Of a stretch of DNA of 64,000 bases, positions 1 to 64,000 are shown one piece after another. The notes beneath the pieces were generated by a model that had not been told where the DNA came from, searched no databases, and saw only the letters and a program-made list of their open reading frames with translations. This DNA comes from Octopus vulgaris (lineage: Eukaryota), in contig OX597823.1 in the NCBI GenBank assembly GCA_951406725.2, forward strand, positions 63,550,001-63,614,000, read 5' to 3'. The position numbers and the translations under genes were made by a program. Positions within the stretch are counted from its first letter, which is position 1. Every line of letters begins with the position of its first letter.

Positions 1-177
1 TTGGGGAGGGGGAACTAGAATTAAATACATTTACCAATGGAATAACTAAACATCCTCCTCTTTCTCTTTCCCTCCCTTTCCCTCTCTCTCAGTCTCTCTC
101 TCCCTCTTACTCACACACACACACACACGCACCAACACGTATTTGTTCTCACATACTTATACACACATGATATATAC

Positions 178-224
<47 letters not shown>

Positions 225-647
225 CCTAAATATATATGCTTATACATTATTCTAAGCATATAGACAGAATACCCATTCTCCTCTCTTACCCTCTTCTCTC
301 TCTATCTTAACCTGCCTCTCTCTCTCCCTCTCTCTCCCCTCCACTTCTCGTCTTCTCTTTCTCTCTCTCTCTCCCTGACAATTCCTGCCAATGTCCCAAT
401 TCCAGCAAATAAAGGAAATGTTAAAAGTTATAAAATCTTTCAACAGCAACAGACGACCACATTCCATTAGTAGGAGGTGGATTCACGGTAGAGGTGGTTG
501 GCATGGTGGGCATGGTGGGCATGGTGGACATGGTGGCATTAGCGATGGTGGTCTATTTCCGAATTTCCAGTCACCAGGTTGTTAGCAGACGATGGATAGT
601 AGGAAGAGGAAGAAGGGAGAAGAGGAAGAGGAGGGGGATGATGACGA

Positions 648-840
648 TGAATAATAATAATAATAATAATAATAATTATAATAATAATAATAATAGTAAA
701 AAGAAGAAGAAGAAGAAGAAGAAGAAGAAGAAGAAGAAGAAGAAGGAGGAGGAGGAGGAGGAGGAAGAGAAGAAGAAGAAGAAGAAGAAGAAGAAGAAGA
801 AGAAGAAGAAGAAGAAGAAGAAGAAGAAGAAGAAGAAGAT
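648..840. repeat. Compound microsatellite (AAT)n-(GAA)n-(GGA)n
   Basis: Directly visible trinucleotide runs; they explain the poly-N/K/E/S ORFs at 494-848. Confidence 0.95.
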
Positions 841-949
841 CTAAACAAAAAATTATTAGCGATATTAATTAATTCTAAGATAGGACTGTGAGAAAAAGAT
901 AAAGTTGATTTAATATGAACCTACCATTTGATTAGTACCTAGTTATTGT

Positions 950-2700
950 ATTGCTTACAAATTTTGGCTCAAGGCCGGGATTTGAACCCAGAAAAAAGAC
1001 TGATGACATACCACTAAGAATTTTGCCCGACGTGCTAACGATTCTGCCGGGTCGCCGCCTTGATGTCGACCCCCAGCAGCATTTGAACTCAGAAAGTAAA
1101 ATCGGAAGAAATACTGCCAAGCATCTTTCCCGCCACAGTAACGATTCAGCCAGCTCTCCGCTCTACACTCTGATAATAGCAACTGTTTATCCGCACAAGG
1201 CCTGAAATTTTAGGCGGGATGGGGTCTAGAGTACCGTCGAGTTAACCGATACCTCAGTATATGAATGATACTTTCTTTTCTTATTTTATAGAATCCGAAA
1301 TGATTGAAAGGCAAAGTTGACTATAAAGGGATTTGCCCTCAAAATGTAAAGAACTAAATACCACAAGATGTTTCGTTCAACACTCTAATATTTCTTTCTA
1401 AAATTCTTAAATATGAGGGGGAGGGATAGTCGATATTATCAATTTTATACTTTTATTTCATCGATCCCGTAAAATAGAAAGACGAAGTTGGCCTCGGTAA
1501 GATTTGAACTGAGAACGTAACGTGCCGGAACAAGAACAATAAATAATGGTTTCAAATTTTGCCACAAGGGCAGCAATTTTTGGGACGAGGATGAATCGAT
1601 TACATCGGCCCTAGTGTTCAACTGGTACTGAGGTATTACAACCATGTCTCGTGGTCTGCTACCACAACAGCTCCTTTATAGGATCCAGTTAGCTCAAGAC
1701 ATCATCAGGAGGAACCACGTCCGATTTCAGCCCCTACTCCCCTACCGTTTTGACGTGGCGGGGCCCCCACTTTCGGAGGTGTCTTCAGCTCTGGTGTTGG
1801 GTGCATGTCTTCTTTCTTCTGTTCCCTGGCCTCTTCGATGTATTGTCAGCGAGTGTCAGCAGATGACTGACTGTCTTGTCAAAATTTTCCCTTTAAATAC
1901 TTGCCGCATAGGCTCCAGCAGGCAGCCCCAGCAAGTTGTCACGTGACACTGTCTCACCTTAACTGACTAGTGAAGGCGATCTCCAAAGGATAAAAGGCAA
2001 AGCCGACCTCGGCGGAATTTGAACTCAGAACGTAAGCGCGACGAAAGCATGTCACCCGGTATGCTAACAATTCTGCCAGCTCGCCACCTTACGGTAAGAT
2101 TCTAGTAACTGTTTTAACATCCGCACAAGGCCTGAAATTTTAGGCGGGATGGAGTCCAGAATACAGTCGAGTTAATCGGTATCTCAGTACTTGAATGATA
2201 CTTTATTTTATCGATCCCGAAATGATTAAAAGGCGCAGTTGACTTTAGCTGGATTTGTCATCAAAATGTAAAAAGAAATACGGGAAACCATTTTTGTTTT
2301 CCGACACTCTAACGATTCAGCTAATCCATCGCCTTTAATATAGACAAAATACCAGCAATTTTTGAGAGGAGGAGATTAGTGGATAACATTAACCCAGTAC
2401 TTGACTAGTACTGTGTTTTATCGACCCTGAGAAGATGAAAGGTAAAGTTGACGGTGAAATATGAACTAAGAACGTAAAAATGGTCGAAAATACTACAAAG
2501 CATATTGTCCAACGCTCTAACAATTCTGCCAGCTCAACGCTTTAATAACAATCATGATAAAAATGGTTTCAAATTTTGGAGCAAGGTCAGGAATTTTAGA
2601 GGGCGGTGATCTGGGTATCGGTCTGTTACATCTAGCTCTTGTACTTGATTGGTTCATTATTTTATCGACCATCACTGTACAGATGAAAAGCACAGATGAC
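950..2700 (-). mobile_element. Cluster of degenerate tRNA-derived SINE family A fragments
   Basis: Repeated GGCAAAGTCGACCTCGGCGGAATTTGAACTCAGAACGTAA-like and GATTCTGCCAGCTCGCC-like pieces that match the intact copies at 26553 and 47236. Confidence 0.8.
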
Positions 2701-3058
2701 CATTCTTGTCCAAGGAAATAGAAACCTCTTCTATTGTTAATAATACAATATTTGTTTTTCTAAGAGAACACCTGTGGCTTCAATGCAAGACTAGCGATTG
2801 GAAAGTGAGATCATTTGACTTAAACAAAACTTAAACTTACATCAAAATTTCCTGATTTCGTGTGCAAAGCGAAGCTTGAAAGATTTCTTCACTTTCCTGT
2901 TCATTTTAAAGCTCAGGAATACATTTATATAGTTTTTAATGTAAACTTTCGCCTATTCACTTGTCCACCGTTGAGATCGAATTTTTCATTTAAGATATAC
3001 CTAAAGATTATTTGAAACGTCTGTCAGTGGATTCGCCTCTGCACACATTCGTGTAGAC

Positions 3059-3388
3059 CAGGGGTTCTCAACAACGTTTTTATCTATGGATCCCTGTGAT
3101 TATTTATTTATTCTGGTTGACTTCCATAGCAATTCACTATTTAAAACAAATTTTACAGAAACTTCTTTCATAATTTCTATTTTGTTATGCACTCATCCAC
3201 TTGTGTAGGTTGAACTATGTAAAATGTTAGAGAAAGCAACTTAGCTGTTTCTTGCAATACATACTAATAAATGCATCTAAAGCAAAACTTTTTCAGAGGC
3301 CCTTAAAATACTATTTTGTTACGTGGACCCACAAAAATCTTATATGGATCCTTAGGGGTCATATATGGACTCCAGTTGAGACCCACAG
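3059..3388. mobile_element. hAT-like MITE
   Basis: Imperfect terminal inverted repeats CAGGGGTTCTCAAC / GTTGAGACCCACAG around an AT-rich non-coding interior. Confidence 0.6.
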
Positions 3389-3464
3389 GTGAAGTTACAA
3401 AAGTTGCTATCCTGCATTTATAACAGATCACACAACGAAGTAGCATTCTCAGAAAATTCTCATA

Positions 3465-3629
3465 GGCGCAGGAGTGGCTGTGTGGTAAGTAGCTTGCTAA
3501 CCAACCACATGGTTCCGGGTTCAGTCCCACTGCGTGGCATCTTGGGCAAGTGTCTTCTGCTATAGCCCCGGGCCAACCAATGCCTTGTGAGTGGATTTGG
3601 TAGACGGAAACTGAAAGAAGCCTGTCGTA

Positions 3630-3688
<59 letters not shown>

Positions 3689-3904
3689 TTGTGTGTCTAT
3701 GTTTGTCCCCCTAGCATTGCTTGACAACCGATGCTGGTGTGTTTACGTCCCCGTCTCTTAGCGGTTCGGCAAAAGAGACCGATAGAATAAGTACTGGGCT
3801 TACAAAGAATAAGTCCCGGGGTCGATTTGTTCGACTAAAGGCGGTGCTCCAGCATGGCCGCAGTCAAAATGACTGAAACAAGTAAAAGAGAGTAAAAGAG
3901 TAAG
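3465..3904 (+). mobile_element. tRNA-derived SINE family B, full length, with internal microsatellite
   Basis: A-box-like TGGCTGTGTGG, B-box-like GGTTCAGTCCC, CORE-like CTTGGGCAAGTG segment, internal (TA)n(TG)n, 3' (GAGTAAAA)n tail; many copies in the window. Confidence 0.9.
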
Positions 3905-5394
3905 TATATCGTTGCCATACTCATTGCTCAGAAAAACCGGAAGCTACTACAATCATGTGATAAGCTTTTCGCTCCATTGTCTGGATAATAAAAGCTTACA
4001 ATTATTCGGTAAGTTTTCGTCGTTGATATTACAAACGATACTGTAATGTTTCGATGCTATATTTTCCTATTAAATATACTTTTTTTTTGTGTTGATGTCA
4101 CTTTGAACTGCCAAATCGTATTTTGAAATCATTTCACTTTGAAGCAACCTCAAATTGCCTCGGTAACTAAAAAAAACAAAAACAAAAACAAAAACAAAAA
4201 AAAACGATATAACACAAAAAAAAAAACCATCAAAAAAAATTTAATAGCTTACATTTTTTCATGTGTATTTTATTTGTCTTTTCACTTCAGTATAGGTTTT
4301 TGGGTGCTTTGAAAAAATTTGTACATTTTAAATATGTTCGTTGAAACCGACATTAAGTCGGAAAAATCGACAAAAGTTGGAGCTTATTTTTTTCTACAAA
4401 TTTCTTGAAAAAGAAAAAAAAAAAAACTTCGAAAAGGTCGCAACTTGATACGAGGTAAGCCGAGGTATGGTTGCAGTTACGCAAGGACTAACGAAATTGG
4501 CTATTATAAAAAGACTAACAGTGGGTGTGTTGCATCGAGGGAGACGAAATGCGAATACATTTAAAATGCAGCATTATATAAAACTAGACGTAAAACGATA
4601 AATGAATTAACTACTAAATTTTTTTCCATGCAAATTGATATCAAATACTACAGCACCAATTCCAGACGTAAGCGACCAGTAGTCCCAGCAGTGAGTCGCT
4701 CGTTCTTTTTCTCTCATAAATTGGTGCTTGTAATATCATTTTACACTTACATATCATTTTGTACAGACGTAAAATTAGTTTGGCAAGTGACTTAAACTGG
4801 TTATTGTGTATAGATAAGCTAAAACGTTTACACCGTGGCACCGCCATGGTAACCATTTAAAATACACGAATACCATTATAATCGCGTTTTATTTTGTAAT
4901 GATATTATATACAATTACTTCTAACATTGGTAAAAGGAGTGCTGTCTTAAGGTATAAGCAAACAGGTATGGAGCCTCATGAATCAGGTGGCCTAATTTTG
5001 ATCCATGCATGCTGTCAATAAATAAATACTAAGGGACCCAGTGCATTGATCTGACCTGATTTTGATTTATGTATAATATCCCTAGCTATCAAATATCAAA
5101 GGGTACTAGCAGAGATACCCGGCGTTGCCCGGTTACATTCAATTGAAGAATTAGACTTTTCTGTTATATTTTCAGAATGAACTGGAATATCTGTTTATGT
5201 TGATAAGCCTAGTACTTATTCTATTAGTTTGTTCTTGTGAAACCAGTAAGTTTTGTGGATGTAAATAAATGAACAGCAGTTGTGAAGCAGTGATGAGGGC
5301 GAAACACAGACACAAAGACACACACATACACTTACATATATACATATATATACGATTGATTTGTTTCAGTTCCTGTCTACGAAATCCATATATA

Positions 5395-6520
5395 TTGTTG
5401 GCATCCTTTTTGTCTCGGGAGACAAAGGAGTTGCGCATAAAATAATCTAGTCCGGCTTTTACATTTCATGTCCTAATACATCTCCTACTGTGACTGTGTA
5501 GTCCTATCCTGGACAAACACTCCCTCTGGCAGGTGCCGCAAATGTAGCGAAGACTTTGCTTGGCTGGTTGTAATGTCATACTTTCTTGTTAACGTCTTTT
5601 CTTGTCTTTCCATTTTTCCTCTCCCTCTATGTCACTCCTTTGTGTTCCCTCTTTTACGGTACGTCGCCAATCTCTACGGTTGCTGGCAACTGCTTCCCAG
5701 TTGGTAATATTGATGTTGCAGGCATTCATGTCCCTTTTGCAAACATCCTTGTATCGTAAGAACGGTCTTCCCACAGACCTAGTGCCCCTAGCAAGCTCTC
5801 CGTTGAGTATGTCCTTAGGGATTCTGCCATCTTCCATACGGCTAAAATGTCGAAGCCATCTCATACGTCTTTGTGTGAGGAGTGTAAACATGCTTGGTAT
5901 ACCTGCTTGCTTGAGGACTTCTTTGTTGGGGACATGATTCTGCCATTTGATGCGAAGGATTTTCCGCAGGTGAAAGATATTTAGGCGACGTATGGCGTCG
6001 TATAGCGTGTGTATGGTGTCCAAGTCTCACTTCCATACAGTAGAGTGCTAAGTACACATGTCTGGTAAATCTTCATTTTTGTGGTCTTGGTCAGCTTATT
6101 GTTGTCCCATGCCCGTTTGGAGAGTTGGGCCATCACAGCAGCTGCCTTGCTAATGCATATATTGAGCTCAGTATCAAGGGATTGGTTGTAGGTGACGGCA
6201 GAGCCAAGATAGGTAAACTTCTCCACCTCCTGTAGTCTGTGGTCTCCAATATGTATGTTTGGGATGGTCGATGTAGCCTGACCCATGATGTTGATCTTCT
6301 TGAGGCTGATAAATAAGCCAAAGTTGCCACATGCTTGCTCAAAACAGTTGATGAGCCTTTGTAGGGCTTCTTCTATGTGTGATACCAGAGCCGCATCATC
6401 AGCAAATAGTATCTCCTTGATCAAGACGCTTCTGATTTTGGTCTTGGCATGCAGACGCGAGAGATTGAACAGTTTCCCATCACTTCTACTGTGCAGAAAC
6501 ACTCCATCATCTGATGTCAA
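5395..6520 (-). mobile_element. 5'-truncated RTE-clade LINE (RT C-terminal half, frameshifted)
   Basis: ORFs 5981-6520 (DGKLFNLSRL, LFADDAAL, FTYLGS, LLYGSETW) and 5589-6023 (RMEDGRIPKDILNGEL). Past an in-frame stop it reads YICGTCQRECLSRIGLHSHSRRC. The 3' end has a TTTGTCTCCCGAGACAAA stem-loop. Confidence 0.92.
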
Positions 6521-6920
6521 ATTCTGTCCTCAATAATTATAGATCTCTATTTCTAAATGTAATTCTTTTTCTTCTCGTTCAGTTTATAACTATAACACGC
6601 ATTCTTGTCTGTCTCTTGAAAAAGCTTTTTTTCTCCAGCGTTCACCACTTCACCTCGTTAGGGTTAAACACCCCTTATCGAACGTTTTCACTGTCCCGTT
6701 TTTGTTAGCAGATTTGATGTTCTACGTATCTCAAATTTTATTTAATTTGCTTTGGGGGAGCAATTGCTTTGACGAAGACGCATCTTGTTGCACTGCTCGC
6801 AATGCGGAGTAGGTAAATCTGCCAACAATTGAGGAAGGGGTATTTTTTATGCTGCCTTCGCGCTATAGTACTCAATCTATAATGGAAATTAACCCAACCC
6901 AACCCAACCGTGATAACAAC

Positions 6921-7058
6921 GCCATAGCGTCGACTGTGGCCGTGTGGCTGTGTACAGTCGCCTCAATGTCGCCCAGAGCGAGCTCTGGTCGCCATAGCGT
7001 CGACTGTGGGCAAGTGGCTGTGTACAGTCGCCTCAATGTCGCCCAGAGCGAGCTCTGG
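6921..7058. repeat. Two-copy 70-bp GC-rich tandem repeat
   Basis: GCCATAGCGTCGACTGTGG...CCAGAGCGAGCTCTGG at 6921 and again at 6991. Confidence 0.9.
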
Positions 7059-7653
7059 CTGGTATGATGCTATAGCAGAAGACACATGCCAAGTTACCAC
7101 ACAGCCACACCTGCACCTGTGTGTGTGTGTGGGGGGGGTGTATCGGTATGTGTGTATGGGTGTATATATGTATGCATATATATAATACAAAGTTATATCT
7201 TGATATCGCCAGTGATAACAATACTCAAAATATATAACAGACTGGAATTGTAGGCCCGTCTCTTGCAATTTCGATCAATTGGATCTTGTCCTCCCTCTTG
7301 TATAGAAGTGTACGCCTGCAGCGAAATTCATTTTTGGACTTTCTTCTATCGAAGGCTTTTTAACAAAAATGCTTACGTAAAGATGGTGAAAATATTGTCA
7401 ATGTCCTCAAACAGGGACGCACTTCAATTTTTAAACAATGACCAAAGCCCCTTCTCCGAAAGGGGGAGGGTTACGGTTTACAATTATTTAACAAATGCAA
7501 CACAACAACGTTTCCCTGACGAGGAACCAACAAATGTGATTACAATAGTCAAACAGTAATAATAATAACAACAAACCTTTTTAATTTATCCCCATTTATG
7601 TGAAACCATTTATTCAAGTTCAAGTCATTGATGCAATTTTATACGAATTGCTA

Positions 7654-7692
<39 letters not shown>

Positions 7693-9161
7693 ATAAGGGT
7701 GAAAAATTGAATATTAATTTGATTAATATGAATTGAAAACCAGTGGTGTAGCATATAAGACCATAGCTGATCTTCTTCTAGCAAAATGGATGACCACTGT
7801 TAATGGTTCATCCCTGTTATATAGTACTTTCACTTTAATAGTTTCAGTATTAAAGTGAATGTCTACATTACAATAGAGAGATGTTTTGTTTCATTTTTAA
7901 CACGTAATACTGAAATAGTGGAGAAGATATGCTATTGCTGTGGCTCGCCCTAGGGAAAAAGTTAATTTTTTTTGCCGACGACACTTCCCCGACTTTAAGT
8001 AAGTCATGTGTAAAATTTGAATGAAATTGGTTGTGTAGTTCTCAAGTTTTAGGGAAACACACAGACAGACATTCTCAGTTTTATATATAGAGAGATAATG
8101 CATTGATTTGATCGGGCGCCTATAATGTTGCTAAGACGGTGACGGCCCTAGGTAAAAGGCTAGATATTTGGGACGGGAAGTGTTATTTGACTAAATCGCA
8201 CCCTTTCCCAGTACTTGACTGTTACTGTATTTATATAAAATCAACCAAAAGTAAAGTTGACCTCAGAACGTAAATTGCCAAGACAAACACTGTTAGGAAT
8301 GTTAACGGAGTTTCTAACGATTCTGCCAAACCACTGCCTTCGTATTATAAACTTTCGCTGCATATCCACGACCAAGTGACTATTAATTCTTTCTGATTTT
8401 GGCACAAGGCCAGCAGTTTTAGGGGATTGGATAAGTCGATTACATTGATTCCAGTACTCGACTGGTACTTTATTTTATCGACCCCGAAAGGATGAAAAGC
8501 AAAGCTGATCTCAGCTGGGTTTAAACTATGATTACAAACAGCCGGACGAAATGCTGCTCTGTCGGTTTCCCCAGTTCACTGCCCGACTAATAATCATTTC
8601 TACTATAAGCACGAGGCCTGAAATGTTGAGAGACGAAGCAAGTCGATTACATCGATCTCAGTGCTTAACTGGCACTTATTTTCTCGATCCCAAAAGGATA
8701 AAAAGCAAAGTCCGACCTCAGCGGAATACGAACACAGAACATAATGACGGACAAAATGCCATTAATTATTGTGTTCAGTATACTAAAGATTCTACCAATG
8801 TCACACTTTAATTTCGCCTAACAAATAATGGTTTCGAATTTTAGCACAGGATCAGCAGTTTTGTTGTTGTTGTTGTTTTTCTTTTGAGGGGAGGGATAAC
8901 TTTGACTGGTACTTATTTTATCTACCTCTGGCCGGAATTTGAACTCTGAACGTGTTGTCTCAGGAAATGCTGCTAAGCATTTTGTACGGGGTACTAACAA
9001 TTCTGCCAGCTTGTCGCCCTACAAATAATTCTACTTCTCTATTTGCAAATCAACCGCTAGACCAGCTCTCTTATAAACCAATTCATATAAATCCTGAAGA
9101 ATATTTGTTGGTTTTTTACTTTTTTTAAAAATTTAGTTATAATTTTTTTTTTATTTATATA

Positions 9162-9324
9162 GGCGTAGGAGTGGCTGTGTGGTAATTAGCTTGCTTACCA
9201 ACCACATGGTTCTGGGTTCAGTCCCACTGCGTAGAACCTTGGGCAAGTGTCTTCTACTATAGCCTCGGGCCGACCAAAGTCTTGTGTGTGGATTTGGTAG
9301 ACGGAAACTGAAAGAAGCCCGTTG

Positions 9325-9382
<58 letters not shown>

Positions 9383-9600
9383 TGTGTCTGTGTTTGTCCC
9401 CCTTCAACATTGCTCGACAACCGACGCTGGTGTGTTTACGTCTCCGTAACTTAGCGGTTCGGCAAAAGAGACCGATGGAATAAGTACTAGGCTTACAAAG
9501 AATAAGTCCTGGGGTCGATTTGCTCGACTAAAAGGCGGTGCTCCAGCATGGCCGCAGTCAAATGACTGGAACTATTGAAAGAGTAATGAGTAAAAAGAGT
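9162..9600 (+). mobile_element. SINE family B, full length
   Basis: Colinear with 3465-3904. Confidence 0.9.
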
Positions 9601-10061
9601 ATACATAAAATTATACTCAATAATAAATTATCAAAATACCAAAAGGGAGTAGCCACATAGAACTGCTTTGTCATTTCAAACAATATCTGAACTCTAAATT
9701 CACACAGAATCCGGAAGCAATATAAAAAATTCCAGATGGTCAGTTTGACGCGGATACATATGGAGAAAGAGCAAAAGAAATATTAAAGGCGAGTAAAAGA
9801 ATGAAAGTCATAGAGTTATAAAGCCTTCAGTATAGATGTTATCAGTACTGGAGGACTAAAACCAGGAGACCAGCAAATAGTTTTAAAATATTACACATTA
9901 TTATGTGTAATATGTTAACTATTTGCTTGCCTTCTGTTTTTAGTACTTCAACAGCAATAACATCTTTACTGGAGGCATAGTATGGAAAACAAAAGAGACA
10001 TGAAAAATCTGCGCTGGTAACACCAGTCAACACACACACACACATGCACACACTTGTGAAC

Positions 10062-10142
<81 letters not shown>

Positions 10143-10190
10143 TGTATATATATATGTATGTATATATCTGTGAGTGTGCGTGTATATATA

Positions 10191-10610
10191 CTCTTTTACT
10201 TGTTTCAGTCATTTGACTGTGGCCATACTGGAGCACCGCCTTTTAGTCGAGCAAATCGACCCCAGGACTTATTCTTTGTAAGCCTAGTACTTATTTTATC
10301 GGTCTCTTTTGCCGAACCGCTAAGTTACGGGGACGTAAACACACCAGCATCGGTTGCCAACCGATGTTGGAGGGACAAACACAGACACACAAACATACAT
10401 ACGTACATACATATATATATACATATATATATATATATACATATATACGACGGGCTTCTTTCAGTTTCCGTCTACCAAATCCATTCACAAGGCTTTGGTC
10501 AGCCCGAGGTTATAGTAGAAGACACATACCTAAGGTGCCACGCAGTGGGATTGAACCCAGAACCATGTGGTTGGTAAGCAAGCAACTTACCACACAGTCA
10601 CTCCTACGCC
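10191..10610 (-). mobile_element. SINE family B, full length, inverted relative to the 9162 copy
   Basis: Reverse complement matches 9162-9600. Confidence 0.9.
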
Positions 10611-10636
10611 TATTTATATATATATTTGCAGAGAGA

Positions 10637-10683
<47 letters not shown>

Positions 10684-11917
10684 ACCAAACCATTGAAAAC
10701 AACTGGTAATGTTTACATGGACACTAGGAAAATACGTCTCGTGTATCACATGTAATACACAGGACGGGCAAAGGATTAAAAACTCCCAAACTCCGAGTGA
10801 TGGTAGTGGTGACAGATGCTGGTTAACTGGATTGCATGCGAGGCCTAGAGCATCAAAAGAAAAAGTAAAAACACAAAGCGACGTCAACTCACGCCGCTAC
10901 ATCTGTGATCCATTGTTAACAGAAATACATGCATCGTTGGAAAACAGCTCCAGTTTAACTATCTTCCTTCGCAGTTGAGATTTTCCATAACAATACTTCT
11001 CTCTAGTTAGATTAGAAAAAATGTTACAAATATGCTGTTGGAGAACAGTGTAATTTACTTCGAATGCCAGGTAATTAATTTATATCAAATGTCGATAATT
11101 AACTAATGCTCAATTTCTGTAATTATGCTTAATTTGGTAGAAAAATACGTCGAGGTTTTCTTGATATATTTGGCTGTTAAAATCTTGAATTAATAATGAT
11201 TTCAAAATTAGGCACAACTTCCTACATAAGCTCGACAATTGTATTTGACGAGAAGCTTTTCGAGTCAGCACGGGAGCCTCTACGCAGTGGTTTGATCTGC
11301 TAGAAATTATAGTGGAACCTCCTTCAGCTCACAACTTACCATCTTAAGGAAAGAGACACGTCGGATAATATTTCCCCGGATTCATTACACGTGGGTAAAA
11401 GATAGGATGGCCATGGTTAGAATGCCTTTAATTGTAGGTCTGTTGGATAAATGTTTACCTGAGACTAAACGACAACAACTCTTACATTATTTTATCGTGT
11501 CTAAAAGAACGAACGACTAAGTCATCTCCGACGCGACTTGAAATCTGAACGTCAACATGGGTACCTTAAATACACCCGGGTATCCGTACTTCTACCGATT
11601 CTCTCGCCCACCGCTACCTATAGTAAACATTGAAAATCCTTTACATTGACACAAAGTCATGGTCACCAGACATTTTCCGCAGAGACTAGGGATAAAGACA
11701 ATTAAATCGACCCCCTCCTCGTAATTAACTGGTAGCTATTTTACTGAAAGAATAAAAAGGGTATGAATAGAAAGAGAAAGAAGTCAGCCACATCGAGATT
11801 CGATCTAAGAACACGAAGATCTTTAACTACATACAGCTAAGAACAAATCAGGCAGGCTGGTGGCAACCAATTTATACGTATGTGTCTGTCTGTGCACGCG
11901 CGCGTATGCATACATAC

Positions 11918-11975
<58 letters not shown>

Positions 11976-12110
11976 ACACACATGCATACATGCATATATG
12001 CACACACACCTACAAACTCACGCACTCACATATACATACACACATTAAATACATACGTGTGTACATGTTTATACATATGTGTGTATATATATGTGCGTGT
12101 GTGTGTGTGT

Positions 12111-12485
12111 GTTTCTTTATTAACCACAAAGGGCTGAACACAGAGAGGACAAATTACAAAGTAGAGCTTTTCTTTTGGGGGAGTAAGAAAAGAGGTGGGG
12201 GGTAGGTTTTTGATCAAAAGGGATCGTAAAAAAATAACGATCAATAGGGATCGTGTATCACAGAAATGTCATGATGTAAAGGGAGAAACAGATAAGGTTT
12301 ATCCGTGGAAAGAAAAGCCTACGGAAAAGACCACGGTAACCTCGGTCAATAATAGCACATGTTAACACATTTATTTGCAAGTAACTCTTTTTAAAAAAAT
12401 TTCCGGGTTCATAGGATAATGTTCAAGGTGACTTCGTCATTCATACGTGCCATCCTTGCTACATTCACCCATCTTTTTTTGAAAC
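12111..12485 (-). mobile_element. 3' end of an L1/Tx1-like LINE (ORF2 C-terminus and 3' UTR)
   Basis: Minus strand reads KRWVNVARMARMNDEVTLNIIL* (stop at 12409), then a UTR ending TGTCCTCTCTGTGTTCAGCCCTTTGTGGTTAATAAAGAAA. The clade call is from recalled resemblance. Confidence 0.55.
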
Positions 12486-12500
12486 AATATATATATAGTT

Positions 12501-12734
12501 AAGTGATAAACTATAGATTCTCAATAGAATTCAAAGCCAGCACTGTAACGTTGCGACGTTTCGTATACGACGAATACGACTAGGTAAACAATGCGATCAA
12601 AGATACAACCTATTTTCTTTCTTCTGTCTTCTGTCTTTTGTTAGCATTGTTTACAGAGATGTATTCGTAAACGAAAACGTCGTAACTTATACTACTGGCT
12701 TTGAATTTTATAGAAAATCTATAGTTTATCACTT
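12501..12734. mobile_element. Foldback/MITE-like long inverted repeat
   Basis: AAGTGATAAACTATAGATT...GACGTTTCG...GTAAACAATGC pairs with GCATTGTTTAC...CGAAAACGTC...AATCTATAGTTTATCACTT. Confidence 0.85.
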
Positions 12735-12880
12735 GAAAACGAGAATATCAATCTCGCTGCTAACACAAAAATGCAAGAGAGGCAATATTGAATTTCAGGC
12801 TCTTTGTCAAATGTTATGGTTGCAAAAACTGTGTCCTTGACAGTAATCAATATAAATATGTGTGTGAGTGTTTGTGCGTA

Positions 12881-13159
<279 letters not shown>

Positions 13160-14037
13160 AAGTCAATAGATGAGATTCAGAGATGTTCAATATAGAAAAT
13201 ACTTGGTAACGTTCCAATGATTTGAACTTACACTCCGAAATCTTTACGGAGGACTAAGTCCGTGGAGTAAAGAATGGCTGTAAGAGAAATCCGGATGAGA
13301 AGAAATGGTGATAATGATGCAAATAAACAAATAAAATCGCTTGGGCTAGATATATAAAATGTACATACATATATACATGTAAATAGAGAGAGAACAATAT
13401 TCAGGCGATGAACATTCATGTAAAAATATAGATATTCATATATTAAGAGAGCAGACTTACACAGAGTATAAAGACATTGAAAATGAAGGGAAGAAGGTAA
13501 GGTAGGTATTGTAGGTCCGACAGCTGTTACTGGAAGCTCGGAACTAAGTCATAATGTTGGCAGATGTAGTTCACAAAAAGTTAAGGATATGCAACCTGTA
13601 GTGGAAGTTTGTAAACTTTAGGTAAATCTGGTGTTCGTCTTCTGGGTGGATAGACGGGTATCTATTTCTTTTTTATAGATATAGATATATATAGTATTCT
13701 CAGTCATGTAGCTAAGATGCCTGCAACTCGAAATAGTACTCAACGTAGTTTGAAGGCAGAGTTATTTTTACATTGCAAAGTTTACGTACAACTTACAACA
13801 TGCCTCTAGATTCATCAGAGTTTAGATTGTGACTGAGAGATGAAGTTGAAAATTGTTCACCAGTGCTGGATGGAAATATGTAGGAATGGTGCTGGGTGGG
13901 TGGGGGTTTGTATACAAATATTAACAGACGGTTCATCCCAGAACATTTAAGTGGGGGTATTATAGTTATTCTTACAAATAAAAGTTTGACCGTGACCTCG
14001 AATTTTAACCAGCCATTGATTCGACAAACTATATTCC

Positions 14038-14160
<123 letters not shown>

Positions 14161-14863
14161 CTAGATTGTTTTACAGATTTAACGTTTTAGCAAAGAATTC
14201 TGTTTTCGCAAATTCATTGATAACTCCTCTGAAAACCAGAGCAGTTATTACTGAAATAGCAAAAGCAAAATTTCTTTCCTTATCACATTAAATCAAGAAA
14301 ATAAAAAACTATTGACTCTACAAATCTTGTATTCAGCTGTCTCTGGATTTCTGATCTTCTTGAAGTTTGGTTCAACAATTTTCAAAGACGATGCGGATTC
14401 CTTTCCTGCAGTTAACCTTTAATTCTCTTTTTCTTTTTCTTTTTTTTTTATTTAAGCAGTTGTTTTATATCCAATATATAACATGCTATTATTTGTAGCT
14501 GTATCCACTTCGAGGCTTGCACTTAAAATGATTCTATCTATCTATCTGTTTGCATATATATCATATATATATAATATATATATATAATATATAATATATA
14601 TTATATATATATATATATTTATTTATTTATTTATTTATTTATGAATTCGTGTTGCATGATTCCTGATGTGAAGTTGTGTGTTGAAATAGATATTGTTGTA
14701 CTTCGGGATGGTATTTTGCTTTGCCAAATAAACACTCGCAATATTATATATACATATGTTTTTGTGTATATATGAATGCATGTATGTGTATGTGTCTGCA
14801 CGTATGTTTATGTATATGTATGTATGTTTGTATGTATATAATAAATATATACATGTGTGTGTG

Positions 14864-14901
<38 letters not shown>

Positions 14902-15639
14902 GTATGTATATATAGATAGAGAGTGGGAGGGGTAGACATATATATGCGTTAGGGTATATATATGTGATTACGTGTTCGTATATACACATATGTCTATGTT
15001 ATGTGTGTGTGTGTGCGTGCGTGCGCGTGTAATTAGTTACAGGTATTTATTCTGCAAAGCTAATTACGAATTAATTCCAACCAGATGTTAAGATAGTTAA
15101 TTTTTAATGGAATACTTAGTGAAAGAAATCTAGGCATTAGGCATCTCAGTTTCATTAACAGAGTTATATGTTATTCATTACTATTTATTTCACATGATCC
15201 CTTGAACAGAAATTCCATCCACCTATCCATCTATCCATCCATCCATCTCTCTCTCTCTCTCTGTCCCTCTCTCTCTCTTTCTCTCTCTGTCCCTCTCACT
15301 CTGTCCCTCTCTTTCTGTCCCCCTCTCTCTCTGTTCCCCTCTGTCCCTCCCTCTCTTCCCCTCTTTCTCATCCCAGTCTCTCCCCCTATTTCTCTGTGCA
15401 TTTACAAAAGTATGGATACATATTTTACTAATATGTGAGAGAGAACTCAAAGAGATATCTGGATGACTATTATATCTTGAAATTAAAGTATTGATACACT
15501 ATTCGAATTTGAAACACTGGTCAATGTTATAAATGCTAACAACATACAATGGAATACAACAAAGAAAAATTTCCATTTCTTTTAAAAAGTCAGTAGCCAA
15601 ATCGACATCTTTTATAAATACACATATCTACTATTTAAT

Positions 15640-16250
15640 AATTGACATCCGAGAAGCCATGAAGTATCGAGATTCCAAGGATACTAAGGTACCAGCGGCT
15701 GGGCATTGAAATTTGCATGGGTAGAAGGTGGTTTGTTGTCAGTGTGTTACAGATAGCTGAAGAATGGATGAGACAGAACATTCTTATTGGGACTGTTGTG
15801 ACAGGACGTTTAAGCTTCCAACCTATTAGATCGGTATCACCGAAGGAAAAGAGTGATAACATCTTCTCCGGGAAGAAGAGGAAGCGCTGGCTAGCAAGAT
15901 TTGGGGAATTAGATTGAGAAGGAGCTTGGACAAGACGGGTCGACATACAACAAAGAAACATCACTTGGATGTCTTACGGGCTCAGATCCAGTGCATCAGG
16001 TTAACCATCCAAGTTGTATACGATACTTTATTTGGTCCGACAAACCTTCATCCATGAGTCAAGAGTGAAGCACTCTTCTCTTCTGTCCCATGTGTACTAA
16101 AACAGGAGCCTTTCAGTATCTCTTCAGCAGCGGCCCCAGAACCTTAACCGATATCAGCTAATGCTTGTGACATGACTAGGTGCTCAAGATGGATGCGAAG
16201 GTGATATCAACAACCACTTAGTCCACTAAACGCCACTCTAGGAAGGAAGC
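15640..16250 (-). mobile_element. Possible highly decayed LINE 3' region
   Basis: More GC-rich than its flanks, with broken minus-strand peptides such as CNTLTTNHLL that loosely resemble LINE C-terminal Cys/His regions; weak. Confidence 0.3.
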
Positions 16251-16319
16251 TACTTTTTTCAAAGCTGAATAGATTTCGTCTTCATTGAAAAAAAGTTTCA
16301 ACGACTGTGTCTACTTTCC

Positions 16320-16740
16320 ATGACCTCGTCTGACAGATAAGACTGGATTTCATTAAACAAAGCTCATCATATCAAGAGCACTCAGCAATTATTTCATAAA
16401 AGAAAAGATCATGTAGGTGTTTTCTGTATCCTGGAAAGAACACATTGCAGTAAATAATTAGAGAAAGCTTGCCAAATACCAGGAACAGGAACAGCAGCGC
16501 AGAGATCAAGGTTGGCGGCCGCGTTGCGAGCGACTTGAAGTCGGCTACTGGGAGTTTTCTGGCAAGTTCGCTCCGCAAGGTTCTGACTGAGTTATTGGTG
16601 CAGCAAAGAAGGTAGCTGCAGAGAAAACCGCTAGATGACTTTGGATAAAGTGTGCAAGCAAAGATTAGATCAACTGGGCAAGAGGAGTCTGACATTAAAT
16701 CGTCCGACCCTAGAAACACCACCGAGCATCCGTGACATCT
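16320..16740 (+). mobile_element. Decayed restriction-like endonuclease (RLE) domain of a HERO/NeSL-type LINE
   Basis: Translates as VSWKEHIAVNN*RKLAKYQEQEQQRRDQGWRPRCERLEVGYWEFSG...AAEKTAR*LWIK, resembling the VPWE...RK..KY...GW....VEVG..GF...AAEKASRWLW pattern. Confidence 0.7.
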
Positions 16741-16797
16741 ATGCATACATACATACATACATACACACACACATATATGAATGTATATACGTATATT

Positions 16798-16860
<63 letters not shown>

Positions 16861-16971
16861 GTCTTATATATAAATGCAAATTTGTTTGTCTGTTACCATC
16901 TTGCTGATCATACTAGAGAACCGATCTTCACAAAACTTTGCATACTGTTAAACTAACATCCAGTTCGTTTA

Positions 16972-19515
16972 CACGAAGCAGCAAAAGTGCTCATAGGTAA
17001 TTTGGGAGCGCTAATTCTGAATCTGCAATCATTTTTTCTCTAGCACGTCACGTTTTTGCGCTATCGTTATTATACTGCTATCAAAATTACAATAATGTGA
17101 AAATTCCTGACAAATAAAATTAATGTTATGTTAAGCGTAAATTACCGTTATTTAGTATAAGAACAATAGCAATTAGGTGGACAAGTAGCTCTAAAACCAA
17201 TAAAACACAGAACAAAATTGTAAAGTAAATATTATTAATTTTACGTTTTACAAAAATAGCTTTGGCATCTTTTACGCTTATGTTGCATGTCCGTTTCTCG
17301 TTTTTAAAACCAGCAGTAGTTCGTCAGCATGCTTGGCCTAAGTCTGCTATTGTAGCGGCTTTCTAGCTCTTTGATTTCTTGATGAAATCGTTCATCATGA
17401 TTATCGCTTACATTACCCATATTGGGTAGGAAAAAACAAGATGAGAGTGGAGAAAATGAGTTTCTAGAGACATTCTTGCCCCAAGTTGCTTATAAGCTTT
17501 CAAAACATCGCTCACAATTGCAACGTAATTAGATGATTTTTCATTTCCCCCAAAAAATTTCTTTTCCCAAGCAGTTCTCTCTACTGGGCTTAATTTTCCT
17601 TGAAAAAGCTCATCACAAATTAGTGTGCGAATTTCTGGTTCATTAAAAACAGCAGCTTTGATCTTAACTTCACTCTTGCTAGGAACAAATTTTTCACTTA
17701 GATATTTGAATCCTTCACTGTCTTCATTCATGGCCTTAACAAAATTCTTAAACAAGCCAAGTTTAATGTGTAAGGCGGGGAAGGTAAATTTTCGGATGGT
17801 CAACTAAAGGGATATATTTAACGTTGTATCTCCCTGGAGTGAAATCACTTCTCTTTGGCCACTCTTTTTGATCATAGTGATACTTGTCATCTCTGCTGTT
17901 CCAAAGGTACAAAAAGCTCTGATGCTTTGTATACCCCATTTGTAACCCAAGAAGCAAACCAACTTTCAAGTCCCTATGCGCAGAACATTTAATCAAGTGC
18001 AAAATTTTATCCATTAATTCATAAGTTTCCTTTCATCCTACAGCATGCGCTAGTGGTATTGAAGGTTTTTGATTGCCATTATGCAGCAAAACAGCTTTTA
18101 GGCTTGCTTTTCTGGAATCTATGAAGAGTCTCCATTCTTCAGGATTATGGCCGTACCCCATCTCATGTAGGATTCCTTCAACAACATAACAAAAACAAAT
18201 GCCGTCTTTCTTCATAAAAAATTCATGCAATTCTGTGTGCTTTTTTCGAAAATACGAGCATTTTACACCATCGTGTAAAAGATTCCATTGTTTCAACCTG
18301 AAGCCCAGTTCTGACTTTTCTTTTGTTAAACCCAAGTCTCTAATTAATTCATTTAACTCAAGTTAACTTAATAAATGAGGAACTTTTTTTGACGATCCTG
18401 GTTCATCACAGTGATCTGTTGTATCACTCAACTGAAGTCGATGCTGTACTTTCTTCACTTGAACTATCTTTGCCAAAGGATGAAGGAGATTCTGGAATTA
18501 GAATATTTTCATCAGCATGAGCAACTGGTTTTAAAGCTGAAGTGCAATCTGGATAAACAATTTTGGGTTTGTTCTTCTTAGAGAAATCTGTGATGTTAGT
18601 TAGGCAGAAATAACAATCAGAATAGTAGTTTGTTGGTTCGCGCCATAACATTGGTACTCTAAATACGATACTTTTCTGCTTACCATTCAGCCATTGGGTT
18701 AGTGCTATGTAGCAGTTTTTACAACAAACATGAGGCGCCCACAGTTTATCTTGGTCCCCAAAGTATAGCTTGCAAGCATTTAAAAATTTCTTTGTAAGCT
18801 TATTGCTCTGATCTTTTGGCGTAAATTTTCCACACACGTAACAAAAGCTGTCCGGGTGATTAACATAAACTTTTCTGCTCATCATAAATACGTAGAGTAA
18901 TAATCTAAATCAACACTAAAGAAGCCTATCAGTAAACTAAAATATAAAATTAATCAACGGTAAATGTTACTGTAAAGCATCAAAATATCTTTCTCAAAAA
19001 GAAAAAAAAAATCATTGAAATTATTATAGAATGTACTGAAGCTATGGCTACCACGAAACAATTTTTTCCATCTCTAAATTTCAAACATTGATCACTTTAA
19101 TAAATAACTAAACTTACTACTAAACTACTTTCCATGTAACCTGGCTCTCTTATTTGATATATTTTGTTTTAACAGCACTAGCAGTTATCAAGAAAAAGGA
19201 GTCTGAGTGTCTTACTATAACCTAATATCAATAGCTACTGTGAGAAGAACTTTACTATAATTACAGCGATAACAAAGTAAAATAAATTCTCATCTTGTGT
19301 GGCAATTTAACAGGTAGCCTACATTTCCATCTATCAGCACTTATTTTTGTCTCAGTGGTGGGTATATGAATGAAAATCGAAAGCAAATAATCTACTACTT
19401 TGTCAATATTATCAATTGGTTTGAAAATCTGATGCTCTGAATAACAAAAAAGCTACACGTGCTGTCTGAAAACTGATGTCAGATTCGGATTCAGCACCCG
19501 AAAATTACCCCTCCC
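16972..19515 (-). mobile_element. Chapaev3-like (CMC) DNA transposon, decayed
   Basis: Left end starts CACGAAGCAGCAAAA. Imperfect subterminal inverted repeats GGTAATTTGGGAGCGCTAATTCTGAATCTG (about 16996) and CAGATTCGGATTCAGCACCCGAAAATTACC (about 19480). The right terminus is lost in a microsatellite. Confidence 0.75.
17250..18885 (-). pseudogene. Frameshifted Chapaev-type transposase
   Basis: Colinear fragments: CYVCG..GDQDKLWAPHVCC..WREP..DCYFC (18424-18885), WRLFIDSRKASLKAVLLHNGN (18033-18335), LLLGLQMGYTKH (17763-18014), LHIKLGLFKNFVKAM..HFLHSHL (17408-17803), then VSDNHDERFHQEI..MLTNYCW. Confidence 0.85.
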
Positions 19516-19528
19516 CCCATATATATGT

Positions 19529-19608
<80 letters not shown>

Positions 19609-20289
19609 ATACATATATATATGTATAGCTATACATGTAATATGTACATGTATATGCATATATAATGTGTGTGTATGTGTGTGTATGTGCGTGTATGTGT
19701 GAACACTACACATATATATGCATATATGTGTGTGCCTGTGTGTGTATACGTATGCATTTGTGTATATCTATTTTACTACGTAGGTAGGTAAGTTTACATG
19801 TAAGCACTATTATCTTTCCGTGTATCAAACGATAAAATTAGCACCAGCTGGAAAAGCAAAAATAACCCCTCCAAATGCAGAAAAAAAATATTAGAAGGCA
19901 ACATCAACAAGAGCAAAGATAAAATAAAAAATATAATATACAAAATTAGATTAATACAAAAATCCAATTTTTTTTTTCCCCCCTTTATACACCTGGGCAA
20001 GAGGAGATTGACATAAGCAGAAGGAACAGCTGTAGGCGTGTGGAATAAGGTAATCATAAGTCTTTAATCAATTCAAAATTTTTTCATCACTTCTTGGATT
20101 ATCAACAACTCTTCTAAATCTGAAAATCCGGCAGGTGAGATGTACATATACTAGTAGCAGTAGTGGTGGTGGAAGACGATACTGAAAATAGCCAATCAAA
20201 TATCTTGGGAAATCTTAATTTTGATCTTGACGTAATGCTGAAAAGTAAATATATCTTAAACCCTTGTCATCACGAATTATGAATGCACA

Positions 20290-21491
20290 CAGACATGACA
20301 GAAATAAATGAACACTCTTATAATCATTAAAATTTATTTAAATATGAAATTATACATTCAAATTATTTATCATTTATTATAATGTGAATATCTAATATTT
20401 AGTAGACGTACCCTTTGCATTGAAAAATGCAAAGGTCCAATAAGGCATGCTAATGATCAGATAACGAATATTCTCTTGGGGAATCTCTTACCAGGTTTCA
20501 TGCAGTAACCTCAAAAGATCTGGCTTTGAGGATGCTTTTTTGTTCTTTTTACGAAGTGTCCTGTTCATTATTCCCCAGATGTGTTCAATAGGGTTCATAT
20601 CTGGTGACAGGCTTGGCCATGGAAGTTTTTTTAATGTCATTCTTTTCCAACTAATTTTGGATCATTCTAGCCGTGTGTCAAGGAGCTCCATCTTCCGTAA
20701 ATAAAGAATCTTCTTTAATCATTTCACCACTGGAGAAGATTGGAAGGAGTCCTTTCTGCAATATGGCCACATATTTACCTGAGTTTATGTTTCCATCACA
20801 TACCTCCAGCTCTGATTGACCATAGCTCTAAATTGCTCCCCAGACCATCACAGAATAGCCGCCTTGTCTTATTGTTGGCAGGAATTGATCACAGTGTCAC
20901 CAGACCCACATTCGACTACTGTCAGAAAATACATCAAATCTGGACTCATCAGAGAATATGATAGTCTCCCAAAATGCTAGCAGCTACTCCATCATCTCAC
21001 TGGCTCAATATTTCCTCCACTTGATATTAGCTGGCTGAAGAAGTGGCCTCCTTCTTGCTGTTCTGCCATAGTAACCAGGTTTGTGGAGATACCTGACAGC
21101 TGTCCTGGAACTGGCATCAACTTGTTCTACTAAATCAGAGGCCTTGCAATGAGGATTATTCTCCACGCTTCACTTAACAAAGCAGAGGGTCATGTCAGAA
21201 GACCCTGGTCGACCTGGGCAAGGGGATGTGGACTCCTTCCTCTCTCTGGTGATTTACTCAATCATCCTATTAACTGTAGAAAGCGAGATCCCGAGTTTTT
21301 TCTACGATTTTACGCTAAGTCCGCCTTCAGATGGATAGTTCTAAGGTTTCTTTTGTACGTGGCATGATTAAACAGTCACATATAGAACATGAAACATAAA
21401 AACGACCCTTAATAAAAGATATAAACATTTTCAAGTTAAAATAAACACGAAACAATATTTAATGGGGTGTCTATTTACTTCTGTCATGTCT
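20290..21491 (-). mobile_element. Tc1-family DNA transposon remnant with both TIRs
   Basis: TIRs AGACATGACAGAAATAAATGAACAC / GTGTCTATTTACTTCTGTCATGTCT. Minus-strand motifs IFSDES, EDGAP*HTAR and WPSLSPDMNPIEHIWG. Confidence 0.9.
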
Positions 21492-22299
21492 AAAAGAGAT
21501 ATTGCTTTATTTGGGGATGGTCATATTTTGCCAATTAAACACAATTACCATAAAAAAATTGAGTTATCTCCCCACTAAAAAATTGAGTTCATGTGGAGAC
21601 CAAGAGATTGTATAAAAAGAGTTATATCCTTTTCATTCAATACTTTAACACATTGTTGACTTTTGGCCTCCTCAATAGGCATGGTATGATTTGTTATAAA
21701 AATGTTATCAGATTCCATAAGATCTTTAATTTTATCAGTTCTCATGTTTATTAATTTTTTCATGTTTTTCTTTTTTTTTTTTTTGATGTGCCGATATTTC
21801 TCGTAAAACGGCGTGGGGAGATAACCCAATTTTTTAATGGAGGTGAGATAACCAAAAAGTACCTTTAGTCTTTCCATCAGCTTTATTATAATTACTTTAG
21901 TTCCTTTGTCAAAGCTCTTTCATCACACATCTTGTGACCTCTTCAGCGACTCTTTATCTCACGTGACTCACCTTGTTCTTCAGAGGAGACACGTGAAATA
22001 TGTACATTTCTACACAGCGTTCAGCTAACTAAATGGTCACGTATTTAACGGGGTACATTGATATAGGAAAAATATAATTGTTACTAATTCCTTTGAGTGG
22101 ATATCAAAGGTACGGAAAAACAGAAAGAAAGGAGACATACTGACAATTATTTTAGTAGATACTTCTTGGACCAACGGTAATAGCATTAGATTTGGTTCTT
22201 TTACTTACTATTTCGACCATCTGTAAAACCCACTTTTGAAAACATATATCAAATATAAAAATAAAACCGAAGCAGAACGAAATACGATTCAAAAGCCAC

Positions 22300-23125
22300 T
22301 GAAATCACCATCACCACCACCACCGGCACCTCATCCACAGCCGCCGCCACTACCACTACTACCAGCAATACTATCATCAAGAGGTCCACCATCACCACCA
22401 AAATCACAACCACAACCACCACCACCACCACCACCACCACCAACACCACCACCACCACCACCACCACCATCACCACCACCATCACTACCATCTCCATCCC
22501 CTCCATCGACACCGCCATCACAACCACAACCACCACCACTACCACCACCACTACCACCACCACCACCATCACCAGGACCATCGCTACCACCTTCGTCCCC
22601 TCCATCGACACCGCCATCACAACCACCACCACCACCATCACAACCACCACCACCACCACCACTAAGACCATCGCTATCACCTCCGCCCCCTCCATCGACA
22701 CCGCCATCACAACCACCACCACCACCACTACCACCACCACCACCACCACCACCACCACCAAGACCATCACTACCACCTCCGTCCCCTCCATCGACACCGC
22801 CATCACAATCACCACCACCACCACCACCATCACAACCACCACCACCACCACTACCACCACCACTAAGATCATTGCTACCACCTCCGTCCCCTCCATCGAC
22901 ACCGCCATCACAACCACCACCACCACCACCACCACTACCACTACCCCCACCCCACCCCCACTACCCCCACCCCACCCCCACTACCACCACTACCACCACC
23001 ACCACTACCACCCCCGTCCCCTCCATCGACACCGCCATCACAACCACAACAACCACTACTATCACCATTCTCGCCGCCGTCACCACCACCACCACCACAT
23101 CAGCAGCAAGAGCAACAACAACAGT
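22300..23125. repeat. (CCA)n-based minisatellite with six CCCTCCATCGACACCGCCATCACAA units
   Basis: Units near 22498, 22598, 22688, 22784, 22889 and 23019; produces the Pro-rich ORF 22236-23252. Confidence 0.85.
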
Positions 23126-23791
23126 TAAAGAAACTCATCAGAAGTTATTTACCAGAGTGAGCTGTATTCATTTGCTGGACTCCAATGAATACTTTCTGAT
23201 TAACGTTAGCAAAGCAATTTATTTGCAGCCACTTCACGCATGCCCGTGTTAATTAAACTCCTTAATTATAATTATCTCGTTAATATATAAACGCTTTTTC
23301 GTGGTCCGAGCCTAGTTTTCAAAGAAGCAGCTTTAATTATATTATTTATCAAACGTTTCGTGTTAACTTCAACGGAAACAACACACCTCAACGACCAGAG
23401 TACATCGACATTTAGAAAATACCTCCTCGCACTGAACCCCCACCACACTCACCGAATCCTACCCCTCACGCACACACGCACACACGTGCACATACACATA
23501 CACGCACACATACACTCACACACACATACACACATACACAGCCATCCCCCCCCTACCGCCGCCGCCACAATCACCACCATCACTACAACTGCTTCGTCCC
23601 CCCCCCCCCCTGTTAGATTGATACCAAAACCATTCTGTCGTCTCTTTTGGAATTGATTAAAAATAATTTCAACAATTCTAAGAAACTTCCATTTTCAGCC
23701 TCAACTAAACTTCAAAGAATTTAAATTACGAAATGATGCTTGCTTTCATTTTTTTATTCATATAATCTGTTTGTTTTTATATAAAATTTAT

Positions 23792-23822
<31 letters not shown>

Positions 23823-23864
23823 CCACCACCATCATCACCATCACCACCATCATCATCATCATGT

Positions 23865-23896
<32 letters not shown>

Positions 23897-24052
23897 TTCT
23901 TCTTCTTCTTCTTCTTCTTCTTCTTCTTCTTCATTATCATCAACGTCATCATTATTCCGCCGTGATCGACTTTACCTTTCATCCTTTCGGGGTGAGTATC
24001 AGTTGAACACTAGGGTCGAACTTGCCGGCCTTAAGCCAGTATTTGAAATTAT

Positions 24053-24138
<86 letters not shown>

Positions 24139-24149
24139 TTATTATTATT

Positions 24150-24697
24150 GAGTGAGAGAGCAGTGCATGCCATCAAAGTGACACTGGGGTAAAATATACG
24201 AAGCCCAGTATACCCATCATGACTACCCGTCTGATAAGGGTAGTCATAATACACCAGGCACATGCATCACAACCATATGAGCACGACATGGTGATCTCAT
24301 ATCAAGATAAACAGCGCATGACCTTGCAGGTGGGGCCCAGTTAGAATTTTCTTCTGGTCGAGTAGCCCATTCCGCTCAAACGGTCCCTGAATAAGGATTG
24401 TTTAATGATGTTGAACGAAACACCCATGTTTCCAAAGGTGAATTATCCAAACCTCTAAGAATTCCTTTCAACACACGGTTGTGATGCTCCCCCACTACTT
24501 CTGCTCGTGGTCAGAGATGCACATATCGTCAGCCACTAAGGGACATGCTCAACTGGTTATGGTCAAACAACTGACAAGCAAATCCGTGGTATTGAGCAGA
24601 ATATTTACTTTAGCTCATCTTTTATACCAAATCAAAACAATGTACATGATAACACTTCCAATCAGTTAAGACCAGAAGCCATGAGACCCACTGTCTG

Positions 24698-24699
<2 letters not shown>
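24150..24699 (-). mobile_element. Retroelement-like segment embedded in (TAA)n
   Basis: Complex 550-bp sequence flanked on both sides by TAA/TAT repeats; on the minus strand it ends in (AAT)n like a retroposon tail. Confidence 0.5.
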
Positions 24700-24738
<39 letters not shown>

Positions 24739-25320
24739 GTTATTATTATTATTATTATATCCTTTATCTGGTTCCAGTGTTTGGACTGCTGTTATTCTGG
24801 GGCGCCAAATTTTGTATCGACAAAACCTCCTGGCTTTTCGTCTGGTTCCTATTTTATAGATCACTGTTTATTGAGTACCAAAAACATTCTTCGGCGCTAA
24901 GGGACTCAGCAAGAATAGAAAGAAAAGAAAAGAAAAGAAAAGAAAAGAAAAATAAACAAATTGCCAGAAGGTATTTTTGCTCGATGCACCGATCGGTCGA
25001 CAATTCGATGCCAATACATAAACAGACACATAGACACATACAACCACACATACACACGCACACTAAACTAACACGCACACACACACACAGATGTTTTCAC
25101 ACATGCATTTCATACAGACACACACACACACACACACAAACGCACACACACACTCAAAGAACACACACACACGCACACACATATAAGCGGTTGTTGTGGC
25201 ACCATCCATATTATAGATATGGTATATGTCTTTTGCATGTGTGTGTATGTATATCCGTGTATGAATATATGTTTGTGTTTTGTTATATGTATATATATAT
25301 ATATATATGCATTTTTATTT

Positions 25321-25351
<31 letters not shown>

Positions 25352-25999
25352 TACACACACACACACACATACCACACACACAAACACATATTTGACCGTG
25401 TGTGTGTGTGCGTATGTCCACTTATACATACTGCAACGTTACAACATTGGATCGATGTTCATAGAACCACAAGAGAAGACCGAAGGTAAAGCAAAATCAA
25501 TAATGTAGATCAAACTGAATTGATAGCCAAACATTGGGTTTTAATGCGGTTCCATCCAAGGAATTACCAAAATCATACTAAACACCAATGAAAATAAATA
25601 TGGAGTATGTCCACGATAGTGAATGAGGTCCATTTTCCATTCTCTTCTACGTTCGTCCCTTCCCATTATGAATTATTCCCTCTCGCCTACTATCACTTTA
25701 GAGCTAATGCTATGAATATACTTAAATGTGGTCGCTATAGGTATTCGAACTACAAACGACATACTCCATATTTATTTTTATTGGTACTTAAATCAAGTCT
25801 TGTTTATTGTAGCATTTCTTCAAACATGTATAGAATATCAGTTAATGCTTAGGCGGGAAATCCTATTACGTTATCTCACCTTTGACTACCTCCCCTTTCA
25901 CCTCATTTTCCACTTCACTCCGCCTCTTTCTTACAATTTGCAGAGCTGCGAAAGATAAAAATATGAAAAATAAGGAAAATAAAAGCTAAATCATGCGTC

Positions 26000-26880
26000 G
26001 CTTTATGGCAAGAAGCTTGCTTCCCAAACACATGGTTCCGGGTTCAGTCCCACTGTGTGGTACCTTGGGTAGGTGTCTTTTACTATAGTCCCGGTATGAT
26101 CAAAGCATTTTGAGTGGATTTCGTAGACGGAAACTGAAAGAAGACCGACATACACACACACACACACACACGATATCAGACATACCCGACGTTGTTCGGG
26201 ATTTAAATGGCATAGTTTGTATATATGGTACAGTTAAGTTGAAATGTGATACAAGGAAGTACAGCATTGAGGACAAAACATTTGTAGAGTAAATAAAGGG
26301 CTAATTCGATTAAGTGACATGTCATGCGTCTGTTTGGGAGATTCCAGACCCTAACCTTGTCATGGAAAAGTGGGTGGGGCTATGTGATTTTTGAACGCAC
26401 CAAAAAGTGTTATTGTGTTTATGCTTTTCCATCACTTGGCACCCGGTGTTAGCGTCGGTTTGTTTGCGTCACCGTATCTAGCGGTTTGGCAAAAGAGACC
26501 GATAGAATAAGTACGAGGTAGAAGAGACCGATAAAATAAGACCGATAGAAAAGGCAGCGAGGTGGCAGAAGCGTTAGCACACCGGGCGAAATGCTTAGCG
26601 GTATTTCGTCTGCCTCTACGTTCTGAGTTCAAATTCCGCCGAGGTCGACTTTGCCTTTCATCCTTTCGGGGTCGATTAAATAAGTACCAGTTACGCACTG
26701 GTGTCGATATAATCGACTTAATCCGTTTGTCTGTCCTTGTTTGTCCCCTCTATGTTTAGCCCCTTGTGGGCAATAAAGAAATAAGAATAAGTACGAGGTT
26801 TTAAAAAAATGAGGACGACAAATACCATTCGTGGTAGTGCACCAGCATGGTCACAGTCCAATGGCTGAAGTATATAAAAG
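26000..26880 (+). mobile_element. Interrupted SINE family B copy
   Basis: Head at about 26000-26145; 3' half at 26440-26880 is split by a family A insertion. Confidence 0.7.
26553..26783 (+). mobile_element. tRNA-derived SINE family A, full length, nested in family B
   Basis: A box TGGCAGAAGCGTTAG, B box GAGTTCAAATTCC, central GCCTTTCATCCTTTCGGGGTCGAT domain, tail ...GGCAATAAAGAAAT; GAATAAGTACGAGG is duplicated on both sides. Confidence 0.9.
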
Positions 26881-27245
26881 ATAAAATATAGAGGTACTCT
26901 GAAGGATAGTTTCAGCAAGTAACCTGTGTCACTGAAACGTCTTTGTTGGATAAAATATCGGGGTCGATAAAATAAGTACCAGTTGTAATCGACTAGTTGA
27001 ATACCAAGGTAAGTGTAATTGACAACCCATCTCCCAACAAATTGCTGGTCTTGTGCTAAAATTTAAAGCCAATATTATCATTTAGGTTTGCAGAAAGTGG
27101 TGATTGGTTGACTCATTTGAATATCGTTGTATGTTTACGTTCGTTTACTTTTTTTGAATAATCCTTTCATCTCACAACTAGCATTAAAAATATTTACCTT
27201 ATTACATATCGCATTGTACCTCAAGTTTTCACTCAACCAATAAAC

Positions 27246-27280
<35 letters not shown>

Positions 27281-27323
27281 CTCTTTTACTCGTTTCAGCC
27301 ATGCGGCTGAGGTCATGGTGGAG

Positions 27324-27391
<68 letters not shown>

Positions 27392-27799
27392 TATACATTC
27401 CATCTACCTTATATTTAACATCGTCAAAATCTCACGAGACTAGTAAAGCCCTTACCTCTATTTCTCTCAACGTTCCTAAATGGTATCACCTTCCCCTGAA
27501 ATCCTCATAAGTATAAATCTCCAATTTTTTTCTTTATAATTCCTATTACAAAAAGGTGCTGCTTTGCGCTTCTTGTAAATTACACAAAATTCACAATCAC
27601 GAAAATGATAATTGTTAAATAATTATATTTACACTACGTTAGAATTGACTTTATCGTCAATCGTTATTAGGTGCCTTATTCCTGGACATGTACATAGGAC
27701 TTGGTAGCGATGTGGCAAAGTTGTTAGGGCTTTAGATTTTATGCTTTGCAGGTATCGCAACATTTCCGTATTTAAAGATGTGATTGAAAGTTTTTACTC

Positions 27800-28017
27800 A
27801 TAATAATTTCAAATTTTGGTACAGGGCCAGCAGTTTTTGAAGGGTGAGGAAGTCGATTACATTGGCCTCAGTACCTGACTGGTACTTATTTTATCGACCC
27901 CGAAAGGATAAAAGGCAAAATTGACCTGTACGGAATTTGAACTCAGAGCATAAGACGGACGAAACGCCGCTAAGCACATTGTCCAGCGTGCTAACGATTC
28001 TGCTTGCTCGCCGCCTT
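27800..28017 (-). mobile_element. SINE family A
   Basis: Reverse complement of the family A head and body. Confidence 0.85.
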
Positions 28018-28091
28018 CATTCTTACCAATGACTCCATTCAGATATTTAACTATTTCATGATAATAATGAGAAGCCGCACACGAAGAGATA

Positions 28092-28617
28092 TACCTTAAA
28101 TCTTCGAGTATAGTCCGCCCTTGAGTATAATACGCAGGGGATTTTTAGGGGGCTGTACCTCTGAAAAACCTAAACCTCGTGTATAATATGCACCCCTTCT
28201 CTAACTTGAGTCGTGCGTAATTAAGCCAGCAGCACCTAATCGCACAAACACTTCCGTGCATGCGTAATACAATAATGATGATGTTCTTAACTGTTATATG
28301 GGAATGTAAATATGTTTGCAAATTGTTTTTGTTACATGTTATTCTGTGTTCTGAATACTTTTATCTTAATAAATGTTGCTTACTGCAAGTTATGGATCAT
28401 TTTTTTATGACGTCATTGCTTGTAGGCTTAGCTTAAGGTATTTTCTGGCCCTACATCACAAAATGCGTCTGAATAAACATTGCCGGGCAGCAAATAGAGA
28501 CTAGGACATTGCTTAGAAAATATTTTTCATTTTTAACTTCGTATATGGTACGCACTAAGGATTTTGACCTTTAAATTTTGGGGAAAAAATGTGGATTATA
28601 CTCGAGGATTTACGGTA
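28092..28617. mobile_element. pogo/Tigger-like MITE
   Basis: TA-flanked TIRs CCTTAAATCTTCGAGTATAGTCCGC / GTGGATTATACTCGAGGATTTACGG; related copies at 49484 and 60365. Confidence 0.85.
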
Positions 28618-29902
28618 TTTCAAAAAGTGTTCATATAGATACTTGCATTAACTTCACATTAGCTTTATCAATATCTTGTCACTAAAGTTTACACAGCTGA
28701 ACATCAATAGAAGCTGGCTCTCTCTCTCTCTCTCTCTCTCTTTCTATCTCTCTCTTTCCTCTCTCTCTTTCTTCTCTCTCTTTCTCCTCTCTCTCGTTTT
28801 CTCCTCCCAGTTGTTACATTCTAAATGTGTCCCTGGATCGAGAAATAAGGACCTCATATGGTTTCAATCTTAGCTTGCCACTACACAGTGTGTAAAACAA
28901 TGAGGGAAAGTATTGTACATACTTATTTTCGAAGGGTACTCGATCACAAGGGACCTCCGGAATTTACGAATTCAAGACTCCACCCCTAAATATTTCTCAT
29001 TAACCTAAAATACCCAGCATCTAATGACACTGATAGTATACGAAAATCAAAATAATCAGACATTCCTATTTATGATTACTTTAATCTTTACGGAATTAAC
29101 TATCCGTCCATATTCATCATCATCCTCGTCATTGTCGTCGTCGTCCTAAGAATTCCACCGTACTGCTGAATTCCAGATCAGAAATTTTCAGAAATGCAAA
29201 CATATGGACAAGTTTCTTTTGTGGAACTGGAGAACACTACCCGCTCTAGATCGAGCAGCTGTATCACGGACTTTAAGCCTCTTCTTTGATTCTACACCAT
29301 CTAGCCTTACGACTCTACAGTCAAAGTGGATATAACTTTAATTCTTTTTTTCTCTTTTCCTTTCACCATTCCACTTTTTGAACCTTCCTCCATCTCATTT
29401 CTTCACGTGATTTCTCTTGTTCTATCGTCCCGATTTTCAACTTGTATATTCCATGTGCCCAAGCAGAGTCTGGAGATTTCTTGAAGACACTGGGCATGTT
29501 TTAAAACTTGCTTAGATAATATCTCCGATGCATGAAACCAATAGTAGCTCATAGCTATATACTGTGTTTAGTAAACAACATTTATCTCTCAGTAGATGGA
29601 GTACTTTTTTGTTGATCTTACCTTAACGGAAAAGTAAACATTGTATGTATGAAAGTATGAATGTATGTCTATGCACATACATACATACATTGTGTACTTA
29701 TACCAGTATAAATGTATATGTATACAAACACTATATACAGTATATGTGTATATATGTGTATATATATATGCATATATATGCATATGTATATATGTATATA
29801 TACATATATATGTATATATATGCATATATATATATATATATATATGCATATATATATGCATATATATATATATTTATATATATATATATGCATATATATA
29901 TA

Positions 29903-29948
<46 letters not shown>

Positions 29949-29964
29949 TGTATGTATATACTAT

Positions 29965-30270
29965 TTCCTTTCTCTTTTAGCCTGATACTTATTCTATCGG
30001 TATCTTTGCCGAACCACTAAGTTGTGGGGACGCAAACACACCAACACCGGTTGTCAAGCGGTGCTGGGGAACAAACATTGATACAAAGAGACACACACAT
30101 AGATATCGATATATATGCAATGGGATTCTTTCAGTTTCTGTCTATCAAATCCACTCACAAGTCTTTGCACGAGGCTATAGTAGAAGACACTTGCCCAAGG
30201 TGCCATGCAGTGGGACTGAACCCGGTACCATGTTGTTAGGAAGCAAGTTTCTTCCAACATAGCCACGCTA
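29965..30270 (-). mobile_element. SINE family B, partial
   Basis: Matches family B in reverse complement. Confidence 0.8.
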
Positions 30271-30914
30271 GCAAACACACACTAATTCATATACACACCG
30301 ACACATATACATACACACAACATATACCTCCACGCGCACGCACACATACACTTACGTACACACATATAAGCACAGACACACACATACATACGCACACTTG
30401 CACACAATCATACATACGTATATATACACACACACGCACGTACAAGCACACACGCACACATACACTAAGTCTAAGCACAGTTACTCGCCATACACACAAA
30501 AAAACACACACGTACACACACACATACTACAACAAAACACACACACGATACATATACACACACACACATACCTCCCTGTTTCTGATCTGCCTTTCTGACT
30601 TGCTAGGGTACCCCCACCCACTCCTTAATTCCCTACTGCCTGCTACCAGCCATCGTCCACCATTCCACTACTGCTTGCTACCAGCCATCGTCCACCATAC
30701 ACACACATACACACACACGCACACACTCACACACACACCCTTGTCATCTCGCACACCTTTTTATCATTCCTTCTCTGATTCAGCTCTTTTGTTTTTAAAA
30801 AACACTTTTCCTTCCTTTTGACCACTTCCGTATTTTTAGTATGTGACCTCGTGTAGACTACCTGCTATTTTTTTTTCCTCTGTCCTCCCGTCTCGGGATG
30901 TTTCTTTCTCCTAT

Positions 30915-30949
30915 GTTTCCGACGAAGAGCTCCGCTCGAAACGTCAAAC
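30915..30949 (+). ncRNA. Minimal type I hammerhead ribozyme motif
   Basis: GTTT-CCGACGA-A-GAGC-TCC-GCTC-GAAA-CGTC-AAAC: stem I GTTT/AAAC, stem II GAGC/GCTC, ACGT palindromic stem III, GUC site; core has a U4C variant. Confidence 0.65.
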
Positions 30950-31041
30950 CCTCCTTCTTCCCTTCTTTCCTGAGCGTCCAATAATACTTTATTTGTTCCA
31001 CATCCTTGCGTTGTTGTTTTTTTGTTTTCTTGTTTGGATTA

Positions 31042-31121
<80 letters not shown>

Positions 31122-31440
31122 AACTATTACTGGATTTATATACTAACCGTTGAATAATCTATTTTGAATACCTAACTGTGAGCAAACGGGTAAACTTTTG
31201 GAGAAATCCCTTACTAATTGCATATATATACGTGTGTGTGTGTGTGTGTAACACAGAACCAAAAATAGTTATAAATATCTAAACATTACCCAAGTCTAAT
31301 TTGATTAAATATGAGGAAAACCCAAGCAATACCAAAGTAAATGATTCCCACAAACTATGAATCCACAAACACTTTAAAAGAATAGAGTAAAACTCAGAAT
31401 AACGAGACTATGATTTGAGAAATTCACAGAGAAATTCATA

Positions 31441-31870
31441 GGTGCAGGAGTGGCTGTGTGGTAAGTAGCTTGCTAACCAACCACATGGTTCCGGGTTCAG
31501 TCCCACTGCGTGGCATCTTGGGCAAGTGTCTTCTGCTATAGCCCCGGGCCGACCAATGCCTTGTGAGTGGATTTGGTAGACGGAAACTGAAAGAAGCCTG
31601 TCGTATATATGTATATATATATGTATATGTGTGTGTGTGTATGTGTGTGTGTGTCTGTGTTTGTCCCCCTAACATTGCTTGACAACCGATGCTGGTGTGT
31701 TTACGTCCCCGTCACTTAGCGGTTCGGCAAAAAGAGACCGATAGAATAAGCACTGGGCTTACAAAGAATAAGTCCCGGGGTCGATTTGCTCGACTAAAGG
31801 CGGTGCTCCAGCATGGCCGCAGTCAAAATGACTGAAACAAGTAAAAGAGTAAAAGAGAGTAAAGAGAGTC
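31441..31870 (+). mobile_element. SINE family B, full length
   Basis: Near-identical to 3465-3904. Confidence 0.9.
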
Positions 31871-31934
31871 GAGCATAATTTGTGCGTATCCCCATCATCA
31901 GCTGCCCGAATGGATATCATGAAATGGATATCAT

Positions 31935-32530
31935 CAAACGTTTGACATCACTCGAAAAAGACATTTTCTTTGGATAGAAAATATAAACATATAGATTCCC
32001 TTACAGCTGTTTCTAGAATAGCCAAGCATGTGGATCATGATATTGAGTAAGGATTCCTTAAGCTGAGTATACCATCATCAGAGAGGGAGAAGTCTGAGAG
32101 ATGTAAAAATGTGGGAATATCTCCAGTCGAGGATATTAATATATTCCAGTTTGTCAAAAAACGAGGGAAGGATCAGAGTAAGATAGGTATGCGTTGCATA
32201 GTTCCATGTTCAAATAAATAATACAGTTATAATTAATATCTATAAGCAGTTTCAAATGAGAGTGTTCGATGATAATTCATGGCAAGGAATAATGGAAGTT
32301 ACCAGTTCTAATTTTGAATAGAGAGTGAATGAGGGTTGAGTAGGAATATTATATTATAGTGTGGAAGAAAGAGAGACAACTCTAATGGCGGTATATCCAG
32401 CTTATGGAATCCTTACCCAATATCATGATCCACATGCTTGGCTATTCTAGAAACAGCTGTAAGGAACTCTATATCGTTATATTCTCTATCTAAATTAAAT
32501 GTCTTTTTCGAACGGTGCCAAACGTTTTGC
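31935..32530. repeat. Inverted repeat with arms of about 150 bp (Penelope-like inverted terminal structure)
   Basis: 31935-32085 is the reverse complement of about 32380-32530, sharing CCTTACAGCTGTTTCTAGAATAGCCAAGCATGTGGATCATGATATTG. Confidence 0.85.
31997..32088 (-). ncRNA. Hammerhead ribozyme motif with long stem II
   Basis: Minus strand CTCT-CTGATGA-(imperfect stem-loop of about 60 nt)-GAAA-CAGCTGT-A-AGGG; ACAGCTGT palindrome, GUA site. Confidence 0.55.
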
Positions 32531-32611
32531 TTTTTCGTGTCTACTTTAATCTATATCTATGCACTCAATGAGAAACCACCTCTAACCACCTTCGATAGGC
32601 AGTCTCAACAT

Positions 32612-32932
32612 CAGGGCTGGCCAACCCGAGGCCTGCGAGCCGCATGCAGCCCGCAAACTCTTGTCTGATACTTTCTTGAAATGGGCTTATTTAAAGATAC
32701 ATTTTAATAATTTTATCAAAAAATTAAAGATTGCAGTGAAAAGTAAAAAAAGAAACATATTACTGTTTTTACAACGATAATATTTCATGTTTAATCAACG
32801 ATCTTTCATTCATTATTGTAATAATAGCATGAGAAAGCAAAATACTTTCCATTCTGTCAGTATACAAGCGGCCCTCAAAAAACTTTCTGTGATTAAAGTG
32901 GCCCGCAATGTAATTCGAGTTGGCCAGGCCTG
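32612..32932. mobile_element. hAT MITE with 8-bp TSD
   Basis: TIRs CAGGGCTGGCCAAC / GTTGGCCAGGCCTG; perfect CTCAACAT duplication at 32604-32611 and 32933-32940. Confidence 0.92.
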
Positions 32933-34244
32933 CTCAACATCACACTTTCCAGTTGCCGTTCAAGCCGGAGTTTAAGTGGTAAACCAAACGGAGCACTCAT
33001 AGTACATACCTATTACTTTACATCAGCTGACGATATAATTAAAACAATTAATTAATAAGATGTCCTAACTACAAGCACACTAAATAATCCATTATAATTA
33101 AACGGCCAACGAGCCTGTTACTTGGAAAGAACTCAAATTACCCTTAATCATAGAATAAATAAATACGCATACACACGCGTTGGCATCGGAATGGAATTGA
33201 GAAGTTCACTTCGTAGCCATATGACTTTTTGGAGGTTCATAATAAACTGTGCGGCATATGGTCCCTGGTGTTGATTTGTATACGACCCGTAAGAACTGAC
33301 AGAGGTACTAAACTTAAGAAAGCCAATATCGGTGTAGATTTCCAGTAAATGAACCCAATAAAAAAAAAACCGTACGCGCACGCGCGTGTATGCGTGCATG
33401 AGCGTAAACAGACCACCCACATTAATGTATGTCCCTTATGACAGTTATTGGATAAACCGGGCGAGTTAAGAGTCATTGGCGGTATTAAATTCCATTATGA
33501 TTAATGAGTGTTACCGTTTAGTTACCCTGTAATTTTCGTTGATATTTCAGTACATGAGGCAACTTTCGACCTCGTAGCTTACATCATGGTTTCAATAAAG
33601 TAATTGTTTCTAATAATATAATAACGATAATAATTCAGCTTGTTTTTTCTGTGGCGTATGTTTGTAAAAGTAATGGTATTAGAAAGCAAACAGTTTCAAA
33701 CGTTTCAAACGAAGGCCATCGAAAAATTGACTGAATTTCTTGTAATAATTTCAAACGAAAACGAAAATACAAAATGGCTTAAATACATAAGATTTTTCAT
33801 CTGATAAACAGCTCTGGACATCTTGACATGAAATTCACTTCAAAAATCAAGAGAGAAAACTTACTTAAAAAGATATAAAACAAGGGAAATAACTCTCTAA
33901 GTTTCACTATGCAGGGAGTTAACAAAATAGAAAAGTTTGAACTAACAGTGTAATTACATGGATGAGACAAAAAGTGTTATGCGCAAATGCAAACATAATG
34001 ATTAGTTTCGTCTGGTCAGATGCTATCCGTTCCACATATTGTGAGACATCCGTACGTCATTGGATTTAACAGCCATCCATCCGACCGTCCATGTATGTAT
34101 GTATGTATGTATGTATGTATGTATGTATGTATGTATGTATGTATGTATGTATGTATACGTGCAGATCTGTATGTTTCGTTTTATGTACGTATTCTCATGC
34201 ATATAGTTGCATGTCTAAACATGCTCGTATATACTTAAATGATT

Positions 34245-34575
34245 AACTTCTAGAAAGTTTGACAATTTTTTTACGGTTCTAGTGATGGATTTGATCTACA
34301 GTCGTCGAACCAGCTTTCTCCTTTCTGGTTTTGAGAAGCTTGATATCTCAAAATTGATACTTAGGTAGTCTGTTACATATCCCAGTGCCCCAATAATTAC
34401 AGGTATAATGCTGAACTTGTAATCTGGATAGTGTAGCTATAAATTCCTCAATGGTTCAGCCTGGGTATTTTCTTTTTCGCTGATCTTTAGCTGTATGTTT
34501 ACATCTGCTGGGCGGCTGATTTCCACAACTGTACGCAATTTCTCTTCTCTACCCCAAATTACAGCATCAGGTCTA
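34245..34575 (-). mobile_element. RLE domain fragment of an R4/Dong-like LINE
   Basis: Minus strand reads RPDAVIWGREEKLRTVVEISRPADVNIQLKISEKE...FSIIPVIIGALGYV, which fits the RPD..E and IPVIIGALG motifs. Confidence 0.8.
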
Positions 34576-34792
34576 TGCATACATGCATGCATGAATAAGA
34601 TGAAACCTAGCCGCCAGAACTTTGGGCTATATATGCTGTCTAAGACTACTCCCTAATATGTTGCAATAGTTGACAATAACGGGCATATGGCGTAGTGGTT
34701 AAGAGCGCAGGCTACTAACCCCAAGATTCCGAGTTCGATTCCAGACAGTAACCTGAATAATAATAATATTAATAATAATAATAATAATAATG

Positions 34793-34826
<34 letters not shown>

Positions 34827-34844
34827 CTTAGGAATGAGAACCCC

Positions 34845-34894
34845 TTGACACCTGATGAAGGCTGAAGGGTATATCAGCCGAAACGTTGTGTTAA
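34845..34894 (+). ncRNA. Minimal type I hammerhead ribozyme motif
   Basis: TTGACAC-CTGATGA-A-GGCTGA-AGGGTATA-TCAGCC-GAAA-CGTT-GTGTTAA: 7-bp stem I, 6-bp stem II, ACGT palindromic stem III, GUU site. Confidence 0.75.
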
Positions 34895-35058
34895 CAACAA
34901 ACAAGATGAGGACAAATATCCGTCAAATATAAATAATATAAGTAATGTAAATAATGTACATAATTCCTCATCTCTTAAAATGCCCACGGGCATATGGCAT
35001 AGTGGTTAAGAGCACGGGTTGCTAACCCCAAGATTCCAAGATCGATTCCAGGCAATGA

Positions 35059-35103
<45 letters not shown>

Positions 35104-35152
35104 CATCAAAAAATTCCTTAGGAATGGGACCCTAGGTTCGAAATTTCCTCAA

Positions 35153-35196
35153 GACACCTGATGAAGGCTAGAAGGTATATCAGCTGAAACGTGTTA
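35153..35196 (+). ncRNA. Degenerate second hammerhead copy
   Basis: GACAC-CTGATGA-AGGCTAGAAGGTATATCAGCT-GAAA-CGTGTT; stem II mismatches and a 2-nt deletion at the cleavage site. Confidence 0.5.
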
Positions 35197-35362
35197 GCAA
35201 CAAACAAGATGAGGACAAATATCCATTGAATATAATTTATATAATTTTCTGTTTGGTAAATAAGGACGATATTCTAACAATTACTGAAACGTTGTAGGCT
35301 GGTTCTTACTGTTGGTAATTTACTGTTCCAATTAGAGTTATTGCTCCAGTAGTTATTGTTCT

Positions 35363-35519
35363 CAGGCGCGGTCCCAGGAATTTTTTCGAAGAGAGGGCAC
35401 AAGGTCAGAAGGGAATACAACTCCAGGAGAAAAGGGCGTAATAACATTATTTAGAAGGGAGCACTTCTTTTCTCGAGTGGGGCACGTGCCCCTCAACCCC
35501 CACCCTTGGTCCGCCCCTG
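35363..35519. mobile_element. Small MITE with GC-rich TIRs
   Basis: CAGGCGCGGTCCCAGG ... CCTTGGTCCGCCCCTG imperfect inverted ends. Confidence 0.55.
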
Positions 35520-35769
35520 GTTCCTGCACTAGCGCTTGTACTATGGCTATCGAGATTTTCGTGACCTAGAATGGTAAACAATTAATACTTGATTAATTTT
35601 CCTCTGAACTCTATTAGTATCAGGCAACATTATTTTGACTATGTTATTTCACGTTGCTCTTTTTACTATTGTTCACTAAAAGCTTCCTCAACCGCAATGT
35701 GCTTCATTTAACAAATTCAGATTTATTATTACACGATACTTAGGCTGGTAGAATCGTTAGCACGTCGAC

Positions 35770-36095
35770 CTTGGCCTGGTTTTTCATCGGTTATGACGAA
35801 GAGGGTTCCAATTCACCCGATCAATGGATCATCCTGCTCGTGAAATTAACGTACAAGTGGCCGAGCAATCCACAGATTCGTGGACCCTTAATGGAGTTCT
35901 TAGGGAGATTCACCCTGACACAGAATGTGGCAAGGCTGGCCCTTTAAATTACAAGCACAACTCATTTTTGCCTGCTCAGTGGACTGGTGCAACGTGAAAT
36001 AAAGTGTCTTGCTCAAGAACAAGACGCACCGTTAGGAATCGAACTCACAGCTTTAGAATCGTGAGCTGAATGCGCTATCCACTAAGACACACGTA
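35770..36095 (-). mobile_element. Third tRNA-derived SINE family, degenerate
   Basis: Minus strand CTTAGTGGATAGCGCA...GAGTTCGATTCC...TTGAGCAAGACACTTTATTTCAC; related pieces at about 45600-45660 and 47690-47790. Confidence 0.65.
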
Positions 36096-37334
36096 TGCTA
36101 GCACGTCGGAAAAAATACTTAGCGAAATTTCTTCCGGGTCTTTACATTCAGCGTTCAAATTTCGCCAGGGTCGTCTTAACTTTTCTTCCATTCTGAGTCG
36201 GTGAAAATGAGTAAAAGTTTCAATCTGCGGTAGATACAGTCGATTTGACCATCCCTCAAAATTGATGGTCTTGCGCCAAAATTAGAAAGAATTAAAATTT
36301 ATTCCATTCTTCCTTATCTCTTCTCATTTTCCAGATTATCGTTAGAGCGTTAGTTAAAATGATATAAAATGATTTTGCAGTGTTTTTATCGGTCTCTTTA
36401 GATTCTGAATTCAAATCCCGCTGTGGTCAAGTTTGCTTTTCATCTTTTTGGAATTGGTAAAAAAAAAAAGTGTTAGTCAAGAACTGGAGTGGATTTAATT
36501 GACTTCCAATCTATGATTATATGGAATGGGCTAAAAATGGCACAACAAATAAAACCACATCTTCGCTCAAACTGGAGGCTCTAACAACGGGTAATATCAA
36601 ACAATAATATCTGTAACAATTTACCAACACACATAGACAAAGGCGCGCACACACACACACACACACGCACACATGCACACACACATACACACACATTCTC
36701 GCACTCATCAATATTTCGTTCATTCATCTACACACGGTCTTTCTCGCGCTAAAAGGGAACCCTATTTAAGGGTATAACGTAACACACACATACAAAAACA
36801 CACGTAAACACCCATACAAACACACGCACGCACACACACAGAACCATACACGCACGTCTCTCACACACACGTAAACACCCACACAAACACACACATACAC
36901 ACGTATACACAAGGAATACTTAAAGGGAAGTTAGCAGTGAAGTTTCTCCACCGTTCAGCGAAGTAAATTCGTTGATTAATCGACTGGATTACCTCCCTTT
37001 GAATTGTGTAAGTGACCCAGTATTATGGATACACTTTCTCAACATAATCCTCAGATAAAATCAGAACGATACATTGAGTGTGATAAGATCGTACTTTTAA
37101 GAATTACATCTACAGTTCATCCGATGGTCTTCCATAGAGTTTCCGTCTACTCAGTTTTCACCCACAAAATACGAGTCGACCCGAAACTAAAGAAAATGAT
37201 ATTCGTCCAAGATGCCATACCGTAGAATCAAACCCAACAACTCGTGATTGTGAAGCGAACTATGAGCGAATGATGGTTAATTCGGCCGTACTGCGCTTGA
37301 AAATTACATTTCGTGTAAAGAGACCAACATATTC

Positions 37335-37440
<106 letters not shown>

Positions 37441-38082
37441 TAGACAGACAGAGAGAGAGACAGAGAGATGCACTAGTATCCGACTTCTATACGTATACAG
37501 GAAAGAAGAATTTCAAAAAAAAGGGGGGGGGGAATCATGATCAAGAGAAGGGAAGTAACTCCTGTTTTAGTCAATTTCAGTTTTAGACGCATGTCGCCGT
37601 CGTCGTTGTGGTTTTGCCGCTGCACCGTCATTAGTGTCTTTGCTACGCTTGTTTAACCCCAGATCAGTTGTGACCCTACACATTCTACTCAAAGGAATTC
37701 CAGCCAAAACTATTCTGTTATTTTCCATTTTATTTCATTACGTCATAACTTTATTTCTGGCGATGGGATGTAATACAGTTGATTTGGTTGCTATTTCTAG
37801 AAACTTTGAGTGGTTGCGTCATGGTTTTTCTCATTAGATACTTTTTGTGTTTCACTCTTTTACTGGCTTCGGTCATTGATCTGGGGCCATGCCAAGGCAC
37901 TATTTTGAAGGATTTTAGTTCATCATACCAGTCTTAGTACTTATTTTTTGTTCTTTTTTTTTAAAGTCTGGTACCTATTTTATCAATCTTTGTCGGACCA
38001 CTAAGTTGCGGGATATGACCACAGTATTTTTTTACCAGCAGTGTACCGTCAAGACAGATATAAGGATAGACATGTGAACACA

Positions 38083-38124
<42 letters not shown>

Positions 38125-38150
38125 TACATATACTTACATTTATATACATA

Positions 38151-38783
38151 CTAGCAGCTAAGTCCGTTTCACCCGGTCACTTTGGATGACGTGACTGTAA
38201 AACCTGCTCTGTGTAAGCATTCGACTTGTTTGGGTACGTTTACGTTAAAAAACAATTTTAGAGTGACTTTTTCTATCAAAATGCAAAAAATAACTGACTA
38301 ACAAAAAAAAAACAACCAAGATTCAACCAAATCAAAAAATAAACCCAAATACTAAGAAAACAAAGATGAACCATCCCACTTCCATGGCGCGCGCACACGC
38401 ACACACACATATACACACAAACACACACGCACATGCACACACACACACATTCACATACCCCCTTTTACATATATTCACACAGTCGAAACGCTGTTTGATT
38501 TATTTTTTCAGTGTACAATTTTCATCATCCCACTACCAAGTATGACATTACCCCCTTCCTTCCTTATTCATTTATCACCCCTTCCTTTCTCATTCATAAA
38601 CACATGAGTATTATTATACTAGATTATCACGGTAACCATGGGAGCTATGAAAAAAATACAAAGCCCAGCATCACCACCGGATCATTCTACAGATCTGTAA
38701 TTTTTCGTTCAATTCCACCCAGCCGTTTGACCGTGAATCCCAAGACAAGAAAGAATCGCCCATGTCAAATTCATATGTATAGA
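38151..38783 (-). mobile_element. Non-autonomous Helitron-like element
   Basis: Minus strand 5' A|TCTATACATATGAATTTGAC and 3' CCGGGTGAAACGG hairpin followed by CTGCTAG|T. Confidence 0.65.
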
Positions 38784-38959
38784 TATTATGGCGTTTCTGT
38801 CGACCATTTTCGCTCATAATCGTCAGCACGTGACTATTGTAGAAGACAATTGTCCAAGATGCTACATAATGGAACCGAACACGAAACCACGTAGTGGAAC
38901 CGAACGCGAAACCATGTAGCTGGAAGTGAACTTCGCAACCACATAACCACGCTTGCACC

Positions 38960-39078
38960 AAGCTAAAGATTGTGTAGGTTTCTCAAACTGTCAGCGATGT
39001 AAGGCAATAACTTAACTGGACGTTGCTTAACTTGTTAATCGAATGAGAACTGGTGCTTTCAATGTGATATGGCCTTAC
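38960..39078 (-). pseudogene. Decayed 5S rRNA copy or 5S-derived SINE head
   Basis: Minus strand GGCCATATCACATTGAAAGCACCAGTTCTCATTCGATTAACAAGTTAAGCAACGT closely follows the invertebrate 5S rRNA 5' half; the 3' half is more diverged. Confidence 0.75.
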
Positions 39079-39104
39079 GTTGATTCGTTTTAATTGTAAT
39101 TTGA

Positions 39105-39825
39105 TTGATACGAGTGAAGAAGTTTAACTATCCCAGCGCTGTATTTAGGAATGATGGAATGTGGGAGGCTGAAGTGAATGCTAAAATTGCAGGTACTGGC
39201 GTAGTGATGCGCTGGCTACAGTTTCGATACTCAGGAGAGGAAAGGTTGGTAAACAAATCCAAACTTGCCAGCTTTAATTTTGTTTTTGTGCCTAGGGAAT
39301 GTTGACTAACAACCGAAAGAGTATGAAAGCAAATAGAAGTGGATGGAATGGGTTCTTCTGGTGGATCTTTGAAGTTATGTTACTCAACAGGGTGCGTAGC
39401 TCTGAGGTCAGGAAGACTCTCCAGTTTGATTCTTACTTCTTCGCGTTCAGAGGTCACAGCTTTGGTACTACGGACATATGATTAGACTGTTTGCTGGAAA
39501 GAATCGCAAAATGGATTCTGCAAGCCAAACCAACTGGCAGGAGACCCAGGAGGTAATCAAGAATAAGTTAGTCATACTTGGGAATGTAGCCGAAAAGATC
39601 AATGCCGATTGCTTCTGAGAGGACTCTACGGAGGATTCTAATCCCACAACCCCACGAAGAATAGTGGACGGGGAAGATGGATGGATGGATGGATGGATGG
39701 ATGGATGGATGGATGGATGGATGGATGGATGGATGGATGGATGGATGGATGGATGGATGGATGGATGGATGGATGGATGGATGGATGGATGGATGGATGG
39801 ATGGATGGATGGATGGATGGATGGA
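39105..39825 (+). mobile_element. RTE-clade (Expander/Rex3-like) LINE 3' fragment with (GATG)n tail
   Basis: Broken frames give [43 protein letters not shown] and [11 protein letters not shown], followed directly by a long (GATG)n. Confidence 0.8.
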
Positions 39826-40134
39826 TAACAACAGTGAGGTAAATGTTTATCAAGATAGACTCAAGGTCGTACAGTGGTGAGAGATATTGTCGATTGGGGG
39901 GCATTCCCCGCTTGGAGGCAGCTGACCGATCCGAGAGTGTGACTGAATCGGTCTCCCGTTGCGGCTCACGATACGTTTTCATTTATTGATGTTTATGTAA
40001 TATACCAATAAGATTTAATTTATATTTCCATAACAGCACATACAATTGATGTACCTTGTAGATTGTGCTCCCTGGATTGGCTCTTGAATTATTTTTTTCC
40101 ATCCGTGAGAAACACAAAATACATACGAAACATA

Positions 40135-40161
40135 ATACACACACACACACACTCTGACACA

Positions 40162-40207
<46 letters not shown>

Positions 40208-40349
40208 AGCACACACACATACACAAACACACACACACACACACACACACAAACAAACACATAAGCACACACACACATACACAAAAACACACATGCAGGT
40301 ACACACACACACGCACACACACAAACACACACACACACACACACATAAG

Positions 40350-40380
<31 letters not shown>

Positions 40381-40760
40381 GCAGGCACACATACACACAC
40401 ACATGCGCACAAACACACACACAAACACAAGCATACACACACGCACACTCACAAACAAGCACACACATAAACACACATGCAAATACACACACACGCACAC
40501 ACGCACGAACATACACACAAACACATACACGTACATCCACACACACACACACAAATACACAGACGTACACCACCACCCCCATACACACACACACACACGT
40601 GTATTATGCACAAAGTTTCCCCTTTCTTCAAAAAGTGCTGCCCTGCTTGGATTGTTCTCTTCACCTCTTTCAATCTACGCTAGCGGGCACACATCCTGTA
40701 ATATCTCACTTGACGACCTCCCACTTAGTAACACCATACATTAATAATAATAATAATAAC

Positions 40761-40795
<35 letters not shown>

Positions 40796-40835
40796 TAATA
40801 ATAATAATAATAATAATAACAATAATAATAATAAC

Positions 40836-40882
<47 letters not shown>

Positions 40883-40885
40883 TAA
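40135..40885. repeat. Degenerate (CA)n tract and (AAT)n tract
   Basis: Directly visible. Confidence 0.9.
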
Positions 40886-41321
40886 TATTAATATACTTAT
40901 ATATATATATATATATATTTCCAGCTAGAAGAATAAAAACTTTAAATTAATTGCAGAAAGGAAATATTATGCTAATCATACTTAATGATTGCTCTAACAT
41001 ATAAATTACCACAATGCACCTCAAGGATGTGCGCATGAGTGTTTGCTTTTTTTAGTAATTTCTTTTGATTCGCATATTAACGTTGTGTGAACATAATTTT
41101 AAAATTCATTCTGCTAACTCGTTCGTCTTAAAATTCTTCAAATACAAATCAGTAATTGAAACGGTATTAGAAAAAAAAAAAAAAAAAGCCGAAGCAGATC
41201 AAACGATTGAAACATCACTTTGTTACTTTACTCCCAAATGATTCGAAGAAGCATTTTCAAATATTAAAATAATAATAATAATAATAATAACAATAATAAT
41301 AATAATAATAACAATAAAAAA

Positions 41322-41945
41322 TGGTGCGGCTGTATGGTAAGAAGCTTGCTTCTTAATCACGTGGTTCCGGGTTCAATTCCACTGCGTGGCATCTTGGGCA
41401 AATGTCTTCTACTATAACCTTGGGCCAGCCAAAACCTTGTCAGTGGATTTGGTAGACTGAAACTGAAAGGAGCTCGACCTTCGAAACGTGGAGTAGATGA
41501 AATTAAGGCGACTGAAGAAGGGGAATTTTCTTTGTTTTGTATGTCCTGTACTCTATTTTTTCGTTGTTTTAAAAAAATGTCCATTTCCTTGGTTTTGTGT
41601 TTATGTTTTCGTTTCTCATTGTGTTCGACGTTTTTTTGGTGTCCTGTACCCATGTATGCATGTATATATACATGTAGAGGTAGGTACGTACATATATGTA
41701 TGTATATATGCATATATTTTATTTATTTATTAATTTATATATATATATATATATATATATATCTGTGTGTGTGCCTGTGTTTGTCTCCCCATCATCGCTT
41801 GACAACCGATGCTAGTATGATTATCTCTCCGTAAAAGAGACCAATAGCATAAGTACTAGGCTTACAAAGAATAAGTCCTGGGGTTGATTTCTTCGACTAC
41901 AACCTTTTAAGGCGGTGCTCCAGCATGGCCGCTGTCAAATGACTG
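41322..41945 (+). mobile_element. SINE family B interrupted by a copy of the 50793/51591 repeat
   Basis: Head 41322-41470, insert about 41470-41735 (CTGAAGAAGGGGAATTTTC...), tail 41762-41945. Confidence 0.75.
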
Positions 41946-42051
41946 ATTTTCGAGGTTTCAGATTGAAATTTCGAACCAAGAAGAACATTTGCTCAAGATG
42001 AAAATATATTTCCCGTTTCGCTATTCTGAAATTTATACAGGAAAGAAACAT

Positions 42052-42633
42052 TCTTTTCTACTCTCGGCACGTGGCCCATAACTTTTGGGGAAGGGGTCAG
42101 TCGATTAGATCGACCCCAGTACGCAACTGGTGCTTACTTTACCGACCCCGAAAGGATGAAAGGCAAAGTCAACTTCGGCGGAATTTGAACTCAGAACGTA
42201 GCAACAGACGAAATACCTATTTCTTTATTGCCCACGAGGGGCTAAACACAGAGGGGACAAACAAGGACAGACAAACAGATTAAGTCGATTATATCGACCC
42301 CAGTGCGTAATTGCTACTTATTTAATCGACCCCGAAAGGATGAAAGGCAAAGTCGACCTCAGCGGAATTTGAACTCAGAACGTAAAGACAGACGAAATAC
42401 CTATTTCTTTACTACCCACAAGGGGCTAAACACAGAGAAAACAAACAAGGACAGACAAAGGGATTAAGTCGATTATATCGAGTCCAGTGCCTAACTGGCA
42501 CTTAATTTATCTACCCCGAAAGGATGAAAGGCAAAGTCGACCTCGGCGGAATTTGAACTCAGAACGTAACGGCAGACGAAATACGACTACGCATTTAGCC
42601 CGGCGTGCTAACGTTTCTGCCAAGCTCGCCGCC
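42052..42633 (-). mobile_element. Head-to-tail trimer of SINE family A
   Basis: One head followed by three bodies; both internal junctions read tail AAAGAAATAG|GTATTTCGTC. Confidence 0.85.
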
Positions 42634-43329
42634 AGAAAAGAAGTAGATTAAAAATGTGAACAAAGAACTATTGGTACATTCCTAAAAAAGAAAAGAAAAG
42701 AGAGTCTCTTACTTCAATTGGATCTAGTACATAGGGCAAATAAATAAATAAACAAACTAGATAATCTTTTCTTTTATCTCTTGTTTAAGCCATCGACTGC
42801 ATTAGTCTCCATCCCCTGTTGTCTTTACCTGGTCTTGCCACTGGGCTGGAGTTGGCCACTGGCGGGAAGGGTGATATCCACGGAGCGCAACTCTTCACTT
42901 TAAACAAAGCCAGTGCACAAGTCATCAGTTATCCGTCATCCAGGATGACTAGACGTTCATCATTGTTCCGACGGACGAACCTGCCTCGTCAGTTCGATTA
43001 TAAGGCACTTTTAACGCTGAAAATCACTTTAGGTGTTTCTTGAAGCCTTGGATGGCAGCATAAACCACCAGGGCTCAATATCGACTAATATGAGACAAGA
43101 AAAACGCTATGGATTTGCTGCAAGAGCGAAAGAACCAGAAGTTTGAGGAACCTCTAGATTTAACCAATTGTAGAGGCACCGCCTTGAAGGATTTTAGTCA
43201 AACGAATCGCACCCAGTACTTCTTTTTTCTAAGACTTGTACTTACTCTATCGTTCGAACTGCTAATGCACCAACACCGGTTGTCAAGTGGTGGTGGTGGT
43301 GAACTAATGCAAAGACACACACCTGCGTG

Positions 43330-43394
<65 letters not shown>

Positions 43395-43535
43395 TCGACC
43401 CCATGTCGAATATCGATTTTTCATATATATATATACATTGGGCTATGTGTGTGTCAAGTTTCATCAGAATCGGTTGAAACCGTGGTCGGGTGAGTAAACA
43501 AACAGACACACAGAAACACGCACAGACAAACTGCC

Positions 43536-43586
<51 letters not shown>

Positions 43587-43749
43587 ATGGTTGTATACTG
43601 TCAACATAATGTGACAGTCCCGTAAGGGAATTACACCACCGCCATTTAGCCCTAGGAAACATCGACGTTTCCTGTCGGCTTTGACACATTTTCTGAGTCC
43701 TTATATTTGCAAAGGGGAGACAATCACCCCCGCAAGCCGGGACAAGGCA

Positions 43750-43795
43750 CCTGAAGACATATGTTTCTGAGTGTATTGCTCGTCATCAGTCCAGG
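43750..43795 (-). ncRNA. Minimal type I hammerhead ribozyme motif
   Basis: Minus strand CCTGGA-CTGATGA-C-GAG-CAATACA-CTC-A-GAAA-CATATGT-C-TTCAGG: 6-bp stem I, 3-bp stem II, ACATATGT palindrome, GUC site. Confidence 0.7.
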
Positions 43796-43816
43796 GTAGC
43801 CAGGCTCGCTCGCTGG

Positions 43817-44652
43817 AATCTTTATTATAGGCACAATGGCCTGAATGAAGAGGGGACATAACAATACATTACAGGACATGGGGGACATATAACAAAAATA
43901 CAGAAAGGATGATATGAAATGAAATATAAATAATGAATTAAATGAAATAGCCTACGAGCCCCCCCCAAAGCTCGCAGTTTCATTTACAATTACAGTTATA
44001 CTATCTGGAGTGTTCGTCAGTAATGTAAACGAGTAATTCATCCTGTTCTATAACGCCGGGCAAACTATCATATCGAACGTAGTTCACAGCTGTATTTGAA
44101 AACAAATTTATTGATTTATTTTTCCACTATTACAGCCTTTATTTTGTTATCGTATATCCTCGGATTCAATTTCACTCTTGTTAGATTTTTCATTATCACT
44201 AATTTTTGACAATTTCTTTACCTTTTTTGTACAACATTACAGCTCTGAGATTTCTTCCTTTGGGTCTTCCTCCTTCCTTGCTTGTTTTCAGACTTTCTTC
44301 AACTTTTGTTGACCACTTTTCCGCTTCCTCCAACGTTCGACCTTCACTCAATTCAGTTGTTTTCTTTTTCTTTTCGTGTGTTCGATCCTCTGTCTCGACG
44401 GCAGGTTTTTTTGTTTTTATTTTCTTTTTTTCGTCTTTGGGTGGTGATTTCACCCGTGGTCGCTTTCTATCTTCTATTTCTTCTGTTCTCTCCTTTTCTT
44501 TCTCCTTCACTAACTCGTCGCCACTTTCCATATTATCTGTTGTCATGATCTCTTCTTCCACTTGTAGTTCCTCATTCTCTCTTTCTAACTCCACTGTCAA
44601 AGCTTCTATTCCTTCCTCCAGGGTTATCGTCTTCTCTTGTTGTTCTCTTTGA
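43817..44652 (-). mobile_element. Retroelement fragment with charged ORF1-like coding remnant and LINE-type tail
   Basis: ORF 44199-44660 is E/K-rich. The downstream UTR ends TGTCCCCTCTTCATTCAGGCCATTGTGCCTATAATAAAGA, similar to the 12111 tail. Confidence 0.5.
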
Positions 44653-44677
44653 GGACACACATATTACACACACACAC

Positions 44678-44763
<86 letters not shown>

Positions 44764-44820
44764 GCATGTGATGTTCGTGTGTGGTGTGTGGCGTGTGCGT
44801 GTGTGTGTTTGTGTGTGTAT

Positions 44821-45049
44821 AGGTGTAGGAGTGACTGTGTGGCAAGAATCTTGTTTCTCAACCCCATGGTACCGGGTTCAGTCCCACTGCGTGGCTCCTT
44901 GGGCAAGCGTCTTCTACTATAGCCTCGGGCCGACCAAAGCCTTGTGAGTGAATTTGTTAGACGGAGACTGAGAGAAACCCGTCATATATATTTATATATA
45001 CATATATGTATGTATGTTTGTATGTATGTATGTATGTATTTTACCACCT

Positions 45050-45080
<31 letters not shown>

Positions 45081-45322
45081 ATGTGTGTGTGTATGTATGT
45101 ATGTATGTATGTATGTATGTATATATTTGCGTGTCTGTGTTTGTCGCCCCACCGTCGCTTGAGGACCGATGTTGGTGTGTTTACGTCCCCGTAACTTAGC
45201 GGTTCGGCAAAAGTGACCGATAGAATAAGTACTAGGCTTACAAAAATTATGTTTTGGGGTCGATTTGTTCGACTGAAGTGCTTCAGCATGGCCACAATCA
45301 AATGACTGAAACAAATAAAAGA
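44821..45322 (+). mobile_element. SINE family B (duplicated at about 55728-56229)
   Basis: Colinear with the other family B copies. Confidence 0.85.
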
Positions 45323-46359
45323 ATATATATACTGAGGGTGCCTCCAAATTAAGGCAACCAAATGTACATATATACATGCATACATGCATGCATACACACA
45401 CACACAAACATACATGGACCCCCTTTGGTTGCGAATGACCATGGGACTGCACCTAGAAAGTTACCCTTCGAGGTACAAGTCCAGGCAAGGTGTTTTTTGG
45501 AAGACCACAGCAGTCGTTCATGCATACCAGCCTATCCTTTCCATACCACCGATGTTATCCCACGGGGAGGCAAAGGCCGATACAGCTTGGCACCAGTGAC
45601 GTCGCAACTCATTTCTACAGCTGAGTGAACTGAAGTAATGTGAAATAAAGTGTTTTGCGTAATAATACTACACACAGCTCAGTCGGCAACAGGCTTCTTT
45701 TATTTTCCGCTTATCAAATACACAAAAAAGGCTTTGATCGGCACGGGTCTGTGGTAGAAGAAGACACTTGTCCATGTTACCAACCACGCAGTGGGATTGA
45801 ATCTGGAACCAAGTGGTAGGAAAGCAAACATCGTACCTCAATTCCACATTTGTGCCAACTTGTAGGAACAAAATAGAATCCTAACGTTTTAAGCCACATT
45901 ATTTATTTGGGAGACAAAAATAATTTTCAAAGCCATTTACTGAGATACCTATTTTATCAATACTGGAGTAGTAAGTAAAATAATTTATATTTAAGACATC
46001 CATCACTGCTGTCGTCTGCAATTCATACAAGACGCTTACTATACGTAAGGGACATAACTCTTTCTGGTACAAGGGTCACAACTCTTTTTCTCCTGGCAAG
46101 GGAAATAACTCTTCTCATGACTATTTGATAAATAATTCTACTGAGCTGCGTTAACATTTCATATAATCTTATCTACGCCATAACGTTCGTTTTACGTGGA
46201 TAACAAAGAAATTTAAATGATCATAATGTAATGCATGTCAAATAATGAATCATTTCCGTTTTGTTTCATTCGTTCGCAGTATACAGTTTCAAATTTGAAG
46301 ATCCACACAAAACTTGAGAAAGGACAGTGGAGCATGGTAGATGAGTGTAATACGGTATA

Positions 46360-46549
46360 TTCTTTTACTTGTTTCAGTTATTAGACAGCAGCCATGCTGG
46401 GGCACTGCCTCGAAGAATTTTAGTCAAATGAATCGATCCCAGTACTTATATTTTTTTAAAGCCTGGTACTTATTCAATCGGCCGATTTTTTTTTCCGATC
46501 CACTAGTCTACGGGGACATAAACACATCAAATCGGATCTCAAGCGGTGG

Positions 46550-46643
<94 letters not shown>

Positions 46644-46792
46644 GACGGGTTTCTTTCGGTTTCTTCTACTAAATCCATTCACAAGGCTTTGGTCGGCCCG
46701 AGCCTATAGTAGAAAGCATTCGTCCAAAGTGCCATGCAGGGGTACTGAAATCAGCACCGTGCGGTTGGGAGGCCTTCTATTACGATGTAGCC
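46360..46792 (-). mobile_element. SINE family B, diverged (duplicated at about 57267-57680)
   Basis: Reverse-complement match with an internal (CA)n. Confidence 0.8.
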
Positions 46793-47160
46793 ATACCGTC
46801 CCCGGAAACTGTTGTATAGTGAAAGCGTATATCCCTCCCGGTAAAAAGCGGTAGTAGAAGCCATTATAAATAGACCAGTAGCCGGCCGATAGTAGAAGGT
46901 CGAGAAGAGAAGGTCGAGAGTACGTGTAGACAGTGTTGATAGTCGTGTCTGTGCTGATATAGTAATTATACTGTGATACTGAGTGGACGTTATAACGATC
47001 CAACCTTTCGAGGATAAGACTGTACGACTAAGGGGTTGTACAGTGCCATATCGAACCATTTTATCTATGACCCCGGAATATAACAATATCTGTCAAAGCG
47101 ACACCCGTCGTCAAAAGACAGATACAACAGTGGCAAAAGAACGCTTTACAACAGAAATCA

Positions 47161-47210
<50 letters not shown>

Positions 47211-47235
47211 GTACGTACGTACATAACATACATAT

Positions 47236-47467
47236 ATTTCTTTACTACCCACAATGGGCTAAACATAGAGGGGACAAACAAGGACAGTCAAAGGGATTAA
47301 GTCGATTACATCGACCCCAGTGCGTAACTGGTACTTAATTTATCGACCCCGAAAGGATGAAAGGCAAAGTCGACCTCGGCGGAATTTGAACCCAGAACAC
47401 GTGACAGCAGACGAAATACGGCTACGCATTTCGCCCGACGTGCTAATGATTCTGCCAGCTCGCCGCC
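47236..47467 (-). mobile_element. SINE family A with 15-bp TSD (duplicated at about 58117-58348)
   Basis: TACATAACATACATA at 47220-47234 and 47468-47482. Confidence 0.9.
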
Positions 47468-47981
47468 TACATAACATACATACGCACGCACACACACATA
47501 CGTACGTACGTACGTACGTACATGCACACATACATACATACAATACGATATCGACCAGGCAATCGGGTTGATGTACACTACGCAGTTCCTCACACTGGTG
47601 GTGGTTTTTGAATAATGGCACACTCTGAGCTAGGTTGGCAGGCAGACGTTCCCTCTGAACGGTCAATCAGTCCGTTGCCGGGCTACCCTTTTACAGCTGA
47701 ATGGACTGGAGCAACATGGAATAAAGTGTGTTGCTCAAGAACGCAATGCACAGCTGGTCTGGGAAACGACACCGCCACTTGGCTACTCGCCTATACATAC
47801 ATACATACATACATACATACATACATACATACATACATACATACATACATACGTACATACATGCATACACACATACACACACACACTCACAACCACACAT
47901 ACACATATATACATATTCGTGTATATATACACACACATCCATCCATCTACCCGTACATACATACATACATACATACACACA

Positions 47982-48022
<41 letters not shown>

Positions 48023-48024
<2 letters not shown>

Positions 48025-48820
48025 GGTGGTACCCAAAAGAAACCGGAATTTTACAATATTATTTTATTCACTTAAGGCGGTGAGCTGGCAGAATCGTTAG
48101 CACACTAGACGAAATGCCTAGCGCTATTTCGCCCGTCGCTACGTTCTGAGTTCAAATTCCGCCGACGTCGACTTAACCGTTTATCCTTTCGGGGGACGAT
48201 CGATAAAATAAGTACCATTTGGACACTGGGGTCGATGTAATCGATTCATCCCCACCTTCCCCAAGCTGCCCTTGTGGCAAAAACGTGAAATAATTATTTT
48301 ATTCCCTTAGTTTTTACATGTTTACACTTTTATCGCCTGCAAAGTATTCTCCATTTGAAGCAATTCATCAGTCCAGACGCGTTTTTCACCGTTCGAAGCA
48401 GTCCCAGAACTCTTGCGAAGTGATGCCTTTTAACGCTTCCGTCGTTTTTTTCTTCAACTGTTCCACATCTGCAAATTCTGTAGCACCAGCTTTCGTCACC
48501 AGTGATGACTTTTGTAAAAAGGTCCGGATTAATTTCCAACTGTTCTTTCAATTCACGACAGACATTCAGTCGTGACTGCTTTTGATCTTTCGTGAGCAAA
48601 GGAGACACAATTTTTGCTGCAACTTTTTTCATTCACATTTCCTCGCTCAAAATTTGTTGGCAGGAGCTCCAGGACACGCCAGTCATATCAACAAGTTCGT
48701 CCAGTGATGGTCCTTCAAGATAAGTTCACGAATTTCCATAATGTTTTCATTCGTTCAGGAGATCGACGGACGCCCTGAACAAGGTTGCTCTTCAAGTGAC
48801 AAGTAACCATTCCTAAAGTG
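48023..48820 (-). mobile_element. Internally deleted mariner remnant interrupted by SINE A (duplicated at about 58904-59700)
   Basis: KIVSPLLTKDQKQSRLNVCRELK...KVITGDESWCY mariner motif. SINE A at about 48075-48292 is flanked by TTATTTTATTC-like direct repeats. Confidence 0.85.
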
Positions 48821-49176
48821 TGAAAATCACTCATAAATTTGTGCTTTGTTTCGGCTTTGTTTCGGCTTTGTTTCCTTTTGCCACTATTGTTGATGTTGTG
48901 GTTGTTATTATTCTTATATGGTTAAAATACTTACCGTTCAGTTCACAAATAACTTTATTGTCACATTCTTGCTTTCTGTTATCGTTGCTATTGCAGCTCT
49001 ACCCTACGACCTTAAAACTACGTGAGACGTTTTCGAAATCGCCGCCGCTGCTAAATAGAAAAACAGCAGCAAAGCTAGGGTAAAGAATAAGATGGCGGGC
49101 CACCACGAGGACGCCATTATGGTAACAGTATTATGGGGTCTGCTGCATATGCCTGTATAGACTTGGAAGTCCGAGA

Positions 49177-49283
49177 CAGGGGCTGCAAACTCAAGGGTTT
49201 CTCTAGGCGGCACACACAAGAGCTGCTCTAGGCGGTACACACAAGGGCTGCCCTAGGCGGCACACACTCTAGTTGCGCCTCTG
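49177..49283. repeat. Tiny TIR element with three internal repeats of about 26 bp
   Basis: CAGGGGCTGCAAACT ... AGTTGCGCCTCTG ends with three CTAGGCGG(C/T)ACACAC units. Confidence 0.6.
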
Positions 49284-49483
49284 TAGAAATATACATGACG
49301 CTCAGCTGGCGGGCATATATGTATACGATTATAACGAAGTCTCTGTTATACATGATTATATATTTAGTGGACTAATTTGTTTCACATACTAAAATTATGA
49401 ATTCCAATATTGCGATTTTTTTTTCCTTTACAAATCACATTCTGCGCTATATCTCTTCTGTCAGTTTTAAGCCGACCATTAAG

Positions 49484-49995
49484 TACCGTAAATCTTCGAG
49501 TATAGTCCGCCCTCGAGTATAATACGCAGGGGATTTTTAGGGGGCTGTTCCTCGGAAAAACCTAAACCTTGTGTATAATAAGCACCTCTTCTCTAACTTG
49601 AGTCAAGGAGGTCTATATAACGTTGTTGGTTTGTAAAAATGTATACGGTAACGTCCTTTATTATTATTGTACATATAACATAATGCAAACGTGTAGCTTT
49701 TTGTGCATTTTGTTTGCAGAAAATAAAGAAGAACAGTAATAACAGTAATAACGTTTAATAAATGTTGCTTACTGCAAGTTATGGATGATTCTTTTATGAC
49801 TTCATTGCTTTCAGGCTTAGCTTAAGGTATTTTCGCGCCCAACATCACAAAATGCGTCTGAATAAACATTGCCGGAAAGCAAATAGAGACTCGGACATTG
49901 CTTAGAAAATAATTTTCATTTTTAATCTCGTACTAGGGATTTTGACCTTTAAATTTGGGGGAAAAAATGCGGATTATAGTCGAGGATTTACGGTA
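49484..49995. mobile_element. pogo/Tigger-like MITE (duplicated at 60365-60876)
   Basis: TA-CCGTAAATCTTCGAGTATAGTCCGC / GCGGATTATAGTCGAGGATTTACGG-TA; same family as 28092. Confidence 0.88.
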
Positions 49996-50224
49996 TATAA
50001 TTCCTTTTACAAATTACTCGCAAGTTATCTAAAAGGATATTCAATCAACATTTTACGATACCATGATAATTTTTAAGAGCGCTACAGAGAAAATAATACA
50101 CAAGAAGATCGCTTTACAACCGAGTGGTCTCGGGTTCAGTCTCTCTGCGAAAGTACTTTCTACCATAGCTTCAGGCCGGCCAATGTCTAGTGAGCTGTAG
50201 ACAGAAACTATACAACTTTTTAGA

Positions 50225-50259
<35 letters not shown>

Positions 50260-50720
50260 GCGCCCGCGCGTACTTGTAATTTCAACACCACTTGGCAATT
50301 GGTGTTGGTTTGCTTACGTCCCCGTAACTTAGATGGTTCGGTGAAAGAGTCCGACTGAATAAGTACCGGACTTAGAAAAGATAATTTCTGGGGTCGATTT
50401 GTTCGACTAAACACCGTCAAGACAGTAACCCATAACAACTGCAGTCCAATAACTGAAACAAATAAATAATGACGGATTACGCTCAACATACGTACAAAGT
50501 ATATGTATGCCGTCTATTGCCTCTGAATGGGATTTGGGGTGAGTTGTCTCGCCTGTCTATGACTTCCAGGTATTTTAACACCCGGTGCTTTGAGAGAGTC
50601 ATCTTCACCACGTCAAATCGCAGCCTACTGGCGAATAAGCACAGCATGTACATTGAGTATATGTGTTAGCTAATGTTTACAGCGCTTGCGCTGCTTCTTA
50701 TTCATATTTGAATATATATG

Positions 50721-50792
<72 letters not shown>

Positions 50793-50795
<3 letters not shown>

Positions 50796-51830
50796 GACAG
50801 CTGATGAAGGGGAATTTTCCTTGTGTTGTTTGTCTTGTACTCTGTTTTTTCGTTGTTAAAAAAAAGGTCCGTTTTATGTTTGTTTTTACGTTTTCGTTTC
50901 TCGTTGAGTTCTACGTCTATTTGTGGTGTCCTGTACTCACGTATATATATTTATATATGCATGTATATATACATGTAGATGTAGGTACGTACATATATGT
51001 ATGTATGGATGCATATATTTTATTTATTACACTATTGTATGACTGAGCGCCCTCGCGTCGTTTCGTTTCGTTTCCCCCAAGTAAGTTTTTATATATAATT
51101 ATGACGCGAAACTCTATAACCCTTTGCTTGACCTTCCCTTCCTTCCTTGTCTTCCTCTTTGCCTGTCTCTCTTTTTCACCCTTTCTGGTTTCCTTTCCCC
51201 TCTCTCTCTCTCTCTCTCTCTCTCACTCCTACTCATCTCTCTCACAGCCGGGCGACCACTTCCTTTCGCTTGTGGCCTCCTAACAGTGAACACGCTTTCT
51301 TCCTGCGCTCTTAAAAAATCTTTCCTCGTCTAGGCCAAAAAAGGCCCTCATTGTTTGTTTTCTTGTTTGTTTTTATCTCTTGTACTGTATTTTTTTGTAA
51401 TTGTATTTTTATTTTGTATTTTATTTTGTAATTTTATTTGTATCGTTTTTACGTCCTGTTTTTGTCACATTTTTTCCTTTCCTTGTTTTTACCCCTCTGC
51501 AAAGGAATTTTATTTAATTCTTTCGCAGGAAGGGCTAGTTCGACGAGTCGTGTTCTGTCCTCACCTTCGAAACACGCATGGAGTCGTACTAGGGACAGCT
51601 GATGAAGGGGAATTTTCCTTGTGTTGTTTGTCTTGTACTCTGTTTTTTCGTTGTTAAAAAAAGGTCCGTTTCCATGTTTGTTTTTACGTTTTCGTTTCTC
51701 GTTGAGTTCTACGTCTATTTGTGGTGTCCTGTACTCACGTATATATATTTATATATGCATGCATATATACATGTAGATGTAGGTACGTACATATATGTAT
51801 GTATGGATGCATATATTTTATTTATTACAC

Positions 51831-51838
<8 letters not shown>
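50793..51838 (+). mobile_element. Non-coding element with direct terminal repeats of about 245 bp inserted in (TA)n (duplicated at about 61713-62755)
   Basis: GGGACAGCTGATGAAGGGG...TTATTACACTATT at 50793 and again at 51591; flanked by (TA)n. Confidence 0.75.
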
Positions 51839-51876
<38 letters not shown>

Positions 51877-51974
51877 TTTTATAAGCTTGAACCTTATAGC
51901 GATCAACGCGCAATGACTAAGGACTAATAATGGGGCATATAAGCCTTCGACAGAAAAAAAATGTAGGTTTTCCG

Positions 51975-52045
51975 GCACGCATGGGACTCGAACTCACATC
52001 CCTTTCTTTACGCGACTAATTCTGTTACCGATTACACAAGCACAC
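51975..52045 (-). other. tRNA-like sequence (pseudogene or SINE head)
   Basis: Minus strand TGTGTAATCGGTA and GAGTTCGAGTCCC boxes; a related piece lies at about 53838-53897. No clean cloverleaf. Confidence 0.5.
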
Positions 52046-52146
52046 TAACTTGGGTTTGCCTTTCTAATTTAAGAACTATATTAGTTCGTAGTAAACGAAC
52101 TTTCATGTACTTTCATTGTAAATGGTTTTGTTAAGCAGTGTCGAGT

Positions 52147-52215
<69 letters not shown>

Positions 52216-52217
<2 letters not shown>

Positions 52218-52430
52218 AAGGGTGCTGAAATGTTCTTTGCTTTGGGTAAAAGAAAATACAGAATGGTCAGTTAATTATAATTTTATTCAACATATTCCAC
52301 TCTCAGATTCACACACTTATTGCAGTGGTCCTTCAGTTTTTCAAGCCCTGTAAAAGAACTCGGAAGATTGGGCTGCCAACCAGGTCTTTCGCGACACCCT
52401 TAAAGCCAGGAACTTTTCAGTGCCCCCCCC
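52216..52430. mobile_element. mariner-type MITE
   Basis: TIRs GGGTGCTGAAATGTTCTTTGCTTT / AAAGCCAGGAACTTTTCAGTGCCC. Confidence 0.7.
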
Positions 52431-52481
52431 CCATATATGTGTATGTATCTATAGTTATATGTGTGTGTGTGTATGTGTGTG

Positions 52482-52728
52482 TATTGGGTTGATGCTTAAT
52501 TATCGCGTTTTTTTTTCCAACAAATTTTATTCAACAAAAACAATAACATGTTACAAAAACATCTGTAAATGATTATTCCGGAGCATATTCACCACCTACT
52601 TCAATTACGGCTTCCCATTTGCTTGGAAGACGGTCAGACCAAATCATTTAAAGATGCTTTTGTTAAATATCGTTTGTTATTGTTTTTGTTGAAAAAAAAA
52701 AAGCCGCAATAATTATGCACCAACCATA
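52482..52728 (-). mobile_element. mariner deletion derivative
   Basis: TIRs TATTGGGTTGATGCTTAATTATCGCG / CGCAATAATTATGCACCAACCATA; the interior encodes a mariner-like C-terminus [16 protein letters not shown]. Confidence 0.85.
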
Positions 52729-53109
52729 TGTGTATACACACACACATATATATATACATATATATATATATACATATATATATATACATATATATATATA
52801 CATATATATATATACATATATATATATACATATATATATATACATATATATATACATATATACATATATATACATATATATATATACATATATACATATA
52901 TACATATATATACATATATATATATACATATATACATATATATATATACATATATATATACATATATATATATACATATATATATACATATATAATAATA
53001 AATATTAGGGAATAAATCCAAATTTACAGGGAAAAATCAGATTTAGGATTGAATCCAATTTTATAGTAAAATATTATATAACTTTAAAATTGAATAGAAG
53101 ATATGAAAT

Positions 53110-53153
53110 CCACCTGATGAATGTCATTTGAAGACAGGAAACAATTGTAGTGG
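53110..53153 (+). ncRNA. Minimal type I hammerhead ribozyme motif
   Basis: CCAC-CTGATGA-A-TGTC-ATTTGAA-GACA-G-GAAA-CAATTGT-A-GTGG: stem I CCAC/GTGG, stem II TGTC/GACA, ACAATTGT palindrome, GUA site. Confidence 0.75.
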
Positions 53154-55451
53154 CGATTTATTTACTTTATATTCAAATTTTTTATGTATTGATTAAGTCT
53201 TTCCTTGTTTGATTTGCAAAATAGTGGTTTTGTCTCTAATTAATATTATATATACATATATATATATATATGTCTTAGGCCAACCGCATCAACAGTAACA
53301 AAATGAAAAACAAAACAAAACAAAAAAAGTAATACGAATAATAAAAACACAAATAAAAATGTTATTAATAAAGTGAGACATATGAAATGTCTTCCGTGTA
53401 TTCTTTCTTTAAAAAATGGTAAAATGAAAAACGGACAGGAAAAGACAGAGAGAAGAAGTTATTGTGGCTGCGCTGCTGATAAGTTCCGTTCTTTTTTGCA
53501 ACCAATTCAAAGCGTCGTTCTTCCCCTGTCTCATTAATTCAGGACCAATTATATCCTCGCACAGCTTGTTGTAATTATTCAACCAATAAATCTGTTAATC
53601 GAGAAAAGAAAAGAAAAGAAAAGAAAAGAAAGGGTTAAACAAATTTAAGAAATCTTAATTACTTATTAAATAATTAAATTGATATAACATAGGATTTTAG
53701 AAACCTCGAGAGAGCATGAAATAAATTGTTTTTAAGGGTGGAACTTGAAGTAGATAACGTGTAGAATATTGCGTTAAAAACTACGAAGGTAATAGCGTGT
53801 ATATATCGGGTTAAAAAATCCTTGGATGGGAAAAAAGTTGGATGGGACTCGAATCCTCATCCCCGAAAGACGTTCTACTATTGTACCAAAGCAAGCCATC
53901 GAATTTTGCCATCCATTTTAGGCGCTTTGTTCTTAGCTAGAACTTTTGTTTGTCATAGGATTGTAGAAACTTGAATGACATTAAATAAATCGTTTTATTG
54001 GTAGAACTCGAAATAGATAAAGCTATAAATAACAACGCGTAAATATTGGACGCTAAATGGCGAATTGGTAGTCGTTAGAATGTTTGACAAAATGCTTGGC
54101 AGTATTTGTTCTAGCTCTCTTCACTCAAAGTTCAAATCCCGCCGGACAATAATGTCCCAACCCTCCCCTAATATTCATTTCCATTTTGTCTCAAATCACA
54201 AACTCCAGAGTACTTCCCAGTCCTTCCTATCAGAAACGCAGGATTCTGGAACTTTCTCCTTTCCCTCATTTTTCTCATAGACATTAAACCACAACAGTTC
54301 AAGTCTGATATAACTCTCACTGGCTTCATCAGGTATCTTGAGCCTGCAAAGGTCATGAGTATCATCCTTCTTAGATTAATGTTTAAAAATAGTTGGCCTT
54401 CATGATCACAACATAACGCTACCCTCAACAAAATCTCCCCTCCGACGTAACGTTGCCCTTTGACATAAAATTTCGCCTTAACACAACTCTTTTCTTTAAC
54501 GTAACACTGCTCTTTAACACAAAATATTTTGGGCATGTTGGCCACAAATAAAGTAGTTGTTTTCACAAGGTTCGTCAAGAGAAATCAACAAGAACGATTT
54601 TCTGTTGATTCCTTCAGGCTTATGCAAAATTATGTTCGCTCAACACTGTAATTAAAGCAAAATTGTTGGTTTTACGCAATGCATATTCTATATCAATTAT
54701 GTCACACCATTAGCATCGCAGTTTATTTTGGTAAATCAATAATAACCTCCTTCTTAAAGAAGCACGCGTAACATTTAATAATTTCCCTGGGGAAATATTT
54801 TTTAGATTTTGCTAACCATAAATGTGAAACTGTGGCCCCATTCATGCAGCTTATGGTATATTGCATAGCATATTCAAAACATTTTACATTTCATCAAATA
54901 TTTCAGTTCCTTCCCGAATTATACTGTTGACCATTAGTAAAGAACCTCAGCTGTTTACTGTATAAAAATGTACCTTTTGAGCGTTAAGTATATATGCCAG
55001 GAATGTAGTACAACAAAGCAAAGCTGTTAACTCATCGATTCCTTCAACCCAGCAAATTCTTCAAGTTCAAGTTGCTGTCTACAGGTAATCAGCCATCGTA
55101 AAAGAGAGCTGGCTACTAATCGAACCTCGTGCTAATCCCTCATTAAATTGTATCAAAACTACAGACTTATAGGCGCAGACATATAAGTCTGTATGCTTGT
55201 GAGGTTCATGCGCAATCACTTAATTCCGGGTTCGATCACATTGCAACGCTTCTTATGCAAGAATCTTCTATAGTAGCCTCAGACAAATCAATACTTTATA
55301 AGCAGATTATGTTAAATAGAAACTATGATAGCCGTTATATATATATATATAACGGTTGTCATATAAGACGGTCAACACACTTGGGTTATTTCACTTGGAC
55401 TCAGCCTTTTTTTCCCCACCTTCGTCTTTATTCATGTCTTCCCAATTTCCT

Positions 55452-55551
55452 NNNNNNNNNNNNNNNNNNNNNNNNNNNNNNNNNNNNNNNNNNNNNNNNN
55501 NNNNNNNNNNNNNNNNNNNNNNNNNNNNNNNNNNNNNNNNNNNNNNNNNNN
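55452..55551. other. Assembly gap (100 N)
   Basis: Run of exactly 100 N. Confidence 1.
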
Positions 55552-55580
55552 CTTTGAGGACACACATATTACACACACAC

Positions 55581-55663
<83 letters not shown>

Positions 55664-55956
55664 TGTATGTGCATGTGATGTTCGTGTGTGGTGTGTGGCG
55701 TGTGCGTGTGTGTGTTTGTGTGTGTATAGGTGTAGGAGTGACTGTGTGGCAAGAATCTTGTTTCTCAACCCCATGGTACCGGGTTCAGTCCCACTGCGTG
55801 GCTCCTTGGGCAAGCGTCTTCTACTATAGCCTCGGGCCGACCAAAGCCTTGTGAGTGAATTTGTTAGACGGAGACTGAGAGAAACCCGTCATATATATTT
55901 ATATATACATATATGTATGTATGTTTGTATGTATGTATGTATGTATTTTACCACCT

Positions 55957-55987
<31 letters not shown>

Positions 55988-57458
55988 ATGTGTGTGTGTA
56001 TGTATGTATGTATGTATGTATGTATGTATATATTTGCGTGTCTGTGTTTGTCGCCCCACCGTCGCTTGAGGACCGATGTTGGTGTGTTTACGTCCCCGTA
56101 ACTTAGCGGTTCGGCAAAAGTGACCGATAGAATAAGTACTAGGCTTACAAAAATTATGTTTTGGGGTCGATTTGTTCGACTGAAGTGCTTCAGCATGGCC
56201 ACAATCAAATGACTGAAACAAATAAAAGAATATATATACTGAGGGTGCCTCCAAATTAAGGCAACCAAATGTACATATATACATGCATACATGCATGCAT
56301 ACACACACACACAAACATACATGGACCCCCTTTGGTTGCGAATGACCATGGGACTGCACCTAGAAAGTTACCCTTCGAGGTACAAGTCCAGGCAAGGTGT
56401 TTTTTGGAAGACCACAGCAGTCGTTCATGCATACCAGCCTATCCTTTCCATACCACCGATGTTATCCCACGGGGAGGCAAAGGCCGATACAGCTTGGCAC
56501 CAGTGACGTCGCAACTCATTTCTACAGCTGAGTGAACTGAAGTAATGTGAAATAAAGTGTTTTGCGTAATAATACTACACACAGCTCAGTCGGCAACAGG
56601 CTTCTTTTATTTTCCGCTTATCAAATACACAAAAAAGGCTTTGATCGGCACGGGTCTGTGGTAGAAGAAGACACTTGTCCATGTTACCAACCACGCAGTG
56701 GGATTGAATCTGGAACCAAGTGGTAGGAAAGCAAACATCGTACCTCAATTCCACATTTGTGCCAACTTGTAGGAACAAAATAGAATCCTAACGTTTTAAG
56801 CCACATTATTTATTTGGGAGACAAAAATAATTTTCAAAGCCATTTACTGAGATACCTATTTTATCAATACTGGAGTAGTAAGTAAAATAATTTATATTTA
56901 AGACATCCATCACTGCTGTCGTCTGCAATTCATACAAGACGCTTACTATACGTAAGGGACATAACTCTTTCTGGTACAAGGGTCACAACTCTTTTTCTCC
57001 TGGCAAGGGAAATAACTCTTCTCATGACTATTTGATAAATAATTCTACTGAGCTGCGTTAACATTTCATATAATCTTATCTACGCCATAACGTTCGTTTT
57101 ACGTGGATAACAAAGAAATTTAAATGATCATAATGTAATGCATGTCAAATAATGAATCATTTCCGTTTTGTTTCATTCGTTCGCAGTATACAGTTTCAAA
57201 TTTGAAGATCCACACAAAACTTGAGAAAGGACAGTGGAGCATGGTAGATGAGTGTAATACGGTATATTCTTTTACTTGTTTCAGTTATTAGACAGCAGCC
57301 ATGCTGGGGCACTGCCTCGAAGAATTTTAGTCAAATGAATCGATCCCAGTACTTATATTTTTTTAAAGCCTGGTACTTATTCAATCGGCCGATTTTTTTT
57401 TTTCCGATCCACTAGTCTACGGGGACATAAACACATCAAATCGGATCTCAAGCGGTGG

Positions 57459-57530
<72 letters not shown>

Positions 57531-58047
57531 GACGGGTTTCTTTCGGTTTCTTCTACTAAATCCATTCACAAGGCTTTGGTCGGCCCGAGCCTATAGTAGA
57601 AAGCATTCGTCCAAAGTGCCATGCAGGGGTACTGAAATCAGCACCGTGCGGTTGGGAGGCCTTCTATTACGATGTAGCCATACCGTCCCCGGAAACTGTT
57701 GTATAGTGAAAGCGTATATCCCTCCCGGTAAAAAGCGGTAGTAGAAGCCATTATAAATAGACCAGTAGCCGGCCGATAGTAGAAGGTCGAGAAGAGAAGG
57801 TCGAGAGTACGTGTAGACAGTGTTGATAGTCGTGTCTGTGCTGATATAGTAATTATACTGTGATACTGAGTGGACGTTATAACGATCCAACCTTTCGAGG
57901 ATAAGACTGTACGACTAAGGGGTTGTACAGTGCCATATCGAACCATTTTATCTATGACCCCGGAATATAACAATATCTGTCAAAGCGACACCCGTCGTCA
58001 AAAGACAGATACAACAGTGGCAAAAGAACGCTTTACAACAGAAATCA

Positions 58048-58091
<44 letters not shown>

Positions 58092-58839
58092 GTACGTACG
58101 TACATAACATACATATATTTCTTTACTACCCACAATGGGCTAAACATAGAGGGGACAAACAAGGACAGTCAAAGGGATTAAGTCGATTACATCGACCCCA
58201 GTGCGTAACTGGTACTTAATTTATCGACCCCGAAAGGATGAAAGGCAAAGTCGACCTCGGCGGAATTTGAACCCAGAACACGTGACAGCAGACGAAATAC
58301 GGCTACGCATTTCGCCCGACGTGCTAATGATTCTGCCAGCTCGCCGCCTACATAACATACATACGCACGCACACACACATACGTACGTACGTACGTACGT
58401 ACATGCACACATACATACATACAATACGATATCGACCAGGCAATCGGGTTGATGTACACTACGCAGTTCCTCACACTGGTGGTGGTTTTTGAATAATGGC
58501 ACACTCTGAGCTAGGTTGGCAGGCAGACGTTCCCTCTGAACGGTCAATCAGTCCGTTGCCGGGCTACCCTTTTACAGCTGAATGGACTGGAGCAACATGG
58601 AATAAAGTGTGTTGCTCAAGAACGCAATGCACAGCTGGTCTGGGAAACGACACCGCCACTTGGCTACTCGCCTATACATACATACATACATACATACATA
58701 CATACATACATACATACATACATACATACATACGTACATACATGCATACACACATACACACACACACTCACAACCACACATACACATATATACATATTCG
58801 TGTATATATACACACACATCCATCCATCTACCCGTACAT

Positions 58840-58905
<66 letters not shown>

Positions 58906-61105
58906 GGTGGTACCCAAAAGAAACCGGAATTTTACAATATTATTTTATTCACTTAAGGCGGTGAGCTGGCAGAATCGTTAGCACACTAGACGAAATGCCT
59001 AGCGCTATTTCGCCCGTCGCTACGTTCTGAGTTCAAATTCCGCCGACGTCGACTTAACCGTTTATCCTTTCGGGGGACGATCGATAAAATAAGTACCATT
59101 TGGACACTGGGGTCGATGTAATCGATTCATCCCCACCTTCCCCAAGCTGCCCTTGTGGCAAAAACGTGAAATAATTATTTTATTCCCTTAGTTTTTACAT
59201 GTTTACACTTTTATCGCCTGCAAAGTATTCTCCATTTGAAGCAATTCATCAGTCCAGACGCGTTTTTCACCGTTCGAAGCAGTCCCAGAACTCTTGCGAA
59301 GTGATGCCTTTTAACGCTTCCGTCGTTTTTTTCTTCAACTGTTCCACATCTGCAAATTCTGTAGCACCAGCTTTCGTCACCAGTGATGACTTTTGTAAAA
59401 AGGTCCGGATTAATTTCCAACTGTTCTTTCAATTCACGACAGACATTCAGTCGTGACTGCTTTTGATCTTTCGTGAGCAAAGGAGACACAATTTTTGCTG
59501 CAACTTTTTTCATTCACATTTCCTCGCTCAAAATTTGTTGGCAGGAGCTCCAGGACACGCCAGTCATATCAACAAGTTCGTCCAGTGATGGTCCTTCAAG
59601 ATAAGTTCACGAATTTCCATAATGTTTTCATTCGTTCAGGAGATCGACGGACGCCCTGAACAAGGTTGCTCTTCAAGTGACAAGTAACCATTCCTAAAGT
59701 GTGAAAATCACTCATAAATTTGTGCTTTGTTTCGGCTTTGTTTCGGCTTTGTTTCCTTTTGCCACTATTGTTGATGTTGTGGTTGTTATTATTCTTATAT
59801 GGTTAAAATACTTACCGTTCAGTTCACAAATAACTTTATTGTCACATTCTTGCTTTCTGTTATCGTTGCTATTGCAGCTCTACCCTACGACCTTAAAACT
59901 ACGTGAGACGTTTTCGAAATCGCCGCCGCTGCTAAATAGAAAAACAGCAGCAAAGCTAGGGTAAAGAATAAGATGGCGGGCCACCACGAGGACGCCATTA
60001 TGGTAACAGTATTATGGGGTCTGCTGCATATGCCTGTATAGACTTGGAAGTCCGAGACAGGGGCTGCAAACTCAAGGGTTTCTCTAGGCGGCACACACAA
60101 GAGCTGCTCTAGGCGGTACACACAAGGGCTGCCCTAGGCGGCACACACTCTAGTTGCGCCTCTGTAGAAATATACATGACGCTCAGCTGGCGGGCATATA
60201 TGTATACGATTATAACGAAGTCTCTGTTATACATGATTATATATTTAGTGGACTAATTTGTTTCACATACTAAAATTATGAATTCCAATATTGCGATTTT
60301 TTTTTCCTTTACAAATCACATTCTGCGCTATATCTCTTCTGTCAGTTTTAAGCCGACCATTAAGTACCGTAAATCTTCGAGTATAGTCCGCCCTCGAGTA
60401 TAATACGCAGGGGATTTTTAGGGGGCTGTTCCTCGGAAAAACCTAAACCTTGTGTATAATAAGCACCTCTTCTCTAACTTGAGTCAAGGAGGTCTATATA
60501 ACGTTGTTGGTTTGTAAAAATGTATACGGTAACGTCCTTTATTATTATTGTACATATAACATAATGCAAACGTGTAGCTTTTTGTGCATTTTGTTTGCAG
60601 AAAATAAAGAAGAACAGTAATAACAGTAATAACGTTTAATAAATGTTGCTTACTGCAAGTTATGGATGATTCTTTTATGACTTCATTGCTTTCAGGCTTA
60701 GCTTAAGGTATTTTCGCGCCCAACATCACAAAATGCGTCTGAATAAACATTGCCGGAAAGCAAATAGAGACTCGGACATTGCTTAGAAAATAATTTTCAT
60801 TTTTAATCTCGTACTAGGGATTTTGACCTTTAAATTTGGGGGAAAAAATGCGGATTATAGTCGAGGATTTACGGTATATAATTCCTTTTACAAATTACTC
60901 GCAAGTTATCTAAAAGGATATTCAATCAACATTTTACGATACCATGATAATTTTTAAGAGCGCTACAGAGAAAATAATACACAAGAAGATCGCTTTACAA
61001 CCGAGTGGTCTCGGGTTCAGTCTCTCTGCGAAAGTACTTTCTACCATAGCTTCAGGCCGGCCAATGTCTAGTGAGCTGTAGACAGAAACTATACAACTTT
61101 TTAGA

Positions 61106-61182
<77 letters not shown>

Positions 61183-61637
61183 GCGCCCGCGCGTACTTGT
61201 AATTTCAACACCACTTGGCAATTGGTGTTGGTTTGCTTACGTCCCCGTAACTTAGATGGTTCGGTGAAAGAGTCCGACTGAATAAGTACCGGACTTAGAA
61301 AAGATAATTTCTGGGGTCGATTTGTTCGACTAAACACCGTCAAGACAGTAACCCATAACAACTGCAGTCCAATAACTGAAACAAATAAATAATGACGGAT
61401 TACGCTCAACATACGTACAAAGTATATGTATGCCGTCTATTGCCTCTGAATGGGATTTGGGGTGAGTTGTCTCGCCTGTCTATGACTTCCAGGTATTTTA
61501 ACACCCGGTGCTTTGAGAGAGTCATCTTCACCACGTCAAATCGCAGCCTACTGGCGAATAAGCACAGCATGTACATTGAGTATATGTGTTAGCTAATGTT
61601 TACAGCGCTTGCGCTGCTTCTTATTCATATTTGAATA

Positions 61638-61716
<79 letters not shown>

Positions 61717-62748
61717 ACAGCTGATGAAGGGGAATTTTCCTTGTGTTGTTTGTCTTGTACTCTGTTTTTTCGTTGTTAAAAAAAAGGTCCGTTTTATGTT
61801 TGTTTTTACGTTTTCGTTTCTCGTTGAGTTCTACGTCTATTTGTGGTGTCCTGTACTCACGTATATATATTTATATATGCATGTATATATACATGTAGAT
61901 GTAGGTACGTACATATATGTATGTATGGATGCATATATTTTATTTATTACACTATTGTATGACTGAGCGCCCTCGCGTCGTTTCGTTTCGTTTCCCCCAA
62001 GTAAGTTTTTATATATAATTATGACGCGAAACTCTATAACCCTTTGCTTGACCTTCCCTTCCTTCCTTGTCTTCCTCTTTGCCTGTCTCTCTTTTTCACC
62101 CTTTCTGGTTTCCTTTCTCCTCTCTCTCTCTCTCTCTCTCTCACTCCTACTCATCTCTCTCACAGCCGGGCGACCACTTCCTTTCGCTTGTGGCCTCCTA
62201 ACAGTGAACACGCTTTCTTCCTGCGCTCTTAAAAAATCTTTCCTCGTCTAGGCCAAAAAAGGCCCTCATTGTTTGTTTTCTTGTTTGTTTTTATCTCTTG
62301 TACTGTATTTTTTTGTAATTGTATTTTTATTTTGTATTTTATTTTGTAATTTTATTTGTATCGTTTTTACGTCCTGTTTTTGTCACATTTTTTCCTTTCC
62401 TTGTTTTTACCCCTCTGCAAAGGAATTTTATTTAATTCTTTCGCAGGAAGGGCTAGTTCGACGAGTCGTGTTCTGTCCTCACCTTCGAAACACGCATGGA
62501 GTCGTACTAGGGACAGCTGATGAAGGGGAATTTTCCTTGTGTTGTTTGTCTTGTACTCTGTTTTTTCGTTGTTAAAAAAAGGTCCGTTTCCATGTTTGTT
62601 TTTACGTTTTCGTTTCTCGTTGAGTTCTACGTCTATTTGTGGTGTCCTGTACTCACGTATATATATTTATATATGCATGCATATATACATGTAGATGTAG
62701 GTACGTACATATATGTATGTATGGATGCATATATTTTATTTATTACAC

Positions 62749-62792
<44 letters not shown>

Positions 62793-63062
62793 TTTTATAA
62801 GCTTGAACCTTATAGCGATCAACGCGCAATGACTAAGGACTAATAATGGGGCATATAAGCCTTCGACAGAAAAAAAATGTAGGTTTTCCGGCACGCATGG
62901 GACTCGAACTCACATCCCTTTCTTTACGCGACTAATTCTGTTACCGATTACACAAGCACACTAACTTGGGTTTGCCTTTCTAATTTAAGAACTATATTAG
63001 TTCGTAGTAAACGAACTTTCATGTACTTTCATTGTAAATGGTTTTGTTAAGCAGTGTCGAGT

Positions 63063-63133
<71 letters not shown>

Positions 63134-64000
63134 AAGGGTGCTGAAATGTTCTTTGCTTTGGGTAAAAGAAAATACAGAATGGTCAGTTAATTATAATTTT
63201 ATTCAACATATTCCACTCTCAGATTCACACACTTATTGCAGTGGTCCTTCAGTTTTTCAAGCCCTGTAAAAGAACTCGGAAGATTGGGCTGCCAACCAGG
63301 TCTTTCGCGACACCCTTAAAGCCAGGAACTTTTCAGTGCCCCCCCCCCATATATGTGTATGTATCTATAGTTATATGTGTGTGTGTGTATGTGTGTGTAT
63401 TGGGTTGATGCTTAATTATCGCGTTTTTTTCCAACAAATTTTATTCAACAAAAACAATAACATGTTACAAAAACATCTGTAAATGATTATTCCGGAGCAT
63501 ATTCACCACCTACTTCAATTACGGCTTCCCATTTGCTTGGAAGACGGTCAGACCGTCATTTAAAGATGTTTTTGTTAAATATCGTTTGTTATTGTTTTTG
63601 TTGAAAAAAAAAAGCCGCAATAATTATGCACCAACCATATGTGTATACACACACACATATATATATACATATATATATATATACATATATATATATACAT
63701 ATATATATATACATATATATATATACATATATATATATACATATATATATATACATATATATATACATATATACATATATATACATATATATATATACAT
63801 ATATACATATATACATATATATACATATATATATATACATATATACATATATATATATACATATATATATACATATATATATATACATATATATATACAT
63901 ATATAATAATAAATATTAGGAATAAATCCAAATTTACAGGGAAAAATCAGATTTAGGATTGAATCCAATTTTATAGTAAAATATTATATAACTTTAAAAT
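55552..64000 (+). repeat. Copy 2 of the duplication (runs off the window)
   Basis: Starts CTTTGAGGACACAC immediately after the gap and matches 44647 onward. Confidence 0.97.

Follow-up and report, generated by a model that had tools for sequence, protein, structure and literature searches.

An abundant tRNA-headed repeat of Octopus vulgaris with a minimal hammerhead of the Penelope type, probably mobilised by Penelope-like enzymes

Organization of the locus

The window, by which we mean the whole stretch of 64,000 nucleotides of Octopus vulgaris DNA under analysis, contains two head-to-tail units starting at positions 34681 and 34988, which confirms the arrangement with a spacing of 307 bp given in the preliminary description. 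Both units are composed of a tRNA-like head, an (AAT)n spacer and a hammerhead motif, all on the plus strand. They are about 87% identical outside (AAT)n, with 87% for the heads (10 of 79 columns differing) as well as for the hammerhead parts (10 of 86); in each case four of the ten differences are of the CpG type.

In unit 1, the head (34679 to 34757), delimited by its boxes and their spacing and by the clustering of family 5' ends at 34679 to 34681, is followed by an (AAT)n spacer of 23.3 copies (34756 to 34825) and a linker (34826 to 34846) which, compared with unit 2 and further copies, carries a deletion of about 18 nt. Among the best 24 of 1428 loose ends obtained from public sequencing runs (see below), this deletion is reflected by ends before 34847 in four out of four runs. 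Next, at 34845 to 34894, a minimal Penelope-type hammerhead (type I) is predicted, which is intact and would be cut after 34887. The 3' region (34895 to 34965) contains an AC-rich stretch, the 5' arm of a stem (34904 to 34912) and 9-mer repeats (34926 to 34964), and the unit ends in part of an optional tail (34966 to 34979); the 3' arm of the stem is located at 34965 to 34973. The following six nucleotides (34980 to 34985, minus strand) are an inverted copy of the first letters of the second head, a snap-back with counterparts in loose ends of the family and in joints between opposite strands.

Unit 2 consists of a head (34986 to 35064) with an A box at 34995 to 35005 and an altered B box at 35040 to 35048, an (AAT)n spacer of 12.7 copies (35063 to 35100), a linker without the deletion of unit 1 (35101 to 35152), a damaged hammerhead (35153 to 35199) with three nucleotides absent at 35190 and a weakened stem II, and a 3' region (35200 to 35239) lacking a tail, the flank resuming at 35240 in run X6. 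The first TTTT run 3' of head 1, at which Pol III is predicted to stop, was found at 35245 to 35248, and no run of four T is present inside either unit. Neither poly(A) nor an evident target-site duplication was seen at the locus. The locus, in which a partly tailed unit is followed by the 6-nt snap-back and then by a unit without a tail, fits a single integration event that involved template switching.

In run X6, both flanks (34603 to 34680 and 35240 to 35420) were covered at an equal single-contig depth of 45.6 with about 10% divergence, one piece stopping near 34680 and another one beginning at 35240. This pattern points to a site that is empty in a related species, lacking both units and a target-site duplication; the reading derives from X6, the joint itself being outside the best 15 of 227 joints.

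The tRNA-like heads

The A box (34688 to 34698) and the B box (34733 to 34741) of unit 1 correspond to tRNA positions 8 and 53 counting from 34681. The pair is unique in the window, and none of 500 shuffled sequences had such a pair. In unit 2, the A box is kept (34995) and the B box has one change (35040). Thus, the boxes by which the heads had been recognised in the first place are indeed there. ARAGORN at default settings predicted no tRNA gene in the window, and Rfam searches (E up to 10; 30000 to 40000 and 34660 to 35260) matched neither tRNA nor hammerhead models, so that the term tRNA-like refers to boxes and spacing. Head 2 was called by ARAGORN solely at a relaxed score yielding seven matches in the window; with 7 to 90 matches there, relaxed searches were too unspecific to serve as evidence for a tRNA. 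Folding of the heads was no better than that of shuffled sequences (z 0.66 and 0.37). Judged by their sequence, the heads appear as worn tRNA-like heads, and the units, being short and non-coding with a 5' head and A and B boxes at tRNA spacing, have the make-up of tRNA-derived SINEs.

The predicted hammerheads

Hammerhead 1 has C3 at 34852, one extra nucleotide, a stem II of 6 bp, a stem I of 7 bp, an ACGT palindrome and U as H17 at 34887. A descriptor search, looser descriptor included, gave no match in 200 shuffled sequences. The sole further match in the real window, obtained with the looser descriptor at 21946 on the minus strand, is without the palindrome and probably due to chance. The core at 34845 to 34894 is thus intact and the one at about 35153 to 35196 damaged, as originally noted; in hammerhead 2, the three missing nucleotides at 35190 take away the cleavable triplet. 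The Rfam models run with Infernal, a check proposed at that time, missed both units.

According to Cervera and de la Pena (PMC4209133), minimal hammerheads of metazoan Penelope-like elements (PLEs) are marked by an extra nucleotide after position 9, a G10.1-C11.1 pair, a palindrome at 15.2-16.2, and a long stem II combined with a short stem I. Hammerhead 1 carries all four marks, with the extra nucleotide between 9 and 10.1, and is by its predicted structure a minimal hammerhead of the PLE pseudo-LTR (pLTR) type. The 6-bp stem I, 4-bp stem II and loop contacts of the canonical type I hammerhead of non-LTR retrozymes were not found; minimal hammerheads are also accepted in retrozymes in a 2026 preprint (bioRxiv 10.64898/2026.07.22.740005).

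The stem I of 7 bp in unit 1 arose in part through the deletion just upstream, and unit 2 together with the loose ends before 34847 implies a predicted stem I of 5 bp for the family. In a cross-family comparison of 12 representatives, stem I comprised 7, 4, 4, and 3 bp in four of them; two others, in which the cut is shifted, had 7 and 4 bp, and the remaining six had 0 bp. The average for mismatched pairs, used as control, was 0.53 bp. Where unit 2 deviates, the majority letters of the family restore stem II (best 40 of 142 differences), and its missing triplet is put back in reads (182 of 952 depth and 93 of 714), which indicates that the ancestral core was intact. In the minimum-energy fold of unit 1 the core pairs with itself, at -16.0 kcal/mol compared to -15.3 kcal/mol with stems I and II forced, and cofolded dimers formed other duplexes and no catalytic fold. 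Folding therefore neither demonstrates nor excludes activity.

A dispersed high-copy family

Twenty of the 24 public sequencing runs listed (13 studies) contain the stretch wholly or partly, and four organism labels hold 0.42 to 0.57 of its words. The family was characterized in four runs, two DNA contig sets and two RNA-seq read sets, about 6% of each of the latter being sampled; run X20, with a share of 0.07, and entries containing hardly any of the words were excluded. For joints, loose ends, and differences, the best 15 of 227, 24 of 1428, and 40 of 142, respectively, were evaluated. In the DNA runs, 36,750 and 30,884 contigs matched, and depth amounted to millions within the units compared to 0 to 46 in the unique flanks. 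Summed contig depth divided by single-copy depth gave 170,000 to 200,000, which is not valid as a copy number; the family size claimed here is thousands to tens of thousands of copies. Since most family records are 90 to 99% alike, the family is old.

Among the best 24 of 1428 loose ends, 5' ends cluster at 34679 to 34681 with a flank agreement of just 0.44 in the DNA runs, and the flanks disagree except for a short inverted copy of the opening letters of the head. The consensus rows of these 24 ends define two 3' classes about 27 nt apart. Tailed copies continue for 12 conserved letters beyond 34979 and then enter mixed flank (533 and 405 contigs); tail-less copies stop just after the 9-mer repeats, at the equivalent of about 34965 (254 plus 122 contigs in X1, 195 in X6). 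In neither class does an end run into a next head. The 9-mer repeats, which are internal in tailed copies, vary from two to four copies, and the predicted 9-bp stem formed by 34904 to 34912 and 34965 to 34973 (z -2.2 for 34888 to 34979) has its 3' arm in the tail. From the clustered 5' ends, the flanks mixed at both ends as in high-copy interspersed SINEs, and the lack of a next head it follows that most members of the family are dispersed monomers that begin at a fixed 5' position and may or may not carry a tail of about 27 nt. The expectation of tandem copies is not supported, as most copies among these loose ends terminate in mixed flanks.

The depth of the hammerhead part is about twice that of the head, so that many 3' parts may be headless. 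This difference may be due to truncation at the 5' side, to ends of other PLEs, or to clipping next to (AAT)n, which was skipped. Contigs break at (AAT)n; three of the rows listed link the head to the 3' part at other loci. It had also been considered that head and hammerhead part might occur independently elsewhere, as in a chance nesting. No lone part is present in the window, both copies share the same junction, and four other long AAT/TAT arrays in the window contain neither part.

Monomer or circular RNAs of about 300 nt had been predicted as products. Family reads accounted for 8763 of 12.9 million (0.068%) and 7145 of 12.0 million (0.060%) RNA reads, equally on both strands, and 79% of them extended into unrelated sequence, as expected of copies in host transcripts or of an unstranded library. 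There was no pile-up of RNA starts or ends, at the cut or anywhere else, in the two RNA-seq runs, whose libraries are ill-suited to small circles, and no depth step at the cut site with both units summed, neither in RNA (X23, about 4150 compared to 4280) nor in DNA. Since ordinary RNA-seq could hide small circles, this silence is weak evidence on the RNA and strong only on how the copies arose. At the locus, 34887 is the only cleavable site and a circle requires two cuts; the predicted products can therefore not be released from it.

Relation to Penelope-like elements

In the Octopus vulgaris assembly, 6.83% are PLEs, which makes partner PLEs plausible. PLE insertions are described with an optional tail of 30 to 40 bp (PMC8557442; PMC11167929). 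Their 5' end can be adjoined by an inverted, 5'-truncated copy, and partial tandems are described as well (PMC8557442). For the anole PLE, it is stated that reverse transcription begins at two internal sites, which define the tail, that AT-rich DNA is nicked and uncut RNA used, and that the hammerhead cuts only when the protein is present (PMC11167929). The tail of the window family, about 27 nt, is slightly under 30 to 40 bp. Inverted 5'-truncated copies and partial tandems are represented by joints of few contigs among the best 15 of 227. Nine of these 15 change strand; five connect the 5' end of the element (34679 to 34684) to an inverted 3' piece, each with one to four contigs per run and thus far below the reference family described next, and two are head snap-backs reaching 24 to 45 nt. 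Inversion joints at the cut site (34888 and 34890) were rejected as proof of cleavage with just one to two contigs per run. Among window ORFs of at least 110 aa, none was recognised as PLE-like by reading.

Reference families were obtained by applying a pattern made from the core of unit 1 to a metagenome collection (a sample of about 990). The pattern yielded 131 matches in 121 loci, of which 122 belong to two families with 114 and 8 matches; one unrelated locus, L015, was put into the larger family by the grouping rule. In both families, the motif follows the ends of PLE-like, GIY-YIG-like ORFs. Four locus proteins were scanned with Pfam, giving GIY-YIG with E values of 0.0011 (L035), 0.00057 (L030), and 0.02 (L012) and RVT_1 with 0.0031 (L056), all under the curated cut-offs. 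Viral contigs contained no match to the core pattern, and exact patterns from the head or the 3' part of the element had no match in the collections of metagenomes, viruses, and prokaryotes. A BLAST comparison of the two heads with the 121 loci found nothing, and relaxed ARAGORN on these loci produced noise. As the core is all that the reference families have in common with the window element, they illustrate the type of motif, not its parent. Among 107 copies of the larger family, the 3' ends form two peaks (52 and 46 copies) separated by about 35 nt. An adjacent inverted piece accompanies 60 of 82 truncated copies, an inflated number, since 10 loci were counted with both their arms and some loci are duplicates. 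Short snap-backs were not enriched in the reference PLE family (at least 6 nt in 3 of 82 compared to about 2% in the control).

Two further observations concern the metagenome loci. Among 21 inverted reference pieces starting at +16 to +69, seven (L003, L004, L018, L033, L038, L048, and L050) begin within 3 nt of the predicted cut, echoing post hoc the joints at 34888 and 34890; cleaved RNA may sometimes be a second template in the reference PLE family. Five loci (L023, L025, L053, L062, and L066) contain hammerhead-like cores without an adjacent stem I, some of them near bacterial-looking ORFs, and possibly represent other hammerhead topologies.

Proposed mode of mobilisation

A hammerhead of the Penelope type combined with copy ends of the Penelope type argues for mobilisation of an uncut transcript by PLEs. 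We consider it probable that the two units are decayed copies of an abundant, mostly dispersed repeat of about 300 bases, a Pol III-type SINE that is mobilised uncut by PLE enzymes and whose ribozyme is an inherited PLE end. The 3' part after (AAT)n was likely taken from the end (pseudo-LTR) of a PLE. The lack of a depth step or RNA-end pile-up at the cut resembles the situation in the anole PLE, which uses uncut RNA.

From the observed anatomy, abundance, dispersal, and end structure we infer a cycle of four steps. Pol III would start at the head and transcribe through to the first T run of the flank. The transcript of a lone copy would stay uncut, a hammerhead without stem III requiring a second copy. 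A PLE protein acting in trans would then bind the pLTR-derived part and nick AT-rich DNA, and reverse transcription would begin within the RNA, at either of two sites separated by about 27 nt; two internal start sites would generate tailed and tail-less copies and make poly(A) unnecessary. Finally, at the 5' end of the RNA, the cDNA would snap back or switch template, giving rise to head-to-head inversions and to occasional tandems such as the one at the locus. The ribozyme would likely be a passenger or a piece of the protein-binding site, cutting only in rare intact tandems.

Three other explanations have to be weighed against this cycle. The family could be a tRNA SINE that once captured a Penelope end and is copied via its 9-mers by a LINE of the RTE, CR1 or R4 type, the hammerhead being inert. 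Short tandem tails of LINE-dependent SINEs vary in copy number, as do the 9-mer repeats with two to four copies, and fragments that we take to be RTE-like and R4-like are present in the window. In the commoner 3' class listed, however, copies extend beyond the 9-mers by about 27 nt and stop at a second fixed point, the family shows snap-backs as well as inversions of the head-to-head kind, and the locus has no poly(A) and no evident target-site duplication, all of which makes copying by a LINE unlikely. Repeated nesting, in which a separate PLE-derived piece inserts into the (AAT)n tail of a short tRNA-like SINE and the composite is not one mobile unit, would agree with the roughly twofold depth of the hammerhead part over the head, with the position of a second hammerhead-like motif (53114, see below) likewise after a microsatellite, and with the preference of some PLE clades for microsatellites (PMC8557442). 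It is quite unlikely, though, given that both copies share order, strand, and junction, that the window has no lone head or lone hammerhead part and four other AAT/TAT arrays are empty, that three listed rows join head and 3' part at other loci, and that a related species, judging from X6, apparently lacks both units together.

The preliminary description favoured a Pol III-driven, self-cleaving repeat. Of this proposal, a real family, a Pol III-type head, and a minimal hammerhead of the dimer type are supported; a tandem retrozyme is not. In such a retrozyme, tandem transcripts would cleave themselves as dimers, and monomers of about 300 nt would be circularised and reinserted. The unit length falls into the range of 150 to 450 bp given for animal retrozymes in PMC7229834, no T run interrupts the tandem at the locus, and at the deviating positions of unit 2 the family majority restores stem II as well as the cleavable triplet. 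Against these points, copies begin with the tRNA head, neither at the cut nor at permuted positions, their 3' ends enter flank instead of a next head (best 24 of 1428 loose ends), a depth step or end pile-up at 34887/34888 is lacking, and one of two sites is cleavable. The share of the family in RNA reads, equal on both strands, adds to this, with small circles possibly missed. Two consecutive complete hammerheads, by which retrozymes are recognised in the preprint (bioRxiv 10.64898/2026.07.22.740005), are not present, as one of two is intact. Taken together, a retrozyme is unlikely.

Comparison with known elements

The closest precedent for the window family is schistosome Sm-alpha, which had rightly been named as such before. 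In the SINE-like repeats Sm-alpha and Sj-alpha, as in the window family, units of about 300 bp carry a type I hammerhead downstream of a Pol III-type promoter (PMC6765202, PMC8490949). Sm-alpha is described as forming tandem repeats freed by cleavage, with single copies losing the promoter. In contrast, octopus copies are, by comparison of descriptions, mostly monomers that keep the 5' head and have a minimal Penelope hammerhead and Penelope-type ends; cleaved multimers leaving the promoter at the 3' end were not found, 5' ends being located at the head without a depth step. PLE pLTRs and non-autonomous PLEs including MRC1 share the minimal hammerhead, 3' tail, adjacent inverted 5'-truncated copy, partial tandems, and AT-rich site (PMC4209133, PMC8557442, PMC11167929). 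Unlike these derivatives, the family has no ORF, a Pol III head resembling a tRNA together with (AAT)n takes the place of what lies upstream of the hammerhead, and copies start constantly at the head, without variable 5' truncation.

Animal non-LTR retrozymes are similar in unit size, low GC, type I hammerhead, and a proposed PLE origin, and monomer-rich families exist among them (PMC7229834; bioRxiv 10.64898/2026.07.22.740005). They are defined by tandems with at least two consecutive intact hammerheads and by circular RNA, whereas the locus has one intact hammerhead. There, the term tRNA refers to ligases only (PMC7229834), and the accessible text of the preprint does not mention a tRNA head (bioRxiv 10.64898/2026.07.22.740005). 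Helenus, Ajax, and Cassandra likewise combine a small-RNA-derived Pol III-type sequence with a non-autonomous, LINE-independent way of life; according to the part of PMC10886601 available they are LTR elements without a hammerhead, unlike the window family.

In the open full-text literature, neither a tRNA-headed SINE mobilised by PLEs nor a hammerhead in an octopus SINE was found, including the accessible text of PMC6962438, PMC10886601, PMC4758252, PMC3531059, PMC10294476, PMC5680766, and PMC13282606. OR2 is a CORE SINE (PMC4758252). The giant squid paper counts 235 hammerhead loci. Already known are non-autonomous PLE derivatives (PMC8557442), animal retrozymes (PMC7229834), and the combination of promoter and hammerhead in Sm-alpha (PMC6765202). 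By description, the window family resembles the octopus SINEs OK, OR1, and OR2 in being tRNA-derived, a few hundred bp long, of high copy number, and probably from the same host group. It could be one of these or another already named octopus SINE. No report linking OK, OR1, or OR2 to a hammerhead or PLE was found in the open full-text literature. All three are reportedly tRNA SINEs of octopus, attributed to Ohshima and Okada in 1994. Probably the family itself is contained in repeat libraries under some name. Set against the literature, what is new is the anatomy and the inferred dependence on PLEs.

SINEs are normally treated as parasites of LINEs. A wider proposal, which we put forward tentatively and with somewhat less than even confidence, is a class of SINEs parasitising PLEs instead: a Pol III head joined to a pLTR, with tens of thousands of copies in several related species, reverse transcription starting inside the RNA, and a dimer-only hammerhead that would spare monomers and cut tandem or paired transcripts. 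If true, a tRNA-headed family copied by PLEs would constitute a second route for SINEs, and SINEs, Sm-alpha, and animal retrozymes would be linked as products of a single partnership. The numerous copies, which begin at a fixed position, would be a natural record of how PLE integration ends, that is, of tail choice, snap-back, and template switch, steps termed still unvalidated in PMC11167929. The family would also define a candidate cis element of 100 to 160 nt for PLE mobilisation in trans.

Other features of the window

To the left of the element, a decayed fragment on the minus strand (about 34200 to 34583) is located between (ATGT)n-like runs and is multi-copy in the sequencing runs. It presumably represents the endonuclease end of a LINE of the R2/R4 type; Pfam found nothing in it (48 aa), and it appears to be a separate insertion. 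A tandem of 2.6 units of 184 bp (42099 to 42584) looks to us like another SINE family. On the minus strand at 38996 to 39080, a weak match to 5S rRNA (31.4 bits compared to a gathering score of 38) is perhaps a 5S-derived repeat head. A stretch of 8.4 kb is present twice with 99.4% identity (44647 to 53090 and 55552 to 64000) and a run of 100 N in the stretch between, possibly reflecting an assembly duplication. The second hammerhead-like motif is located at 53007 to 53230 on the plus strand (core 53110 to 53153), about 110 nt after a (TA)n run. It has stems I and II of 4 bp each, a palindromic stem III of 8 nt and A as H17 at 53149, is unrelated to the two units, and is likely the end of another Penelope-type family.
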